A stretch of DNA of 64,000 nucleotides from a virus. Location: the IMG/VR virus record IMGVR_UViG_3300029763_000196; one strand, given 5' to 3'. Position numbers and translations under genes: made by a program. Within the stretch, counting starts at the first letter, position 1. Every line of letters starts with the position of its first letter. The notes under the pieces were generated by a model. The model was not told where the DNA came from, ran no database searches, and was given only the letters and a program-made list of their open reading frames with translations. Positions 1-64,000 of this stretch are shown in pieces.

Positions 1-120
1 ATGGCTTCGGAACTTGACGAAGGTAAGCGTGCCGAATATCTGAAAGAATACACTGATTATCAGAGTTATCGTATCAAGGCTAAGGAGATCGCAAAAGAAG
101 TATTAGCAAAATTGAAGTAA
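1..120 (+). CDS. 3' end of an ORF truncated by the window edge; same frame as 127..1302 and separated from it only by TAA, so possibly the N-terminal part of the tail-fibre gene
   Basis: frame-1 ORF runs from position 1 to TAA at 118-120; ATG of the next ORF at 127 is in the same frame. Confidence 0.3.
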   Translation: MASELDEGKRAEYLKEYTDYQSYRIKAKEIAKEVLAKLK

Positions 121-126
121 TCCGGT

Positions 127-1302
127 ATGGAGGCGCAAGGGCATATATTAATACGAAGAAAGGCCAAAAATGGAATTGACGGTACTAATGGGGAACCGGG
201 GAAAAACGGGCTGCAAGGCTGTATTCTCCGGCAATCCGAATGGGCTAAAGGCATAGAGTATCGCAATGACGAGGCTTTGACTTCCGGTACCCGGTACTTG
301 GATATTGCAATTGTGACTACCGGTGCTAATACGTTTAATGCGTATAAATGTCTGAAAACTCATACGTCCAGTGATTCCATTCCGGTGACAAATACAACTT
401 ATTGGCAGAAGTTTAATTCTTTGGTGCCAGTGTACACTCCGCTTATCATGGCTCAAAATGCTATTCTACGGTTCATGCAGGGTAATCAGCTTTTGATAAT
501 GAAGGGCGATAATAAAACGGTTGCAGCAGGTCTTGTTGGTGGTGACTATCCGTTATGGGTTGGAGCTACAACACCGACTGATGCGCCATATAAGGTGAGT
601 ATAGCAGGGAAACTCTATGCGGCTGGTGCGGTTATTTCAGGTGACAGCACTTTTGAAGGTACATTGAAAGGTGTATCAGGCTCTTTTACAAGGTTGAATT
701 GCGTGAATGCTGCTGGTGATGCGGTTGGAGGAATCAGCTTTGGAAGTGATGGAAGAATGTGGTTTGATGGTGATATGTATCATCAAGGTACTAAGGATAA
801 CCGGTCATTACGTTTCTACACTTCTGACTTATGGTGTAGAGGCGTGTTTGGCGCAAGGGAAAGAAGCATTATGGTAGTTTACGGCTCCTATGCCTATGTG
901 TACACAAAAGGTGCTGATAAAACCGGTACTTATATACCTTTGACTTCCGGGACTTCCTCTGCTAACGAAACTTATTATACAGTTCCTTGCTATTCGCCAA
1001 GATACGATTATAACGGTGAAACTTCGGGTTTTCCAGTTGATACGGTTATATTTAGAATAACATCGAATGTAACCTACCGTTATCTTTTGAGTCTTGCCGT
1101 CACCCAAAGGATATTCGTGGTTAATGCAAATGACAATTATAATAATGTTCAGATATATGCGAATGGAACAAAGCAAACATTGAATGGCGGTTCCATGCAC
1201 CATTGTATGCAGTTGGTGGATTTTATGTATCCGTCACCGAACTCTGACTGGTTGGGAAGAGGACTGATGTTCGGTGCTTCAAATGATAATGATTGGAAGT
1301 GA
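127..1302 (+). CDS. tail fibre / receptor-binding protein of prophage A with a short collagen-like Gly-X-Y stretch near the N-terminus
   Basis: GIDGTNGEPGKNGLQG triplets; C-terminal ~250 aa (GTLKGVSGSF..VNAAGD.VGGISFGSDG.MWF.GD.YHQG..YTSD.WCRG.FGAR..VVYGSY..ETYYT.P) align with the C-terminus of the 1410-aa tail fibre at 37547..41779. Confidence 0.6.
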   Translation: MEAQGHILIRRKAKNGIDGTNGEPGKNGLQGCILRQSEWAKGIEYRNDEALTSGTRYLDIAIVTTGANTFNAYKCLKTHTSSDSIPVTNTTYWQKFNSLVPVYTPLIMAQNAILRFMQGNQLLIMKGDNKTVAAGLVGGDYPLWVGATTPTDAPYKVSIAGKLYAAGAVISGDSTFEGTLKGVSGSFTRLNCVNAAGDAVGGISFGSDGRMWFDGDMYHQGTKDNRSLRFYTSDLWCRGVFGARERSIMVVYGSYAYVYTKGADKTGTYIPLTSGTSSANETYYTVPCYSPRYDYNGETSGFPVDTVIFRITSNVTYRYLLSLAVTQRIFVVNANDNYNNVQIYANGTKQTLNGGSMHHCMQLVDFMYPSPNSDWLGRGLMFGASNDNDWK

Positions 1303-1568
1303 TTATGAAAAGGATAAATTTTGAAAGAATTGAGATATTTGTTGATATTGATAAGACGAGATGTTCCGTTGAGAACTACAAGAAGGATTTTGCCAATATC
1401 ATTTATCAACTTGGCAGGGGAATAGAGGCTCATGCCCTCGCATTTAAAATATTCAACTCCAATGGAGAAATTGAGTATAACGATGAAGAGTGTAATATGA
1501 TTAAGGAATACGCAAGTTTATGTTCCCCAGCCTTTATTGATGCTATCAACAAATTACTATTGGAATAA
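1293..1568 (+). CDS. small protein downstream of the tail fibre (fibre-associated, chaperone-like?); homolog of 41763..42119
   Basis: position; C-terminal similarity FNSNGEIEYNDEECNMIKEYASLCSPAFIDAINKLL vs YQSTGDIEISAEEALMIKEAALVLSPGGYAQIVKLI. Confidence 0.4.
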   Translation: MEVIMKRINFERIEIFVDIDKTRCSVENYKKDFANIIYQLGRGIEAHALAFKIFNSNGEIEYNDEECNMIKEYASLCSPAFIDAINKLLLE

Positions 1569-1595
1569 AAATAATAAACGCAAACACAAAAGGAT

Positions 1596-2063
1596 ATGAA
1601 CGACATTATTGAAACATTCATTCACGACCATTTGTTTTTACATTTGGTTTTGATAGCGGTAAGTATGACAGCTATCATAATCGCAATGGGGATAGATTTT
1701 ATTTCGGGGATTCAGAAGGCCAAACAGCGTGGGGAACTTCGTACCTCGAAGAAGTACAAAATGACAGCGACAAAAGCGAAGAAATATTTTAATCCGTTTC
1801 TGACACTGGTTATGATTGACCTTATATGTTGCATCGTCATTCCATTTCCAGTATTCGCTATGTTATGGGCGGTTTATTGCGTTTTCTGTGAGTTCAAATC
1901 GGTACGTGAGAAATCATGGGAAAAGGCCGAGCTTCGGAAAGCGGAAAAGACCATGAGTATAATCATTGAGAATAAGGACGATATAGCACGACTGGCCGCA
2001 CAAATATTGTTTGAAACACAAAAAGAAAAGGAGGATAAAAATGACACGGGGACTACGGAATAA
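1596..2063 (+). CDS. holin-like small membrane protein (lysis cassette of prophage A)
   Basis: two predicted hydrophobic helices (LVLIAVSMTAIIIAMGI; LTLVMIDLICCIVIPFPVFAMLWAVYCVF), charged C-tail, position just upstream of the putative lysin. Confidence 0.4.
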   Translation: MNDIIETFIHDHLFLHLVLIAVSMTAIIIAMGIDFISGIQKAKQRGELRTSKKYKMTATKAKKYFNPFLTLVMIDLICCIVIPFPVFAMLWAVYCVFCEFKSVREKSWEKAELRKAEKTMSIIIENKDDIARLAAQILFETQKEKEDKNDTGTTE

Positions 2064-2457
2064 TAATCCGTTAAATATACGGAGAAATAATACGAAATGG
2101 CAGGGGTTGTCTGCAACACAGACAGATAAAAGTTTCTTTCAGTTTAAAACTATGGCATACGGTTATCGTGCTGCTTTTAAAACTCTTCAAACTTATATTC
2201 TTAATAAGTATGATACTGACAAAGACGGCACGGCCAATGAACTTGAAGATGTTATTATGCGATGGGCACCGCCATGTGAGAACAATACTGAAGTGTATAT
2301 TGCCACAGTCGAAAAGCGTTCAGGCATATCTCGTCATACAATTCTGAACAGAAACAACCGGGAACAACTTATTGCGGTGGTGGCTGCAATGAGTTATGTT
2401 GAGAATGGTGTTCCTGCAAACATGGATGAGGTAAGGAAAGGTTGGGAGTTGATATAG
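2041..2457 (+). CDS. putative lysis-module protein or endolysin-like protein with a conserved RNNNPLNIR..W.G motif
   Basis: strong SD (aaaggagga) 6 nt before ATG 2041; motif family seen next to holins in Bacteroidetes phages; function not directly recognisable. Confidence 0.3.
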   Translation: MTRGLRNNNPLNIRRNNTKWQGLSATQTDKSFFQFKTMAYGYRAAFKTLQTYILNKYDTDKDGTANELEDVIMRWAPPCENNTEVYIATVEKRSGISRHTILNRNNREQLIAVVAAMSYVENGVPANMDEVRKGWELI

Positions 2458-2485
2458 GAAACAAACATATAAACACATAGAAGAT

Positions 2486-3193
2486 ATGGCAAACTTGAAT
2501 TTTACTCTTAAAGAAGAGGATTGGTACGAAAGCCAACCTATACAGTTATCTACTGGGAAATTTGCTATTAGCATCAATTTTGGAGATGCAGCAAACAACA
2601 GAGTTGTTGTGTACAAAAGTTCTAATGGAAAGGATTATGTACCTTACAAAACAGCACTTGGGGTTGGAGAGTTCTGTGATATGAATGTCGACGGGTTGAT
2701 AGCCGGACAATATGTTATGGTAGGATGTAATGAACTTCCTATTTCATCTTCATTTTTGGAAAGTTCTGATGGTAGCAGCAGTGCGAGCAAATCGGATATT
2801 TTAGCAGAAAGCGGACGTGCTCAACTGGCAGAGTCCCAACTGGAACAGTCCATAAATGCGGTGAAGACCGCTTTGGATGAATTGGTTGGTACTGTTGATG
2901 CGACTACGGCCATTGACACCTTCAATGAAATTGAAACCTTCCTTGCAGGAGTAACCAATGAAAAAACTCTGACTGGAATGTTGGCTGTTACTGATGGAAA
3001 GGCCGTGACCGCACAAACAACGGCTGATGCTGCAAAAAGTACAGCTCAAACAGCTCTTAGCAAAGCCACTGCCAATGAAACAAAACTTAATACAATACCT
3101 GAAATGCCGGAGAATGACGGTAAGATATATGGTTTCTGTAATGGTGCATGGGTAGTTATTGCGGAAGTTGGTAAAAATGTATATACAGATTGA
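2486..3193 (+). CDS. hypothetical protein with C-terminal coiled-coil region
   Basis: ORF with good coding periodicity, in lysis/late operon. Confidence 0.3.
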   Translation: MANLNFTLKEEDWYESQPIQLSTGKFAISINFGDAANNRVVVYKSSNGKDYVPYKTALGVGEFCDMNVDGLIAGQYVMVGCNELPISSSFLESSDGSSSASKSDILAESGRAQLAESQLEQSINAVKTALDELVGTVDATTAIDTFNEIETFLAGVTNEKTLTGMLAVTDGKAVTAQTTADAAKSTAQTALSKATANETKLNTIPEMPENDGKIYGFCNGAWVVIAEVGKNVYTD

Positions 3194-3753
3194 TTATGAG
3201 ATTGAAGATAGGTATAGGAGTAATCTTTGTGTTACTCCTTGCGGCAACCTTTTTGATGTACCGGTTGTGGCAGGAAGAGAAGAAGGAAAGTGCCCGACTT
3301 TCAGATAATATGAAAAGTCTCTGTACTGGGCTTGAAGAATATAAGATTAGGGATAGTCTAAATGTGGTTGAAAACCATGTTTTACGGCTTAACATAGAAG
3401 AATTGAAAGAGCTGCGGAGTGCGGATGCAAAACTAATAAAAGAATTGAATCTGCGTCCAAAAGAAGTCGAATATATCACAACCACAAAAGTTGTCACTAA
3501 AGACAGTATTGTATTTGTTCTGAAAGACAGCTGTTTCAATTATTCAGATAAATGGGTGGATTTTTATGCAAATATTCCTGACAGCACATTTACTTATGAA
3601 GTGAGAGACAGTCTTTCAAGTGCGATAAGCCGGATATATAAACACAGGTTCCTATGGTGGAGATGGGGGACAAAGGGGTATAAACAAACGATAGTCAATC
3701 ATAACCCACGAAGCAAAATCGTTTATAATGAAATTGTAAAGGTGGAACATTAA
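3190..3753 (+). CDS. N-terminal signal-anchor membrane protein with coiled coil (spanin-like?)
   Basis: hydrophobic helix IGIGVIFVLLLAATFLMY followed by charged helical region; start overlaps upstream stop (ATGA). Confidence 0.3.
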   Translation: MIMRLKIGIGVIFVLLLAATFLMYRLWQEEKKESARLSDNMKSLCTGLEEYKIRDSLNVVENHVLRLNIEELKELRSADAKLIKELNLRPKEVEYITTTKVVTKDSIVFVLKDSCFNYSDKWVDFYANIPDSTFTYEVRDSLSSAISRIYKHRFLWWRWGTKGYKQTIVNHNPRSKIVYNEIVKVEH

Positions 3754-3760
3754 TTAATAA

Positions 3761-3792
3761 GAAGGGAGCCGAAATGCTCCCTTCTCCTTTTT
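3761..3792. terminator. bidirectional rho-independent terminator between convergent genes
   Basis: perfect 9-bp stem GAAGGGAGC / GCTCCCTTC with 6-nt loop, T-run downstream and A-run upstream. Confidence 0.55.
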
Positions 3793-3794
3793 CT

Positions 3795-4196
3795 TTAGAA
3801 AGGCAAATCGTCTTTTTGTTCCCCAAAATCCACTGGCGGTTGAGGTATGGCAGTTTGTACGGGTGCCGCGGTGGATGATGCCCCCTGATAATAAGTTTGG
3901 GGCTGTTGCGCTGCGGTAGGCTGTCCTGGATTACGGAGTGTTGCTTTCCAGCAAGTAATGGAGTTAAACCATTTTCCTTGCCATTCATTCGCATTAATAT
4001 CTATTTCAATATCAACGTCTTGCCCGACTGCTAATCCAAAATTCTGAATATTGCTATTCATTACTGAAAAAGCGACTTTTTTAGGGTATTGGCCGGGAAT
4101 TTCCAAAACGAAATCTTGTCTTTGCCAGTTGTTACCATTTTTTGAGACACCCGATTGTATCGGTTGTGCCACAATAATTTTTCCTTCTAATTTCAT
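3795..4196 (-). CDS. DUF3127 domain protein
   Basis: MKLEGKIIV..QSGVSKNGNNWQRQDFVLE..YPKKVAF..W.GKWFNSITCWK pattern typical of the DUF3127 family of Bacteroidetes and phages. Confidence 0.55.
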   Translation of the reverse strand: MKLEGKIIVAQPIQSGVSKNGNNWQRQDFVLEIPGQYPKKVAFSVMNSNIQNFGLAVGQDVDIEIDINANEWQGKWFNSITCWKATLRNPGQPTAAQQPQTYYQGASSTAAPVQTAIPQPPVDFGEQKDDLPF

Positions 4197-4202
4197 TGTT
4201 CG

Positions 4203-4379
4203 CTTATAAATAGTTAAACACTATATGCCCGGCCTTTTCAAGTTTACGGGCATAATCTAACATTCTTTCTTTAGTGCTGAAACTTTCATCATTCCACCAA
4301 ATGCCAAATCTTTTAATCTGACACTGATAGCGTTTGTCTCCTAATAGATTCTCGGATATTCCTATACGATATTTTGCCA
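4203..4379 (-). CDS. small hypothetical protein (58 aa), below the ORF-track length cut-off
   Basis: ATG (rc) at 4379, MAKYRIGISENLLGDKRYQCQIKRFGIWWNDESF..., fills the gap between flanking genes. Confidence 0.25.
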
Positions 4380-4382
4380 TTT

Positions 4383-5048
4383 TTATTCATCATCCCCAGC
4401 CGGATTTAACTTGTCTGACTCATTGATTGCGCGGCTGATAATATCACAATCAGTAAGTTTTCGTTGTATGATAGCCATCCCCCTTTTGCAATTATCACTT
4501 TGATTGAGGTCACAATACCCTCCCTTATATAAAATATCAGAAAGTTCGTCCAATACTTTAAGTGTGTCAGTGAGCCGGAGATATGTTATTCCGGTTACTT
4601 CTTTGTTGTATGGACGGACTTCTTCTATCCGTTTGTCAAGGGATAGACAAGCAAGCTCTGCCATACATCTTGTAAGTTCTACTTTGGCAAGTAAGGCACT
4701 GTTTTCAATCCGGCATTTGTCAAATTCCAGTTTAATGGAGTATTCCATTTTAAGCAGATCAGGTTGTACTTCATCTGCAATATACTGGTTAGCATCAGCC
4801 ATGAAAAAAGCCCGGTGTCCAGCTATTTTATTGATTTTCTTTTCATATTGAAGCATCAACTGTTCCAGTTTATTTCCTTGCTGCTTTACGCGGAAACGAC
4901 AAAGCCTTGATTTACGTAATTCACTTAACATTTCTACAATTAAGGAACAAACTATGTCATTGGTGAACAATATGTTATATATTGCTGCCAGTGTGATATT
5001 TTCAGCTTTTAACTTCTTGTCTTTTATATCACCTATTTTTCTTTCCAT
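4383..5048 (-). CDS. hypothetical protein
   Basis: 221-aa ORF in the leftward early operon. Confidence 0.4.
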   Translation of the reverse strand: MERKIGDIKDKKLKAENITLAAIYNILFTNDIVCSLIVEMLSELRKSRLCRFRVKQQGNKLEQLMLQYEKKINKIAGHRAFFMADANQYIADEVQPDLLKMEYSIKLEFDKCRIENSALLAKVELTRCMAELACLSLDKRIEEVRPYNKEVTGITYLRLTDTLKVLDELSDILYKGGYCDLNQSDNCKRGMAIIQRKLTDCDIISRAINESDKLNPAGDDE

Positions 5049-5138
5049 AAGTTCATGAAATCTTTATAGACACATGGTAGTGCAAAGATAAGGACAAACG
5101 TCTCAACAATCAACTTTATTAATTGTCCGGTTCCTATA

Positions 5139-5438
5139 TCAATCCATTCTGTTTTTATTATAATTCATTTTGGCTTCAATGAGTGAATCAATGTCACATT
5201 TGAAATGATGTAGTGTACTTAGGGCAACAATGATTACATCTGCCAGTTCTTCTTCTACATCTAAATACTCTTTAATATGTGGAGATTTCTCACCCGTACA
5301 CTCAAAGACTTCGGCAACTTCTTCAAGCAGATCGCGGTGAAGATTGTTGTTGCTATCATTGTCGGGATCAATCTTTCCACGTCTTACGGCACATTCATAA
5401 GCTTTCTGCGCGATCTCATTTAATTTTCCCATTATCAA
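5139..5438 (-). CDS. MazG-like nucleoside triphosphate pyrophosphohydrolase
   Basis: EEVAEVFE ... EELADVIIVAL motifs typical of the all-alpha NTP-PPase (MazG) fold; ~100 aa as in phage MazG. Confidence 0.6.
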   Translation of the reverse strand: MIMGKLNEIAQKAYECAVRRGKIDPDNDSNNNLHRDLLEEVAEVFECTGEKSPHIKEYLDVEEELADVIIVALSTLHHFKCDIDSLIEAKMNYNKNRMD

Positions 5439-5817
5439 TATGTTTTATCCAGTTATTATCTTTCTCCAAAAACCATTGCCAGCCATTTTGGGGCTTGATT
5501 TTTCGTTTTATATACCGGCGAACTGTGGCATAATTCAGATTTAGCTTTTGGGCGGCTTGGGTTATTGAATCGAATCTATACCATTTGCCTTCGGGAGTGA
5601 TTGCGATACACGCAAAGGCATGGGCGTTTCCATTAGACCAATATCTATGTCCTTTCAAAGCCTCGCTGTGTCTTTTTCTTATTTCAACAGCTCTCTCTTT
5701 GCCATAGTATTCTTCATAGGTTTTTCCTCTTAATCCGTGGTGATAGCCTTTATTGAAAACATTATGTCCGTTGACAACCCGTGTGACCGGTATTTCAGGG
5801 TCTAATCTTAATTCCAT
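5416..5817 (-). CDS. homing-endonuclease-like DNA-binding protein (NUMOD-type modules)
   Basis: RKRHSEALKGHRYWSNG (NUMOD3-like) and ITPEGKWYRFDSITQAAQKLNLNYATVRRYIK (NUMOD1-like HTH); no clear nuclease core. Confidence 0.35.
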   Translation of the reverse strand: MELRLDPEIPVTRVVNGHNVFNKGYHHGLRGKTYEEYYGKERAVEIRKRHSEALKGHRYWSNGNAHAFACIAITPEGKWYRFDSITQAAQKLNLNYATVRRYIKRKIKPQNGWQWFLEKDNNWIKHIDNGKIK

Positions 5818-5818
5818 A

Positions 5819-6334
5819 TTATTCCTTATTTTTGTAATTATCTCTTCTCATTTGGTGATAGCGATAGTACATGGATAAGTCGAGTTTACGAATGAAATTA
5901 TCATCCGCTTTCATGTCAGAAACTTTTTGGGCAGGCTTGACTACCTCAAAGAAAATTCTCTTTACCGCATACCTTCCCTTTTCAAGAGAATAACATTGCA
6001 CTGATCCTTCATAAGCATAAATAAGCCCGGCAAAATCAGGGACTTCATCGGGCTTTATCAAACTTTTTGGTACTATATAATAAAAATAATTGGTACGTTG
6101 GCCGGAAGTGACAACATCAAACTTGTTCTTGCCATATTTATCACTTTTCTTTTTATCCTTATGGAAATCACATCTGCTTACTTTTACTTCATATTCATAA
6201 GTCAGGCGTGACCGGGTAACTTCCAATAAGTCAGCTTCCCATTTCCCGACAAAAATATTGGGAAAGATGCGGTTTCCTTTTTTATCACGAAAAACATGAT
6301 CGCAAAAGCCTTGTATAATATCAAGTGTTTTCAT
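5819..6334 (-). CDS. hypothetical protein, possible PD-(D/E)xK nuclease fold
   Basis: EAD..LEV..EYEVKVS arrangement resembles a D...E.K motif; weak. Confidence 0.25.
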   Translation of the reverse strand: MKTLDIIQGFCDHVFRDKKGNRIFPNIFVGKWEADLLEVTRSRLTYEYEVKVSRCDFHKDKKKSDKYGKNKFDVVTSGQRTNYFYYIVPKSLIKPDEVPDFAGLIYAYEGSVQCYSLEKGRYAVKRIFFEVVKPAQKVSDMKADDNFIRKLDLSMYYRYHQMRRDNYKNKE

Positions 6335-6738
6335 TTGATCTTTCCATGTTCCTTATCCAGTTCATACTCAAAAAATCCTTTTGCCTTATCATAAAGTCCG
6401 TCCTTTATATCAGAGAAATACATAGCGGCATTAAAGGCTTTCAATGCTGCCACACGAGCTTTCTTCTTATAATAGTCTGCCCGTTTGATCGTATTTTCTT
6501 CTTTTCTACGTTCTTGCTGTTCCAAATATCGGTCAACCGCTTCTCGTCCCCAACGGAACATGTCTTCTTTGTCGGCAAAGGTGGCAGATTCTTCACGGAT
6601 CAGCCTTTTCTCCGAGGAAATGACATAAGCTGATATTCCTTTGTATCTACGAATGGAAACGGCTATGTCGAAACCTTTATAATTTTGCTGTTCAACATAG
6701 CCGCCAAGAGTATATGGGAAGTCTGTCTTTTCTATCAT
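6331..6738 (-). CDS. hypothetical protein
   Basis: ORF, overlaps neighbours by 4 nt at both ends (operon packing). Confidence 0.4.
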   Translation of the reverse strand: MIEKTDFPYTLGGYVEQQNYKGFDIAVSIRRYKGISAYVISSEKRLIREESATFADKEDMFRWGREAVDRYLEQQERRKEENTIKRADYYKKKARVAALKAFNAAMYFSDIKDGLYDKAKGFFEYELDKEHGKIK

Positions 6739-8006
6739 ACAGCTTTGATATTGATTAGTGGCACAATTGTATCAATAATTTCTACCGTAGGTTCTATAAG
6801 CTCTTTTATTTCCTGAACATTTTTGTATGCCATAGGACTTTCATCCAATGTCCCTTCACATACGGAAGTGGAATACACTTTGCTCATTTGGGTTTTGAAT
6901 GCGTCCATTGATAATCTTTCTTTAGCTTCGGAACGGGAGTATAAGCGTCCTGCACCATGTGGTGCAGAATAGTTCCAGTCTTTGTTTCCCTTACCACGAC
7001 AAAGAAGAATACCGTCTGCCATATTCATAGGAATCACAACGTAATCATTGGCGTATGCGGCAATAGCCCCTTTACGGATTATCATATCATCAAAGCTGAT
7101 ATAGTTATGGACTGTCTCAACGGATATTGTAGCGTTCCAGCTCAAAGTTCTGATTATACGCTGTATAATCAACTTGCGGTTGAATGCGGCATATCCTTGT
7201 GCGATCACCATGTCACATAAATAGTGGAGCATTGCTTCATTTGTGAGATACCCGGAATATTCGGCAAATTTTTCCTTCAAACGTAGTATTTCAGTTTGCA
7301 TGAATTGTGGCTCAACAGTGGACTTCAAGCGTTGAATTTCATTAGAAAAAGCCTTTTTATCAAATTTTGCTATTTCTGCATGGTATTTACAGACCTTCAC
7401 ACCAAAGTTGCGCGATCCGGTATGTATTGTAAGAAATATATTATTGGTTGACTCGGCACGCCCCAGTTCTATAAAGTGGTTTCCACCTCCCAATGTACCT
7501 AAAGAGTTGTAGAATGTGCCTTCATTTATCCCCACCTTCTTACAAAGTTGTGATACATATTCTTCATTAATAACTGGTTTGGTTAGTTGGTATTTAGAGC
7601 AGAACTGATCCATTCTGATAGATAAGAAGGTAAACAAATCTTCCTTTTCTTGTTTGGATAAGGGTTGTTGGTTAATCTCAAATCCCATAGGTATGATGGA
7701 ACGGATTGCATGATTAATGTCCGGGAAAGACTCTTCTGTTATTGCATTTTCAATTTCTACACACAACATTCCACAACCAATATCCACTCCGATATGATTG
7801 GGGTTGACACGATCTGTAACTGGCATGGTGAATCCAATCACTATATCTACTCCCTGATGGGTATCAGGCATAATACGAACCGGAACACCAGTCGTAACCG
7901 GATTGTTCAAAATGTTTTGTATCGTTCCAATAGCTTCATTTTCTATTGCATTTGTAAATATTTTACAATCTTTGCCGAATTTTCCTTGTAATTCAATCAT
8001 AATCAA
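6735..8006 (-). CDS. rtcB: RtcB family RNA 3'-phosphate ligase (tRNA repair ligase)
   Basis: RtcB hallmark motifs RIMPDTHQG, GVDIGCGM, GGGNHFIE, APHGAGR in the expected order; 423 aa. Confidence 0.9.
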   Translation of the reverse strand: MIMIELQGKFGKDCKIFTNAIENEAIGTIQNILNNPVTTGVPVRIMPDTHQGVDIVIGFTMPVTDRVNPNHIGVDIGCGMLCVEIENAITEESFPDINHAIRSIIPMGFEINQQPLSKQEKEDLFTFLSIRMDQFCSKYQLTKPVINEEYVSQLCKKVGINEGTFYNSLGTLGGGNHFIELGRAESTNNIFLTIHTGSRNFGVKVCKYHAEIAKFDKKAFSNEIQRLKSTVEPQFMQTEILRLKEKFAEYSGYLTNEAMLHYLCDMVIAQGYAAFNRKLIIQRIIRTLSWNATISVETVHNYISFDDMIIRKGAIAAYANDYVVIPMNMADGILLCRGKGNKDWNYSAPHGAGRLYSRSEAKERLSMDAFKTQMSKVYSTSVCEGTLDESPMAYKNVQEIKELIEPTVEIIDTIVPLINIKAV

Positions 8007-8212
8007 ATCTTTTCGTTAAGTTTTTCAAGAAGTTCATTCGCACAGTTCTTTGCGTATTCTTCATCTTCATCATGAAAGGACTTGACTGTTATCCAAATCC
8101 CTGCAAATTTAACTTGTACTTTGTAATCAAGAAGGAGGTATTTCTCTCTGTTTCCGCTGCAATTATCTTCTACGAAGGTAGTCGTTTTATTGATTCTGTA
8201 CTGTTTCATCAT
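8003..8212 (-). CDS. hypothetical protein
   Basis: small ORF overlapping rtcB stop by 4 nt. Confidence 0.35.
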   Translation of the reverse strand: MMKQYRINKTTTFVEDNCSGNREKYLLLDYKVQVKFAGIWITVKSFHDEDEEYAKNCANELLEKLNEKI

Positions 8213-8465
8213 TATTTATTTCTTTAGAGTAGCAATTTCTATCAAGTATCTTAATGCACTGTTTAATTCCAGTATCAAATCCTTCTTTATAGCCTTTGGT
8301 ATGCTCACCTAAAACATATATAGTCATTGACAGCCAAAATAGAAGTATGCCAACGGATTTATACCAGCATGGTAAAGATACAGAAAAGGGTTTTAAGGTG
8401 ATAGAGAAATCACCGATCCACAGAAGACCGGCAATGAGCATGAGTAAATATAAGACTTTCATCAT
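8187..8465 (-). CDS. small membrane protein
   Basis: two hydrophobic segments (LYLLMLIAGLLWIGDF; SVGILLFWLSMTIYVL). Confidence 0.35.
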   Translation of the reverse strand: MMKVLYLLMLIAGLLWIGDFSITLKPFSVSLPCWYKSVGILLFWLSMTIYVLGEHTKGYKEGFDTGIKQCIKILDRNCYSKEINNDETVQNQ

Positions 8466-8954
8466 TTATCATTGTTAAGTTCAACATATTTGCCTTGTAA
8501 AGAGCAGTTCCTTAAAATTTCGGCATTTTCCCGGCCAAATGCAATAAGAACACTACCGCAACCGGGGCTGTCCCCACGTGTTCCATCGGGACGGAAGAAT
8601 TTTATTCGATTCCTCAAAAACATCATACCGGTTGCTTTCGTGAAGATGATGTCTTGAAACTTATTGCTGTCACACCGGTTAAAAAGTAGTGCTATACCGT
8701 TGCCGTGTTCTGCCAATTTCTCTACAAACTGCCATATAAGCGGTTTGGAGTACGGAGGGTTAAGCCAAATTCGCCCCCCCCCAATTTTGTATAAGACCAT
8801 TGTCCTGCTTGTTGTACATGATTTTTGCGGTAGGCCAAAGAGGGTGCATGGGAGCACATGGATCAAGGTCAAATTCACCTAATGCTTCAATGATTTCTCG
8901 TGGTGTGTACCATTCATCGGAAGCGTTTGCAGATCGTTCAAAAGATGTATTCAT
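8462..8954 (-). CDS. phage-type N6-adenine DNA methyltransferase, split by a frameshift at a G9 tract in the coding strand (C9 at 8774-8782 on +)
   Basis: N-terminal fragment (8760..8954) DEWYTPREIIE..FDLDPCA and C-terminal fragment (8462..8878) WLNPPYS are the two halves of one phage Dam-like enzyme (PF05869-like); removing 1 G joins ..QNWGG to RIWLNPPYS in frame. Confidence 0.7.
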
Positions 8955-9187
8955 GTATTACTTACATTTAGGATTTTACGAATTTCTATATGATCGCAAT
9001 TTTCATCAGCCTTTTTCAGAATATAAGCAATTTCTTCTTCCTTACTCATGTTCTGTGGACGTTTCGTTGCTTCTGCTCTCAATTCAGAAATAATTTTATC
9101 TACTTCGGGATTAGGAGTTTCATATAATTTTTTAAATTCAGCGGCTCTACGTTTAATAAGTCGCTCTGTCTTTTTGTTTAATTTCAT
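8951..9187 (-). CDS. hypothetical protein
   Basis: 78-aa charged ORF. Confidence 0.35.
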   Translation of the reverse strand: MKLNKKTERLIKRRAAEFKKLYETPNPEVDKIISELRAEATKRPQNMSKEEEIAYILKKADENCDHIEIRKILNVSNT

Positions 9188-9188
9188 C

Positions 9189-10106
9189 TCACAATATTTT
9201 AAAGTATTCCTTACATAAAAAACCTTTTCTTGGTGAAAAGTCTTTGAAGTCGCAACTCATGTATATTTCCTTCCTATCAGCCCAATGTGCCATGTCTTTC
9301 TGCCACTGTGGAATAATTTGGTGTGGATTGTTCAGATCACGAAAGGGTTGACAATGTGGAAGAAAACGGCGGCTTTTAGATTTCCAGTAGTTGACGCGCG
9401 CAAACGATTCTTCAAAGTCCATAAGGATGCAATACAAGAAATATTCCCCTTTATATCCATACTTGTCTATTAAAGCGGAAGCACGTTCAACTTCTGCAAT
9501 CTGTCCCGGTGTATCGCATCCAAAGCGAATACGTTTAATCCATTTTACTTTTGCAAGTAGCCGAGCGATTTCATCCGTGATTAAACGAGCATCCAGTCCT
9601 TGATTAAAATCCACTTTGATACCCAGTTTGATGATTTTCTCTATTTGCTGCAAGCCATAGTTTGAGGCCAGTATATTATTATCCATAAGGATAGCTTTCT
9701 TCCGTCCGGCTGTTATTTCCTCAATATCCATATAAGGTGAGATTTTTCCTTCTTTTTTAGGAACAACCCACCATTTACACCGATTGGGACACCCACGTGT
9801 CAGAAACCCATAGGACAAATTGGAGTCAATATTGTAGATCGAGTAATCAGGTTGAAGACGATCAACCTCAATTGGAAGAACTTTTTCAATATCATATCCA
9901 GTACCACCTTTTTCTATTTGGTTAGCATTGATATAATAGTTATAGTCGGGTGTGAAAGTGAAAACTTTAGCTGCATATACTTTATCATATTTACATAGTG
10001 GATTATACCATTCCACTTGATCGCCTCTTGCTTTGTGGTAAGCACTGATCTTCATAAGTGCTAAATTGGGGAAATTGCTATCAACGGCTAAAATTCCAAT
10101 ATTCAT
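9189..10106 (-). CDS. hypothetical protein with TRGCPNRC (CxxxC) motif and Rossmann-like N-terminus; function unknown
   Basis: 305-aa ORF; not a canonical CxxxCxxC radical-SAM motif. Confidence 0.4.
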   Translation of the reverse strand: MNIGILAVDSNFPNLALMKISAYHKARGDQVEWYNPLCKYDKVYAAKVFTFTPDYNYYINANQIEKGGTGYDIEKVLPIEVDRLQPDYSIYNIDSNLSYGFLTRGCPNRCKWWVVPKKEGKISPYMDIEEITAGRKKAILMDNNILASNYGLQQIEKIIKLGIKVDFNQGLDARLITDEIARLLAKVKWIKRIRFGCDTPGQIAEVERASALIDKYGYKGEYFLYCILMDFEESFARVNYWKSKSRRFLPHCQPFRDLNNPHQIIPQWQKDMAHWADRKEIYMSCDFKDFSPRKGFLCKEYFKIL

Positions 10107-10501
10107 TATTCTTCAAATTTAGGTTTTGGCATCCATGCTATCGGTTCCCATGACGGAGGTATGCTGCTCATTGAAGAGTAAATTGGGTTACCTTTGTACG
10201 TGTCATAGATATAACCATCCATGCAGAACCATACATTGTTGCTATATGTGCCGTTAAAAATCGCACCATGTTTACATAGAATGATGATGTCTTCATTTTC
10301 ATCCGGCAACTGTCCCTTCACGCTTATCCAAGGTGATTGCTTTGACTGCCAGTCAGCACCTTTTATAAATGCAGATTCTGCAATTTCATCATGAGATAAA
10401 TATGTAAAATCATCAAGTGACGTGTGTGTGCCATAAGTAGTTAATGTTTCGGCACTTGTCATCCTTGCTTCCTTTGCCGCTTCTTCTACTGTCTGTTTCA
10501 T
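10106..10501 (-). CDS. hypothetical protein
   Basis: 131-aa ORF, Trp-rich C-terminus. Confidence 0.35.
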   Translation of the reverse strand: MKQTVEEAAKEARMTSAETLTTYGTHTSLDDFTYLSHDEIAESAFIKGADWQSKQSPWISVKGQLPDENEDIIILCKHGAIFNGTYSNNVWFCMDGYIYDTYKGNPIYSSMSSIPPSWEPIAWMPKPKFEE

Positions 10502-10503
10502 AT

Positions 10504-11172
10504 CTATTTATCAAATAAATTAGTTTGAACCAACGTTCCTCTCTCTGTTTTTATCTCCCCAAAACATTCCCGGTGAAAACGTTCTTCTTGTGCTTCAAAG
10601 TATTCTTCATCTATTTCAGTTGCATAGAAATCGAATCCAAGTCCATAAGCAGCTATTCTGCTACTTCCTGAACCTAAATGACTATCAAAAATTTTGTCTC
10701 CCTCTTTGGCGTTTTTTCTTAATATTTCAGCATATAATTTCACTGGCTTCTGACAACGATGGATATTTCCACCTCGTTCTCCAATTGTACACCGGTTTAG
10801 AGTTATGATCCGAAGAGCTTTGTCAAAACTACTCCATGCCAATTCTCCGTCAGACATTGTTAGTCCATGTTGCCCCTTATCCCAGACGATCCAACCCATT
10901 TTAGGAGGCAGATGTTGAGTAAAATAGTTGCCACCGAAAATTATTTGATTCTTACTCACTCTAAATAACTCCTGAAAATATCTTTTGCCAGGTGGTTTCT
11001 TGTCCCAATCCTTGCGTTTATACTGCTTAAAGCCTAAATGCTTCGGCATCCCACCCTTGTGCATTATGTCTATGCCATACTGGGGATCGACTATCGCTAA
11101 ATCAAAGAACTTATCAGGAATCCCCTTCATGTATTCCATACAGTCCATGTTATATACTTCGCTTATCGGCAT
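10504..11172 (-). CDS. DNA methyltransferase, N4-cytosine/N6-adenine beta class (PF01555-like)
   Basis: motif IV DLAIVDPQYG near the N-terminus and motif I FDSHLGSGSS near the C-terminus, plus HRCQKP. Confidence 0.8.
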   Translation of the reverse strand: MPISEVYNMDCMEYMKGIPDKFFDLAIVDPQYGIDIMHKGGMPKHLGFKQYKRKDWDKKPPGKRYFQELFRVSKNQIIFGGNYFTQHLPPKMGWIVWDKGQHGLTMSDGELAWSSFDKALRIITLNRCTIGERGGNIHRCQKPVKLYAEILRKNAKEGDKIFDSHLGSGSSRIAAYGLGFDFYATEIDEEYFEAQEERFHRECFGEIKTERGTLVQTNLFDK

Positions 11173-11186
11173 TATTTATATCCTTT

Positions 11187-11393
11187 TTATTCTTGTTTAT
11201 AACTAAATATTGGCATTTTTTTAGGCTTTGGGCACTCTTTTAGGTAGTTCCTATCAATCGTAAAAATATCCTGCAAAAGACTTTTCTTTAATGCTTTCTT
11301 TTGCTTTCGAGGAAGTCTTATCAATGTTTTGTATTCGTAAATACCGCCTACAATATGCCATAGTCTGAAATTTATTTTTAATCCTTCATACAT
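11187..11393 (-). CDS. hypothetical protein
   Basis: 68-aa basic ORF. Confidence 0.3.
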   Translation of the reverse strand: MYEGLKINFRLWHIVGGIYEYKTLIRLPRKQKKALKKSLLQDIFTIDRNYLKECPKPKKMPIFSYKQE

Positions 11394-11437
11394 GATTTTG
11401 AATATATGGAAGTAATATAAAGATTTTTCTACTAATA

Positions 11438-11629
11438 TTATTTTCTGATTTCTTCGGCTTTAACGTTATATCCAAGTCTTTTCAATCTATTATAATGGAC
11501 TCCACATAAAAATAGGACATTGCCACTTGGGTATGTAACTTTGTATTTAGCAGTATTTTTACATGGAGTAAAATTGTGCCAGCCTCTTATTCTTGTTTTT
11601 CCTTTATCTACGTGCTCTTCACATTTCAT
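11438..11629 (-). CDS. small Cys/His-containing protein (zinc-binding?)
   Basis: C..H...C and C..H spacing in 63 aa. Confidence 0.3.
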   Translation of the reverse strand: MKCEEHVDKGKTRIRGWHNFTPCKNTAKYKVTYPSGNVLFLCGVHYNRLKRLGYNVKAEEIRK

Positions 11630-11702
11630 AACTTAGTCGTTTGCTTTATAATTGTATAGAATGCGTCATACGGCAGACATTTAACAGCCGTATGACATAC
11701 AC

Positions 11703-12155
11703 TTATTTAACTATCATCCAATCGTTAGCAAGCATATCTGTCTGTGATGCAAGCCAACCATTTACAACGGTGCCATCGGCAGCTTTCATACATAAGTATG
11801 CAGTAAATTTGATTTTATCAATTTCCGAATCTCCATAATTGTTGGCTATCCATTTTTTGAATGATTCGGGAAGTGATTTAACATGATTAACAACCTTTTC
11901 CGTTGATAAACAATCTTCAGGACGCATGAATATGAACATACCCTTACCGTTCCATCCTTTACGAGTAACGAGATGCCCTCGTTTGAGAGATTCAAGTGCT
12001 TGCCCAAAGGTTCCCGTTTCTTCTCCAAGTAATTCACATTCCATTGCCCCTTGTCCGTAAATGGTTTCAATAGTTCCTTTGTAGCTTGCAAGTTCAGGGA
12101 ACTCAGCTACAACCCCTGCTGCATATTCGGCAGCCTTTTCGTCTAATGTCTTCAT
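11703..12155 (-). CDS. DUF2829-domain protein (Tad2-like anti-Thoeris sponge candidate) with an extra N-terminal region
   Basis: LESLKRGHLVTRKGWNGKGMFIF ... DGTVVNGWLASQTDMLANDWMIV matches the DUF2829 signature (KRxGWNGKGMYI...W..W). Confidence 0.5.
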   Translation of the reverse strand: MKTLDEKAAEYAAGVVAEFPELASYKGTIETIYGQGAMECELLGEETGTFGQALESLKRGHLVTRKGWNGKGMFIFMRPEDCLSTEKVVNHVKSLPESFKKWIANNYGDSEIDKIKFTAYLCMKAADGTVVNGWLASQTDMLANDWMIVK

Positions 12156-12272
12156 TCTAATAAATGTTTTTGAGTAAACATTGAATCTGCTTCTTGAAAC
12201 TGTTTTGTGAAGCGGTTCTTTTTATAAACTCTTGGTGCAGTACATCCAGTTAACAAAACAAGGAGTGTAAAG

Positions 12273-12280
12273 ATAATAAG
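12273..12280. repeat. left copy of 8-bp flanking direct repeat ATAATAAG (putative target-site duplication of the Mu-like insertion)
   Basis: identical octamer at 47970..47977 immediately outside the inverted terminal transposase-site repeats. Confidence 0.5.
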
Positions 12281-12286
12281 GGGGAT

Positions 12287-12767
12287 AAAACGAAATGCGA
12301 TAAATTGAGTTATTCCGCATAAACGGTAATAGTTTTGATATACAAATAGTTATGTACGAATAGGAGAGGGGAGAGAGAAAAAACGAAAAGTTTACTCTGC
12401 TTTACTTTGGCTTTACTTTGGACTTTACTTTGAACGGTTTGAACGCCCGTCAACTTTACATGGCAATGGAGATGTGATAAACGGAGTAGAGTAGGGTAGG
12501 AGAAATGCGGTACATGGGCTGCGAAATGCTTTATTTAGGCGTTTTGCAGCCCTTTTTGTGCTTTATAGATAGATTGGCTTCCTACTTTTGAATAGTTGAA
12601 ATTTAGTGCTCAAAATAGCGAAAATAGGGATGGGGGAGGAGAGTGGCGATTTTAACGGGAATATTTCGTTTTTTGAGGATTGGATATGCAGTAGGATATG
12701 CGTTTGGGTATGCAAATTTGTCAAGAAAAAAACGAAATGTGTTGATTGGGTATGCGTTTGGATATGC
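12287..12767. promoter_or_regulatory. left-end region with transposase/repressor binding-site repeats
   Basis: AAAACGAAATGCGA (12287-12300), AAAAACGAAAAG (12377-12390), inverted ATTTCGTTTTTT (12663-12674), AAAAAACGAAATGTG (12725-12740); five GG(A/G)TATGC repeats (12682,12694,12706,12748,12760) spaced by CGTTTGG. Confidence 0.5.
12396..12433. repeat. tandem ~10-bp repeats CTTTACTTTG(G) x3.5
   Basis: gctttactttggctttactttggactttactttgaac seen directly. Confidence 0.6.
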
Positions 12768-12976
12768 AATTTAAGCAAAATTAAGATGGGTTGAATTATA
12801 CAAGTTACCATTTTACTACCCGTTTTTATGGCTTTATGTATTATTCAAGGGGGGAAAATACCATATAAAGAATAATGCAAATCAGCATATATGATAGAGT
12901 AATATGCTGATTTATAAAAAGGTATCTGGCAATTTCTGTTTTATTTGTGTTGAAAACGTGCGTGTGTCTCTTTTAT

Positions 12977-13633
12977 TTAGAACAATCTGTGCATACTTCC
13001 TAATACTGCGTATACTTTCTGTATCATGGAAATAGGAATGTCTTGCGGACTGTATTCCGGGCTTTTATTGGTGGGGATTAAGCGAATAAAATCTTTTTGG
13101 TCTGCTTTTCCTATTCGTTTAACAGTCCGATAGCTTTCTGTCACGATGGCATATATTTCTCCATAGGGGAGATATTGGACGGGATCGGTCATTTCTTTGA
13201 GGGCGATATAGTCTCCGTTGCTTAATTCGGGTTCCATAGAATGACCTGTAATATTACACCACACAACACCGGGTTTATTGTAAGGCTCAAAATTTATATA
13301 GTAATCCGGATTAATTGTTTGATCATTTAAAACGAGATCAAATCCACCGATAAAATCTACATTGTAGTAAGGTGCTCCCTTATATTCATAATTAATAGTC
13401 GGGAGTGATAGCGGCTGTGGGGTTTCCTTTAGCATAGAGCCTCGCCCTGTTATTAGCCATTCTAAATTGAGGTGAGGATAATTATCCGCAATAACGGAAA
13501 GCCATTTGCTTTGAATATCTGTTTTATTATTTATGGCTCGCCTAATCATGCCATCGCTCGCAGATATTGACTGTTCAAAAGATCTAACGCTAATCCCTTG
13601 ATTTTGTATAAATTGGCTAATTCGTTCAATCAT
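12977..13633 (-). CDS. CI/LexA-like repressor (XRE HTH + S24 peptidase domain) of the Mu-like phage
   Basis: N-terminal HTH ending LNLEWLITGRGSM; C-terminal GHSMEPEL...GDYIA...RIGK (Ser-Lys dyad peptidase S24 signature); leftward, adjacent to left end as in Mu c. Confidence 0.8.
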   Translation of the reverse strand: MIERISQFIQNQGISVRSFEQSISASDGMIRRAINNKTDIQSKWLSVIADNYPHLNLEWLITGRGSMLKETPQPLSLPTINYEYKGAPYYNVDFIGGFDLVLNDQTINPDYYINFEPYNKPGVVWCNITGHSMEPELSNGDYIALKEMTDPVQYLPYGEIYAIVTESYRTVKRIGKADQKDFIRLIPTNKSPEYSPQDIPISMIQKVYAVLGSMHRLF

Positions 13634-13783
13634 AATTTTATTCTTTCTGTGAAAATAATCACGATTTTGCTTTATATTGTGATAATTATCCTATATATTT
13701 GCATCACCGTATTAATATTACCGGCTGTAAAGGTAGTGAAAACGGCTGATATGACAATGAATAACTTTTAAAAACAATGTGAT

Positions 13784-13969
13784 ATGAGAAAGCGAATAGT
13801 AGTAGATCGTGGTGAGATCAAGAAAATCTCAAAGGATTTTAAAGTCACGAGCAAAGCCGTTTGGGAGGCACTGGTTTATCGCAGTAACAGCAGCAAGGCG
13901 AGGCTTATCCGTAAGGTAGCCCTTGAACGTGGAGGTGTTGAAATCGGAGATCAAAAGGAGGCGGTATGA
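13784..13969 (+). CDS. Ner/Cro-like small DNA-binding protein
   Basis: 61 aa, HTH-like ISKDFKVTSKAVWEAL, divergent from repressor, first gene of rightward early operon. Confidence 0.45.
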   Translation: MRKRIVVDRGEIKKISKDFKVTSKAVWEALVYRSNSSKARLIRKVALERGGVEIGDQKEAV

Positions 13970-14184
13970 AAAAGGTGTTGTTACTTCTCTTTGGAGATGA
14001 GTTCAGGGAGTATTTCTCTTTGACTGCGAGGCAAAAGTTTTACGTGTGGTATTTCTGCCTAAGTTTATGCTTTTTATGTATAACTGATGATAGTCCGATA
14101 TGGGCTATTATAGTGGTAGTCTTGAATTTTGCCAATGCCGCCCGCCTGATTAAAAAAGTACCATTAAATATAAAGGAGGATTAA
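13966..14184 (+). CDS. small membrane protein
   Basis: hydrophobic segments VLLLLFG and WAIIVVVLNFANAA. Confidence 0.3.
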   Translation: MKKVLLLLFGDEFREYFSLTARQKFYVWYFCLSLCFLCITDDSPIWAIIVVVLNFANAARLIKKVPLNIKED

Positions 14185-14186
14185 TC

Positions 14187-14594
14187 ATGAAAAGAGTATT
14201 TCACGTTAAAGAAGATGACACTATCAGAAAATTGTTTGAAGATCTGCTTGATGCGGAAAGAACCTTGTACTCCGCAAGATGCCCCGAAATCGTCAACGAG
14301 ATGGATGACACGCCCTCTCTATGGCTGTCTTTACAACCTCCTTATGTTCCCTCTCAATCTCGTTCACGGCGTTTTTTAGAGCTTGATGAAGAGCCTTACT
14401 TCCGCTTGGCCGGCCTTTTGGAATTGACGTATAGAAACTCAACTCCACCGGAACTCCAAACGCGGGGGTTAACCATCCGGATTCGGGATAATAAGGCTTA
14501 CTTCTGTATCTCAGGTTCAATCTCCTTAGCTGATTTGCAAACGCTGTGCGAACGTTGTCAGGCTGGGCAATCTCCTGATCAATGTAAAAAGTGA
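14187..14594 (+). CDS. hypothetical protein
   Basis: 135-aa ORF with SD (aaggagga) upstream. Confidence 0.4.
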   Translation: MKRVFHVKEDDTIRKLFEDLLDAERTLYSARCPEIVNEMDDTPSLWLSLQPPYVPSQSRSRRFLELDEEPYFRLAGLLELTYRNSTPPELQTRGLTIRIRDNKAYFCISGSISLADLQTLCERCQAGQSPDQCKK

Positions 14595-14649
14595 TACAAA
14601 ATGATGTTTCCATGATGATAACGATTTGATTTTGCAAAGGTAAGAAAAA

Positions 14650-14692
14650 TCCCGGACGGTCTTTTGAGGTGGTTCGACTCCGCCTCCGGGGA
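14650..14692 (+). other. tRNA-like acceptor/T-arm minihelix (tRNA 3'-half-like fragment) just upstream of the transposase gene
   Basis: TCCCGGA...GGTGG TTCGACT CCGCC TCCGGGG A : T-loop consensus GGTTCGACTCC flanked by complementary acceptor-like arms; no D or anticodon arm. Confidence 0.3.
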
Positions 14693-14708
14693 CAAAGTTT
14701 AAAAAGGT

Positions 14709-16781
14709 ATGGAGTATTTTGGAAAAACAGTATGTGCAACTTACGATGAATTAACATCAGGAAATGATCCGGTAATAAAACCCGGAACATTGAAGTCCTT
14801 GCAATACAGGAAACGTGTTGATGTTATTTCTCGTGGAGGCGGTGGAGGAAACATCGCCTTATATGTCTATTCCTCCCTACCTGAACGTTACCGGATCCGC
14901 TTTGAGCAAAAGTATGGTGATCCGGTGGAGCTAATCAAAGAGCAGTGCATGAAAGACAGGCTTAAAATAGATGATGCCGCCCGAACATTCTTTGAGGATT
15001 ACCGGTATGACAAGGCCGGCGAGATGGTGAGCCTTACCGAAAGGAAAAAAGAGGAATACACCATAAACGCCTCGGTACTGAACGAGTTGATATCGATCCT
15101 GAATGACCGGGAGGGCTATCGCAAGGCTTTGGGTGGAAGTACAAAGAAAGTATGGGAAACGATTATCGGAACGGCAGACCGCCTCCGTGATTCTTATGGC
15201 CACACACTGCCTGAAAACGCCGCCCGGCTGAAAGACAAGATAAACCAATACAAGAAAGAGGGTTACTCCTGCCTGATCAGCAAGAAAATGGGGAATGACA
15301 ATACCCTGAAAATAACCGAGGAAGCCGGTAACATGATTATAGCGTTAAAGCGGAGTAGCGTTCCCGTTTATACTGATGCTCAAATATTCGTGGAATTCAA
15401 CCGGATTGCAGAAGAGAAAGGCTGGAAGCAGCTCCGGAGCATTCAGAGCCTCCGTGGGTTCCTGAACCGTCCTGACATCGAACCGTTGTGGTACGATGCC
15501 GTTCACGGGGAGCTGAAAGCCCACCAGCGTTACAGCCGCAAGAATAAAACCGAGCTTCCTTCGATGCGTGACTCCCTATGGTACGGTGACGGTACGAAAA
15601 TCAATTTGTATTACAAGGATTACGACAAAGACGGTAAGCTGGTGGTTCGTACCACTCAGGTTTACGAGGTCATCGATGCTTATTCGGAGGTATTTTTGGG
15701 ATACCATATTTCAGACAGCGAGGACTACGAAGCGCAATATAATGCCTACCGCATGGCCGTTCAGGTATCAGGTCATAAGCCTTACGAGCTGGTGCATGAT
15801 AATCAGGGAGGCCACAAAAAGCTGCAAAACAGCAAATTCTTTGACAAGATTGTCGGCCATGTTCACAGAACCACGGCTCCATACAGCGGGCAGTCCAAAA
15901 CGATAGAGAGTGTTTTCGGACGTTTTCAGGCCGAGGTTCTGCACAAGGATTGGAGGTTCACCGGCCAAAATATCACCACCAAAAAGGACACGAGCCGCCC
16001 GAATTTAGAGCGTATCGAGGCGAACAAGGATAAACTTTACACTCTGGCCGAACTGAAAGCGGCATACGCTGCCGTCCGGAAAGAATGGAACGAAAGCAGG
16101 CATTTTGCTACCGGATTGAGCCGTATGGAAATGTACAAAAACAGCGTGAACCCTGATACCCCGGCGGTGGGTGTTCTCGACATGATCGAGATGTTTTGGG
16201 TGATGACGGACAAACCGTCCACTTATACTGACAACGGCCTGAAAATAACTATCAAGAAACGTGAGTTCACATACGAGGTGTACGAGGCCCCGGGTTTTCC
16301 CGATCACGAATTTCTCAGGAACAACAGGGGGCAAAAATTCTACACGATGTATGATCCTTATGACCATACCTCGGTACGGCTCTACAAGAAAGATAAGGCA
16401 GGAGAGCTGAGATTTGTACGGACGGCGGAGCCTTATATCGTTATCCACCGTAACATTCAGGAGCAGACCGAGGGCGAAATGGCCTTTATCCGCCGGAATA
16501 TCGAGGCGAACACGGAGGATCGCATCGAGCGTCAGGTGGGAGCCCGGATCATCGAGCAGGCGCACGGCGTGAGCATGGAACAACAGGGACTCAAACGTCC
16601 GAAACTGAAAGGTGTAAAGAAAGAAACGGAGCGTGAGATTGAACGCCGTGTCCGTCGGTACAGTCAGTATCCGGAGCAGCTCTCCGCCGGTAAGGTGACA
16701 AAACTGATAAGCAACATCACGTTTGACCAGCTGAATGGAGACATCCGCCTGAATGAAAAGAAAGTAGCAGGAAAATTATAA
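14709..16781 (+). CDS. MuA-like DDE transposase
   Basis: 690 aa; catalytic-core-like LWYGDGT ... VIDAYS ... SKTIESVFGRFQ spacing of Mu/rve-type DDE transposases; followed by MuB-like ATPase. Confidence 0.85.
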   Translation: MEYFGKTVCATYDELTSGNDPVIKPGTLKSLQYRKRVDVISRGGGGGNIALYVYSSLPERYRIRFEQKYGDPVELIKEQCMKDRLKIDDAARTFFEDYRYDKAGEMVSLTERKKEEYTINASVLNELISILNDREGYRKALGGSTKKVWETIIGTADRLRDSYGHTLPENAARLKDKINQYKKEGYSCLISKKMGNDNTLKITEEAGNMIIALKRSSVPVYTDAQIFVEFNRIAEEKGWKQLRSIQSLRGFLNRPDIEPLWYDAVHGELKAHQRYSRKNKTELPSMRDSLWYGDGTKINLYYKDYDKDGKLVVRTTQVYEVIDAYSEVFLGYHISDSEDYEAQYNAYRMAVQVSGHKPYELVHDNQGGHKKLQNSKFFDKIVGHVHRTTAPYSGQSKTIESVFGRFQAEVLHKDWRFTGQNITTKKDTSRPNLERIEANKDKLYTLAELKAAYAAVRKEWNESRHFATGLSRMEMYKNSVNPDTPAVGVLDMIEMFWVMTDKPSTYTDNGLKITIKKREFTYEVYEAPGFPDHEFLRNNRGQKFYTMYDPYDHTSVRLYKKDKAGELRFVRTAEPYIVIHRNIQEQTEGEMAFIRRNIEANTEDRIERQVGARIIEQAHGVSMEQQGLKRPKLKGVKKETEREIERRVRRYSQYPEQLSAGKVTKLISNITFDQLNGDIRLNEKKVAGKL

Positions 16782-16792
16782 TTCAAAATAAA

Positions 16793-17674
16793 ATGAACAG
16801 TACAATGACACAGCAAGAGAAAGACAATATCCGTGATGTTCTCCGGGTATATGCAGCGAAGTATTCCAGCCAAAAAAAGGCTGCGGCGAGTTTGAACGGC
16901 GTGTCTGCCGGTACACTGAGTGCCGTGATTAACGGCAAGTACGAGAATATCAGCGATGATATGTTCCGTAATATCATCGCTCAGATTACTCCGGCAGCCG
17001 CAGCTACCGGTTGGCAGCTGGTGGAAACGAACTCCTTTCAGGAAATATGGTATGCCCTGAGCGATGCGCAGGAGTTTAAAAAAGTCCGCTGGATCGTGGG
17101 TGGTGCGGGATGCGGCAAAACAACGACAGCCACCATGTACGCACAAAAAAATCATGAGGTGTTCGTCATCCTTTGTGATGAGGATATGCGGAAAGGTGAT
17201 TTTGTCCGGGAGATCGCCCGTAAACTCGGTTTCAAGACTTGCGGGATGCGTATCCGTGAAATATTGGACTTGGCCATCGAGAGCATCATACAGATGGAAA
17301 ATCCGCTTTTGGTATTCGATGAGGGTGACAAGTTGAACGATAACGTGTTCCACTACTTTATCAACCTGTATAACCGGTTGGAGGGCAAATGCGGGATTAC
17401 TTTCTTATCCACTGATTACATCCAGCACCGTATCGATTGCGGTTTGAACCATAACCGGAAAGGGTATAACGAGATTTATTCCCGTATCGGGCGTAAGTTC
17501 TTTGAGCTGGAGCCAACCTCCTGCAATGATGTGTTTGCCATTTGTCAAGCCAACGGCCTGACGGACAAGAAACAGATCGCAAATGTGATCGATTTGACGG
17601 AGAAATCGGAGTTTGATTTGCGATGCGTGAAAGATGCCATTCACCGGGAGAAAAAGGTGGCGGCAGCGAAATAG
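16793..17674 (+). CDS. MuB-like AAA+ transposition ATPase (target DNA activator)
   Basis: Walker A WIVGGAGCGKTTT, Walker B LLVFDEGD, 293 aa, immediately downstream of transposase. Confidence 0.8.
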   Translation: MNSTMTQQEKDNIRDVLRVYAAKYSSQKKAAASLNGVSAGTLSAVINGKYENISDDMFRNIIAQITPAAAATGWQLVETNSFQEIWYALSDAQEFKKVRWIVGGAGCGKTTTATMYAQKNHEVFVILCDEDMRKGDFVREIARKLGFKTCGMRIREILDLAIESIIQMENPLLVFDEGDKLNDNVFHYFINLYNRLEGKCGITFLSTDYIQHRIDCGLNHNRKGYNEIYSRIGRKFFELEPTSCNDVFAICQANGLTDKKQIANVIDLTEKSEFDLRCVKDAIHREKKVAAAK

Positions 17675-17731
17675 TATAAAAACCTGTTCAAATGCCGGTT
17701 GAACGGCGTTTGAACGTAATTCAAAAAGTAT

Positions 17732-18175
17732 ATGAAACAAATTGTTTTACCACTCGCAAGCCGGTTCCCTGTAGGCCATTTGAAAAAAGGCCAGATTACC
17801 GGCTTTCCTGAGAAAGTGATTAAAGGAACCAAGATCCACACGTTTCGTGAGGATCCGGGCAAATGGGCGTACAACGTGGAGCTTATCAACTCCCATGATG
17901 CGGAGCTATCTATCCGCCGGTGGATTGGCCGTCCTTATCACACTCCGCAGCTGGAGGTGAAAAGATTGAAGAAAATCGGTATCCAGCAGGTGCAGATGAC
18001 ATGGGAGTCCGATATCGAGCAGCCGACCGTTTTCATAGACGGGAAACGTATCCTGAACGTGGAGCAGCTGGCTGCTAATGACGGGATGACTCTCGATGAT
18101 TTCGTGAGCTGGTTTTTTAAGACCTCCGACACTTTCGAGGGAGTGATTATTCATTTTACAGATTTCAGATATTGA
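17732..18175 (+). CDS. hypothetical early protein
   Basis: 147-aa ORF. Confidence 0.4.
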   Translation: MKQIVLPLASRFPVGHLKKGQITGFPEKVIKGTKIHTFREDPGKWAYNVELINSHDAELSIRRWIGRPYHTPQLEVKRLKKIGIQQVQMTWESDIEQPTVFIDGKRILNVEQLAANDGMTLDDFVSWFFKTSDTFEGVIIHFTDFRY

Positions 18176-18178
18176 TTT

Positions 18179-18799
18179 ATGGCACGGGCATTATCGGTAA
18201 CAGAAGCAGTAAGCATGAAGAAAGAAACGCTCAAGCTGACAGGTGCATGGGCGGACGCTTTCGGAGAGCCTGAACGGATTGGCGTTTGGTTTATTTGGGG
18301 CAATAGTGGTAACGGGAAAAGCAGCTTTGTCATGCAGCTTTGTAAAGAGCTGGCAAAGTTCGGGCGGGTGGCTTATGACAGCCTCGAAGAGGGTGCGAGC
18401 CTTACCATGCAGAACACGCTCCGCCGTTTCAACATGGCCGAGGTAAACCGCCGTTTCCAGCTACTTGACTGCGAACCGATATCCGAGCTTAGTGAAAGGA
18501 TGGATAAACATAAAAGCCCCGATTTTTACGTCATCGACAGTTTTCAATATACCCAAATGAGCTATAAGGAGTACATCAAATTTAAGGAGGCGCACCGGAA
18601 TAAGCTGCTGATATTTATCTCCCATGCGGATGGACGGAACCCTGATGGCCGGAGCGCAAAGAAAGTGATGTATGATGCCGCCTTGAAAATTTACGTGGAG
18701 GGTTTCCGGGCTTTCTCGAAAGGCCGTTTTTTCGGCTCTGTAGGGCACTTTACTGTTTGGAATGAGGGTGCGATAAGATATTGGGGAGATAACGCTTAA
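18179..18799 (+). CDS. P-loop NTPase of unknown function
   Basis: Walker A GNSGNGKSS, Walker B-like FYVIDSF. Confidence 0.45.
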   Translation: MARALSVTEAVSMKKETLKLTGAWADAFGEPERIGVWFIWGNSGNGKSSFVMQLCKELAKFGRVAYDSLEEGASLTMQNTLRRFNMAEVNRRFQLLDCEPISELSERMDKHKSPDFYVIDSFQYTQMSYKEYIKFKEAHRNKLLIFISHADGRNPDGRSAKKVMYDAALKIYVEGFRAFSKGRFFGSVGHFTVWNEGAIRYWGDNA

Positions 18800-18810
18800 A
18801 ACGAACGGAA

Positions 18811-19038
18811 ATGAGCAAGAATAACCAAGTTATAACGATTTCGCCTCCCATGTTTATCGGGGAGGGAAACAGGAAAGAAAGTATCTCCAGCAAAGGCCAC
18901 CGGTGTAGCTATTGCCACGGTAACGGTTTCTTTTGGGGAGAGGAACAACGGGAACGGGTGAAAGTTGATTGCCCGGTCTGCAAAGGTAGCGGTAAACTCG
19001 ATGCCGTGATAACTATCGAGTGGAAACCTGCAAAATGA
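18811..19038 (+). CDS. small zinc-finger protein (DnaJ-type CxxCxGxG repeats)
   Basis: CSYCHGNG ... CPVCKGSG. Confidence 0.45.
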   Translation: MSKNNQVITISPPMFIGEGNRKESISSKGHRCSYCHGNGFFWGEEQRERVKVDCPVCKGSGKLDAVITIEWKPAK

Positions 19039-19044
19039 TATAGA

Positions 19045-19308
19045 ATGAGCTATATAGATTATACCAGAAGTTCTTCTAATTCTGCATACGAAATGACAGT
19101 GTGTATGACAAAAAAAGAATGCAAGACTTTGCTCCCTTTCTTTAGAACGGCGTATAAAAATATCAGGAAAAAATACGATAGGTATGAAGATATCCATGAA
19201 GGAGGAGAAGCAACGGAAAAACAGGAAAATCTACGAATGAAATACACGGAGGAACTTGGGGATTTGGAGAGTATTATATCAGAAATAGAAACAATTTTAA
19301 AACAGTGA
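19045..19308 (+). CDS. hypothetical protein
   Basis: 87-aa ORF in semi-essential early region. Confidence 0.3.
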   Translation: MSYIDYTRSSSNSAYEMTVCMTKKECKTLLPFFRTAYKNIRKKYDRYEDIHEGGEATEKQENLRMKYTEELGDLESIISEIETILKQ

Positions 19309-19311
19309 GCT

Positions 19312-19728
19312 ATGGGGTATGATTTGATTCCTAAAAAAAATGGTGTTGATAGTAAGCACGGAATGATATTCACTTGGCCGGTCATTTTAAAAGAAACTGG
19401 AGCCGGTTATCTGTTTGGATATGGAACGAATACATTTCAACCGGGAAAATATATATATGACGGTTCCCGTCTTGATGGCAGTCCGGTTAGTAACGATGGA
19501 TTTGATGTATCGAAGGAGGATGCGCTTATTATGGCAAGACTTTTTAAGGGATATGTCTTTGTAAAACGGGGGCTGATTGAAGAATGGGAGAAGATGTCTG
19601 AAAAGGAACAAACTTTAGCTAAATCATTGCTTGGTGAAAAAGCGGCTCCTCCCTCTGAAGAATTTTTGCGGAAAGTAGAAATGTTGGCAGAGTTTTGTGA
19701 ACAGTCTGAAGGATTTAATATATGGTGA
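19312..19728 (+). CDS. hypothetical protein
   Basis: 138-aa ORF. Confidence 0.35.
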   Translation: MGYDLIPKKNGVDSKHGMIFTWPVILKETGAGYLFGYGTNTFQPGKYIYDGSRLDGSPVSNDGFDVSKEDALIMARLFKGYVFVKRGLIEEWEKMSEKEQTLAKSLLGEKAAPPSEEFLRKVEMLAEFCEQSEGFNIW

Positions 19729-19737
19729 AATCTGAAT

Positions 19738-19989
19738 ATGGATTATAACAGAATGGAAATAAACAAGGAACTTTTTCAAATAGGCTTGCCGGTAGCCTCT
19801 TTAAGCACAGTCCTGATGAATTGGACTTGCTTTAACCGACCGGAGAAATTGCTGATCAGCCCGGCCAAGAAAGATGATTGGGCGGTGGTTGAACTCCGGA
19901 ACCCGGAGCTGGCCGCAGCTATCATCAAGGATGTGCCGGAGGCAATGGTAAAAGTAGTACAACAACCTGTAAAAGTCGTGCAAATATGA
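19738..19989 (+). CDS. hypothetical protein
   Basis: 83-aa ORF. Confidence 0.3.
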   Translation: MDYNRMEINKELFQIGLPVASLSTVLMNWTCFNRPEKLLISPAKKDDWAVVELRNPELAAAIIKDVPEAMVKVVQQPVKVVQI

Positions 19990-20255
19990 AAGCGTTATCA
20001 GCATTAAGACAGGTATTCAGCCTGAAAAAGAACGAGGAACTCGGCAGAAAGTTCTCTCCCGAAGAATTGAAACGTATTGTCGATGCCATGAAAGAGTATG
20101 CGGCATCCAAGCTGCAGGAGCAGCGAGCCATTTGTCAGCGTGAATTTGAGTTGGCCTATGACTCCGGCGAAAGTAATTTGGGGACGAACCCGGCCATTAC
20201 CGAATTGTACGTTCTGCAATCCCTAAAAGAGAGTGAAACCCCTGAACTTGATTGA
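19986..20255 (+). CDS. hypothetical protein
   Basis: 89-aa ORF, overlapping starts/stops with neighbours. Confidence 0.3.
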   Translation: MKALSALRQVFSLKKNEELGRKFSPEELKRIVDAMKEYAASKLQEQRAICQREFELAYDSGESNLGTNPAITELYVLQSLKESETPELD

Positions 20256-20680
20256 TTATGGCAAAGACAAACAGTTATTCACGTTTTTGGACGCTGCTGG
20301 CGAAAATGCCCTGTTCTGACAGGGACGGTTTAAAGCTGCAGCTTGTATCCAGCTTTACGAATGGGCGGACGGACTCACTGAGAGAAATGACTTTGAGTGA
20401 ATATAACTCGATGATACGGGAGATGGAGAAGCAGACCGGATCCAGCCGTCCGGTCAGTTACGAGGTTCTGAAAAAGAAACGCTCTGCCGTTCTCCACCAA
20501 ATGCAGTTGATGGGTATTGATACGGCAAATTGGGCGGCGGTGGATAACTTTTGTTTGGGCGTTCGTATCGCAGGAAAGAAATTCAGGGAGTTGTCCGCTG
20601 ATGATTTGGATGCGGTATTGCTCCGGATCCGCTCCATCCGGCAAAAGGATATGCAGAAAGCAAAGAAAGAACTCAATTAA
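20252..20680 (+). CDS. hypothetical protein
   Basis: 142-aa ORF. Confidence 0.35.
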   Translation: MIMAKTNSYSRFWTLLAKMPCSDRDGLKLQLVSSFTNGRTDSLREMTLSEYNSMIREMEKQTGSSRPVSYEVLKKKRSAVLHQMQLMGIDTANWAAVDNFCLGVRIAGKKFRELSADDLDAVLLRIRSIRQKDMQKAKKELN

Positions 20681-20711
20681 CTTATTTATAAACCATTTAA
20701 AATGTGATATT

Positions 20712-21380
20712 ATGGCACAGATTGAAGAAAAGCAGACTGTTGAAATGACGGCAGAGGAAAAGGCTCAATTCGAGGCTTTCCGTAAAGAAAAGGCCAAAAA
20801 AGAGACTCAGGAAAAGGCGAAAGCCGAACGTGAAACGTACCGCCAAATGGTGGATGATGAAGTGAACAGCGCAATCCCGGTACTCCTCTCCTTGAGTGAG
20901 GATATCAAGGAAACCAAAAAGACGGTGCTGGAGAACTTTAAGAGTATCCTTGACATGAAATGCGAGGTTCTGAAAGTCGTAAAGGATGACCAGCGCAGCC
21001 ATACCTTTACCAATTCGGAGGGAACCAAGCGCATCACTCTCGGAGTGTACGTGACGGACGGCTACCGTGACACGGTGGAGGACGGCATCGTGATCGTGAA
21101 AGAATACATCGAGAGCCTCGCCGACAATGCTAAAACGAAATCACTCGTGAGCATGGTTTTGAAGTTGCTGGCACGTGATGCCAAAGGCACGTTAAAAGCC
21201 AGTCGTATCGTCCAGCTTCGCAAAATTGCAGAGGAAAGCAACAATGACCGTTTCATGGAGGGTGTCCGCATCATTGAGGAGGCATACCAGCCAGCGATCA
21301 GCAAACAGTTTGTGAGAGCGGAAATGAAGAACGGGGACGGTATGTGGGTGACCATTCCTCTGGGTATGACAGAAGCATAA
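20712..21380 (+). CDS. DUF3164-like Mu-like prophage protein
   Basis: start taken at ATG 20712 (MAQIEEKQ), the track ORF from 20517 overlaps the previous gene; acidic coiled N-terminus then conserved core typical of DUF3164 in Mu-like phages (family recall, moderate). Confidence 0.4.
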   Translation: MAQIEEKQTVEMTAEEKAQFEAFRKEKAKKETQEKAKAERETYRQMVDDEVNSAIPVLLSLSEDIKETKKTVLENFKSILDMKCEVLKVVKDDQRSHTFTNSEGTKRITLGVYVTDGYRDTVEDGIVIVKEYIESLADNAKTKSLVSMVLKLLARDAKGTLKASRIVQLRKIAEESNNDRFMEGVRIIEEAYQPAISKQFVRAEMKNGDGMWVTIPLGMTEA

Positions 21381-21392
21381 GGAGGGACGGTC

Positions 21393-21677
21393 ATGATATA
21401 CAAAGTTCAATTCCAAATCCACCGCAGAGGTTACCGCAAGCTCCGGCTTGAGGGTTTGTACGTGCCGGAAACGGGTGTCGAGATGTCGGTTCCTGAAATG
21501 AAACGTGACGTTACCGAGTTCATCAAACGCCAGCTTTCCAGCCGGAACAAGGAATTTGAGAATTTTCAGGTGGAACTGACGGTTTTCAAAAAGCTCAAAA
21601 CCGATTTCATGTATCACCCGAAATCAAGTGAAGAATTAACCGTAATAAAGGAGGAATCAGATGGAACAGACGAATAA
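21393..21677 (+). CDS. hypothetical protein
   Basis: 94-aa ORF. Confidence 0.3.
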   Translation: MIYKVQFQIHRRGYRKLRLEGLYVPETGVEMSVPEMKRDVTEFIKRQLSSRNKEFENFQVELTVFKKLKTDFMYHPKSSEELTVIKEESDGTDE

Positions 21678-21903
21678 TGCGAAAGCCCGGTATATTCCCA
21701 CCCGTGTGGCTGTATGCAAGCGTTGCGAGGGAAAAGGCGTTGTATTCGAGTACAGCGATGAGAACAGGACAAAGGTATCCGGATCCTGCCAATGTCCGAC
21801 CTGCCTCGGATCCGGCAGAGTGAAAGTGACCAGCTCGGTGATAACCACTATAAAGCCGTTCGTTCCGGGTAAGGATGACAAAGAGGGTATGCTTGCAATG
21901 TAA
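21661..21903 (+). CDS. small zinc-finger protein (CxxCxGxG x2)
   Basis: CKRCEGKG ... CPTCLGSG. Confidence 0.4.
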   Translation: MEQTNNAKARYIPTRVAVCKRCEGKGVVFEYSDENRTKVSGSCQCPTCLGSGRVKVTSSVITTIKPFVPGKDDKEGMLAM

Positions 21904-21925
21904 AAGCCCTTTAATCAATAATAAA

Positions 21926-21962
21926 AGTCCGCTGAAATCCTAATTTTCAGCAGACTTTTTTC
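21926..21962 (+). terminator. rho-independent terminator ending the rightward early operon
   Basis: AGTCCGCTGAAA / TTTCAGCAGACT stem (1 mismatch) followed by TTTTTT. Confidence 0.5.
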
Positions 21963-22010
21963 GTACTATGGTGCAAATAATGTACCTTTGTATTAAGTAA
22001 TCAAATCAAT

Positions 22011-22358
22011 ATGCAGGAGCAGCTCGTAATACCGTTTTTTTGCCCGGAAATAGAGAAAGCCGGTAACCGCCGCAGAACACGCACGGTTGCCTCCTCCGAT
22101 GCTGCCATCACCTCCCGCCGTGACCGCCTCGAAAAGCGGAACCGCATCATGACCGCCCGTTATTACTATTGGACTGAGATCAAACGCCGCCGCTTCGATG
22201 ACGTGCTGAGAATCCTTTCCGATAACGAGTTCTTTGTCGAAGAGCGAACCATCAGCAACACGCTGGTGGAACAGGATGATTTTTACAATGAACTCCTGCG
22301 TTCCAAAGCATCCACCCGCAAGCTCAAAGCGATGTTTCCCGGCTTTGATTGGAACTAA
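22011..22358 (+). CDS. hypothetical protein
   Basis: 115-aa ORF. Confidence 0.3.
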   Translation: MQEQLVIPFFCPEIEKAGNRRRTRTVASSDAAITSRRDRLEKRNRIMTARYYYWTEIKRRRFDDVLRILSDNEFFVEERTISNTLVEQDDFYNELLRSKASTRKLKAMFPGFDWN

Positions 22359-22786
22359 TCCATAAACTCGGTTTCATAAATCACGTTATAGACTTTCAGA
22401 CCGTCCGCTCTTTTTTCCGGCGCACCCCGGAGGCGGCGCATCGGGTTGAAAAGGTTCCCCCCGTTCCACCATTGCAAAGCCTCGTGTATCTTATCCAACG
22501 TGTCCATGCAGGAGAGAGCGTGTTCCCTGACAAGTTTAGGGGCTGCCGCATTTGTACTCCCTCCGGCTTGAAAGGCCACCCTGAGTTGTATTTGCGCCTT
22601 TATCTTTTGCCGTCCACCCATGTGGGTTTCGCAGGACGGGTAAGATATATCTATCAGGCAGCACGGGAAAGCCACAGCAGGCCGCTCTCCCGTGTTAAGT
22701 TGTCCCTCCTCGGCATCTATCCACCGGAGCCCGGGTACTTCTGTTTTCAGCCGGTCACAAACGGCAATAAAAATTTCTTTGTTCAT
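22355..22786 (-). CDS. hypothetical virion/morphogenesis protein
   Basis: 143-aa ORF at the end of the leftward head operon. Confidence 0.3.
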   Translation of the reverse strand: MNKEIFIAVCDRLKTEVPGLRWIDAEEGQLNTGERPAVAFPCCLIDISYPSCETHMGGRQKIKAQIQLRVAFQAGGSTNAAAPKLVREHALSCMDTLDKIHEALQWWNGGNLFNPMRRLRGAPEKRADGLKVYNVIYETEFMD

Positions 22787-22788
22787 AG

Positions 22789-23334
22789 CTATTCATTGTT
22801 AAGTGAGTCAATATATCCCTCTATCCGTGCGTGTATCTGCTCGTTCAATTCTTCGGAATCTCCCATGAATTCACGTTTCGGGATGTTAGTTTTCCGGGTG
22901 TGCGCCTTGACCGGTACATCTTTCCGTTTTGTTTTCCGGGTGTGTGCCGGTACGGGTACTATACCTTTGAATCCCTCGTTGTGTACCTGAGCGTAATCTA
23001 CCTTTTCATTCCCTGCAGAGATAACCACCCGCTGGGGAGTTATCACCGCCGGTCTGATACTGTTCACCAGCGCACCGGAGTCAATCAGCAGGGAACCGGT
23101 TGTTTTCGGTACTTTTGCCGGAGTCCACGGGTTCCCGTCAAATGCTTTCTTCTTGAAAGCTGATTTATAGTATTCCGTGGCCGTTTCCGCCACGATTTCT
23201 GCCGCATCGGAGATTATCTCCTCCGGGAGCGATTGCAGATAATTATTTAATTCTTTGATATTCATATTGAAATAATTTTGTATATTTGCTTCCGTAAGCA
23301 TATCGCTCCGGGGATGAATCGAATATGCCAACAC
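22789..23334 (-). CDS. Mu G-like virion morphogenesis protein
   Basis: position after portal/F gene and weak family resemblance; contains internal duplicated peptide P.(P/K)AHTRKT. Confidence 0.4.
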   Translation of the reverse strand: MLAYSIHPRSDMLTEANIQNYFNMNIKELNNYLQSLPEEIISDAAEIVAETATEYYKSAFKKKAFDGNPWTPAKVPKTTGSLLIDSGALVNSIRPAVITPQRVVISAGNEKVDYAQVHNEGFKGIVPVPAHTRKTKRKDVPVKAHTRKTNIPKREFMGDSEELNEQIHARIEGYIDSLNNE

Positions 23335-23427
23335 CTGACGGATGACGGGGGCATCAAAAAGTCCGGGCTTTATACGGCGGAGCGGGATGTTAATCCGTAT
23401 ATAAAAGGAGGTTCTCAGAGCCTCCTT

Positions 23428-25962
23428 TTACTTTTTGATAAGCAGCCCACGGCGATATCTCCATCGTGGATCTATCTTTCTGCTCCTGCGGCCTTTCACC
23501 TTGATGTTGGCGTTTTGTTCTATCTCGAACCATGTCGTGACCTGATAGAGCGTTCCGTTCTTGACCTCGCAAACCACGTTAATCACCTTATCCTCGTAAA
23601 ACTTGATAAAGTTCAGGTTGTCGAACTTCTTTTGATAGTCGTTTATCCATACCTCGTCCGGGTTTTTAAGCACGTCCGGGATGCACTCCACGAGAGGAAC
23701 ACGAGCCTCCTCGTATTTCTTTGTGGTGTGGCGTTTGAACACCTCCTCCGTAAGTTGCACCTTCCGGCCTTTGTAGTCATCCATCACCTGATGCGAATCC
23801 CTCCACTGGTTCGGATCCCCGGCAAACACCGGTGCTTTTTCGGTCGCTGCCGCCGCTTTCTTTCCAAAGGACTCCAGCCCGTAATCATTATAATGCAGGT
23901 CACCCAGCAAGGAGGCGGCTTTATCGGGAAACTTGCGGATATAATGCTGGTTCTTGGAAAACACCTCAGCCGTTTCTCCCCGGTTTGAATCCCAGCCCTG
24001 AGCCTCGTTCATTTTCCATTCACTCGTACCGAGGTATTCATCGACAATGGCACGCATGGCGTTGATGTCTATACCCTCTACCTCGTGTTTCATGAGCGGA
24101 ACCACCCGGCAACGGCATTTCCAGCCATTGGGCGGGAATATCTTTTTCCACCGTGGATCATTGGCCGGTAATATCACCCCGTCCAGCTTCCGGTGTTCCT
24201 CCCTTACCTTTTCATCCCCGGCAGTGACATATTTCCAATAAGGGAACATTTTCGTTTTTCCCATGAGCCGGTGGTAATTGCTGGCGGACTCCGCCGTTAG
24301 TACCGCCGTTTCGTATTCCGTCTTTTGCCACGTTTTATTGAACGTGCCACATATCTGCTCTGCTTTTTTGGAGAACTCCTGAAAATTACCGCTCTCCCTG
24401 AACGCCTTGTTCAGCTCCTGAATTTCCGCCAGCGTCTTACCGGCGGAGAAATGAAACAGGTTCATCTCCAAAGCGGTGATAAAAGCGTCATCCTGCAGGC
24501 CGTATGCGAATCTTACATCCGCATGGTTCATTGAACGTTTGAACGCACTTTGAACACCGCTCAAAAAGTCGGTAGCAATAAAGGAGAACAACTCCGCATC
24601 GAACTTCCCGGTTTCGCCGTTTGCAATCCTTGCGGCCAGCTTTTCCGACATCGGAGCGTTATCATTCAGCCTGATGGGGGCTTTTCCAATGGATGCCCCG
24701 ACCTGCGGGGCTTGCACGAAAAAATCCCATAAGCGCATAAAGAAATTACGGTCTGCATTACTGATTGTGTCCTCCTCCGAATCCTCTCCTATATCGAACT
24801 GAGCGGCCTGAGAGGAGGCACGTTTTGCGACCGGCTCCCCGTCTTTAGGCACGGGAATCGAATATTTTTCATGCAGGTAGCTCTGCGGGATATCCATGAT
24901 GTCGGAGAGCTGCACCACCTCGGCAACGGAGAGCTGCTCCGCCGCTTTTGGGAAAATGAACTTTCCGCCAGCAACGGGATACCCTCTCGCCTCCAGCATG
25001 GGGAGTACCTTTTGGTTGAGGACACGCTGTACGTACCGGAGGTCAGATTTATTCTTTCCCTCCTCTACCTCCTTGTGAACCTCACCCAATGAACGTGCGC
25101 CTTTCTCTCCCTGTACGGTGGTCATGGTTTGTCCGAGGATAGTGATCAGCATCTCCTCGTTGTTGGCCTGCCGGAATTCGTTGTACGAGGATCCTGAACC
25201 CGTTCCGCCCTCTTTGGTTTCCACATCCGCCTCTTTTGGGATGACCACATACGGTGCGGATCCGGCTTTATCGAAAGCCTCCTCCAGCAGCTTGCGGCTC
25301 TCCGGATCATACGTGTTGTATTTACCGATGCGCTGGGGCATCCCGAAAAGTTCGATCCATTGTGACCAATCCCCAAAGCCTCCACGTTTGTAGATGGCAT
25401 AGGGAGCCGCCTTGAGTAACAAACCGAAATCCCGGTCTTTGCCGAGAATGAGCAGCTGTGAATCTCCCTCGTATGGTATGCCTATTTCGTCCGTGTCCTG
25501 CCGGAGGATTGTGCGGTTTTTCAGGTTGATATGCTTTGCCGGAATCGGTTCCACGTTGAAACCGTCATTAAAGGTCATTTCAATGCCTGAACGCCCGTAT
25601 ATTTTCTTTTTCAGGATTTCAGTCAGCAGATCCTCCCATGCGGTGGTGTCCATCAGGTCTGCGATCTCCTCCACTTCCTCCCCAGCCGCATTTTGGAAAG
25701 TAAGCTCCGAGTTCGTGACCGCATCGATACGCTTTTGAACGGCATCGCTCAAAACGCCGTCAATCATGATATCATCAAGCAGGTCATAAAGCTGCTTTGT
25801 TCGTCCATTGTCTGCAGAGGAGAGAGCCGTCCGCCAATTCCCCACGTCATACACTTTCCGCTGGGGAGCCTTGACTACGATCTGATGGATGACCAGCTGC
25901 TCCTTTGATTTTGCCCCGGTATTTGTCGTGGCCGTCTTTTTTTTCTTGTTCGCCATAGTCAT
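23428..25962 (-). CDS. portal protein (Mu gp29/DUF935-like) fused to MuF-like head morphogenesis domain, with ~270-aa C-terminal extension
   Basis: 844 aa; MuF/SPP1-gp7 motif EHRKLDGVILPANDPRWKKIFPPNGWKCRCRVVPL around residue 560; downstream of large terminase. Confidence 0.65.
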   Translation of the reverse strand: MTMANKKKKTATTNTGAKSKEQLVIHQIVVKAPQRKVYDVGNWRTALSSADNGRTKQLYDLLDDIMIDGVLSDAVQKRIDAVTNSELTFQNAAGEEVEEIADLMDTTAWEDLLTEILKKKIYGRSGIEMTFNDGFNVEPIPAKHINLKNRTILRQDTDEIGIPYEGDSQLLILGKDRDFGLLLKAAPYAIYKRGGFGDWSQWIELFGMPQRIGKYNTYDPESRKLLEEAFDKAGSAPYVVIPKEADVETKEGGTGSGSSYNEFRQANNEEMLITILGQTMTTVQGEKGARSLGEVHKEVEEGKNKSDLRYVQRVLNQKVLPMLEARGYPVAGGKFIFPKAAEQLSVAEVVQLSDIMDIPQSYLHEKYSIPVPKDGEPVAKRASSQAAQFDIGEDSEEDTISNADRNFFMRLWDFFVQAPQVGASIGKAPIRLNDNAPMSEKLAARIANGETGKFDAELFSFIATDFLSGVQSAFKRSMNHADVRFAYGLQDDAFITALEMNLFHFSAGKTLAEIQELNKAFRESGNFQEFSKKAEQICGTFNKTWQKTEYETAVLTAESASNYHRLMGKTKMFPYWKYVTAGDEKVREEHRKLDGVILPANDPRWKKIFPPNGWKCRCRVVPLMKHEVEGIDINAMRAIVDEYLGTSEWKMNEAQGWDSNRGETAEVFSKNQHYIRKFPDKAASLLGDLHYNDYGLESFGKKAAAATEKAPVFAGDPNQWRDSHQVMDDYKGRKVQLTEEVFKRHTTKKYEEARVPLVECIPDVLKNPDEVWINDYQKKFDNLNFIKFYEDKVINVVCEVKNGTLYQVTTWFEIEQNANIKVKGRRSRKIDPRWRYRRGLLIKK

Positions 25963-25965
25963 ATA

Positions 25966-26391
25966 TTAAAAATGTTGATTACGCTTGGGATTGCTCCCGT
26001 AGATATATTCACCTGCAGTATCCGGTTTCCCGTCACCGTCCTCGTCTATAATGGGGAGGTTAGGCTTAATGTCTGATTTCTGTACTTGCCTGAGCCATGC
26101 CACGGCACGCTCGTACCTATCCTGCCGGAGCTGCAGGTCAGTACCGGCATTGCATAGGTTCACGAAATGCCACACGGCTATGTCCTTTACAAAAATGAGC
26201 AGGAGGGCGTTTCTTTGGCTCCCTGTGGCCTCGAAAATCTTTTTGCGGTCATACGCACCAAGATATCCGTATGCTTCCTGTACGGCAGCGTCTATGGCTG
26301 CCGTGAGGATTGTTTCATCCTCCCTGCTGATAGCCTCTATATTCTCTTTATAGAGGTGCGTTTCCAATTCTTTGGGTGTGATAAATGCCAT
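25966..26391 (-). CDS. Mu gp36-like (DUF1320) head protein
   Basis: size and position between TerL and portal as in Mu-like phages. Confidence 0.35.
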   Translation of the reverse strand: MAFITPKELETHLYKENIEAISREDETILTAAIDAAVQEAYGYLGAYDRKKIFEATGSQRNALLLIFVKDIAVWHFVNLCNAGTDLQLRQDRYERAVAWLRQVQKSDIKPNLPIIDEDGDGKPDTAGEYIYGSNPKRNQHF

Positions 26392-26393
26392 GA

Positions 26394-27914
26394 TTAAAAT
26401 CTCTTTTTATTGGTTACACGTGCGCCCACGGTGTAGGATCCAGCCGAGAGCGTGCTTATCTTTTGGTTGATGATCCACACGCCACCCTCGATGCAGTCCA
26501 CGCCGTCAGCGGGTGATTTCATAGCTCGGTTGATGAGCAGGAACTGCTCCTCCAGCCTTTTCATGTGCGGATTATCCTTTTCGTCAATGTTGAGGATGAG
26601 TTGTCCTCGCCGGTTGATCGGCTCAAGGTTTCCCTCGATACGGTCAAACTTTTCCGGTTTCTTCCGGGTATCCGGTATGATCCCGATAAATCCGAGTTGT
26701 TTTCCTTTCTCGCTAAATAGCGGAACGAACACCTGTTCGTAGAAAGGATCCTGCAGTTTGTTATTTTCGATGTAATTATATACCTGCGTTTTTTGTCCCA
26801 CGTAATCCCGGAGATAATAATACCAGTTCACGTACTCCTCGTTTACCACGTGGTCAAGATAACCGGTATAAACATAGAATCGACCGTCATAATACCCGAT
26901 AAGGAAACAGGCTTTGAAAGAGGTGGCCTTGTTCTTTGAGTTGGACGGAGCCGGATCCCCGTAAACAACGGCAAACTGCAGCTTTGAGAGCGGCGGGCAT
27001 TTGCCCCATACCATTTCTTTGAACGTGTCACCCTCGGAGAGCGGGTTGTTCATGTATTCTTGCTGGAACGCCTTTGTGCTGATTTTGGACTGGATACGGT
27101 TAATGCGTTCCTCCGTGTTCTTTTCCGGCCAGCTGGATTTGCCATCCTTGTCCCGGATGTTCACGATATCCCAATGGTCAGCTTTATCACCGGCACGTTT
27201 CACGCAGCAGTCAAGAGCGATCAGGTTTCCGCAGAATATCACCAGCAAATCCTCGCTGATGGATCGGGTTGGAAACAGAGCCTCCTCGAACCATTCCCAT
27301 TTCTTTTTCAGGATGTCCGGGTTCCTGCAGTCCGCATCCGTATCGAAGTCATCCACGAGAGCCGTGTCCGGACGAACAGCGTCCTTTCTTGTTCCACGAG
27401 GTGACTCCAGCGCACCGATAGCCCGGAATGTTGCCCCGGTAGTGAGAGTGAATTCATCTGCCGTCCAGCTCCCGAACTCCCTCAAGTCGCCGTAATACGC
27501 CTTTAACATGGAATTGCTCTCAAAGGCTTTTTTGTACGGTTCTAATAGTCGGACTGCGTTCTCGTGACTGTTTGATATAAGCAGCACGTTCCTTTTCTTC
27601 CCGGTCAGCACGAGGTACATCATACACATGAACACGATGGTGGATTTTGCCAGCTCACGTGACCACGAGAGAACCTCGTACCATTCCATATTCGTGGTGA
27701 TGCGTTTGATTGCCTTTTTGTGGAACTTGGTAAAGGGGTACTTTGCGAACTCCGAGAAAAAGAACAGGATCCATTCGATGACGTTCGCCTCCAGCTTTTC
27801 CAGCTTCTTTTTTCGTTCCACCGGCGAGAGGTTGTCGGCGGCTTTGTCCCTTTTGAGTGAACGGTGGTATTCAGTCCACTCCTTGTATGCCTGAATATCA
27901 TCTATTTTACCCAT
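26394..27914 (-). CDS. terminase large subunit
   Basis: 506 aa, ATPase-like N-terminal region and nuclease-like C-terminal region (VVYGDPAPS..., acidic residues), adjacent to small subunit and portal. Confidence 0.65.
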   Translation of the reverse strand: MGKIDDIQAYKEWTEYHRSLKRDKAADNLSPVERKKKLEKLEANVIEWILFFFSEFAKYPFTKFHKKAIKRITTNMEWYEVLSWSRELAKSTIVFMCMMYLVLTGKKRNVLLISNSHENAVRLLEPYKKAFESNSMLKAYYGDLREFGSWTADEFTLTTGATFRAIGALESPRGTRKDAVRPDTALVDDFDTDADCRNPDILKKKWEWFEEALFPTRSISEDLLVIFCGNLIALDCCVKRAGDKADHWDIVNIRDKDGKSSWPEKNTEERINRIQSKISTKAFQQEYMNNPLSEGDTFKEMVWGKCPPLSKLQFAVVYGDPAPSNSKNKATSFKACFLIGYYDGRFYVYTGYLDHVVNEEYVNWYYYLRDYVGQKTQVYNYIENNKLQDPFYEQVFVPLFSEKGKQLGFIGIIPDTRKKPEKFDRIEGNLEPINRRGQLILNIDEKDNPHMKRLEEQFLLINRAMKSPADGVDCIEGGVWIINQKISTLSAGSYTVGARVTNKKRF

Positions 27915-28354
27915 TTCATTTTCTCCTTTATGTACGCATCGAAATAATCACTCAACTCCTTTGCCCTTTCGAGATCCTGCTGTCGGAGCCAATCGAGCAG
28001 CCCACGGGACACGTTGTATATATCCCTGATGGAGGCGTCCTGTTCCAATGCCTCAAGGTCAGCCGTCAGTTTGCGCCGTATATCGGCCTCCGCCGCTGAG
28101 GGATACCGTTTCCCCTCCTCTTTGCCTGCGATGGAGCGGTCGAGTTCATCCAGCTGCGTGAGCGTGGAGCTGATCCGTTCCTCCCGTGTCTGCAGGAGGT
28201 TGAGCTTTAAACCCTCCCATTCCTTAACCCATTTGTTCACCGTGACACGGGAAACACCTACCCGGTCGGCAATTTCCTGCTGGGTGATGTTCTCTTTGAG
28301 ATACATCAATTTCGCCCATTCTTTCCGTTGATTTGCTTTCAGTTCTTCCGCCAT
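27902..28354 (-). CDS. terminase small subunit-like DNA-binding protein (Mu gp27-like)
   Basis: HTH ITQQEIADRVGVSRVTVNKWVKEW followed by coiled coil; overlaps TerL start. Confidence 0.5.
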   Translation of the reverse strand: MAEELKANQRKEWAKLMYLKENITQQEIADRVGVSRVTVNKWVKEWEGLKLNLLQTREERISSTLTQLDELDRSIAGKEEGKRYPSAAEADIRRKLTADLEALEQDASIRDIYNVSRGLLDWLRQQDLERAKELSDYFDAYIKEKMKWVK

Positions 28355-28502
28355 AATTGTATCATTTTATAGCCCAAAGGTAAAGCCTTGCGGTGAGTGA
28401 AAATAATTGGTTTGTAATGGTTTACGTTTAAACTGAAATGGCTGCGGTTTAAGTTGAAACGGTTACAGGCCGATTTGTACAGCCCGTTTTTTACCCTGAA
28501 TT

Positions 28503-29513
28503 TTGTCACAAAATCAAACGAGCGAAATGGGCAAATTAACCTTTGTATTACATGATGAGTCGGTGAACACCTACGGTTTTAGGATGCTCACCAGCGGAGC
28601 CAATTTGGAGGAGTTTAAAAAGAATCCCGTGATGCTTCTGAATCACGATGATTACTCCCTGCCGATTGGCCGGTGGGAAAATATACGTGTTGAGGGAGGT
28701 AAGATTTTAGCCGATGCCGTGTTCGATGAGGGAGATGCCCGTGCCGCAGAGGTAAAGCGTAAAGTTGAGAATGACTTTATCCGTATGGCCTCTATCGGTG
28801 CGTGGCCTCCGGAGGAGAAAAGCGATGCCTATGACCTGATGCTCCCCGGACAAACACTCCCTACCGTTACGAGATGGACGGTTCGGGAGGGCAGTGTCGT
28901 TACAATCGGAGCCAATCACAATGCGCTGGTATTCTATGACAGAGAGAGCAAACAGATTATCGACCTGAATGATAAGGGTAATCTTATCCGGTTGATAGAT
29001 CACAGTAATAACCCCAAAAAACAATTAAAAATGAGCGTACTTACAGGAGTATTGAAGCTGCAGGACTCTGCAAGCGAGGCGGAAATCGTAACCGCCATTC
29101 AGGGAATCATAGCCAATGCCGACCGTTTGGAAAAAGAGAACAAGACGTTGGCTGCCGCAATGGATAAAATGAACAAGGACAAAAAGGAATCTCAAAAGCA
29201 GGAGGCGATTACCCTGACTGATGCGGCCATCAAGGACGGACGTTATGATGCGAAAGGCCGTGATAACCTGCTGAACCTTTTCGATAAGGATTTCGAGGGA
29301 ACAAAGGCTATGCTGGCCGCTATCCCATGCCGGGCGACGGTAACCGGTCAGATCAACACGAATAAAGGAGCCGGTGTGACGCTTGGTGATTGGAAAGAAA
29401 AGTCATGGGATGAGTTGGATAAGGCCGGAAAGCTCGTTGAGCTGAAAGATGCCGCCCCGGACTTGTATAAGTCCAAGTTTAAGGAGCGTTTCGGCATCGA
29501 ACCGAATCTGTAA
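28503..29513 (+). CDS. prohead protease/scaffold protein
   Basis: 336 aa; N-terminal protease-like region then long coiled-coil scaffold-like C-terminus; immediately upstream of capsid gene. Confidence 0.45.
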   Translation: MSQNQTSEMGKLTFVLHDESVNTYGFRMLTSGANLEEFKKNPVMLLNHDDYSLPIGRWENIRVEGGKILADAVFDEGDARAAEVKRKVENDFIRMASIGAWPPEEKSDAYDLMLPGQTLPTVTRWTVREGSVVTIGANHNALVFYDRESKQIIDLNDKGNLIRLIDHSNNPKKQLKMSVLTGVLKLQDSASEAEIVTAIQGIIANADRLEKENKTLAAAMDKMNKDKKESQKQEAITLTDAAIKDGRYDAKGRDNLLNLFDKDFEGTKAMLAAIPCRATVTGQINTNKGAGVTLGDWKEKSWDELDKAGKLVELKDAAPDLYKSKFKERFGIEPNL

Positions 29514-29540
29514 TTATTAACCAGTAAAACAAGAATAGAA

Positions 29541-30452
29541 ATGGCAATTCAGAAAGAAATTTGGATGGCGGCTATCGTGGAGGGTTTGTTTGCCTCCAAT
29601 AGCTTCCTGAGCAAGGCGTTCAACGCCGATGAGTACGTGAACAACGGAAAAATTGTTCACATTCCGAATGCCGGTGCAGCATCCGGAACCAAGAAAAACC
29701 GAACCGAACTTCCCGCTAAGGTAACCAAAAGAACGGATATCGATGTGACGTTCCCGCTGGATGAATACACCACTGATCCGGTACTTATCCCTAACGCCGA
29801 CACGGTGGAACTCAGCTATGACAAACGGGAGTCCGTCCTGCGTCAGGATAAACTCAAACTGCAGGATGATGTGGCACTCGATTTCGTTTTCAACTGGAGT
29901 CCTGCTGCCGCACAGTGCATTGAAACCACCGGTACGGAGATCGATGCCTACACGGATAAGGCTACCGGCAAACGTAAAGGTATCTGCAAGGCAGACGTGT
30001 TGGGCTTGATGACCAAGTTCAATAATGATGATATCCCGCAGGAGGGGCGTTATTTGCTGCTGGATGCGCAGATGTACTCCCAGCTGTTGAACAGCCTGAC
30101 GGAGAACGAGAACACGGCGTTCCTCGCTTCTGCTGATGCGCAGAACGGTATCCTCGGTAAGCTGTTCAGCTTTAATATCATGATGCGCAGCAGGGTTGCC
30201 CTTTATACTGCGGACAAAGCTCCCAAAGCGTGGAGTGCCGCCGGTGCAGCCACCGACCTCGCCGCCGGGCTTGCATGGCACGAGCAAAGTGTCTGCCGTG
30301 CGCTGGGTGAGGTGAAAGCGTTCGAAAACGAGGGTGACGCAACCTATTACGGTGATATTTATTCATTCCTTGTACGTGCCGGTGGCCGTATCATGCGTGA
30401 AGATAAAAAGGGTGTAATCGCTTTAGTGCAGGGAACTCCTGTAGCAGGATAG
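29541..30452 (+). CDS. major capsid protein
   Basis: 303 aa, position after protease/scaffold, SD aagaatagaaATG. Confidence 0.5.
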   Translation: MAIQKEIWMAAIVEGLFASNSFLSKAFNADEYVNNGKIVHIPNAGAASGTKKNRTELPAKVTKRTDIDVTFPLDEYTTDPVLIPNADTVELSYDKRESVLRQDKLKLQDDVALDFVFNWSPAAAQCIETTGTEIDAYTDKATGKRKGICKADVLGLMTKFNNDDIPQEGRYLLLDAQMYSQLLNSLTENENTAFLASADAQNGILGKLFSFNIMMRSRVALYTADKAPKAWSAAGAATDLAAGLAWHEQSVCRALGEVKAFENEGDATYYGDIYSFLVRAGGRIMREDKKGVIALVQGTPVAG

Positions 30453-30456
30453 AGTT

Positions 30457-30921
30457 ATGGCAGAATTGAAATATTTGGTAATCCACTGTACCGCCACGCC
30501 TCAAGGCCGTAAGGTAACGGGTAACGATATCAGAGCATGGCACACGAACCCGATAAGCAAGGGTGGCCGTGGTTGGAAGCAGGTAGGATATACCGATATG
30601 TTTCACCTTGATGGAACGGTGGAGCGATTGGCCCGGAACAACGAGGACGCACGGGTGGATCCGTGGGAGATTACCAATGGGGCAAAAGGGTACAATTCCA
30701 TTTCCCGGCACATTGTGTACGTTGGCGGTGTGGCCGCTGACGGGAAGACTCCCGAGGACACCCGTACTCCCGGCCAGCTGAAAGCGTTGGAGGATTACGT
30801 GAAAGACTTCCACCGCCGTTTCCCACGGGTGAGAATCATCGGTCATAACGAGATTGCGACCAAGGCGTGCCCGTCATTCGACGTTCAGGCATGGCTCAGG
30901 AAAATAGGCATTAACCAATAA
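30457..30921 (+). CDS. N-acetylmuramoyl-L-alanine amidase endolysin (AmpD/PGRP amidase_2 fold)
   Basis: LVIHCTATP ... H...C zinc-ligand pattern (IIGHNEIATKACP) typical of amidase_2. Confidence 0.75.
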   Translation: MAELKYLVIHCTATPQGRKVTGNDIRAWHTNPISKGGRGWKQVGYTDMFHLDGTVERLARNNEDARVDPWEITNGAKGYNSISRHIVYVGGVAADGKTPEDTRTPGQLKALEDYVKDFHRRFPRVRIIGHNEIATKACPSFDVQAWLRKIGINQ

Positions 30922-30933
30922 CAAAGCAAAGAG

Positions 30934-31503
30934 ATGGACGGTCTGATGGATTTTTTAATGTTCGCCCTGCCGGGTGGTTTTATCGGTAGCATCTTCACGT
31001 GGTTTGTTGGCCGTAGAAAGCAGAACAATGATATGCTCTCCCAGCTTCAGGCGTCCATCAATATGCTCAGTAGTGAGAACCGGAAGATATTGGATGAGAA
31101 TATCCAGCTCCGCAGGGAGAATGCCGACCTGAAAGCGAATCAGGAGGAGATGATCCAAAAGCTCTCCCGCCTGACCAAAGAGGTGGAGAGGTTAAGAAAA
31201 GTAATCAATAAACAAACAGGAAATGATGAGAAACCTAATCCGAGGGGCAACCCTCGCACTAATTATAGCCGTGTTCATCCTGACTGGGTGTGCCACGGCG
31301 AAGCTAACCAAGAACCGGCAGTCGCACACGCTGACGGAACAGACGAAAAGCGGAACTACCACCGGAGTAACCGGAGAGCAGTCAGACGTGACGGCTCAGA
31401 GGACGGGGGAGCTACTGCAGGGACAGACGATAACCGCCCTGACACGGGAGGGGATCCCGGAATCGGAGGCGAAAGTGGATGTTCCGATACAGAACCTCCT
31501 TAA
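30934..31503 (+). CDS. i-spanin-like protein (N-terminal TM + coiled coil); C-terminal part overlaps next gene out of frame
   Basis: FLMFALPGGFIGSIFTWFVG helix then LQASINMLSSENRKILDENIQLRRENADLKANQEEMIQKLSRLTKEVERLRK coiled coil. Confidence 0.4.
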   Translation: MDGLMDFLMFALPGGFIGSIFTWFVGRRKQNNDMLSQLQASINMLSSENRKILDENIQLRRENADLKANQEEMIQKLSRLTKEVERLRKVINKQTGNDEKPNPRGNPRTNYSRVHPDWVCHGEANQEPAVAHADGTDEKRNYHRSNRRAVRRDGSEDGGATAGTDDNRPDTGGDPGIGGESGCSDTEPP

Positions 31504-31870
31504 CTTGCCGGACGGTGCTGGCTACACGGCCAAAGACGGTCAGGCATCGGTAAGCGTGCAAAGGCATGGCGATAACATCACGGTTACCGGCAAATGTGAC
31601 TCTATCGCCCGGCAATGCCTTTTCTACGAGCGTGAGGTGTTCCGACAGCGTAGCGAGGTGGATAGCTTGAAGCGGGTTATTTCCCGGATGGAGCAGACAG
31701 CCAGCCAGAGTGATGAATTCTATAATGAGGACAGCGATGCCGTTCAAAACATTAAGGAAAAGCCTCCTGCTACATGGTATAAATGGTTATTGGTGGGTTT
31801 CGTGGCCAGTCTATTGCTTACTTCCCCGCTAAAGAAGCTAAAGAATAGAGTATTAACTTTTATAAAATAA
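31223..31870 (+). CDS. lipoprotein (o-spanin-like) starting inside the preceding gene in another frame
   Basis: signal peptide plus lipobox LTGC; C-terminal hydrophobic segment WLLVGFVASLLL. Confidence 0.4.
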   Translation: MMRNLIRGATLALIIAVFILTGCATAKLTKNRQSHTLTEQTKSGTTTGVTGEQSDVTAQRTGELLQGQTITALTREGIPESEAKVDVPIQNLLNLPDGAGYTAKDGQASVSVQRHGDNITVTGKCDSIARQCLFYEREVFRQRSEVDSLKRVISRMEQTASQSDEFYNEDSDAVQNIKEKPPATWYKWLLVGFVASLLLTSPLKKLKNRVLTFIK

Positions 31871-31876
31871 AGAACA

Positions 31877-32614
31877 ATGTCAAAAGTTTATGTGAATGAC
31901 GGATATATGATGCTCCTTGATGCGATCTATTTCGATGGAAAGAAAATCGGCAATGTTTCAGAGGATGGCATCGATTGGGGTGGTGATGCGGCTGAGTATA
32001 TCAAGCTCTTTGCCGCACAGGTACGCAATGCCCCGGTAAAGAAAATCAAGAAAAAGGATGCCACCAACCTGTTAAAGTTCACCCTGATAGAACTTGTTCC
32101 CCAAAACTGTAAGGACGTGATGGGCGGTGAGGTGAACGGTACGAAATGGGAAGCTCCCTCGGAGTCCGTCTCGTTGGAGGGTTCGCTTAAGATCCTTTGT
32201 GGAACCGGTCAGACCGTGGAGGTGAAACGCATGACGCTGGACGGTGCAGTCCGTGGCAAGATTGGCGGTGATGATCCGCTGGGTATCGAGTGTGAGATGG
32301 AGATGATGAAACCGCTGGACGGTAGCTCTCCTTTCAGTTTTGATGATACGGCTCCGTTTATCTCCGTAACGCCCACCTCTTTGTCATTCGTCAAAGGTGG
32401 AGAGAAAAAGACGGTGGATATCGAAGCCTCCGGAGCGTTCTCGGTTGGAAAGGTTCCCGCCGGTTTCAGTCTTGAGGTTGTAAACGGCAGGATCACCATC
32501 ACGGCGGATGCCAATACCGGAGCTGTAAGGAACGGAACGGTAGAGTTTACCCTTGCAGCTGATAATACCCAAAAAGCCACTCTCACGTTGAGTCAGGCAG
32601 CCGGAAATGCGTAA
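31877..32614 (+). CDS. major tail protein with C-terminal Ig-like domain
   Basis: 245 aa, position before chaperones and tape measure; C-terminal beta-rich Ig-like region. Confidence 0.45.
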   Translation: MSKVYVNDGYMMLLDAIYFDGKKIGNVSEDGIDWGGDAAEYIKLFAAQVRNAPVKKIKKKDATNLLKFTLIELVPQNCKDVMGGEVNGTKWEAPSESVSLEGSLKILCGTGQTVEVKRMTLDGAVRGKIGGDDPLGIECEMEMMKPLDGSSPFSFDDTAPFISVTPTSLSFVKGGEKKTVDIEASGAFSVGKVPAGFSLEVVNGRITITADANTGAVRNGTVEFTLAADNTQKATLTLSQAAGNA

Positions 32615-32617
32615 CCC

Positions 32618-33097
32618 ATGAGAAAGAACGTGGAAATAGAGGCAGCGGAGGCTCTGCTTGACGTGGGGGTTTCCCTGCCTTTTTTGCAGTTTAAGATGCC
32701 ATTCAGAAAGAAACCGGTATCGATCAGGGTAACCATGAAACGTCCCTGCTTGGGGAGTCAGATCCGGATCGCAAGGCTATACCTGCAGTTGGGTATCACA
32801 TACGAGGAGATGGAGCAGTTCAACAAGCATGAGGAGATAGCGTTCCTTGCCATTCATGGCAAACGTGTTTCCAAGATGGTATCCCTGACCATCTGCCGTG
32901 GGGCGGTTTCCGGTCTATTGTTTTCCGGTATTGTCGCATGGCTCTTGAGATGGTTTGTTCCTGACAAGTACCTGCAGGGTGCTAACCAGCGTTTTGTCAC
33001 TTTGCTTGGTACAAAGTCTTTTATGCGTATTATCGAATCGGTTCAGATATCCAATCCACTGAAACCGAGAGAGAGCCAAAAAAGAAAGGGGAGTTAA
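32618..33097 (+). CDS. tail assembly chaperone (G-like)
   Basis: position immediately upstream of tape measure; A-rich stretch CCAAAAAAGAAAGG at its 3' end and downstream ORF in -1 frame. Confidence 0.35.
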   Translation: MRKNVEIEAAEALLDVGVSLPFLQFKMPFRKKPVSIRVTMKRPCLGSQIRIARLYLQLGITYEEMEQFNKHEEIAFLAIHGKRVSKMVSLTICRGAVSGLLFSGIVAWLLRWFVPDKYLQGANQRFVTLLGTKSFMRIIESVQISNPLKPRESQKRKGS

Positions 33098-33135
33098 GAA
33101 CGAAATATGTCGGATCCCATAGCCCCTTTGGTATA

Positions 33136-33336
33136 GTGTGGCAGATAGCTGCGGCCACCGGCTGGAGTGTAAAATACATTCTTTGGGGTGTCAATTACCA
33201 AACCCTCCGGATGATGCTTGCCGATGCGCCACATTACGAGAAAGAGAATGATAACAACCGAACCGGAAGCAAAGGCGGTAAAGGGAAACCTAAAAGCCTT
33301 TCCGGATTTTTCCAATCACGATTGAAAGAACAATGA
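33136..33336 (+). CDS. possible frameshift extension (T-like) of tail chaperone
   Basis: -1 frame relative to 32618..33097 stays open back into the upstream gene end. Confidence 0.25.
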   Translation: MWQIAAATGWSVKYILWGVNYQTLRMMLADAPHYEKENDNNRTGSKGGKGKPKSLSGFFQSRLKEQ

Positions 33337-36300
33337 AACCCGTTGAGATAGAATTCATAATGAGAGACAAGCTCTCTCCCGGCATTGACAAGGCGGGCAA
33401 GTCCGCCGAAACGCTGGGAGATAAGGCCGAGCAGGTGTCTAAAAACATCACAGACCGTATTGCCGCCCAAAAAGAGCAGATCAAGTATGTTGAATCCTGT
33501 CTCAAGGATTTAAAGAAGCAGTACGACAACCTCGCACCCGGAAAGGCGCAGCTGGAGATGCGTGCGGAGATAGATGCCTGTACCAAAGCCCTGCAGGAGG
33601 ACAAGAACATACTCTCCTCCCTTGAAGCGGAGCATGACAAGGCAGCCGTTTCCACCAAACGTCTTTCGATGCAGCTCCGGGAGATGCAGGATGCGATGGC
33701 TCGCCTGCGTTTGGAGGGCAAACAGAACACCAAAGAGTATGCGGATATGGCCGATAAAGCCGCCGTATTAGCCGATACGATCGGTGACCTGCGTACCCAA
33801 ACGAATATTCTCGCCAATGATGATGCAGCCTTGCAGGGAGTGATGAGCGGTGTGAATGGCTTGTCCGGTCTGTTCACGACCGCCACCGGTGTCATGGGGA
33901 TTTTCGCCTCGGAAAACGAGGATCTGATAAAGATACAAACCCGTGTGCAGAGCGTCATGGCCGTCACTATGGGGCTGCAGCAAGTCATGAATACCCTGAA
34001 CAAGGACTCCGCTTTCCGGCTGGTCACCGTTGTCAAGATGAAAAAGCTGCTGACGGCGGCCAATACAAAGTTGGCCGTGTCATTGGGCATCTCCAATGCG
34101 GCTGCCACCGCTTTGATGGCCACCCTTACGCTGGGGCTTTCCGCCGTTATAACGGGGCTTATCGTGCTTTGGGATAAATACAGCGATGCTCAGGAGGCAG
34201 CGGCGGAAAAGGCCAAAGAACGGGTTAAAATAGAAAGTGACGGGCGTTCCCAAATGATCAAAACCCGCTTTGAGATAGAGAATACCACGAAAAGCCTGAA
34301 AGACTTTACCGGTAGCAAGGAGCAGGAAAAGGCCAAAGTTGAGGAGTTGAACCGGAAATACGGCGAGAGCTTCGGATATTACAATACCGTTGCCGAGTGG
34401 TATGATGTGCTGATCCAAAAGAGTGATGACTATATCCAAATGCTTTTCCTGCAGGCGAAAGCCCAAAGTCTTGTTAACAAGGCCGTGGAAGCGGACGAAA
34501 CGGTGAACGAGGTAAAAGCCACTCCTGAATCCGATGTCGAGGGTTCGATGGGCTGGTTCTCTAAAATGGGGCTTTATATGGCTCAAAGCGAGTCTTACGG
34601 TCAGATTGACGCTCAGGCGTTGATAGAGAAACATAATAAGGAGGCCAAGGATGCAGCCGTAAAAGCCGCCGAGGAGCAGCGGGACGCTTATTTGGAGGAA
34701 GCAAAGAAGCTGCAGGAGGAATATGCCGAGCTGGGAAAGAAATCCGGTATCGGCGGGTTCGTGGCTCCTGAGAACAACAAGGATAAAGCGAAACCGGCCA
34801 ACAACCTTGCCGAGTTAGAACTGAAAGCCCGTCAAAAGATAGAGGATCAGCGTATCGCCATCCTGAAAGAGGGATATGACAAGGAGCGTGAGGAGGCATC
34901 GTTGAACTTTGAGCGGGAGAAAGAGCGTATCAACCGTGAGGAGCAACAGCGCATTGAACTTTATAACAAGCTGAAAGCCGCCGGGGAAAAAGTTACTCCT
35001 GAGCAGCTTGCCAATATCTCGGCACAGGCCGCAACCCAGCGTATACAGGCTGCACAGATATATGATGCCACCGTTGCAGAGATTGACGGTAAGGAGAAAA
35101 AGGATAACGAGGAGAAAAAGAAGAAACAGCAGGAAACCCTGCAGGAACTTCTGACTAAATATCGTGACTATGAGGCACAGCGTGCGGCTATAAAGAAACA
35201 AGGTGATAATGATATCGCTAAATTGGAGGCGGAGCGGACTGAGGCAAACTCGGCGGAGATTGACCGGGCGATAGCCGTCGCAAGAGAAAAGGTAAAACAA
35301 GGCATCCAATCAGTGAATGATGCGGAGGCTGACAGTATCTCAAAGGACAATGATTTCTTTAAAAAGCTCTTTGGGGATTATTCTTCCATGTCTTTCGACT
35401 CACTGCAGAAACTTATCTCACAGGCGAAGCAGTTGCGTGCATATTTATCCGGCAAGGGAGATGCGAAAGGTATCACGTTCATCTCTCCGGATCAACTGAA
35501 AAACATAGAGAAAAGTCCGGCAGAACTTGAAAAGCTGAAAAAAGCCCTTGATAAACTGCTCGATACCGGCAAGGGAGGCAATAATAAGTGGGAGAACATC
35601 TTCAAGACATTTGAGGAAGGCTTTGCCGAACTCAAAGGTGCGAAAGGAGCCAAAGAGGTGTCCGGCGCAATCGGTACGATCAGCGGGGCTGCGTCCGAGG
35701 CGGCTGGTGAACTTGCCAATATGTTTGACCAGATGGGTAACACCGAGGTTGCCGATGCCCTGAACGGTATGCAGCAGGTGATGGGGGCGGTTTCCAATAT
35801 CGGACAAGGTTTCGCCAAGGGTGGCTTGATCGGTGGCATCGGTGCGGCTATCGGTGAGGCCGCAAATTTCCTGACCTCGGCCTTTGCTGCGGAAGCCCGC
35901 CACAAGGAGGCTCTAAAAGAGATTGAAAAGGCTAAGCTCGATTTCCAGCGGCAATACAACCTCTTACTGCTGGAGCAGAACCTTTTGCTCGAAAAGGCGG
36001 AGAATATATTCGGGGAGCGTCAGGTAGCAAAGGCCGCCAATGCGATAGAGGTCTATCGTGATGCCCTCTCGCAATTCAAGGAAGAACTGGCCGGTGACGC
36101 TCCCACCATGAACTGGATAGAGCGCATGACGGGTGATTTTGCCGGAACCTACCGCAAACGGCTGGAGAACTATCAGAAAGGTTTTGGCGGGTTGAACGAT
36201 GCGCAGATCGTTACGGGACATAAAAAAACGGGATTGTTCGGCTGGGGAAAAGGAAAGGATGTTTATAGCGGGATCCTTGATGTTTACCCTGAACTGATAA

Positions 36301-37058
36301 AGGCCAACGGCGAGCTGGATACGGAGATGCTCCAAGTCATTCTCGATACCCGTAAGATGAGCGATGAAACCCGGAACTATCTTGAGAACCTGATCGACCT
36401 GAAAGATGCGATGGACGAGGCGGAACAGGCTTTGGAGGATTATCTGCAGGAAACGTTCGGGAGCCTCGGTCAGGGAATGCTCGACTCTATCACTTCCGCC
36501 ATCAAGGGAAGCGGCACGGCATTGGAAAATTTTGCGGATCAGGCCGCTTCCGTGCTGGAGAACCTCGGAGAGCAGATCGCATATTCCCTGTTCTTTGCCG
36601 ATAAGTTCGATGACCTGCAGAAAAAGTTAAAGGCGGTATATGGAAGCGGTAAAAGTGAGGAACAGATTGCGGGTGATGCCATGCACCTGATCGATAGCTT
36701 TTATGACAATATCGGGAATAACGTTGATGCGGCTCAATCGTGGATGGAAGCGTGGAAAGACAAGGCCGCCGCTATGGGGTATGATCTTTGGAAAAACGAT
36801 GAGGAAAAGACTACCACCCAAAGCGGGCGTGCCGGTGCTTTCCAAACCCTCACACAGGATCAGGGTACAAAGCTGGAGGGATTGATGACCTCCCTGCAGA
36901 TGCACGATGCCTCCATCGATGAGAACGTGGAGAATATATCAGAGGGCATAGGCGGAGCATTGGAAACGATCGATAAGATAAAGACGAACACCGATGCCTT
37001 GCCAAAGATATACGATGAGATAAGGGATATCAAACAAAACGGTTTAAAGATGAAATGA
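33333..37058 (+). CDS. tail tape measure protein
   Basis: 1241 aa, extended coiled-coil/alpha-helical composition, Gly-rich TM-like segments, position. Confidence 0.8.
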   Translation: MKPVEIEFIMRDKLSPGIDKAGKSAETLGDKAEQVSKNITDRIAAQKEQIKYVESCLKDLKKQYDNLAPGKAQLEMRAEIDACTKALQEDKNILSSLEAEHDKAAVSTKRLSMQLREMQDAMARLRLEGKQNTKEYADMADKAAVLADTIGDLRTQTNILANDDAALQGVMSGVNGLSGLFTTATGVMGIFASENEDLIKIQTRVQSVMAVTMGLQQVMNTLNKDSAFRLVTVVKMKKLLTAANTKLAVSLGISNAAATALMATLTLGLSAVITGLIVLWDKYSDAQEAAAEKAKERVKIESDGRSQMIKTRFEIENTTKSLKDFTGSKEQEKAKVEELNRKYGESFGYYNTVAEWYDVLIQKSDDYIQMLFLQAKAQSLVNKAVEADETVNEVKATPESDVEGSMGWFSKMGLYMAQSESYGQIDAQALIEKHNKEAKDAAVKAAEEQRDAYLEEAKKLQEEYAELGKKSGIGGFVAPENNKDKAKPANNLAELELKARQKIEDQRIAILKEGYDKEREEASLNFEREKERINREEQQRIELYNKLKAAGEKVTPEQLANISAQAATQRIQAAQIYDATVAEIDGKEKKDNEEKKKKQQETLQELLTKYRDYEAQRAAIKKQGDNDIAKLEAERTEANSAEIDRAIAVAREKVKQGIQSVNDAEADSISKDNDFFKKLFGDYSSMSFDSLQKLISQAKQLRAYLSGKGDAKGITFISPDQLKNIEKSPAELEKLKKALDKLLDTGKGGNNKWENIFKTFEEGFAELKGAKGAKEVSGAIGTISGAASEAAGELANMFDQMGNTEVADALNGMQQVMGAVSNIGQGFAKGGLIGGIGAAIGEAANFLTSAFAAEARHKEALKEIEKAKLDFQRQYNLLLLEQNLLLEKAENIFGERQVAKAANAIEVYRDALSQFKEELAGDAPTMNWIERMTGDFAGTYRKRLENYQKGFGGLNDAQIVTGHKKTGLFGWGKGKDVYSGILDVYPELIKANGELDTEMLQVILDTRKMSDETRNYLENLIDLKDAMDEAEQALEDYLQETFGSLGQGMLDSITSAIKGSGTALENFADQAASVLENLGEQIAYSLFFADKFDDLQKKLKAVYGSGKSEEQIAGDAMHLIDSFYDNIGNNVDAAQSWMEAWKDKAAAMGYDLWKNDEEKTTTQSGRAGAFQTLTQDQGTKLEGLMTSLQMHDASIDENVENISEGIGGALETIDKIKTNTDALPKIYDEIRDIKQNGLKMK

Positions 37059-37516
37059 CAATGGATATTTTAAAAGGCTTGTTACTGATAAACGGGGTTG
37101 ATGTCTTTGTGGATTATGGGGCATTCCTCGCAGAGGAGAAAGCGGGTGATACCAAGAATTACTCCGCCCTGCTGAAACCGCCATCGGCAAAGCCGCACAC
37201 GGCTGTGTCATTCCGGGAAAAAGACGGGGAGAAACTGCCTGATGCGCTTTTACCCGCATGGGAGGCTCGTGATGTCACCCTGCAATTTGCGATCATAGCG
37301 GCAGACCGGGCGCAATTCCTGTCCCGTTATTCGTCATTCCTGAAATTTCTCAAGGCCGGTAATAAGGGATGGTTGACCATCAACCCACCGGAGCTTGGCA
37401 GGAGTTACCGGATGTATTACAAGGATTGCACGGATTACACCCAGCTGACCGATTTCGGGGGTGAGGTCATCGCAAAATTCAGCGTGAAATTTCGGGAACC
37501 GGTTCCCTCGTTATAG
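37055..37516 (+). CDS. distal tail protein
   Basis: position between TMP and tail fibre; 153 aa. Confidence 0.35.
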   Translation: MTMDILKGLLLINGVDVFVDYGAFLAEEKAGDTKNYSALLKPPSAKPHTAVSFREKDGEKLPDALLPAWEARDVTLQFAIIAADRAQFLSRYSSFLKFLKAGNKGWLTINPPELGRSYRMYYKDCTDYTQLTDFGGEVIAKFSVKFREPVPSL

Positions 37517-37546
37517 TATTCAAACATTATTCAAACAGCGTTCAAA

Positions 37547-40500
37547 ATGGAGCTTAAAATATACAACCAGCAAGGGGTGTTCAAGACTGCGGTATCGCCG
37601 TCAGACTCCGACCGCCACGTAAAGGAAGTGATGAATGACAATATCCTGAATTTGTCGTTTACCCTTTACGAGTACGTGGAACTGGGCGTGAATGATTACG
37701 TGGATTTTGAGGGTGAACGCTTCACGCTGCTGGAGGATTACAAGCCGGAGCAGAAATCCACCGTTGAGTATGCCTACAGCTGCAAGTTCTACGGTATAGA
37801 GAGTGAGCTTAAAAAGGCCAAAGTCCTCAAGATGGTGGACGGTGACGATGAGCTTTCCTTTTCCTATGATGCCACGGCTGCCGAACACCTGCAGCTGATA
37901 TGTGACAATATAAACCGTATCAAGGGGACGAAAAATTGGGTTATCGGCGAGGTGGTGTCCTCCGCTAATGTAAACATAGAGTATGATAAGATATTTTGTT
38001 TCGATGCCCTTTCGGAAATAGCCAAGAATTTCAATACCGAATGGTGGATCGAGGGAACCACTATCAATCTGAGCCGTTGTGAACACGGCACTCCCGTATC
38101 TTTGGGGTACGGAAAGGGGCTGCTCAGGCTTTCCCGTGTGGAGAATGATACGGTTCCTTTCTTTACCCGGTTGTATCCTCTTGGCAGTACCCGTAATATC
38201 GTGGCCTCTGATTACGGCCACCGCCGCCTGCAGCTTCCGGGTGGTGTCCGTTACGTGGAAAGGAATATCCATCTCGGAATCGTGGAGCAGGCGGAGGAGG
38301 AGGCCTTTGCGTACATATTCCCGAAACGAATCGGTACTGTTACCTGTGTCAGGACGGAAGAGGCCACAGGTGAGGACGGCAATGCGTTCACTATATATTA
38401 TTTTACTGATGAGGGGTTGAATTTCGATCCGAACACGTATGAGATCGAGGGGCTTGTTAAACAGGTGTCGTTTCAAGGCGGGGAGTTGAACGGGCGTGAT
38501 TTTGAGGTGAATTTCAACTCCGAGACAAAGGAGTTCGAGATTATCACGCAATTCCCGTATGAGAACCAGCAGCTACCGGGCGGCCTGCTGATCCCGAAGC
38601 CGGGTGACGAGTATATCCTTTGGAACATACGGATGCCTAAAGAGTATTATCCGCTGGCGGAAAAAGAATTCGAGGAGGCCGTTCAGAAGCATATCGAGTC
38701 GATAAGCATTGATACGTCAGTCTATAAGGCTCCAACCGATTACATCTATTTGGATGAGAACCATATCGATTTGAAATTGGGGCGGCGTGTCCTTTTGGAG
38801 AATGAGATTTATTTCCCCACCGGCACTCACGAGAGCCGTGTGACCAAGATCTCCCGCCGGGTGAATAATACCACAGATATGGATATTGAATGCACGTATG
38901 CGGTTGATTACGGGCGTATCAATCAGATCGAGAGTAATATCGTGGATATTCAGGCAGCCTATAAGGAACAGCTGAATAAGGACGTGCTGACCGTATTGAA
39001 AAGCTGGGACAGTATTGATCCCACCGAGTATAACGTCCTTTCCGCCGTCCGGACAATACGCACGATCGCAAATTCCTTGAGCAAGCTGGAAAAAGAAACG
39101 GCAGACAAATACCTCAGAAAGGACATACCCGACACGGCGAAAGAGCTTGAAACCTTTTTGAAGGGGATAAAGGTTATCGGCGAGGCTCTTGTTGAAAGCC
39201 TTACGGTAGAGAAAGACTCCACTTTCAAAGGTCTGCTTTCCTCCGAGGTCTTTACTTCGGGTTTCCCCGGCGGAACCGGATGGGCATTGTTTTGGAAAGA
39301 GGTGCTTAATGCCGCAGGAGTAAAGGAAAAGAAAGCCGTCATGGAGCTGGACGAGATGACCGTCCGTGGGGTTATGCGAGTGTATGAATTTGTCATCTCA
39401 CAACTGATGGGTGAGAACGGAACCCGTCTGACAACTGACATGATGCGTGTCGATCACATCGATGCGGGCACAAAGACAATCTATCTCGATACGGAGAAAG
39501 GAGTCCTTTACAACCCTTTCCGTCCGGGTGATATCCTGATGGTTCAGCGTTTTTCCGTGGATGGTATCATCAAGCAGTACGAACTGCAGGTGGTCACTGC
39601 CAAAGTCGGTGATACCTCCAAAGGAGAGGAACGGCTCGATAGCATCACCTATAAGAATTTTGTAGGCGATGAGGGTAGTGTTGTTTTTCGTGACGTGCTT
39701 ACCCGTGTGGACTCCGCCACCAATTCAGACCGCAAAGGGGTTATCAAACAAACCAGCGTTGAGGAGGGCAGTCCGTATCTTGATGTCCTGTACGGGATGA
39801 AAACGGATCCTGACAACGCCGTGCGTCTCCGGCTTGGACGTCTGGCCGGTATTATTACCTATTGGTGGGGGCAGCTGCAGGGATATGGTCTGTATTCCAA
39901 CAACGCCTATCTGCTGGGTGATTTCCGTCTGCGTACCGGTGAGGATGTCCGGACGAAATTCGAGATAATGGAGGGTATGCTGCAAAGTGCCATGCAGAGC
40001 GTTGTGGGCACGATGACCGAGGAGGATAACTTTTTGAAAAACGCCAGCTTTCAGGATGACATGGCTTATTGGGAGCGTGAGAGTGATATGGCTTTATTTG
40101 ATATCGGAGGGCAGCTGCTTGATTTAGGCGTGAATTTCTATTCCGAGAAAAACAAGGTGGCCGATATTGACTCTTTCGATGGCCGTTTCATGCTCCGGAT
40201 CAAACGGAGTCACATTCGCCAGCTGAATGCGGATATCACCAAGCCGGAAGATGGCAGCGTCATATTTCTAACCTTGAAATATCATTGCGCCGAGGAGGGG
40301 ATCCTGACTGCCGGTTTCAGTGGATCCGCTCCCTATGTGGAGCAGGTTATTCCGGCTGGTGAGGGCTTTGATATACTGGAGATATCAGGAGTATGGAACG
40401 GAACCGGTGATTTTCTCCTGAAATTTACCGGTGACTTGTATATCGAGCAGCTAACCCTGACCAATCATCCGTTAGAGGATTATAAAAAAGAGGTCAGTAC

Positions 40501-41779
40501 CAAGTTCGAGCAGACCGCCGAGCATATTCTTGCCGTGGCCGAGGAGGTGAATAAGATAGACCATACCATCAAGACCGCCGGTTGGATCACCACGGCAGAC
40601 GGTAACAAGCTGTGGGCTACCATAACCGAGGTGGACAGTCTTGGCAATCGTGTCACCACGCACGAGAGCAGCTTTCACGTGACGGCGCAGCAGATCAATG
40701 CTATCGTGAGCCGTATCGATAAGGCGGAGGATGATTTGGGAATCATAGACCATACCATCAAGACCGCCGGTTGGATCACCACGGCAGACGGCAACAAGCT
40801 ATGGGCTACCATTGACCGGGTGGATGTCCTTGGCAATCGTGTCACCACGCACGAGAGCAGCTTTCACGTGACGGCACAACAAATCAATGCCATTGTTAGC
40901 CGGGTGGATACGATAGACGGAACCATCAGCAAGGCTGGGTGGATTACTACTGCAGACGGCAATAAGTTATGGGCGAGCAAGACGCTTGAGAATGGTGATA
41001 CGATTGTTTCCTATATCAACCAAGCGGCGGACTCCGTGACAATAAACGCCAAGCATATCAAGCTGGAGGGGCTTGTAACTGCGAATGGTAACGTACAATT
41101 CACCACGGATGGAAAGATAATCGCCAAGAACGGCGAGTTCAGCGGAACGGTTGTCGGTGTGTCGGGTTCCTTCAAATCCTTAAACTGCGTGAATAATAGC
41201 GGGGATATTGTCGGAGGCATCTCCTTTGGCAGTGATGGAAAGATGTGGTTTAACGGTGACCTGTATCATCAGGGCTATGACTATGACAAAAAACGTTCTT
41301 TCCGTTTCTATACCTCCGATGTTTGGTGTCGTGGTAATTTCGGGGCAAGGCAACGCAATACACTGGTGGTATATGGCAGTTATGGTTACTATTACGTAAA
41401 TGGTTTGGATACGGAAACCGGTAAGGTATATGTCTCCCTACCCTCGGCCACGTCATCCAAAAACGAGACCTATTATACCATTCCGTTATACGGAACCACC
41501 GGGGATGCTTCCGGTTTCCCTGTTGACTTGGTGATCATAAAGGTTTCAGGGACGTACCGGTATTTATTGAGCGGGATGAAAAGCCAGCGGGTAACGGTCA
41601 TGAATGCGAATAATCAAAATAGTGAAATTTATATCTACTCGAATGGCAATAAGGTAAAATGGCCGGGCGGTACTATCGCTGATTGTAGGAATATAGCGGA
41701 TTTCATGAGTCCTTCACCGGCTTCTAACTTATTAGGCAGAGGATGGATAGTGGGCGCAATGAATGATAATAACTGGTAA
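37547..41779 (+). CDS. tail fibre / host-specificity protein with internal 63-aa tandem repeats and receptor-binding C-terminus shared with prophage A fibre
   Basis: 1410 aa; repeats IDHTIKTAGWITTADGNKLWAT...; C-terminal ~250 aa homologous to 127..1302. Confidence 0.7.
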   Translation: MELKIYNQQGVFKTAVSPSDSDRHVKEVMNDNILNLSFTLYEYVELGVNDYVDFEGERFTLLEDYKPEQKSTVEYAYSCKFYGIESELKKAKVLKMVDGDDELSFSYDATAAEHLQLICDNINRIKGTKNWVIGEVVSSANVNIEYDKIFCFDALSEIAKNFNTEWWIEGTTINLSRCEHGTPVSLGYGKGLLRLSRVENDTVPFFTRLYPLGSTRNIVASDYGHRRLQLPGGVRYVERNIHLGIVEQAEEEAFAYIFPKRIGTVTCVRTEEATGEDGNAFTIYYFTDEGLNFDPNTYEIEGLVKQVSFQGGELNGRDFEVNFNSETKEFEIITQFPYENQQLPGGLLIPKPGDEYILWNIRMPKEYYPLAEKEFEEAVQKHIESISIDTSVYKAPTDYIYLDENHIDLKLGRRVLLENEIYFPTGTHESRVTKISRRVNNTTDMDIECTYAVDYGRINQIESNIVDIQAAYKEQLNKDVLTVLKSWDSIDPTEYNVLSAVRTIRTIANSLSKLEKETADKYLRKDIPDTAKELETFLKGIKVIGEALVESLTVEKDSTFKGLLSSEVFTSGFPGGTGWALFWKEVLNAAGVKEKKAVMELDEMTVRGVMRVYEFVISQLMGENGTRLTTDMMRVDHIDAGTKTIYLDTEKGVLYNPFRPGDILMVQRFSVDGIIKQYELQVVTAKVGDTSKGEERLDSITYKNFVGDEGSVVFRDVLTRVDSATNSDRKGVIKQTSVEEGSPYLDVLYGMKTDPDNAVRLRLGRLAGIITYWWGQLQGYGLYSNNAYLLGDFRLRTGEDVRTKFEIMEGMLQSAMQSVVGTMTEEDNFLKNASFQDDMAYWERESDMALFDIGGQLLDLGVNFYSEKNKVADIDSFDGRFMLRIKRSHIRQLNADITKPEDGSVIFLTLKYHCAEEGILTAGFSGSAPYVEQVIPAGEGFDILEISGVWNGTGDFLLKFTGDLYIEQLTLTNHPLEDYKKEVSTKFEQTAEHILAVAEEVNKIDHTIKTAGWITTADGNKLWATITEVDSLGNRVTTHESSFHVTAQQINAIVSRIDKAEDDLGIIDHTIKTAGWITTADGNKLWATIDRVDVLGNRVTTHESSFHVTAQQINAIVSRVDTIDGTISKAGWITTADGNKLWASKTLENGDTIVSYINQAADSVTINAKHIKLEGLVTANGNVQFTTDGKIIAKNGEFSGTVVGVSGSFKSLNCVNNSGDIVGGISFGSDGKMWFNGDLYHQGYDYDKKRSFRFYTSDVWCRGNFGARQRNTLVVYGSYGYYYVNGLDTETGKVYVSLPSATSSKNETYYTIPLYGTTGDASGFPVDLVIIKVSGTYRYLLSGMKSQRVTVMNANNQNSEIYIYSNGNKVKWPGGTIADCRNIADFMSPSPASNLLGRGWIVGAMNDNNW
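40556..40980 (+). repeat. 189-bp tandem repeat x ~2.3 inside the tail-fibre gene
   Basis: near-identical DNA blocks starting 40556 and 40745, partial third copy to ~40980. Confidence 0.8.
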
Positions 41780-42119
41780 TAATAAAAAGGAGGTATTTAT
41801 GAAAGTGAATTTGAATGTTCCCTTTATGAATTATAAGGGGTTGGTGATCACGAAAAAGGTAGAGGGTACGGATGTGGAACAGGAGCAGCTGATGAAAGAT
41901 GTCATTGCTCCGATCCTATTCAGTGGGGAGTGGAGAGATGAGAGGGTGAATGCTTTGAGTGGTGATGAAAAAATCCGTGCTTATAGCTTGAGCCTTAAGA
42001 TCTATCAATCCACCGGAGATATCGAAATCTCAGCGGAGGAGGCTCTAATGATAAAAGAAGCCGCATTGGTTTTGAGCCCCGGCGGTTACGCACAAATTGT
42101 CAAATTGATAGACGGATAA
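41763..42119 (+). CDS. fibre-associated small protein (homolog of 1293..1568)
   Basis: SD aaaggagg upstream; C-terminal similarity to the prophage A counterpart. Confidence 0.4.
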   Translation: MIITGNNKKEVFMKVNLNVPFMNYKGLVITKKVEGTDVEQEQLMKDVIAPILFSGEWRDERVNALSGDEKIRAYSLSLKIYQSTGDIEISAEEALMIKEAALVLSPGGYAQIVKLIDG

Positions 42120-42122
42120 GTT

Positions 42123-43022
42123 ATGGTACTGACAGAAGCTCAATTGCAGGAAATCGCTAAACGTGTGCGTGCGATCATCCGAGCCGAATCCAAAGGCGTG
42201 GGTGATCTACCGGTGGCCACCTCGTTGGATGGGCTTCTCTCGCTTCCGGCCTTGCGCTTTAACGGTGGCGTGCCGGAAGTAGTAGAGGCTCCTATCTCCA
42301 AATTGCAGGACGTGGCATTGGATGCGGTCAGTGGGGCAACGAAAGCCGCCAATGAAGCCGCAGTAAAAGCCAACACGTCTGCAGGTAATGCAGATAAGGC
42401 AACCACAGCGGCCAATAATGCTGCCAAAAGTGCCAATGATGCCGCCGGTACTGCCGGAGCAGCTACCGAAGCGGCAAAGAAAGCCACGGATGCGGCCAAC
42501 GGAGCCGCCTCCAATGCCACGAATGCCGCCACGAAAGCGTCCTCCGCAGCTGATACGGCGAATAAGGAGGCCAGCTCTGTAAATGCGGCCAAATCGGAAG
42601 CTCTTGCCGCTGCCGCCCGTGCGAGCAGTACGGCCACCACAGCAGAGGCCGAAATCGAGAAGATGAAGCAGCTGCAGGAATCCATATCGGGTGCAGCTTC
42701 ATTGGCTCCCACGAGGATGGAACTGACCTACACGAAACGCATCACCCAGCGTAATCCTTACGTTCAGCGTATCGTGGCCAAGATGTTCCCCTCGTACTCC
42801 CTGCAGAATGTTTTGTTCTTGGGTGATGACGTGGCCGTGAGCGTGGATCCTGCCGGTATTGTAACCCCGTTGAAGATCGGAACGAGCCGGATCCACGTGA
42901 TCCCGACACAGGCCACCCACTTGTACAAGACCATAAACGTGACGGTTCAGGCTCCGTCCGTCCGCCTTACCGGAGGCGGTAAAATCCGGGTTGACAGTAA
43001 AGGCAGAATACGTTTAACTTAA
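42123..43022 (+). CDS. tail fibre-like protein with Ala-rich helical repeats and C-terminal Ig-like (BIG2-type) domain
   Basis: low-complexity A/N/K/T helical region then beta-rich domain ...IGTSRIHVIPTQATHLYKTINVTVQAPS. Confidence 0.45.
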   Translation: MVLTEAQLQEIAKRVRAIIRAESKGVGDLPVATSLDGLLSLPALRFNGGVPEVVEAPISKLQDVALDAVSGATKAANEAAVKANTSAGNADKATTAANNAAKSANDAAGTAGAATEAAKKATDAANGAASNATNAATKASSAADTANKEASSVNAAKSEALAAAARASSTATTAEAEIEKMKQLQESISGAASLAPTRMELTYTKRITQRNPYVQRIVAKMFPSYSLQNVLFLGDDVAVSVDPAGIVTPLKIGTSRIHVIPTQATHLYKTINVTVQAPSVRLTGGGKIRVDSKGRIRLT

Positions 43023-43026
43023 AAAC

Positions 43027-44472
43027 TTGATAAATATGACAAGCGATCAGGAAACCCGTGTGTTAGCGATGCTTTCGGCTTTTGAAGCCGGAAAGAAGAT
43101 CAGCGAACTCGATACTGCCTCCGGCAGCGTGAGCGATATGCGCATCGAGGTGCTGGACACGGACGGAGAGTCCAAAGTTATGAATTTGTCCGAGGCGGTT
43201 ACCACCGCCGCAAACGCCGTTTGTGGACGTTATTGGAATGAATCGAATTCCACGTACCGGGCTGCCGGTTATCACGGCAGCCTCGATATGCTCCGCAAGC
43301 TGCCAGAGCTGTTGGGACTTGGTTGTTACCTCGTTCAGGATGACCGTACCCGGCGCAAGCTGGATCCCACGAACCACTACCGTTTCGAGGACGGCACACC
43401 GGCGAAGCTGGACGGCACGATGGGACAGTATATGTGGTGTTGGAATATTGGTTTTTATTTTGCCGAGTGGAAAGTGGGTAATTTGAAATATTATGCCGTT
43501 TCCCTTTCTCCCATCAAAGGCAAACAGTGCGTGTATATTCCCGCCGGTGGCCTTTCCGCCCTCGGTGGTGGCGTGCTGGACAGGACGAACAATATCCTTT
43601 GTTCGGTTGTGAGTGATGCCGCCCAATATCGTGGTGGAAACAATGATGCAAGCCGGGACGGGACTTACCGCACGCAGTTGGGGATGGTTGCAACCAATAT
43701 GCAGTACCGTAATTTTTCAACTTATGCCCGCAAGCGTGGCGAGGGTTGGGATGCCAACTGGTACGTGGCTCAGGCGGTGGTTGAAATTCTTTTCATGATC
43801 ATATTCGGAACCCGCAATATGCAGGAGGCCGTGATTGCTGAAAAGGATAGCAACGGTCTGTATCAGGGTGGCCTCGGAGCCGGAACCACTAATATGCCGA
43901 ATTGGGATCAGTGGGGTTATTACCCGGTTGTTCCGACCTCTGCGGGTATTGAGTTGGGTGACGGTTGCGGTGAAACCACGTTCAACGTGCTAAAGGAGGA
44001 CGGCTCGCTGCATTATGCGGCAAAGGTTCCGGTGTTCTTTGGCCTGAAACATCCTTTCGGCCATATATGGAAAATTGTCCGGGGGCTTATCGATAACGTG
44101 GGTGATGAGAAATCCGAGGTTTATGTTGCCCCGTCCCTTTATGCCGGTTATGATGACAATTCGATTTCCGGTCTAATCAAGGTTTGCGAGGTTCCGAGAA
44201 CCGGCGGTTATATCAAACAGAAAAGTTACTACTTGCTTTGCGCCATGCCGACCGAAATCGGAGCGACCGCCTCGACTTATTTCTGTGACTATTTTTGGGA
44301 GAATTCAGCATCATCCAAAGGGCTTCGTGTCCGCCTCTCCGGTGCTGACGCTAACTATGGCACGCATGCGGGGGCGTTTGCTGCGAATGCGAACAATGCG
44401 GCCTCGGATTCGTATGCGTATGTGTCCGCTCCCCTCTGCTTTTTCGATGCGGATCCGGTGATGTCGGCCTAA
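43027..44472 (+). CDS. DGR target protein (tail/receptor-binding protein with C-terminal C-type-lectin-like variable region)
   Basis: VR (44321..44435) lies at the 3' end of this gene; encoded segment SGADANYGTHAGAFAANANNAASDSYAYVSAPL. Confidence 0.8.
   Translation: MINMTSDQETRVLAMLSAFEAGKKISELDTASGSVSDMRIEVLDTDGESKVMNLSEAVTTAANAVCGRYWNESNSTYRAAGYHGSLDMLRKLPELLGLGCYLVQDDRTRRKLDPTNHYRFEDGTPAKLDGTMGQYMWCWNIGFYFAEWKVGNLKYYAVSLSPIKGKQCVYIPAGGLSALGGGVLDRTNNILCSVVSDAAQYRGGNNDASRDGTYRTQLGMVATNMQYRNFSTYARKRGEGWDANWYVAQAVVEILFMIIFGTRNMQEAVIAEKDSNGLYQGGLGAGTTNMPNWDQWGYYPVVPTSAGIELGDGCGETTFNVLKEDGSLHYAAKVPVFFGLKHPFGHIWKIVRGLIDNVGDEKSEVYVAPSLYAGYDDNSISGLIKVCEVPRTGGYIKQKSYYLLCAMPTEIGATASTYFCDYFWENSASSKGLRVRLSGADANYGTHAGAFAANANNAASDSYAYVSAPLCFFDADPVMSA
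44321..44435 (+). repeat. DGR variable repeat (VR)
   Basis: 115 bp matching TR at 44679..44793 with 10 differences, every one at a TR adenine. Confidence 0.85.
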
Positions 44473-44678
44473 AACGAAAACGGAAAGAGGAAAAGAACGT
44501 TCTTTGAAATTTTGTATTGAGAGTTTTTGGAAAGCTGTTCGGCGGGTTTCGGAACTCGCCGTTAGGCGAGTCGATTTTTGTGATTTTTTTGCCGGTTTTG
44601 GGAAAATGTAGTTAAAAGGCTTATCTTTGCATCGTTAAACCAAGTTTAACAGGTTGTTTTTACCCTTAGTGTGACGCA

Positions 44679-44793
44679 GGCTTCGTGTCCGCCTCTCCGG
44701 TGCTAACGCTAACAATGGCACGAATGCAGGGGCGTTTGCTACGAATACGAACAATGCAGCCTCGAATTCGAATGCGAATGTGTCCGCTCCCCT
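44679..44793 (+). repeat. DGR template repeat (TR)
   Basis: non-coding copy upstream of RT, rich in AAY codons in the VR reading frame (N A N N G T N ...); shared 3' GC-rich end GTGTCCGCTCCCCT. Confidence 0.85.
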
Positions 44794-44953
44794 ATACTTT
44801 GCAGTTAGGAAACGGTTAGATGGGGTGAAAGACCTTGCCACTTGGCAAAAGATGACGAACGCTCAAAAGGACGCTGGTAGGCCGGTAACGGTTCGAACGC
44901 TTCCGAGTAAGGCAAAGCAGACACTCAGACACTCAGAACCGCAGAAACAGACC

Positions 44954-46297
44954 ATGAAAAGGTATGGAAATTTGTTTGAACGAGTTGTCGAATATGGCAA
45001 TCTCGAACAGGCGTTTCACAACGCCGCCCGTCACAAAACTCGCCGAAGCGAAGTAATAGAGTACGGCTCCCATTTGGAGGCGAACCTATTACAGCTCCAG
45101 CGTGAACTTATCACCGGTACTTACCGCACCTCCGAATATAAGACTTTCATCATTTACGAACCCAAAGAGCGGAAGATCTTTAAACTGCCGTTCCGGGATC
45201 GTGTCGTTCATTGGGCGATAATGCAGGTTATTGAACCGATATGGCTCTCTAATTTCACCCATGATACATTCTCTTGCATACGTGGGCGTGGTATTCACCC
45301 TCTTTTATACAAGCTCCGCCGTGATTTGAAAGCGGATCCGGAGGGAACCCGGTACTGCCTGAAAATCGATGTGCGCAAATTCTATCCGAGTATAGACCAC
45401 GAGATCATGAAACAGGTAATCCGCCGAAAGCTGAAAGATGCCCGGCTGCTTGCTTTGCTTGACGGTATCGTGGACTCGGCAGAGAACGGAGTGCCTATCG
45501 GGAATTATTTATCCCAATTCTTTGCCAACCTTTATTTATCCGAACTGGATCATATCATGAAAGAAGAAATGGGCATCCGGTACTATTACCGCTTTGCCGA
45601 TGATATTGTCCTGCTGGATGGAAACAAGGAGAAGCTCCACGGAACCCTCGTGTTTATCAACCACTACCTGAATAATGAACGTGCTTTGAGTATAAAGCCG
45701 AATTATCAGGTTTTCCCGGTAGAGAGCAGGGATATTAATTACGTGGGATACGTGACGTTTCATGATTATTGCCTCGCCCGTAAGCAGAACAAGAAAAACC
45801 TCTGCCGTGAGGTGGCAAAATTACGCAAACGTGGGCTGAGTGATGAGGAGATCCGAATACAGGCATCCAGCCGGTTGGGGTTCATGCAGCATTGCAATAG
45901 CATTTATTTATTAAAAACTCTCAATATGAAAACATTCAGTGAAGTAACAAACAGCGGTGGTAATCTCACGGGAGATAAATACCACATTGATGACATTTTG
46001 AACAGGGAAATCCACCTGAAAGGTTTCGAGGTAAAAGAATCCAAGTATAAGGGTGAATGCCTGATCATTCAGTATGATATCTACGAGCAGGTAAAGGATA
46101 AAACCGGAGTTTTGCTCACTAACGAGGACGGCACTCCGAAAATGGATTGGGTGGAACATATCTCCTTTACCGGTTCGGAGGCTCTTATAAAACAGTTAAA
46201 GGATGTAGTATTGGATGAACCCTGTTCGGCAAAGATTATTAAACAACCAATCGGTGACCGGGGTAAATGCTTTTATAAGATAACCGATCCCGATTAA
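44954..46297 (+). CDS. DGR reverse transcriptase
   Basis: start chosen at MKRYGNLFERV (DGR RT-like N-terminus); RT motifs incl. YRFADDIVLL (YxDD), QG-like and thumb region; the track ORF from 44780 runs upstream through the TR. Confidence 0.88.
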   Translation: MKRYGNLFERVVEYGNLEQAFHNAARHKTRRSEVIEYGSHLEANLLQLQRELITGTYRTSEYKTFIIYEPKERKIFKLPFRDRVVHWAIMQVIEPIWLSNFTHDTFSCIRGRGIHPLLYKLRRDLKADPEGTRYCLKIDVRKFYPSIDHEIMKQVIRRKLKDARLLALLDGIVDSAENGVPIGNYLSQFFANLYLSELDHIMKEEMGIRYYYRFADDIVLLDGNKEKLHGTLVFINHYLNNERALSIKPNYQVFPVESRDINYVGYVTFHDYCLARKQNKKNLCREVAKLRKRGLSDEEIRIQASSRLGFMQHCNSIYLLKTLNMKTFSEVTNSGGNLTGDKYHIDDILNREIHLKGFEVKESKYKGECLIIQYDIYEQVKDKTGVLLTNEDGTPKMDWVEHISFTGSEALIKQLKDVVLDEPCSAKIIKQPIGDRGKCFYKITDPD

Positions 46298-46304
46298 AAT
46301 ATCG

Positions 46305-46721
46305 GTGATTATGTACAAAGGGATTTATGCAGAAAAAAAGACTTTTTCAAAGTTCGATAACGAACATTATTTGTGCTATCTGAACGAGCAGCGTGAGGAG
46401 TATTCTCCTGAGTCGGATGCCTGTTCGGGTGAGGTGACCGAACCGGTGTCCGCTCCTGTATTGGGATACGCCTATACAGGTGATATGGTGGATGGAGGTA
46501 CTCTGATTGAAGCAAAAGAGGCTACTTATGACGAATTCGTTTCCGGTCTGATCCGCACGAGGTACTCGGCAAGCAGAGTGGAGGCAATTCAATCAAATCG
46601 AATGATAGCTCTTGTCAATCCGGAGCATGAGCGTGCTGCCGAGTTTATTTCCGAGTGGGATGATTTTCAGTCCTACCGGGAACAATGCAAGGAACAAGCG
46701 GATGCGCTTATAAACGGATAA
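46305..46721 (+). CDS. hypothetical acidic protein
   Basis: 138-aa ORF directly after RT. Confidence 0.35.
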   Translation: MIMYKGIYAEKKTFSKFDNEHYLCYLNEQREEYSPESDACSGEVTEPVSAPVLGYAYTGDMVDGGTLIEAKEATYDEFVSGLIRTRYSASRVEAIQSNRMIALVNPEHERAAEFISEWDDFQSYREQCKEQADALING

Positions 46722-46795
46722 ATGCCTATCGGGGGCAGGCTATAAAAATGCCCCCGGCCTGTAAGTAGTTATCTCACCCACATACTTACACAAAG

Positions 46796-46850
46796 ATGCG
46801 CCATATCGCACAGCCGGGGGCAAAATTCCCTCTGCTGCGATATGGCGCAT
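46796..46850. other. perfect 15-bp inverted repeat ATGCGCCATATCGCA / TGCGATATGGCGCAT around a GC hairpin
   Basis: seen directly between 46305..46721 and the Dam gene. Confidence 0.5.
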
Positions 46851-46908
46851 TTGTATGTTATGTGAGTGAGATGTCGCAAAGATAGTAACATTTAAAGGAA
46901 TAACAGCA

Positions 46909-47751
46909 ATGAAAACACCTATTTCTTACTACGGAGGCAAGCAAACCCTCCTGAAACATATTCTGCCTCTGATCCCAAATCATAAACTTTATACAGAGGC
47001 TTTCTGCGGCGGTGCTGCAGTATTGTTTGCCAAGCGTCCGGCTGATGGCGAAGTTATAAACGATATCAGTATGGATATAACGAACTTTTATTGGATGGCT
47101 AAAGTCTATTATCGTGACCTGAAACAGGAGATTGAGAAGACTTTGCACAGCCGGGATATGCACGCCCATGCCGGACATATCCTGCAGTATCCTCAATTCT
47201 TCCAACCGGTGCAGCGGGCGTGGGCTGTTTGGGCGTTGTGTAAAATGTCCTTTGCCAGCATGATGGACGGTTCATTCGGTTATGACTTTGGTGGTGGAAT
47301 GCCGAAAAAACTGCGTAATGCAAAGGATGAGTTCACGGAATGGCTATGCGCCCGGCTTGATAACGTGACCATAGAGAACCGGGATGCGCTGGATGTCATC
47401 TCCACTTATGACTCGCCCGATACGTTTCATTTTGTGGATCCGCCGTATATAAACAGTGATTGCGGCCATTACGAGGGTACATTTGATGAGTATTGCATGG
47501 AGAAGCTCCTGCAGCTTTTGGAGCAGGTGAAAGGTAAGTTCATGCTGACAATGTTTCCCCTGCCAATGATAGAGGAATACGCAAACAAAAACGGATGGAT
47601 AATCCACCGGGTAGAAAGAACCATCAGCGCATCAAAGACGAGCCGAAGAAAGCAGGAGGAATGGATGGTATGCAATTATGAAGAACACCCGCAGCGAACT
47701 TTGTTTGATTACAAAGACAGCAGCGATGTTGATGCAACAGATGCCTCCTAA
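46909..47751 (+). CDS. DNA adenine methyltransferase (Dam/D12 class)
   Basis: N-terminal YYGGK, FCGGAAV (motif I) and DPPY (motif IV) of the alpha-class N6A MTases. Confidence 0.8.
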   Translation: MKTPISYYGGKQTLLKHILPLIPNHKLYTEAFCGGAAVLFAKRPADGEVINDISMDITNFYWMAKVYYRDLKQEIEKTLHSRDMHAHAGHILQYPQFFQPVQRAWAVWALCKMSFASMMDGSFGYDFGGGMPKKLRNAKDEFTEWLCARLDNVTIENRDALDVISTYDSPDTFHFVDPPYINSDCGHYEGTFDEYCMEKLLQLLEQVKGKFMLTMFPLPMIEEYANKNGWIIHRVERTISASKTSRRKQEEWMVCNYEEHPQRTLFDYKDSSDVDATDAS

Positions 47752-47830
47752 ATACTGTATAAAGATAGTCATTTCTAATGAATTGCACAAATATTGGAAC
47801 GTATTTTTTATGTGAAAATGCAATAATTTT

Positions 47831-47876
47831 AAAGGCTTTCAAACACCATTCAAATGACGTTTGAAAGCCTTTTTAT
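47831..47876 (+). terminator. rho-independent terminator after the Dam gene
   Basis: 14-bp perfect stem AAAGGCTTTCAAAC / GTTTGAAAGCCTTT followed by TTTT. Confidence 0.6.
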
Positions 47877-47900
47877 ATCGTGCGTGTGCGATAATTTTTT

Positions 47901-47969
47901 CACATTTCGTTTTATACCCTGATTATCGCATTTCGTTTTTTATACCGCTCGCATTTCGTTTTGCCGATT
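47901..47969. promoter_or_regulatory. right-end transposase-binding-site repeats (inverted relative to left end)
   Basis: CACATTTCGTTTT, ATCGCATTTCGTTTTTT, TCGCATTTCGTTTT = reverse complements of the left-end AAAACGAAATG(C/T)G sites. Confidence 0.5.
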
Positions 47970-47977
47970 ATAATAAG
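47970..47977. repeat. right copy of ATAATAAG flanking direct repeat
   Basis: identical to 12273..12280. Confidence 0.5.
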
Positions 47978-48003
47978 TAGTATTTTCTTCATAATATTTT
48001 TAT

Positions 48004-48856
48004 TTATTCGCATAGTCCATGAAACAGGCTCATGCAGGCATATCCACTTTCCGGCTCGAACATATCAGGGGTATGTTCTTTAACGTACTCCAAAACTTCC
48101 TCTACATAAGGATATTGTTTGTTTTTACAGAATCTTTGAGGTATGTATGATGGAGGAAAGAAGGAATGTCCCACGTTTTTCTCTGCTTGAATCAGACGTT
48201 GACACATTTCAGGATCATTTTTGGCTATAAGTTCAATTTCTTTATGCCGACACATGATACACGGGAAACATCCAACACGTGAGAATCCACGATAATACAA
48301 TGGATTCGGTTTCTGCCCTGCATCCAGTATGCAATCTATAACTTGCTGTGCACTCCATTTGAAGATCGGTCTTAGAACAGAAGCGTCAAATTGGGAACAC
48401 CATTCTTTGACATCCTTACTTCGGTAGTTTTCAGTTCTTCCTTTCTTATTAGGTTGAAAATACGATTTGAAGTACATACATTCCTCTTCCATTGCCGCAC
48501 GTGCTGTACTTTCTCCGGCTCTGATACCTTGTATAATAATGCAGCTTTCTTTCAAAGAAAGTACATAATCAATCATTGGCTTCATTTTTAGTTCACTGGT
48601 ACAAAACCGTGCATTCGTGGAAGGAAATCTTTTCTTGTGAACTGCCAAAGACACAAAATCGTATTTTGATTTGAGAGTTATAAGTCTTACTCCCATTTGC
48701 AGACAAACATCATTCACATGTTTATATGTGTCAGGGTGTTCCCAGCCGGTGTCACAAAACACAGCGATTAAATTCCCCCCCCCCATATTGTTTGAAGGCT
48801 TGGATCAAACATGCTTGTGAATCCTTACCACCTGAAAAACTTACTAATATTTTCAT
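48004..48856 (-). CDS. PAPS-reductase-like PP-loop ATPase (phosphoadenosine phosphosulfate reductase family), N-terminus split off by a frameshift at a G10 tract
   Basis: upstream mini-ORF MKILVSFSGGKDSQACLIQAFKQYGGG carries the SGGxDS PP-loop; main ORF starts MGGGNLIAVF; removing one G (C10 at 48775-48784 on +) fuses them. Confidence 0.7.
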
Positions 48857-48858
48857 TT

Positions 48859-49486
48859 TTATGTCATTTCAATTTTTACATATTCATTTTTATTAATCCC
48901 GGCACTACCTTTGGGAGAATACACTAATCGGCCTCCATTATCCAATATCTTTTGTACATCTTTCATAGCTTGGTGTGCTTGGGTATAGTCTTTGTATTCT
49001 TGGTGGCCTATTGGGTATTTACAATATCTTCTGCCACCGTCAGGCATGATGCTGATACCGAATACTGTTTCACGAGTTTTTCGGTTGAAATTCTGTTGAG
49101 TCCTTACTTTCATTTTTTTTGATACATTTTCCCAGTTTAAGTATAAATACACATTCGTTATCCGGTGCTCCCCAATTGGTGTTACCAACTCCGATGGTTA
49201 TAGATTCAAGTTCAAAAAGCATTGTCCGTTTGGTGTAGCCAAAACGGAAGCAAACATGAGTGTATTCTTTGGGGTGAAAGCCGTTTCCACGTGTAATACA
49301 AGAAAAACAAATAGCTTTCTTACAATAGAAACCAGTCTTTTCATAGGAATTGCGACCTCCACATTTTGCTAATCTTCCGATCCAGTATTTCTTGATCTCT
49401 CTGTATTCTTCTTTCTTATTTCCGGATTCGATCATTTCATACCATTTTGCTTTTAATGGCAGGTCAAGGATTTTCATATTAACCAT
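48859..49486 (-). CDS. ASCH-domain protein; two overlapping ORFs (49070..49486 and 48859..49188) that would fuse with one fewer A in an A8 run
   Basis: MKILDLPLKAKWYEMIESGNKKEEYREI resembles ASCH/PUA-like N-terminus; T8 at 49113-49120 lies exactly in the overlap. Confidence 0.4.
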
Positions 49487-49720
49487 AGTCTAAAAGAGTT
49501 GCGGATTCTGTTTGTCGTGAAGGATTTTTTGAACACGTTCAATTTCTTCATCTACTTCACGCTCAATTTGTTTACTTATTCGTAAATCTATCTGTCTCTT
49601 ATTTTTGAAATATTCTTTTTGGCAACGGCGCATTTCCACCACTTTGTCGAAAAATTCTTTTGGAGTCATAGATTTAAAAGGTATGGAAAAGGCCGCTTTG
49701 ATGCGGCCTCCCCAGTGTGA

Positions 49721-50305
49721 TTACTTTTTTCCAATCAGAAAGTCTTTCCACAATTCTTTGAATTGTTCTCCAAAGTAAATTGCGATTTCACTTGATTTTA
49801 CAGCAAGGCGAGAGCCGACACTCGCAGTCGAGTACGACCAAACGGTATGCGAGGACGCATAAGCGAGGCCGCACCTCGCACCGTAATCCGCATTACCGCC
49901 CCAAAGAACCAGCTGATTACGATCCTCTTCGTCCATTTCATCAATTTCTTTCTGATTATAAAGATAAAACCACGGCGTATAACGGTATTCATCTTTAGTA
50001 AATCGTGGAAAATCAGGATCGTTGTTCAATGCACGAGCAATTGTGCATAGTTTGATGTAGGCGAGGTGTGCAATATCAGCCACTTCTTCTTTGTGTCCGT
50101 CTTCATCCTCAACAAGTAGGCGAACAATAGGTTTTACACCTATTGCTTCACAAGCATCTTCGTAGGTTTTAATATTGTGATAATCTGTATAATCCGGCTT
50201 TTGCTTTCCGAATAGGGCTGTTAGAATACTAATTGCTTTAGGACAGTCGTTTGCTTCACTAAAAGCGGCTGTTACCTTTTCTTGTGTGATTTTAAGTTCT
50301 GACAT
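49721..50305 (-). CDS. hypothetical protein
   Basis: 194-aa ORF. Confidence 0.4.
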   Translation of the reverse strand: MSELKITQEKVTAAFSEANDCPKAISILTALFGKQKPDYTDYHNIKTYEDACEAIGVKPIVRLLVEDEDGHKEEVADIAHLAYIKLCTIARALNNDPDFPRFTKDEYRYTPWFYLYNQKEIDEMDEEDRNQLVLWGGNADYGARCGLAYASSHTVWSYSTASVGSRLAVKSSEIAIYFGEQFKELWKDFLIGKK

Positions 50306-50313
50306 AATGTAAA

Positions 50314-51066
50314 TTATTTATTGTTAATACTATATCCGAATAATGCAAAATCTCCCCGGCACGGATCATCCGGGAAAATTGTTTTCATGTAATTGGTTAC
50401 TTGTTGAACCATTTTCCAGTCCTCTGTTTTGCGTGTTGTTATCCCAAGCTGGTGTGCCATTTTTGCAACATGTGCATCCAATGGTATGTATAATTCTGTC
50501 GGGTGAATAATATTCCAAATACCTAAATCCACCGGCGATTTTCGTACTACCCACCGTAGAAACAGACAAATACGCTTGCATGGAGAATCACGCTCCAATT
50601 TTGGAATACCTTTTACGCCACCAAAATCTGTTTGTATTTCACGGATAACATTGTTGTAACCCTCATAAAATACTTCCAAATCATCCCATTCCTGATATAT
50701 GTTGTACAACCGCTGGCAAATGCAGAAGAAGTCATGGTAGGTGAACATACGGTAGAAGGTATTTGTATTTTCTTTGTATTGTTCCCATACTTTGTTCATA
50801 ATGAAGGCATAAGGAGAATTACCCATTAGATTATCCAAAATTTCTGCTTGCTGCATTATCAGTTTGCGATTCCCGAAAGCTATCCATGAAGTAAGAAAGG
50901 CACTGATTTCTATGTCCTTTTTATCATTGTACTTATGTGGAAAAAATATAGGATCATCTTTTATAAAATCAGGTGTTTCAAATTGTTTCGCCCAGTCAAG
51001 TAGTTTGTCTCTTAGTTCTTCCATAATATTCTTCTTTCCATTTTTTGAAAGCGGCTTCTTTATCAT
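50314..51066 (-). CDS. hypothetical protein, possibly HhH-type DNA-glycosylase-like (DUF2400/TIGR02757-like)
   Basis: segment LDAHVAKMAHQLGI resembles the helix-hairpin-helix region of Nth-type enzymes; family recall uncertain. Confidence 0.25.
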   Translation of the reverse strand: MIKKPLSKNGKKNIMEELRDKLLDWAKQFETPDFIKDDPIFFPHKYNDKKDIEISAFLTSWIAFGNRKLIMQQAEILDNLMGNSPYAFIMNKVWEQYKENTNTFYRMFTYHDFFCICQRLYNIYQEWDDLEVFYEGYNNVIREIQTDFGGVKGIPKLERDSPCKRICLFLRWVVRKSPVDLGIWNIIHPTELYIPLDAHVAKMAHQLGITTRKTEDWKMVQQVTNYMKTIFPDDPCRGDFALFGYSINNK

Positions 51067-51679
51067 TTGATTTCATCCTTTGTATGAATGATTGATGGGA
51101 TTCCAATAATTCTTTGGCCTCTTCATCTCCATTTTCCGATCTTTCAGTTAGATGTTTGATATATTCTCCGTAGAACATTCCAGTGCTGTTATTATTTTGT
51201 TCATGGGCTTCATTAATTGAAAGAGAAGAAACAATTTCATCACGCTGTGCATCGTATTCATTTAACCAGCCGAGAATGATATTACCGTCCAGTCTATCGT
51301 AAATCTTACCGGAAGCCATAGCATTACGGAAACACAATTTGATTTCCTCCAATTTGAGATAATAGAATCTGTCTATTATTAGATCAGCGGTAAGTGCCAC
51401 TTGAACATCATTCATCGTTTTTCCAACATTGAAAAAAGACACAAGCTCGTTAATCGCAATTACCAGTATGGCTCTTGCGCCAGCCAATGTGATTTCTTTT
51501 CTTATAACGGAGAGTGGTAGGTTAGGAGTGTTGAGAACAGCTTCTTTAATCGAACTTACGTGCAATCCCTTGTAATACTCCGCTTGCAAGGTCAGCAAGT
51601 CTTTCAACGCTTTCTTTTCGGTTGCCGGGAGATTGCTGTTGACTTGAATTAAGTTGTTTCCCATACTTGTTAAAATCAT
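50996..51679 (-). CDS. hypothetical protein
   Basis: 227-aa ORF; start uncertain (overlaps upstream gene). Confidence 0.35.
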   Translation of the reverse strand: MILTSMGNNLIQVNSNLPATEKKALKDLLTLQAEYYKGLHVSSIKEAVLNTPNLPLSVIRKEITLAGARAILVIAINELVSFFNVGKTMNDVQVALTADLIIDRFYYLKLEEIKLCFRNAMASGKIYDRLDGNIILGWLNEYDAQRDEIVSSLSINEAHEQNNNSTGMFYGEYIKHLTERSENGDEEAKELLESHQSFIQRMKSNDKEAAFKKWKEEYYGRTKRQTT

Positions 51680-51965
51680 TATTAGACCATCTGACTAAAC
51701 GTTTGGAAACTTCAAATGTACGTTCCTTCTCAAAGCGCATTTTCCGTCCTCCGCATTCAGTCCAATACTCGAAAAAGTCCTTCAACATATCATCAGGATA
51801 TTTCCCTCTATACATGAGGACTTCACTTCTGAATTTGTCTTTCCTTGCAGAAAGAGAATCCTTATTCATATTCATCTTATGGCCTAATCCGGCCATGAAT
51901 GCTTGTTCCAATGTTGCATCAGGATGATCCCGACACCACTGGGTTGCTAATTCTTCTGATTTCAT
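51546..51965 (-). CDS. hypothetical protein
   Basis: 139-aa ORF. Confidence 0.35.
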   Translation of the reverse strand: MKSEELATQWCRDHPDATLEQAFMAGLGHKMNMNKDSLSARKDKFRSEVLMYRGKYPDDMLKDFFEYWTECGGRKMRFEKERTFEVSKRLVRWSNNDFNKYGKQLNSSQQQSPGNRKESVERLADLASGVLQGIARKFD

Positions 51966-51970
51966 TTGAT

Positions 51971-53077
51971 TTATAATTTAGATAACCAATATTTCCATAT
52001 TCGTGAGGCTACGTGCGCCATCATAACGGGTGGTACACTCATTCCACAGATATAATGTGGGGATTGGTTGAGGAAATGATAATCTTGTGGAAATGTGGAT
52101 ATATTACATACTTCTGACCGTGATAAATATATAGGCTGCTTAAAAGGAATAATTGAGTCTGCATGAGTTGTTAGGGTGTAGCTTACTTTGTTCTCATATA
52201 GATATTGTTGATTAAAAAAGCCTCGTTTTCCAGTTTGTTTCTTATAGGCCTCTGCCAAAGCAATATCTCCTGCCACTCTCTGCTCAAATAACTTTCTCAT
52301 TTTTACACCAATAGGCTTTCCCTTGTAATCCGCATATTCCCCATAATATATTTCCGATTCATTAAATTCCATGTCGATGTATGGCTCAACATTGAAGAGG
52401 TCTGAAACTTTTAGGAAATGGACTCCCAAATCATGCCTGATACATATAAAGAATACACGTTCTCTTTTTTGAGGTACTCCCATTTTAGAAGCATCAAGAA
52501 GAAAATGCTGACAATAATAACCAGCTTCCTCAAAGTCTTTGTATATACGTCTGACATAATCAATCGCATTCCCTAAAAGAAGTCCTTTCACATTTTCAGC
52601 AATAACGACTTTAGGTTTTAAGCGTTTGGCAAGTGCAATAAAATCAAAAAAGAGCGTGTCTAAAACTTGTGTCTTTTGACCTTCTTTGAATTTCTTTTCT
52701 TTACCCCACGCATCTTCACGTAATCCCGACATGCTAAATGTACTGCAAGGTGGTGATCCGTCCAATATATCTAAATGGTACAGTTCTTCGGGAAGATTAT
52801 TCCTTTTCACTAAATCACGAATATCTTCCAAATAACTATACTGGGGATGATGGTTTGTTTCATAGCATTTCATCATTCGTGGATCAATCTCATTACAGCC
52901 AATAACATCGTAACCTGCTATTTTGTAACCCATAGTAGAGCCACCGCCACATGCAAAACAAGAAAATACCTTTCCTTTATCTTTAGTAAAAACAGCATCT
53001 TCTAAAGACCAGCGATAAGGATAGAGATGTTGTGTATGGGGGGGGGTAATTACATCTTTCATCATTCCACCTCCCAT
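51971..53077 (-). CDS. DNA cytosine-5 methyltransferase
   Basis: motif I FSCFACGGGS, motif IV PCSTFS, ENV (motif VI), QxRxR-like RERVF; in-frame C9 run (TPPH) near the 5' end. Confidence 0.85.
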   Translation of the reverse strand: MGGGMMKDVITPPHTQHLYPYRWSLEDAVFTKDKGKVFSCFACGGGSTMGYKIAGYDVIGCNEIDPRMMKCYETNHHPQYSYLEDIRDLVKRNNLPEELYHLDILDGSPPCSTFSMSGLREDAWGKEKKFKEGQKTQVLDTLFFDFIALAKRLKPKVVIAENVKGLLLGNAIDYVRRIYKDFEEAGYYCQHFLLDASKMGVPQKRERVFFICIRHDLGVHFLKVSDLFNVEPYIDMEFNESEIYYGEYADYKGKPIGVKMRKLFEQRVAGDIALAEAYKKQTGKRGFFNQQYLYENKVSYTLTTHADSIIPFKQPIYLSRSEVCNISTFPQDYHFLNQSPHYICGMSVPPVMMAHVASRIWKYWLSKL

Positions 53078-53598
53078 AATTCAGCTACTCTTTTGAACTC
53101 TTCATCAGCCGGAACCGGGCAATCTTTGATCCATTGCATATCTTTTACTTTCCATAACGAAAGGTCTGTGTTGTCAGGAATATGCTTTTTAATATCAGGA
53201 AAAAGATTGAGCCGAAGAGATTTACTTTCCATAAGTTCATCTTTGTAATCCAACAAAAAATTATTGGCCTCCAATAAACTATGAACATCATTAACAGAAT
53301 GTGGAGTGTAAACAACTCCATCGAAGTATCTGATATAATTGGGGAGCATATCAGCCAGTGCCGTATATAGAAATAATTTTCCTTTATTACCATAGGCCAA
53401 TTTTTGAACGGTTTTGATACTTTCAGCCAAATTTGCCAGTTTTTCAGGAAACAAAAGTGGTTCTCCACCAGTTATCATGATCTCTTTGTAATTAAAGTGC
53501 TCAACAACTGGTAATTTTGAAAAATCCCATGAGTTGTTGCAACACATAGGACATTTGTTCGGACATTTGGTTGTAACCAATAGACGTAACTTTTCCAT
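53062..53598 (-). CDS. small radical SAM protein (NrdG/QueE-like organic-radical-activating enzyme family)
   Basis: CPNKCPMC = CxxxCxxC cluster motif, then ITGGEPLL SAM-binding motif; 178 aa. Confidence 0.65.
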   Translation of the reverse strand: MEKLRLLVTTKCPNKCPMCCNNSWDFSKLPVVEHFNYKEIMITGGEPLLFPEKLANLAESIKTVQKLAYGNKGKLFLYTALADMLPNYIRYFDGVVYTPHSVNDVHSLLEANNFLLDYKDELMESKSLRLNLFPDIKKHIPDNTDLSLWKVKDMQWIKDCPVPADEEFKRVAELWEVE

Positions 53599-53875
53599 TT
53601 ATAATGATATTGTTTGGGTGTATTTCAATTCTCCGGTATATCCACGTGCTTTCAATTCTGCGATAAGTTCCCGTGGAGAAAATTTTGCCAATTCAGGATT
53701 GGAATATATTTTCTTCAAATTCCCCCCCCCCCGGAGTTTTCTTACGGTTTCTGGCATAAACATTACCGCACTCTTTACAATATGTCTGCAATCCATCTTC
53801 GGTTGAAGCATTTTTCCAAAACTCACTGACCGGAAGTTCCCGGCCACATTTGCTACATTTTTTTAATTTTTCCAT
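53599..53875 (-). CDS. small zinc-ribbon protein split by frameshift at a G11 tract
   Basis: N-terminal CSKCGREL...CKECGN zinc ribbon (53693..53875) and C-terminal part (53599..53847) join in frame if one G of the tract (C11 at 53722-53732 on +) is removed. Confidence 0.45.
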
Positions 53876-54330
53876 TATTCCTTTTCTTTAATTCTACCAT
53901 ATTCACATATTAGTAAGGCATCCGAAGTTGCCAATGTAACTTTTGCATACGGGAACAGCTGTTGGGCTTTCTTCTTTAAGATGTTTTTCCATTCTGTCTT
54001 ACCCAATTTGTCTGTATTTCGTAATCCTATAGTTTTTTGCCAAGTTTGTGGAGATACTGTTACTGTCGGAATCCCACAAGCTATCAATCCCATAGTCAGC
54101 TGTCCGTAACCTTCTCCAAAAACAAAAGAGGCAGAAGCACTTTGTCCGGTCATGCCATTCACTCGTTCCAAATAACAAACGCTATTTTCTTTGTATATGG
54201 AGAGAAAATCTAATAAGTCTTTGGGAGTTGGTGGCATTTTGATACACTCCAATAATTTGTTATTCTCGGTGTCGTACACTACAATTCCACCGTTTTTGCC
54301 AACATCTATACCTATGATCCTTCGTTTCAT
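53875..54330 (-). CDS. RuvC-like Holliday junction resolvase
   Basis: N-terminal IIGIDVGKNGGIVVYD (RNase H-like fold first strand with catalytic Asp), 151 aa. Confidence 0.55.
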   Translation of the reverse strand: MKRRIIGIDVGKNGGIVVYDTENNKLLECIKMPPTPKDLLDFLSIYKENSVCYLERVNGMTGQSASASFVFGEGYGQLTMGLIACGIPTVTVSPQTWQKTIGLRNTDKLGKTEWKNILKKKAQQLFPYAKVTLATSDALLICEYGRIKEKE

Positions 54331-54333
54331 AAA

Positions 54334-54552
54334 TTATACTTTTTTGTTTATAAATCTTTTGAGCTTAATTACATCTTTCTTTCCAAGCCTTAGTGCTTCA
54401 CTGGTCTTGATGTCAGAAGGTGAAGCTTTACAATTCTCGGTTATCCTTTCAAAATGTCGGATAAAGGATTTTAGGAAATAGTCGGGGATTTCAACTTTCA
54501 TAATGATTGATTTATGTGGATAAGCCCGGACTCGAACCGGGAACTGTTGCAA
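54334..54552 (-). CDS. hypothetical protein
   Basis: 72-aa ORF. Confidence 0.3.
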   Translation of the reverse strand: MQQFPVRVRAYPHKSIIMKVEIPDYFLKSFIRHFERITENCKASPSDIKTSEALRLGKKDVIKLKRFINKKV

Positions 54553-54679
54553 TCAGGATTTTCGTTTCTGCTTCCGTTTGTACGTATGTCAAGTGTTAAT
54601 AGCATATTACCTGACTCGTGATGCTATTCGTGCATTTTTACCACAGAAACTAAGCGTCTTCCGATTTCGCCACTTATCC
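54513..54679 (-). other. tRNA-like element: perfect T-arm and 7-bp acceptor pairing, but 167 nt long with an internal structured insert (split/intron-containing tRNA, tRNA-like ncRNA or att-site remnant)
   Basis: minus strand: GGATAAG...GCGAAATCGGAAGACGC...[GTTTCTG..AATAGCAT hairpin ATGCTATT..CAGAAAC]...CCCGG TTCGAGT CCGGG CTTATCC A. Confidence 0.3.
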
Positions 54680-54866
54680 GTTTGCCTCTACAATAGAGGC
54701 ATTTTACATGAACAAAAAGACTCTTTGTAGTATCTACCGCCGTGGAGCGTATGCAGCGTACTCGACTCGACTTGCAAAGAGAAGAAAAAAGGTGAGGCAT
54801 GATAGTTCCCGGATAGGCGGTCAAGCCACACCGGGAGAAGCTGATTATTAATCGGGTTGATAATTA

Positions 54867-55076
54867 TTATTTTAGGAATTTAGCAAAAGTCTTGATTGAG
54901 CCTTCATTATTACTTTTTAAAGAGGCCAATTCTGTATTTTTAGAAGTTAGTGTAGAAATAACAGATTTATTCTTTTCGATTTCTGCATCAATATCACTAT
55001 TAAGTGTTTCCAAATCGGCTTTTGCTTGTGCAAATTGAGACAATATCGTATCTCTTCTTTGTTGAAATGTCAGCAT
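54867..55076 (-). CDS. small coiled-coil protein
   Basis: 69-aa ORF. Confidence 0.3.
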   Translation of the reverse strand: MLTFQQRRDTILSQFAQAKADLETLNSDIDAEIEKNKSVISTLTSKNTELASLKSNNEGSIKTFAKFLK

Positions 55077-55077
55077 A

Positions 55078-55887
55078 TTATTTTGTCATTTTTAAAAATT
55101 CAGGAGCAATGCCATATAGAGGTGTCTTCCCGTCCCACTTGTCTATAAATTGTTTATATAAAATCTCACGGGTGAGTCCACGGGACGCAATTAAAGCTTG
55201 TTCTGTTTTTAGTTGCTCCAGTTCGTTTTGCTTCTTTTGTTCTTCAATCTTCTGATCAAGTACCGAAATATTAGTGTTTACCTCGTTACGGCTATCTATT
55301 TTATCGCGGACAGCTCTTGAAAATTCCAATTGTGCGGAGAAGGTCAATAACTGCAATCCCCGTTTCTCAAATTCTTTATCAACGATCTGTTCCAGTCTCT
55401 TTTCAAATACCAATGAACCACCGTCAGCCATCAGACTGTCTGTTTTATGTTTGCGACTTTCTTCTTTGATAAGATCATATATACGTGGCTCCAAAATATT
55501 ATCTTCTAATGATTGCATAAAGCCATCTTTTCCCGATGGGGTGTCAGCCTTATCAATATGCTTGTTATCAAATACAATATCAATAGCCCTGTTTTTCATT
55601 ACTTTATAAGAGTAAGTTGGCCGGGCTGTAAACTCTGTATTGTCGGCTGCTTTTAGTGTGACTGGATCAGAAAATTCTCCACGCTGATCGAATAGCGGAA
55701 CTTGAAAAAGCTCTGTGCCTAATTCCCATGTAGATACCTTACCGGCAACGATTTTAAAATCTTCTTTCCCTTGTTTGCCGTAGTTCTCCATAAGGACACC
55801 GGCATAATTGGGAGCAACTCTTTCGCATGAAGCAAACAAAACAACGGCAAATAGTGCCACAATCAAAAAATCAATCTTTCTTTTCAT
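55078..55887 (-). CDS. SPFH/band-7 (prohibitin-like) lipoprotein
   Basis: signal peptide with lipobox LFASC; SPFH-like core followed by long coiled coil. Confidence 0.5.
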   Translation of the reverse strand: MKRKIDFLIVALFAVVLFASCERVAPNYAGVLMENYGKQGKEDFKIVAGKVSTWELGTELFQVPLFDQRGEFSDPVTLKAADNTEFTARPTYSYKVMKNRAIDIVFDNKHIDKADTPSGKDGFMQSLEDNILEPRIYDLIKEESRKHKTDSLMADGGSLVFEKRLEQIVDKEFEKRGLQLLTFSAQLEFSRAVRDKIDSRNEVNTNISVLDQKIEEQKKQNELEQLKTEQALIASRGLTREILYKQFIDKWDGKTPLYGIAPEFLKMTK

Positions 55888-56046
55888 TTTCTACTTTTTT
55901 AATGATATTATAAACTATAAATGCTACTGTCAGCATAATTATTGAAATTCCCAACCACGCATTTATGTGATTGAATACGCGGTTGCCAATGAAGAAAGCC
56001 GATACGACAAGTACCGGCTTCCAGTATTTCTTTACAGTCTTCATTG

Positions 56047-56790
56047 TTATTGTTCGATAATGGCAATATCCGGTGCCAATTTACGGATCAACAATAATTG
56101 CTCGTCAATGGCCTTGTTGCGTTCCTCTTCCACTATCACTTCTGCACCAGGGGAGCAAAGGGACAATCGAATATTACGCCCGTCCACATCTGCAATGATT
56201 TCCACTTCAATCTCTTCTGCAGGGCGACCTTTGAAAATCGGGACAATAAGATTGAATGAGGCCGGAAGATTGGAGTTGACAACTTGGCTGTAATTGTCAG
56301 TGCGACTACCGTTGTCTTGTCGGGAGTTTTCCACTTTTGAGTCAATGCTGGCTTTGAAGTTCTTCAAGACTGTTACCAGTTCCATGTTGTATTGTGCATC
56401 CTTGAAGAAGGCACGATTCATTTTGAAGAACTTTGAAAGCTGCACCGGTTCCCATGTCTTGCTTGTGTTAATACCAAATTCAAGAAACTTGGGATAGTAT
56501 TTCAACTCACCTCTTACAGTAGCTTTATTCCTACTGTCAGTTTCATTGGTGACAAGTTTAAGTGTCATTTTCTCCCGATCAACAAGAATATAGCAACGTT
56601 TCTGATTGATCTGCTCTTTTTCAGAGATTCCTTTCAAGAGAAATTCATGAACACTTCCAATTGTTCCGGCTAATTCTACCTTATCAGGCTCCAGTACCGG
56701 TAACTCATTTTCTTCGTGAAGTTCAATAACTCTAAGGGTTGCTTCGGTCACACCCGGAGCAAAGTTCACTTGCATCTTTTCGTTTTCCAT
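56047..56790 (-). CDS. hypothetical protein
   Basis: 247-aa ORF. Confidence 0.4.
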   Translation of the reverse strand: MENEKMQVNFAPGVTEATLRVIELHEENELPVLEPDKVELAGTIGSVHEFLLKGISEKEQINQKRCYILVDREKMTLKLVTNETDSRNKATVRGELKYYPKFLEFGINTSKTWEPVQLSKFFKMNRAFFKDAQYNMELVTVLKNFKASIDSKVENSRQDNGSRTDNYSQVVNSNLPASFNLIVPIFKGRPAEEIEVEIIADVDGRNIRLSLCSPGAEVIVEEERNKAIDEQLLLIRKLAPDIAIIEQ

Positions 56791-56796
56791 GTTGTT

Positions 56797-57075
56797 CTAC
56801 AAATTTTTAGTTCTGTTTTTAAATGATTTGGCTGGTTTGAAGTGTGGAGTATAATGCTCCGCTATGACAATAGTCTCGTTTTTGTGTATGTTACGAGCAA
56901 CTTTTCGTTTATAGTGTTTGGGTGACAGTGTACCAAAACCTCTGATATAAAGAGTTCTTCCATTAGCTACTGCATCCACGGTTTCCTTCAATGCTGCTTC
57001 TATAACTGTTCGGACTTCGCAAATAGCAATACCGGTTGATTCGGCTACTTGCTTGATAAGTTCTTCTTTTCTCAT
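56797..57075 (-). CDS. HU/IHF-family DNA-binding protein
   Basis: 92 aa; MRKEELIKQVAESTGI...RGFGTL...ARN (RNP-like arm motif) typical of HU. Confidence 0.8.
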   Translation of the reverse strand: MRKEELIKQVAESTGIAICEVRTVIEAALKETVDAVANGRTLYIRGFGTLSPKHYKRKVARNIHKNETIVIAEHYTPHFKPAKSFKNRTKNL

Positions 57076-57078
57076 GGC

Positions 57079-57507
57079 TTATCCCTCCGTACCAGTAGAT
57101 TCAATGTCCTCGAAGACCGTTTTTTGCATCTCTTGTGCCTCCATCGGACGTTCTTTAACCAAATCGCCATTACCATTGTAATATCCGGTGGTACGGGTGC
57201 TACGATCCATAAACTTAAAGCATTCATCCGTAATTTCCTCATAACCACGTTTTATATCGGTAAGCAACGTTTTTTTACGTTCCTTTTTAGGTTTCAGTTT
57301 GTCCTTGTATGCTTGCATGAAAGCTTTCTTTTCTTCTTCCAGTGCGGCCATGTCAAGGTCAATATTTGCCAACTCCGTTTTCCGTTCACCCATTTCTTCC
57401 TCGCTGAAAGGAGAAGTATAGGTAATTCTTTCAACTGCTGCGCAATTGTCTTCCAACATTTGTCTGCGAAGCAATGGATTCTTATCTTTAAATAGTTCTT
57501 TATCCAT
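57079..57507 (-). CDS. hypothetical protein
   Basis: 142-aa acidic ORF. Confidence 0.4.
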   Translation of the reverse strand: MDKELFKDKNPLLRRQMLEDNCAAVERITYTSPFSEEEMGERKTELANIDLDMAALEEEKKAFMQAYKDKLKPKKERKKTLLTDIKRGYEEITDECFKFMDRSTRTTGYYNGNGDLVKERPMEAQEMQKTVFEDIESTGTEG

Positions 57508-57508
57508 A

Positions 57509-57736
57509 TCATAAAGGTTTTAAGCCATATCGGGCAGAACCGACAAATGGCTGTGGGTTAGTCCTTATGTTTGCTTTGTGTATATCATCTGTACGATGAT
57601 TGAATAATCGGGGTAATCCCGTTATTTTGTCATATACAACCAGTTCAGACGATACATAACAAATAAAGCCTTTCAGTCGCTCTTTCAACCATGCGTTCTG
57701 ATAGGCTCTGCGTTCACGATATTCTTGGTAGCTCAT
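57509..57736 (-). CDS. hypothetical protein
   Basis: 75-aa ORF; G9 tract (C9 at 57778-57786 on +) lies in its 5' leader. Confidence 0.35.
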   Translation of the reverse strand: MSYQEYRERRAYQNAWLKERLKGFICYVSSELVVYDKITGLPRLFNHRTDDIHKANIRTNPQPFVGSARYGLKPL

Positions 57737-57795
57737 TCCCTTTGGGCGAGCTGTGAGAAGGGGAGTGTAATTTCTCGCCCCCCCCCGATTTAGAT

Positions 57796-58411
57796 TTACT
57801 CTTTCCCATCAATCAAATTTTTATATTGTTCTTCTGAAACGAACTTGTCGCAGTTCCCATACCAAGTACCATCATTTATCTTGTATGGCCTGACTGTTTT
57901 ATCCATTTCATTCATAACACCGACTACCGCATTTTCTTTGCTATTATCATCCCATACAATAACAACATCGCCGACAGTCGGGATATATTCAGGCTGTAAC
58001 TTCTCAAAATTGAAGGAGTAATGTTTTTCTTCCTTCATGGCGGCAAGCATCTTTGCCTTTTCCTCTTCCGTAGCTTTACGGAATCCCTTCATGCCTCCGA
58101 TACCAGCTTCGGGTGTGAGTCTTACAAAAACTCTGTCACCTTCATCATTGGAAGGAACATAGGCGACAAGGCCGAAAGGTACTTTAATTGCCGGTAAAAA
58201 AGAGAGTGGCCTTTCTTCTCTAATTTCAGAGAGAATCATCATGCTGCCCCCTCCGCGATTCGGATTGATAATTACGTCACCGGGGATGAATGTCTCACCC
58301 TCAAATTCAAATTTACCCCCCCCCCGTAACTTTTTGAGTAGGTTGCATACTTTCTTCTTTCACGATTTTTACCATGTGTCCTTCGGGCACTTCAACTGTT
58401 ACTGTTCTCAT
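57796..58411 (-). CDS. hypothetical protein split by frameshift at a G10 tract
   Basis: upstream mini-ORF MRTVTVEVPEGHMVKIVKEESMQPTQKVTGGG* (ATG 58411 overlaps upstream stop as ATGA) continues into MMILSEIREERP... if one G (C10 at 58316-58325 on +) is removed. Confidence 0.45.
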
Positions 58412-58632
58412 TTTAATTTGATTTTAAACTGGTTATTGTATTCTATGTATTTTTCCGGGCAGGTTGTTTCTATAATTCCGTTCATTGTAGGAATACGAAA
58501 CAACTTGCCGGATTTATGAAGCTCTTTTTCAAGCTGTTTTGCTTTATGTAAAGCAGCCAAAGAACGTGTTTCATTTTCGATCAGTTCTTTAGCCGCTGTG
58601 ATACTGTTACTAATTTTTTCACATGAATCCAT
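58408..58632 (-). CDS. hypothetical coiled-coil protein
   Basis: 74-aa ORF. Confidence 0.35.
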   Translation of the reverse strand: MDSCEKISNSITAAKELIENETRSLAALHKAKQLEKELHKSGKLFRIPTMNGIIETTCPEKYIEYNNQFKIKLK

Positions 58633-59540
58633 TACTTGACTTCTTCTGCGTATGGAGTATCGTCTTCCTCAAAATCGTCCGGTTTCTGACCTTGTGCCTT
58701 TTTCCAGTCTTCAAACATTTCATCATCCAACTGGCTCTCTGTTTCAAGAACTTTAATCATGGAATCTGAAATGCCGGTTTTGGGCAGGAATTTGAAAGCC
58801 CAGTTCACGATTGTTTTTCGAGCCATTTCTTCAAAGTCTGTGTCCCACGGAGATTGCTTGCCTTTCTTGACAGCCTCACTACGACTTTTTATTTCTTCAA
58901 TACGGGCTTTGGGCATTGCATCGAATTTTACAACACCGGAAGTCAAGACAGCGAAATAGTAGCCTCCAAGAAGATCACCACGTTCTCCGAATACATTAGG
59001 TTTGTGGATGATAGTGCCGCCGGTACCTTTTGTCATACAGAACTCGTCATTAGCATAAACCAAATCAGAATAAATATCCTTTACAACACCAGTGCGGATC
59101 AAAATATCAACTTTCCCCATGTATGAAGCTTGGAACTTCACTTTGCCTTTGTACGGTACAAGATACCCCAATCTTAGTTCAGGATTGAGCGTCAGACCGG
59201 TAAGAGAAACGTTTTTGATTGCTTCGACAAGACGATCGGGATATTGCCGGGCACAGTCAATCAAATAAGGATTATTCAACATTGCCTGCATAGCGAAATT
59301 GACTTCACGGGCAAATTGCTGTTCTGTGCCACCAGCTGCTATAAATGCCTTTTTAGGGGAGATAAAACAGCTTTCCAATCCTTTCAGTTGTACTGGAAAG
59401 GCTGGTGGGGCAGAAGGAACGGGCGGTTGTGGTGTGGAAGGTGTTGGGGAGACCGGTTCTGTTTTTGTTGGTGAAGGAGCATTGTGTTGTTCCATTCCCA
59501 AGTTCCCTTGTTGGGGGGATTGATTCTCTGTTTTACTCAT
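58632..59540 (-). CDS. recT: RecT-family single-strand annealing recombinase
   Basis: LTGLTLNPELRLGYLVPYKGKVKFQASYMGKVDIL core typical of RecT; Pro-rich N-terminal tail. Confidence 0.75.
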   Translation of the reverse strand: MSKTENQSPQQGNLGMEQHNAPSPTKTEPVSPTPSTPQPPVPSAPPAFPVQLKGLESCFISPKKAFIAAGGTEQQFAREVNFAMQAMLNNPYLIDCARQYPDRLVEAIKNVSLTGLTLNPELRLGYLVPYKGKVKFQASYMGKVDILIRTGVVKDIYSDLVYANDEFCMTKGTGGTIIHKPNVFGERGDLLGGYYFAVLTSGVVKFDAMPKARIEEIKSRSEAVKKGKQSPWDTDFEEMARKTIVNWAFKFLPKTGISDSMIKVLETESQLDDEMFEDWKKAQGQKPDDFEEDDTPYAEEVK

Positions 59541-60505
59541 TGTTCTTGATTATTATAAAAGTTAAACATCTTGTTCTTTTCAAATGCAGGTGTGTCCGGC
59601 ACCATTATTCTTCGTCCTTTGAATCCCGGCTGAATAAATATCTGTGCACCGTCAAAATCATTGTTTTGTGTACAGTAAACATGCTGGTCTAACAATTTCT
59701 TGAATGCCAATGCGCTTGCCCCCATTTTCACAATTCCGTCTTCCAAATGGAAAGCCCAGTTAGCTGCACTGACAAATACTGCGTCATAGGGAGCTGTCTT
59801 TTGTTGCATAACCCAGTAGAACTCCTTCCATACTCCAGTACGTTCATGTTCAAAAAACTGATAGAAAGCTGCCGAAATACCATAATGAAATTTGGCAATA
59901 GTCCGGTTAACTGTTTCTTCATGAAGATCATCAACCGCCAATGTTTTCCAGTCAACAATTTTTTTGGCCGTTTCCACATCAGGGCGATATTTGAACTTGC
60001 ATCCTTCGTATTCAACGAAATGGCTGACTTCGGCTTTTCCCCATTTTAATATCTGCCTGATCTGTTTGGAGGTGTCCCGGCAATTATTAAGAAGCTCATA
60101 AACCATTGTTTCAACCAATTGTATATCGGTTGTGCTTGTCAACGTTTTACCCGGATTTGACTCTTTGGCCTCTATTAGTGCAATCTGATATTTTTGGGTA
60201 TCTCGTCCATACGGACAGCCGGTTTTAGGATTTATAGGCGGCTCAAATACAAGAAGGTTATTTCGCCACTTGTCAAGTTTTCCAGTATTAACAAGGCTTT
60301 CCATTGCATCATGGTACAGTGAACCTTTTTCAGAGGCTTCAATACTTATCTCAAATAATTCCGGGTGCAACGCCTTGTATCGGGCAAACTTTGGGGACAC
60401 CATATAATCTTTAATCTGCGTACTACTTAGGAAATCTTTGAATCTTTCTCCACGGTGGTATTCTTCATTTGGCAGATCGTAAATTGTATCTTCTATATTA
60501 CTCAT
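59537..60505 (-). CDS. PD-(D/E)xK exonuclease (YqaJ/lambda-Exo-like partner of RecT)
   Basis: KFKYRPDVETAKKIVDWKT fits D..E.K catalytic motif; gene order exo-recT. Confidence 0.6.
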   Translation of the reverse strand: MSNIEDTIYDLPNEEYHRGERFKDFLSSTQIKDYMVSPKFARYKALHPELFEISIEASEKGSLYHDAMESLVNTGKLDKWRNNLLVFEPPINPKTGCPYGRDTQKYQIALIEAKESNPGKTLTSTTDIQLVETMVYELLNNCRDTSKQIRQILKWGKAEVSHFVEYEGCKFKYRPDVETAKKIVDWKTLAVDDLHEETVNRTIAKFHYGISAAFYQFFEHERTGVWKEFYWVMQQKTAPYDAVFVSAANWAFHLEDGIVKMGASALAFKKLLDQHVYCTQNNDFDGAQIFIQPGFKGRRIMVPDTPAFEKNKMFNFYNNQEQ

Positions 60506-60576
60506 ATAATGAATTTAGAGTTTTACAAAAAACCCCCTACTTTCGCAAGCAAGGAGCCAATAACTAACTAAAAAAC

Positions 60577-61278
60577 TTATTCATCACTTGTGGATAGTAA
60601 TTCTTTGTAATTCTGTAATATGTATTCTTTTTCTTCATCTGTAAAAGAATAGGCTTTAGCCATAAATTTCATTGCCATATCCTCGTTGTGATCGGAAAGG
60701 GGATAATAGTCAGTAGCGAATTTGTAAGTAAGCCTATTCAATCGCTCATACTTAACTTTGACCTCCTTAACCCATCCGCTTATCTCCGAGATGATGCCGG
60801 ACGCTTCTTGCATCTTTTCGTCATATTCCTTTTGGTCTTTTGCTGCTTGTTCTTTCATAACCTTGTTCTGTGCGGCAAAGTTTGAAATCTTAGCATATAG
60901 TTCATCCGAATAAGCCCATCCTGAAATGATGTCAAAATCAGAGTTCCCATTAAACTTGTATCTCTCACTCTTTTTAAGGAACTTGTAATCACTCCCAAGT
61001 TTATTCCAATCGTAATCAACCTTTCGCAATGACTTCGCGCTTTTCAGAATTTCAGCAACCTTAGTCGCTTCATTAATGTCAGTAAACGCAAAACCATCCA
61101 AAAGCGGAATAGAGAAGTACTGAATATCAGCAGGCTCAATTTCAAATAATTCGGGAATTTTGGGTTTATCCATGATTTTGATACCTTCCTCCATCATGCG
61201 AAGTTTAATCATTTTCTGTACATCTTCCTCCGTTAACGCAAGAATCTCTTGCTCGGTCATTTCTGTAATTCCTTTCAT
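60577..61278 (-). CDS. hypothetical acidic protein
   Basis: 233-aa ORF. Confidence 0.4.
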   Translation of the reverse strand: MKGITEMTEQEILALTEEDVQKMIKLRMMEEGIKIMDKPKIPELFEIEPADIQYFSIPLLDGFAFTDINEATKVAEILKSAKSLRKVDYDWNKLGSDYKFLKKSERYKFNGNSDFDIISGWAYSDELYAKISNFAAQNKVMKEQAAKDQKEYDEKMQEASGIISEISGWVKEVKVKYERLNRLTYKFATDYYPLSDHNEDMAMKFMAKAYSFTDEEKEYILQNYKELLSTSDE

Positions 61279-61662
61279 ACTTTTAGCATTTAAAATGTGT
61301 TCCCGTCCGCGTTCCGATGGATTGTTGGCCGTAGCTTTTTAGCGGTGACCGCTTCTTGCGAAGCACGGGTATATATATCATTTAAAGTATCTATTCAGTT
61401 AAGAATGTATTTATAAACGCCCTACGTTTACTTTGTCATAATATAAGTTGTTTTTGATAACTTAGTGATTCGTGTGCTGCATCTTCTTATTGGCAGTCCG
61501 TATTCACACTCTTTTCACTAATCCGCTTTGGCTACTTTGTCGGTCTATTTCGCCCTTTAGATAAGCAGTAAACCTTGTTTTAAGTCTTTATTTGTTCAGA
61601 CTATACAATATGTCAAAGAACGTTTTGTTAGTTCCCGGAAAGACGGCCAAATCCGTCCGGGA

Positions 61663-61914
61663 TTATTTTCTTTCCATGAATTTTATCAAAGCTGATTTGG
61701 TAAAAATGAGACTCTTGCCATTTTTGGTGTGAGGAATATCATGTATTCGATTGTATAAGGTTTGCAACTTCCATCCGAGAAATACAGCAGCTTGTTTGGC
61801 ATTCAAATACTCTTCGGTTTCAGCAGTCGCCATTTCAGTTACAACCTTTCTCACATCATTGCGAATAAACTTGTGCAGTTCTTCTGCAATCATTTTGGCA
61901 TCTGAACGGTTCAT
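61663..61914 (-). CDS. excisionase/Cro-like HTH DNA-binding protein
   Basis: LNAKQAAVFLGWKLQTLYNRI matches AlpA/Xis-type HTH. Confidence 0.45.
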   Translation of the reverse strand: MNRSDAKMIAEELHKFIRNDVRKVVTEMATAETEEYLNAKQAAVFLGWKLQTLYNRIHDIPHTKNGKSLIFTKSALIKFMERK

Positions 61915-62159
61915 TTCTTTATCGCTTCGATGGTTATCTGATTTTTATCTTTGTCGATGGATATTGAATATCTTTCAACGTCTTCACGGGGATCAGTAAA
62001 AGCTAATTGATAGGCGTAGCTTCTTGCATTGACGCAATCCTTGTAAGAATCCAGCTGCATTACTTTGGAAGAACCAGCTTTAATGCTTAGAATATCTTTC
62101 TTTGTTACTTTCATATTATTTTCTATTTTATACTTAAATTTTCCACAAAAAATTTGCAT
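61911..62159 (-). CDS. hypothetical protein (first gene of leftward early operon)
   Basis: 82-aa ORF. Confidence 0.35.
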   Translation of the reverse strand: MQIFCGKFKYKIENNMKVTKKDILSIKAGSSKVMQLDSYKDCVNARSYAYQLAFTDPREDVERYSISIDKDKNQITIEAIKK

Positions 62160-62889
62160 AAAAGAAAGCTAACAACTACATTTGCCAATGAGATATGTAG
62201 TAAGTGGCTTTTGAAGTCGCCAGCTTTCTTATTGTTCAAGCTTACACTCTTTGTTTGTTTGACGTTGCAAATATACTTCATATTTTCAGAAGTACAATAA
62301 AATACTTCATAAAATTTGTAGTACTTTGTATGTTATAAAACATGTTTTGATGCAAGTTGTTGGTTTATAAAATGTTATATAGGTAAGGCTCGCGTAAAAA
62401 GAAAGCTTTTTGAAAAAAAGTAATGTCGTTCTATTGTTATTGTAATAATTGAAGAAGTAAAAGACGATCTCATTCGGTAAGGTGCTGGATTGCTGCATAG
62501 TTAGCCCTTAGACGGTTTCCCGTTTTTGCTATATGCAGCATAAGAAATGTCTCGTTCGTATAAGTACGCCGTTCTTAGCTGGCCGGGCATTAACAAGTTA
62601 CCCGACTTCCCGGATTTTTCGCTTACTTGTAGCTGTGCAGGCATCCCGGTTTCGTTTGCCTCTCAATATCGCACGCCTTTCGCAGTATTGAGTTGTAAGA
62701 GTGTAACCCTCTGTCTCTCCGCTATGCGGCCTACCGCCGATTACACAATGTGGAGAAAAAGAAAATCCGCAAATAGGTAGCAGCTATTTACGGATTTCTA
62801 TATATAAACTCCAAATAGGATGTTTAATCAATTTATGTGGTAATACTGCTACTATTACGGATGCAAATATACTACTTAATTTATGAAGT
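62160..62889. promoter_or_regulatory. AT-rich divergent switch region of prophage A between the early operon and the CI-like repressor
   Basis: 730-bp gene-free AT-rich region with small inverted repeats (TGCTGCATA...TATGCAGCA at ~62494-62545). Confidence 0.45.
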
Positions 62890-63660
62890 ATGCAAGAAGT
62901 TGACGATAAAAAATTGAGTGATCTCTCAAAAAGGTTTTTGCAAGCAATTTCATATTGTGGTTTGAGTGGGTATAAATTGAAGAAAGACAATATTATATCC
63001 AGTGAATCAACTCTTACCAGTATAAAAAAAGGGATTCAGTTACCAAGTAAAAAAACAATTGATGCTTTTTGTGAGAAGTATGATGTGAGCAGAGCATGGC
63101 TATATACTGGAGAAGGTTTGTTTGCAAAGACTCCATCAGGACAGATAGAACCTTCGGAGAAGGATATTAGGGATGCTCTGAAAAATGCGAGAATGCAATC
63201 AGACTCTACGATTAGTAAAGTAGCTCCTTATCTTCAAGATATTCTTGTAAAAGTAAAATATGTTCCGATAGATGCTGCGGCTTCATTTGTCGAAAGCTTA
63301 TATAACACAGCTTATGAAATTGATTCTTATGGTGTCATGCCGGAAGAAGGTGAAGTGCTTGATGATTCTTATATGGTCTTTCAAGTACGTGGTGACAGCA
63401 TGGAGCCAACTATACCGGACGGAGCTAAAATTCTTGCTCGCAAAATAGAAGAAGGTTTGTGGGAAAGCGCGTCAGGAGTTGTGAGTATTGTGTATGGGAA
63501 AACACTTTCAGTCAAGCGGATATTGAAAAACAGTCTTTTCTTGGATAATGTGCTGACTTTAAAGGCTGATAACCCCAAGCATGGCCAGTTAGATGTCGAG
63601 AGAAGAGAAATAAGGGGGATGTGGCAAGCATTACGCATAATAAGTCAAAAGATTATTTGA
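62890..63660 (+). CDS. CI/LexA-like repressor (HTH + S24 peptidase) of prophage A
   Basis: C-terminal RGDSMEPTIPDGAKILAR...KRILK peptidase S24 signature; N-terminal HTH region. Confidence 0.75.
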   Translation: MQEVDDKKLSDLSKRFLQAISYCGLSGYKLKKDNIISSESTLTSIKKGIQLPSKKTIDAFCEKYDVSRAWLYTGEGLFAKTPSGQIEPSEKDIRDALKNARMQSDSTISKVAPYLQDILVKVKYVPIDAAASFVESLYNTAYEIDSYGVMPEEGEVLDDSYMVFQVRGDSMEPTIPDGAKILARKIEEGLWESASGVVSIVYGKTLSVKRILKNSLFLDNVLTLKADNPKHGQLDVERREIRGMWQALRIISQKII

Positions 63661-63661
63661 T

Positions 63662-64000
63662 ATGGAAGAAAGGGCTATTGACAGATTACGAAAATTTGCA
63701 AGGTATGCACGTGATAAGGGAGTTGTCAAAGGTGAGAACTCGTTTGAGGCTTATTGTGAATTATCAAATAGATACATTTATAATTCCATAAGGAACGGGA
63801 AGGGGGCTATTGGAACTGATATAATAGTTCGTATTGTGGATAAGTTCCCGGAATTGAATGTGAAGTGGCTTTGTACTGGCAAAGGGAATATGATTGAGAC
63901 GGATATTGATGCGAATGTCAACTACAAAGCAGCTTATGAAGGTGCGATGATGCAGATAGAAGCACTGCATAAAATTATAGAAGAAAATAAGCGGAGATGA
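63662..64000 (+). CDS. XRE-family HTH protein (runs to window end)
   Basis: LNVKWLCTGKGNM HTH tail conserved with the phage B repressor N-domain (LNLEWLITGRGSM). Confidence 0.45.
   Translation: MEERAIDRLRKFARYARDKGVVKGENSFEAYCELSNRYIYNSIRNGKGAIGTDIIVRIVDKFPELNVKWLCTGKGNMIETDIDANVNYKAAYEGAMMQIEALHKIIEENKRR

Follow-up and report, generated by a model that had tools for sequence, protein, structure and literature searches.

A mosaic accessory region with polymorphic G:C homopolymer tracts in the early operon of a LoVEphage-type gut phage

The accessory block and its setting

The window analysed here is a stretch of viral DNA of 64,000 nucleotides (64 kb; IMG/VR record IMGVR_UViG_3300029763_000196), and its positions 48004-53875 are the accessory portion of the leftward early operon in a LoVEphage-type phage of Bacteroidaceae, a very common and known phage of gut Bacteroides. 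This 5.9-kb block is 98.0-99.5% identical at the nucleotide level to six LoVEphage-type records, circularised BI-TP1 is colinear with the window, and the block, whose counterpart in BI-TP1 is gp78-gp88, has its gene order and tract positions in common with BI-TP1 (PQ571265), PV4-TP1 and MW660583. Its left edge abuts a 35.7-kb Mu-like phage inserted into the host LoVEphage-type phage; compared with LoVEphage/BI-TP1, only the window copy is described with this insert, which lies just downstream of the PAPS-reductase gene. Minus-strand ORFs run tightly across the block, in agreement with an earlier sequence-only reading of the window, and the genes are real, with identities that are mostly those which that reading had given. 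The published LoVEphage description makes no mention of methyltransferases, the radical-SAM gene, homopolymers or frameshifts. GenBank annotators handled the tract-bearing genes as fragments. The features are as follows.

48004-48856, minus strand: PAPS-reductase-like PP-loop gene (SspD/BrxP-like, phrog_424), frameshifted (OFF) in the window by G10
48775-48784, minus strand: tract A, coding-strand G10 (C10 as written), 24 codons into the PAPS-reductase gene, just after SGGKDS
48859-49188, minus strand: small hypothetical ORF (BI-TP1 gp87-like), LoVE lineage only
49070-49486, minus strand: ASCH-like protein (phrog_625, a function-unknown family; weak ASCH call), annotated as ASCH in BI-TP1
49490-49669, minus strand: 59-aa hypothetical protein (phrog_15937)
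49721-50305, minus strand: 194-aa hypothetical protein (phrog_11581); in LoVE-like relatives its gene keeps synteny with the radical-SAM gene
50314-51066, minus strand: TIGR02757/DUF2400 protein, HhH-GPD DNA-glycosylase-like fold, invariant LDTHV motif
50996-51679, minus strand: 227-aa hypothetical protein (phrog_35728)
51546-51965, minus strand: 139-aa hypothetical protein (phrog_19415)
51971-53077, minus strand: orphan C5 cytosine DNA methyltransferase, in frame (ON) in the window; a variable cassette within the lineage
53038-53046, minus strand: tract B, coding-strand C9 (G9 as written), codons 11-14 of the C5 methylase
53062-53598, minus strand: orphan radical-SAM enzyme, 178 aa (phrog_31524), with orthologues in crAss001-type phages
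53599-53875, minus strand: zinc-ribbon gene, split (OFF) by G11, 91 aa with G10; intact in BI-TP1
53722-53732, minus strand: tract C, coding-strand G11 (C11 as written), in the zinc-ribbon gene
53875-54330, minus strand: RuvC-like Holliday-junction resolvase (phrog_1770), a conserved backbone gene that bounds the block

Identities of the block genes

The listed ORF of the PAPS-reductase-like gene (48004-48786) matches Pfam PAPS_reduct at 4.8e-19 and lacks the PP-loop; the true start, MKILVSFSGGKDS at 48856, is in another frame, and the gene is therefore frameshifted in the window. The frame-corrected 283-aa protein contains the SGGKDS PP-loop, matches phrog_424 at 3.6e-56 and finds its best defence-library match in PADLOC SspD (1.2e-22, profile positions 3-202 of 277), with weaker matches to BrxP (6e-17) and DndC (1e-7); the PAPS-reductase-like PP-loop call holds, and the NCBIfam DndC model gives the protein 25 bits (cut-off 290). 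PHROG labels phrog_424 an auxiliary metabolic gene.

The small radical-SAM enzyme had been recognised from its CxxxCxxC and GGEP motifs, and both are present (the first as CPNKCPMCC). Structure comparison gives it generic top matches (EpeE, ChlB and viperin). The crAss001 gene annotated as an "HxsC-like radical SAM maturase" (MH675552) and its orthologues in IAS virus and PhiCrAssBcn are 53-55% identical to it over their full length, are of the same size and have the CPNKCPMCC, GGEP, TPH and DCPVP motifs in common with it; the crAss001 gene, however, sits in another genomic context in an unrelated virulent phage. The block gene does not justify the HxsC label (30 bits, where the cut-off is 268), and the QueC match also falls far under its curated cut-off. 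One might suppose that these two enzymes serve housekeeping or auxiliary metabolism, as a sulfur-assimilation gene of the CysH type and an activase like NrdG or QueE, and the PHROG label of phrog_424 fits that idea. We think it very improbable: CysH, PAPS-reductase and CysD models give the PP-loop protein 16-47 bits against cut-offs of 154-397 while SspD leads among defence-library matches, the radical-SAM protein resembles generic structures and has no NrdG HMM match, and the whole BI-TP1 genome has no annotated NrdD or Que genes. An NrdG with an NrdD elsewhere, which had been raised as a finding that would speak against a modification role, was thus not seen.

The DUF2400 ORF matches Pfam DUF2400 at 1.4e-67 and TIGR02757 at 5.6e-67, the latter exceeding the curated cut-off. 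Its AF2 model (pLDDT 92.5) has 39 weak matches among solved structures, none at E <= 0.001, and nearly all are HhH-GPD glycosylases, including AGOG, OGG1, EndoIII and TAG, which upholds the glycosylase-like call. Similarity to archaeal AGOG, OGG1 and endonuclease III reaches Foldseek probabilities of 0.9-1.0 and a TM of about 0.5, but with weak E-values (0.03-0.4) and 9-15% sequence identity. The LDTHV motif resembles the Asp-bearing VDTH motif of endonuclease III. The one paper found that names the family is unrelated, and no activity is known for any member; from the modelled fold, the protein may be a DNA glycosylase or repair enzyme.

The C5-cytosine methyltransferase is as had been called (Pfam C5 DNA_methylase 4.3e-45; dcm TIGR00675 3.7e-36), and so is the zinc-ribbon protein, which matches Pfam zinc-ribbon models weakly and ribbon-containing PHROG families at about 1e-12 to 1e-9. 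The ASCH call is weak: seven of 13 family members touch PF04266, with a best E of 0.0048, and the window protein itself has no Pfam match.

Separate distributions outside the LoVEphage lineage

The sequence-only reading had suggested that the PP-loop, radical-SAM and ASCH genes belong to one hypermodification or modification-sensing pathway, and PP-loop and radical-SAM enzymes do take part in known base-modification chemistry. In its full form the proposal has these proteins cooperate on DNA or RNA with the glycosylase-like protein and the methylase; the same reading named a lack of conserved linkage in other prophages as a result that would speak against it, and such a lack was observed. Within the LoVEphage lineage and the diverged L040 lineage they do stay together, in one compact and co-oriented operon. 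Outside the lineage they come apart: no pair of the four marker genes recurs by tblastn or HMM, as scored in 8-10 kb flanks in gut-virus-rich collections, a scope that a farther or host-encoded partner would escape. Relatives of the PAPS reductase (60-87% identical) occur at 57 loci with no ASCH, DUF2400 or radical-SAM gene; the usual neighbours there are VRR-NUC (33/57), an SNF2-N6/N4 methylase fusion (21), DUF551 (16) and a C5 methylase (11-12). The radical-SAM homologues (52-57% identity) lie in crAss-like genomes of about 100 kb, next to crAss_PVA, HicA-like and ThyX genes, at 38 loci that lack the other markers, and the 19 loci with ASCH homologues have none of the others either. DUF2400 adjoins AAA_15 and RNase_T genes in 44-kb phages, and an AlkD-like DNA_alkylation gene and a LOG-family gene in Parabacteroides chromosomes, in both cases without the other markers.

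Variation within the phage points the same way. Several LoVE-like variants lack the whole stretch from the C5 methylase to ASCH, and among the variants the C5 methylase and the DUF2400-to-ASCH stretch can be missing or replaced. Most genomes have a frameshift in one or more of the putative pathway genes, and the window has two such genes. As had been noted from sequence, QueC/QueD/FolE/DpdA partners are missing: no TGT/DpdA, FolE, QueD, QueE, or sugar- or amino-acid-transferase gene is annotated in the whole BI-TP1 genome, and the QueC and HxsC matches fall short as described above. The genes might still cooperate in LoVEphage even though they do not co-occur elsewhere, but we consider a single pathway quite improbable. 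What stands of the proposed DNA-modification or counter-defence region is its content, with methylases, an SspD/BrxP/DndC-like enzyme and a Tad2-like gene nearby.

Homopolymer tracts and reading frames

Four block genes had been said to carry homopolymers; there are three tracts (A to C), and the radical-SAM ORF has none. Three further tracts, and two relevant genes, lie outside the block.

57778-57786, minus strand: tract D (G9); with G8 or G11 the 75-aa ORF at 57509-57736 gains 24 aa at its N terminus
58316-58325, minus strand: tract E (G10), within the 5' portion of a gene for a 204-aa hypothetical protein; the gene is OFF in the window and in frame with G9
8774-8782, minus strand: tract F (G9), within the gene of a Dam-family N6-adenine methyltransferase (PF05869 3.4e-15 after frame correction), OFF in the window and in frame with G8
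10504-11172, minus strand: N6/N4 DNA methylase; in the phage without the insertion it lies close to the PAPS-reductase gene, with a DUF551 gene next
11703-12155, minus strand: Tad2-like protein (DUF2829) of anti-Thoeris type, in the LoVEphage DNA flanking the insertion

The G9 pattern has 10 overlapping matches in the window, from these six tracts, where 0.37 nine-base runs are expected. Across up to 16 genomes per site the six positions are constant, also in otherwise diverged genomes including the L040 lineage, and the lengths range over 8-12 (A, 11 related genomes), 7-10 (B, 15 genomes), 8-11 (C, 11 genomes), 7-11, 8-10 and 6-9 nt; these come from assembled genomes, and misassembly of long G runs could account for some of the differences. 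Each gene is in frame at every third length alone. The PAPS-reductase gene is in frame with G6, G9 or G12, and the G9 form, which gives 283 aa, is seen in the related genome L145; the tract is specific to this lineage, and relatives have YGADK or YGTDK in its place. The C5 methylase requires C6, C9 or C12, with no alternative start codon found between tract B and motif I, and the zinc ribbon G7, G10 or G13. In the window the C5 methylase is ON and the PAPS reductase, zinc ribbon, Dam methylase and 204-aa gene are OFF, whereas LoVEphage/BI-TP1 has other tract lengths and hence another ON/OFF pattern. Genome pairs only 0.06-0.25% apart in sequence differ at 2 of 3 to 4 of 5 tract sites.

Such differences could be artefacts of sequencing or assembly, or could show dispensable prophage genes in decay, and neither regulation nor adaptive switching would then be involved. 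Several sequencing platforms make errors at long G runs, GenBank annotators took the genes as fragments, and the ON genomes (PAPS reductase 3/11, C5 methylase 4/15, zinc ribbon 3/11) number about one third, as random lengths predict and as neutral decay of dispensable genes would fit equally well. Against this, lengths span up to 5 nt, beyond the usual consensus error, and two contigs from different, independent samples that are identical across 20.5 kb are identical in their tracts too. Public contigs with the exact ON proteins and those with the exact OFF proteins each number about 900 to at least 1000, and isolate contigs of Mb and complete-genome size are among them. Contrary to decay, the six positions are kept in diverged genomes, neither interrupted nor deleted, and chance would give far fewer than six runs of 9 nt or more in 27 kb of DNA with 38% G+C. 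We therefore find artefact or decay rather doubtful.

Programmed transcriptional slippage or ribosomal frameshifting might instead yield some full-length protein at any DNA length, which would make the length variation in the DNA incidental. RNA polymerase is known to slip on long homopolymers in several bacteria and mobile elements, and out-of-frame lengths prevail in public genomes while the downstream ORFs are still intact. Bacterial transcriptional slippage is known mostly at A/T runs, however, and DNA length variation by itself accounts for the data; we think this explanation unlikely.

A possible contingency-locus region

The best reading, and to our minds a reasonably probable one, is a mosaic of anti-defence and DNA-methylation genes whose expression is controlled by contingency loci (bet-hedging). 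The block genes would have been acquired separately and would act singly, with no biosynthetic pathway. G:C homopolymers of 6-12 nt in the 5' coding region would set the expression of three block genes and three outside, the Dam methylase among them. Replication slippage probably alters tract length, and hence reading frame, far faster than ordinary mutation, so that different ON/OFF combinations would coexist in a phage or lysogen population. This would probably pay as bet-hedging between hosts that punish unmodified DNA and hosts that punish modified DNA, and the orphan C5 methyltransferase may serve self-methylation against host restriction.

In the phasevarions of Haemophilus, Neisseria and Helicobacter, methyltransferase genes carry a simple-sequence repeat in their 5' part that toggles methylation, much as might happen in the block. 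Phasevarions, though, regulate host regulons, whereas the block methylases are orphan and phage-borne and their likely pay-off is restriction evasion.

A role for the PP-loop enzyme can be suggested by analogy. [quoted passage not shown] That anti-Dnd protein, P5a p0018 of Piel et al. (10.1101/2021.05.05.442762), places a PAPS-reductase-family domain among DNA methylases in a variable region, as in the block; the block protein is stand-alone (283 aa), and the two are likened by domain and context alone. By this analogy the block enzyme might counter phosphorothioate-based defences. It also matches SspD/BrxP/DndC, the sulfur-inserting proteins of phosphorothioation systems, and has their SGGKDS PP-loop, but a DndD/SspC/BrxC NTPase, an SspB/DUF4007 domain, a cysteine desulfurase and a restriction module are all absent near the gene. 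A P-loop NTPase partner is reportedly needed for phosphorothioate synthesis (PMC12914056), and its absence counts against a phosphorothioate link.

Coding-region homopolymers whose length shifts the frame have precedents in phages: hypermutable polyG tracts in Campylobacter phages (Sorensen 2021, as cited in PMC12823448), and homopolymer loci in T2/T4, where the T2 DNA-modification gene agt behaves as a contingency locus (PMC12633550). At least one published phage example switches a DNA-modification gene to evade a defence system. The block differs from these loci in that its switching is read from length differences between genomes alone, in its Bacteroidaceae host and temperate phage, in tracts of up to 12 nt, and in that the LoVEphage tracts lie in two methyltransferases, the SspD-like gene and small accessory genes and not in receptor-binding genes.

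The block within LoVEphage

The range 48004-53875 is, by ORF calling, a tight run of minus-strand ORFs, and six LoVEphage-type records match it at 98.0-99.5% nucleotide identity over 5872 bases. It corresponds to gp78-gp88 of the reference LoVEphage BI-TP1 (PQ571265), a Bacteroides phage, and local BLAST aligns the 64-kb window colinearly to circularised BI-TP1, in reverse orientation, a single ~36-kb (35.7-kb) insertion excepted. High identity and colinearity with the references thus make the window a LoVEphage-type genome. In gut viromes, no other inducible Bacteroidota phage is reported to be detected as commonly as LoVEphage, which forms lysogens in several Bacteroides and Phocaeicola species (PMC12629997). 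Deposited LoVEphage genomes already include this region with annotation; the published description of the phage mentions neither the block genes nor the tracts described below. HMM searches of the ORFs largely bear out the gene content proposed by the sequence-only reading, and the other ORFs of the range fall in PHROG families without known function. A tRNA annotated just past the block in the related record MW660583 was not recovered by ARAGORN anywhere in window 47000-56000.

Principal genes of the block
48004-48786, minus strand: PAPS reductase as listed (Pfam PAPS_reduct 4.8e-19)
50314-51066, minus strand: DUF2400 protein (Pfam 1.4e-67; TIGR02757 5.6e-67, over the curated cut-off)
51971-53077, minus strand: C5 DNA methylase (PF00145 4.3e-45, 321/324 profile positions; dcm TIGR00675 3.7e-36)
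53062-53598, minus strand: 178-aa radical-SAM gene (sub-threshold Radical_SAM Pfam match only)
53599-53875, minus strand: zinc ribbon (split by a G11 run; a single 91-aa ORF in BI-TP1 with G10)

Hypervariable G:C tracts

The window holds six G:C runs of 9-11 nt, every one of them in its LoVEphage part, and a G9 pattern finds 10 overlapping matches where 0.37 would be expected. Three of the runs lie in the block and none in the radical-SAM ORF, so that the four tract-bearing genes previously counted there have to be reduced to three. BI-TP1 has the same six tracts and one more, none within annotated structural genes; the seventh, at position 38800 in the BI-TP1 record, falls outside what the window covers. 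Five of the six tracts sit in the 5' or middle part of a coding region, where the full ORF exists only at every third length. Judged by sequence, they look like contingency loci, that is, homopolymers of at least 7 nt in or just upstream of a coding region with expression predicted to depend on frame.

Tract lengths in related genomes (up to 16 per site) and the proteins encoded in frame (ON) and out of frame (OFF)
48775-48784, PAPS reductase: 8-12 nt; ON 283 aa, OFF 260 aa
53038, C5 methylase: 7-10 nt; ON 368 aa, OFF 320 aa
53722, zinc ribbon: 8-11 nt; ON 91 aa, OFF 60 aa
57778-57786, upstream of a 75-aa ORF: 7-11 nt
58316-58325, 204-aa hypothetical gene: 8-10 nt; in frame with G9, OFF in the window (G10)
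8774-8782, Dam-family methylase: 6-9 nt; in frame with G8, OFF in the window (G9)

Tract statements rest on assembled sequences, in which lengths range over 3-5 nt per site and are polymorphic among near-identical genomes: genome pairs with 0.06-0.25% SNPs differ in tract length at 2 of 3 to 4 of 5 tract sites. Random assembly noise is made less likely by two contigs of separate samples, which share 20.5 kb without a difference and agree in their tracts as well. Each exact ON or OFF protein is represented by ~900 to at least 1000 contigs in public collections, Mb-sized isolate contigs included. In the window the C5 methylase alone is ON; the PAPS reductase, zinc ribbon, 204-aa gene and Dam methylase are OFF. 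ON fractions are near one third, and neutral drift fits them as well as switching does. The tract of the PAPS reductase is a lineage-specific innovation, with relatives reading YGADK or YGTDK at its position and one carrying an intermediate G7. Recoding GGGGGGGGG as GGAGGTGGC would fix each tract-bearing gene ON.

The C5 methylase is an orphan C5 cytosine DNA methyltransferase (125 bits against TIGR00675, cut-off 100.65) with readable FACGGG (motif I), SPPCS (motif IV) and ENV and no nuclease match among its neighbouring genes in Pfam, PHROG or the defence library. Its C9 run occupies codons 11-14 and leaves the gene in frame in the window. No ATG, GTG or TTG lies between this run and motif I, which rules out rescue of out-of-frame alleles by an alternative start there; for these alleles Met49 is the only start, at the cost of the SAM-binding motif.

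A PAPS reductase nearest to SspD

The PAPS-reductase ORF as listed begins past its PP-loop. The true start, MKILVSFSGGKDS, is at 48856 in another frame and joins the ORF only when the G run at 48775-48784 has 6, 9 or 12 residues; the window has 10, and in a related contig with G9 the gene is open straight through. The frame-corrected protein belongs to phrog_424 (3.6e-56), and its matches in the defence library PADLOC are to the PAPS-reductase-domain, sulfur-inserting proteins SspD (1.2e-22, the best), BrxP (6e-17) and DndC (1e-7). Against NCBIfam, CysH, CysD, QueC and DndC all score far under their cut-offs (DndC 25 bits vs 290). It matches SspD and BrxP but falls far short of the DndC cut-off, and we therefore read the homology at the superfamily or subfamily level only. 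A PDB sequence search returned a sole match, a chain named PptA (1.5e-05), for which our literature search found no explanation.

Dnd, Ssp and BREX type 4 phosphorothioate systems are frequent in gut Bacteroidota, and phosphorothioate synthesis is reported to require a P-loop NTPase together with the PAPS-reductase-domain protein (PMC12914056). No such NTPase (DndD/SspC/BrxC) was matched by PADLOC or Pfam among the block's ten proteins, and none adjoins the PAPS-reductase gene in BI-TP1. If this enzyme writes phosphorothioate, host partners would therefore have to be borrowed, and we can only speculate that it might do so. A Vibrio phage escaped Dnd via two phage-specific genes, one of them a PAPS-reductase domain fused to Dam (10.1101/2021.05.05.442762); this gene pair is also cited in PMC13551039.

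Elsewhere the gene keeps other company. At 57 PAPS-reductase loci (60-87% identity) the recurrent neighbours are VRR-NUC (33/57), an SNF2-N6/N4 methylase fusion (21), DUF551 (16) and C5 methylases (11-12). The usual N6/N4 methylase and DUF551 exist in LoVEphage too, at ~10.1-11.2 kb of the window, where the insertion parts them from the PAPS reductase.

A mosaic block

The sequence-only reading had taken the PP-loop, radical-SAM and ASCH genes as possibly one hypermodification or modification-sensing pathway, and had named two outcomes that would count against it. The first, an NrdG with an NrdD elsewhere, is not what we find: the block gives no NrdG HMM match, and no NrdD is annotated in BI-TP1. 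The second, a lack of conserved co-occurrence, is. Each marker gene was taken to IMG/VR with 8-10 kb flanks per side, by tblastn and then local HMMs, and within these flanks the markers occur without each other outside the lineage. The radical-SAM gene has none of the other markers at 38 crAss-like loci (52-57% identity, ~100-kb contigs), the PAPS reductase has no ASCH, DUF2400 or radical-SAM gene at its 57 loci, and the other markers are absent around the ASCH-like gene at 19 loci. Nor do PAPS reductase and ASCH recur together: the local ASCH HMM matches at 0/57 PAPS-reductase loci. In a 239-aa neighbour family at seven of these loci, inspection by eye shows an N-terminal motif resembling ASCH, with no Pfam match.

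The block is thus a mosaic on a conserved backbone of RuvC, zinc ribbon, radical SAM and 139-, 227- and 194-aa proteins. Some genomes of the LoVE lineage are without the C5 methylase and without the DUF2400-to-ASCH stretch, and others carry a C5 methylase allele that is 77-82% identical. The presence of PP-loop, radical-SAM and ASCH genes together in a phage operon is, on its own, no evidence of a hypermodification pathway, and that part of the earlier proposal goes unsupported, while its counter-defence reading is plausible for some members. It was right that Que/Dpd partners are missing: the BI-TP1 annotation has no cluster of DpdA/TGT with FolE, QueD, QueE and QueC.

The DUF2400 protein had been called HhH-like and glycosylase-like, a label that seems reasonable: the predicted structure (pLDDT 92.5) matches almost exclusively HhH-GPD glycosylases, weakly (E 0.03-0.4, probability 0.9-1.0, TM ~0.5). 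An Asp, D197, is invariant in the family within LDTHV, which we take to resemble the VDTH motif of endonuclease III. A literature search on DUF2400 found nothing relevant, an unrelated mention only, and PDB sequence searches with the DUF2400, radical-SAM and ASCH proteins were uninformative. Single-protein locus search of viral contigs returned LoVEphage copies only, and more distant contexts were obtained by protein search and contig look-ups. Phages of ~44 kb encode DUF2400 as a fusion with an extra domain, next to AAA_15 and RNase_T genes; in three such gut phage contigs (L105-L107, 8001-9275) the extra stretch is ~180 aa in proteins of 385-431 aa, the fused gene comes after the AAA_15 ATPase gene, and the RNase_T exonuclease gene is two genes downstream. 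Chromosomal DUF2400 in Parabacteroides adjoins an AlkD-type DNA_alkylation gene and a LOG-family gene.

The case for an ASCH domain is weak. Pfam gives no match for the protein in the window, and of 13 relatives only 7 reach PF04266, with 0.0048 as the best E. Profile searching against the PDB found nothing relevant, and the ASCH label of the BI-TP1 protein derives from structure alignment.

A radical-SAM family shared with crAss001

The 178-aa protein has the CxxxCxxC cluster motif, the GGE SAM-binding motif and a partial TIM-barrel core of the radical-SAM superfamily. Against NCBIfam it reaches 30 bits for HxsC and 16 bits for MoaA, and nothing else. Identities as NrdG, QueE or HxsC were rejected, their HMM scores lying far under cut-offs and two structure searches returning generic radical-SAM neighbours only. 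Orthologues occur in crAss001, IAS virus and PhiCrAssBcn phages (for example at 9995-10537 of the crAss001-type contig L055 and 67867-68400 of MH675552), so that temperate LoVEphage and virulent crAss001/Kehishuvirus-type Bacteroides phages have the gene in common at 53-55% identity. In the crAss001-type context it lies between the portal-vertex auxiliary protein gene (crAss_PVA) and HicA-like and ThyX genes. One possibility is that enzymes of this family modify nucleic acids or nucleotides and are of a new, minimal type.

A second radical-SAM gene, of 305 aa (BI-TP1 gp92, L001 3827-4744; roughly window 9.1-10.1 kb), lies in the same early operon and adjoins DUF551 and Dam genes. Protein clusters at 90% identity merge unrelated neighbours, the PAPS reductase with the 305-aa protein and the zinc ribbon with the 178-aa protein, so cluster labels at this locus can mislead.

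What the tracts might do

The gene identities, the mosaic distribution and the tract polymorphism with its frame consequences are documented here, and what follows is the most likely way in which they work. Tract lengths would shift by replication slippage, and the tracts, as contingency loci, would let a phage or lysogen population hold many ON/OFF combinations, covering two methylases, an SspD-like enzyme and small accessory proteins. It is possible, at what we would put as slightly under an even chance, that LoVEphage carries a combinatorial, phase-variable 'epigenetic and anti-defence switchboard', with six or seven hypermutable G:C tracts toggling C5 and Dam methylases, an SspD-like phosphorothioate-related enzyme and small accessory proteins independently, giving dozens of modification states per lysate or lysogen population, and this in turn may underlie its broad Bacteroides/Phocaeicola host range. 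Phage contingency loci are a known class, which the LoVEphage tracts would seem to join: T2 and T4 have homopolymer contingency loci, the DNA-glucosylation gene agt included (PMC12633550), and hypermutable polyG tracts of Campylobacter phages are cited in PMC12823448. What seems not to have been reported before is the set of conserved, hypervariable G:C tracts that control DNA-modification genes.

If the methylases and the SspD-like gene are contingency loci, LoVEphage would give a clear case of DNA-modification bet-hedging in a temperate phage of gut commensals, and this would offer one explanation for how a single phage copes with hosts of differing restriction, phosphorothioate and modification-dependent defences. 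Annotation routinely treats tract-bearing genes as fragments or truncated proteins, and counting this PAPS reductase under sulfur metabolism probably makes virome tallies of 'auxiliary metabolic genes' misleading.

Neighbouring elements

On the LoVEphage side of the insertion, adjoining the N6/N4 methylase (10504-11172), lies one further gene:
11703-12155, minus strand: Tad2-like/DUF2829 protein (PF11195 2.8e-24), of a known anti-Thoeris family

This adjacent gene supports the view of an anti-defence neighbourhood; it is present in the related LoVEphage PV4-TP1 and replaced in BI-TP1.

The insertion itself is a 35.7-kb Mu-like transposable phage nested in the LoVEphage genome at window 12277-47972, 31 nt downstream of the PAPS-reductase stop. 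It encodes an S24 repressor, a 690-aa putative transposase, a MuB-like ATPase, Portal_Mu/Mu_F and a D12 Dam methylase (46909-47751), and has an ATAA direct repeat at both junctions and a 14-nt terminal inverted repeat, AAAACGAAATGCGA, common to its ends. A close relative was absent from the phage collection searched. Hankyphage was considered and rejected: megablast of window 11194-36000 gave no close phage and the Pfam content is Mu-like, making this a different transposable phage. From its ORF translations the element looks as if it has its own putative diversity-generating retroelement at window 43027-46297. The putative target is a 481-aa protein (43027-44472) whose C-terminal stretch at ~44285-44461 recurs at ~44685-44819, followed by a 505-aa ORF (44780-46297) with a reverse-transcriptase-like YxDD motif.
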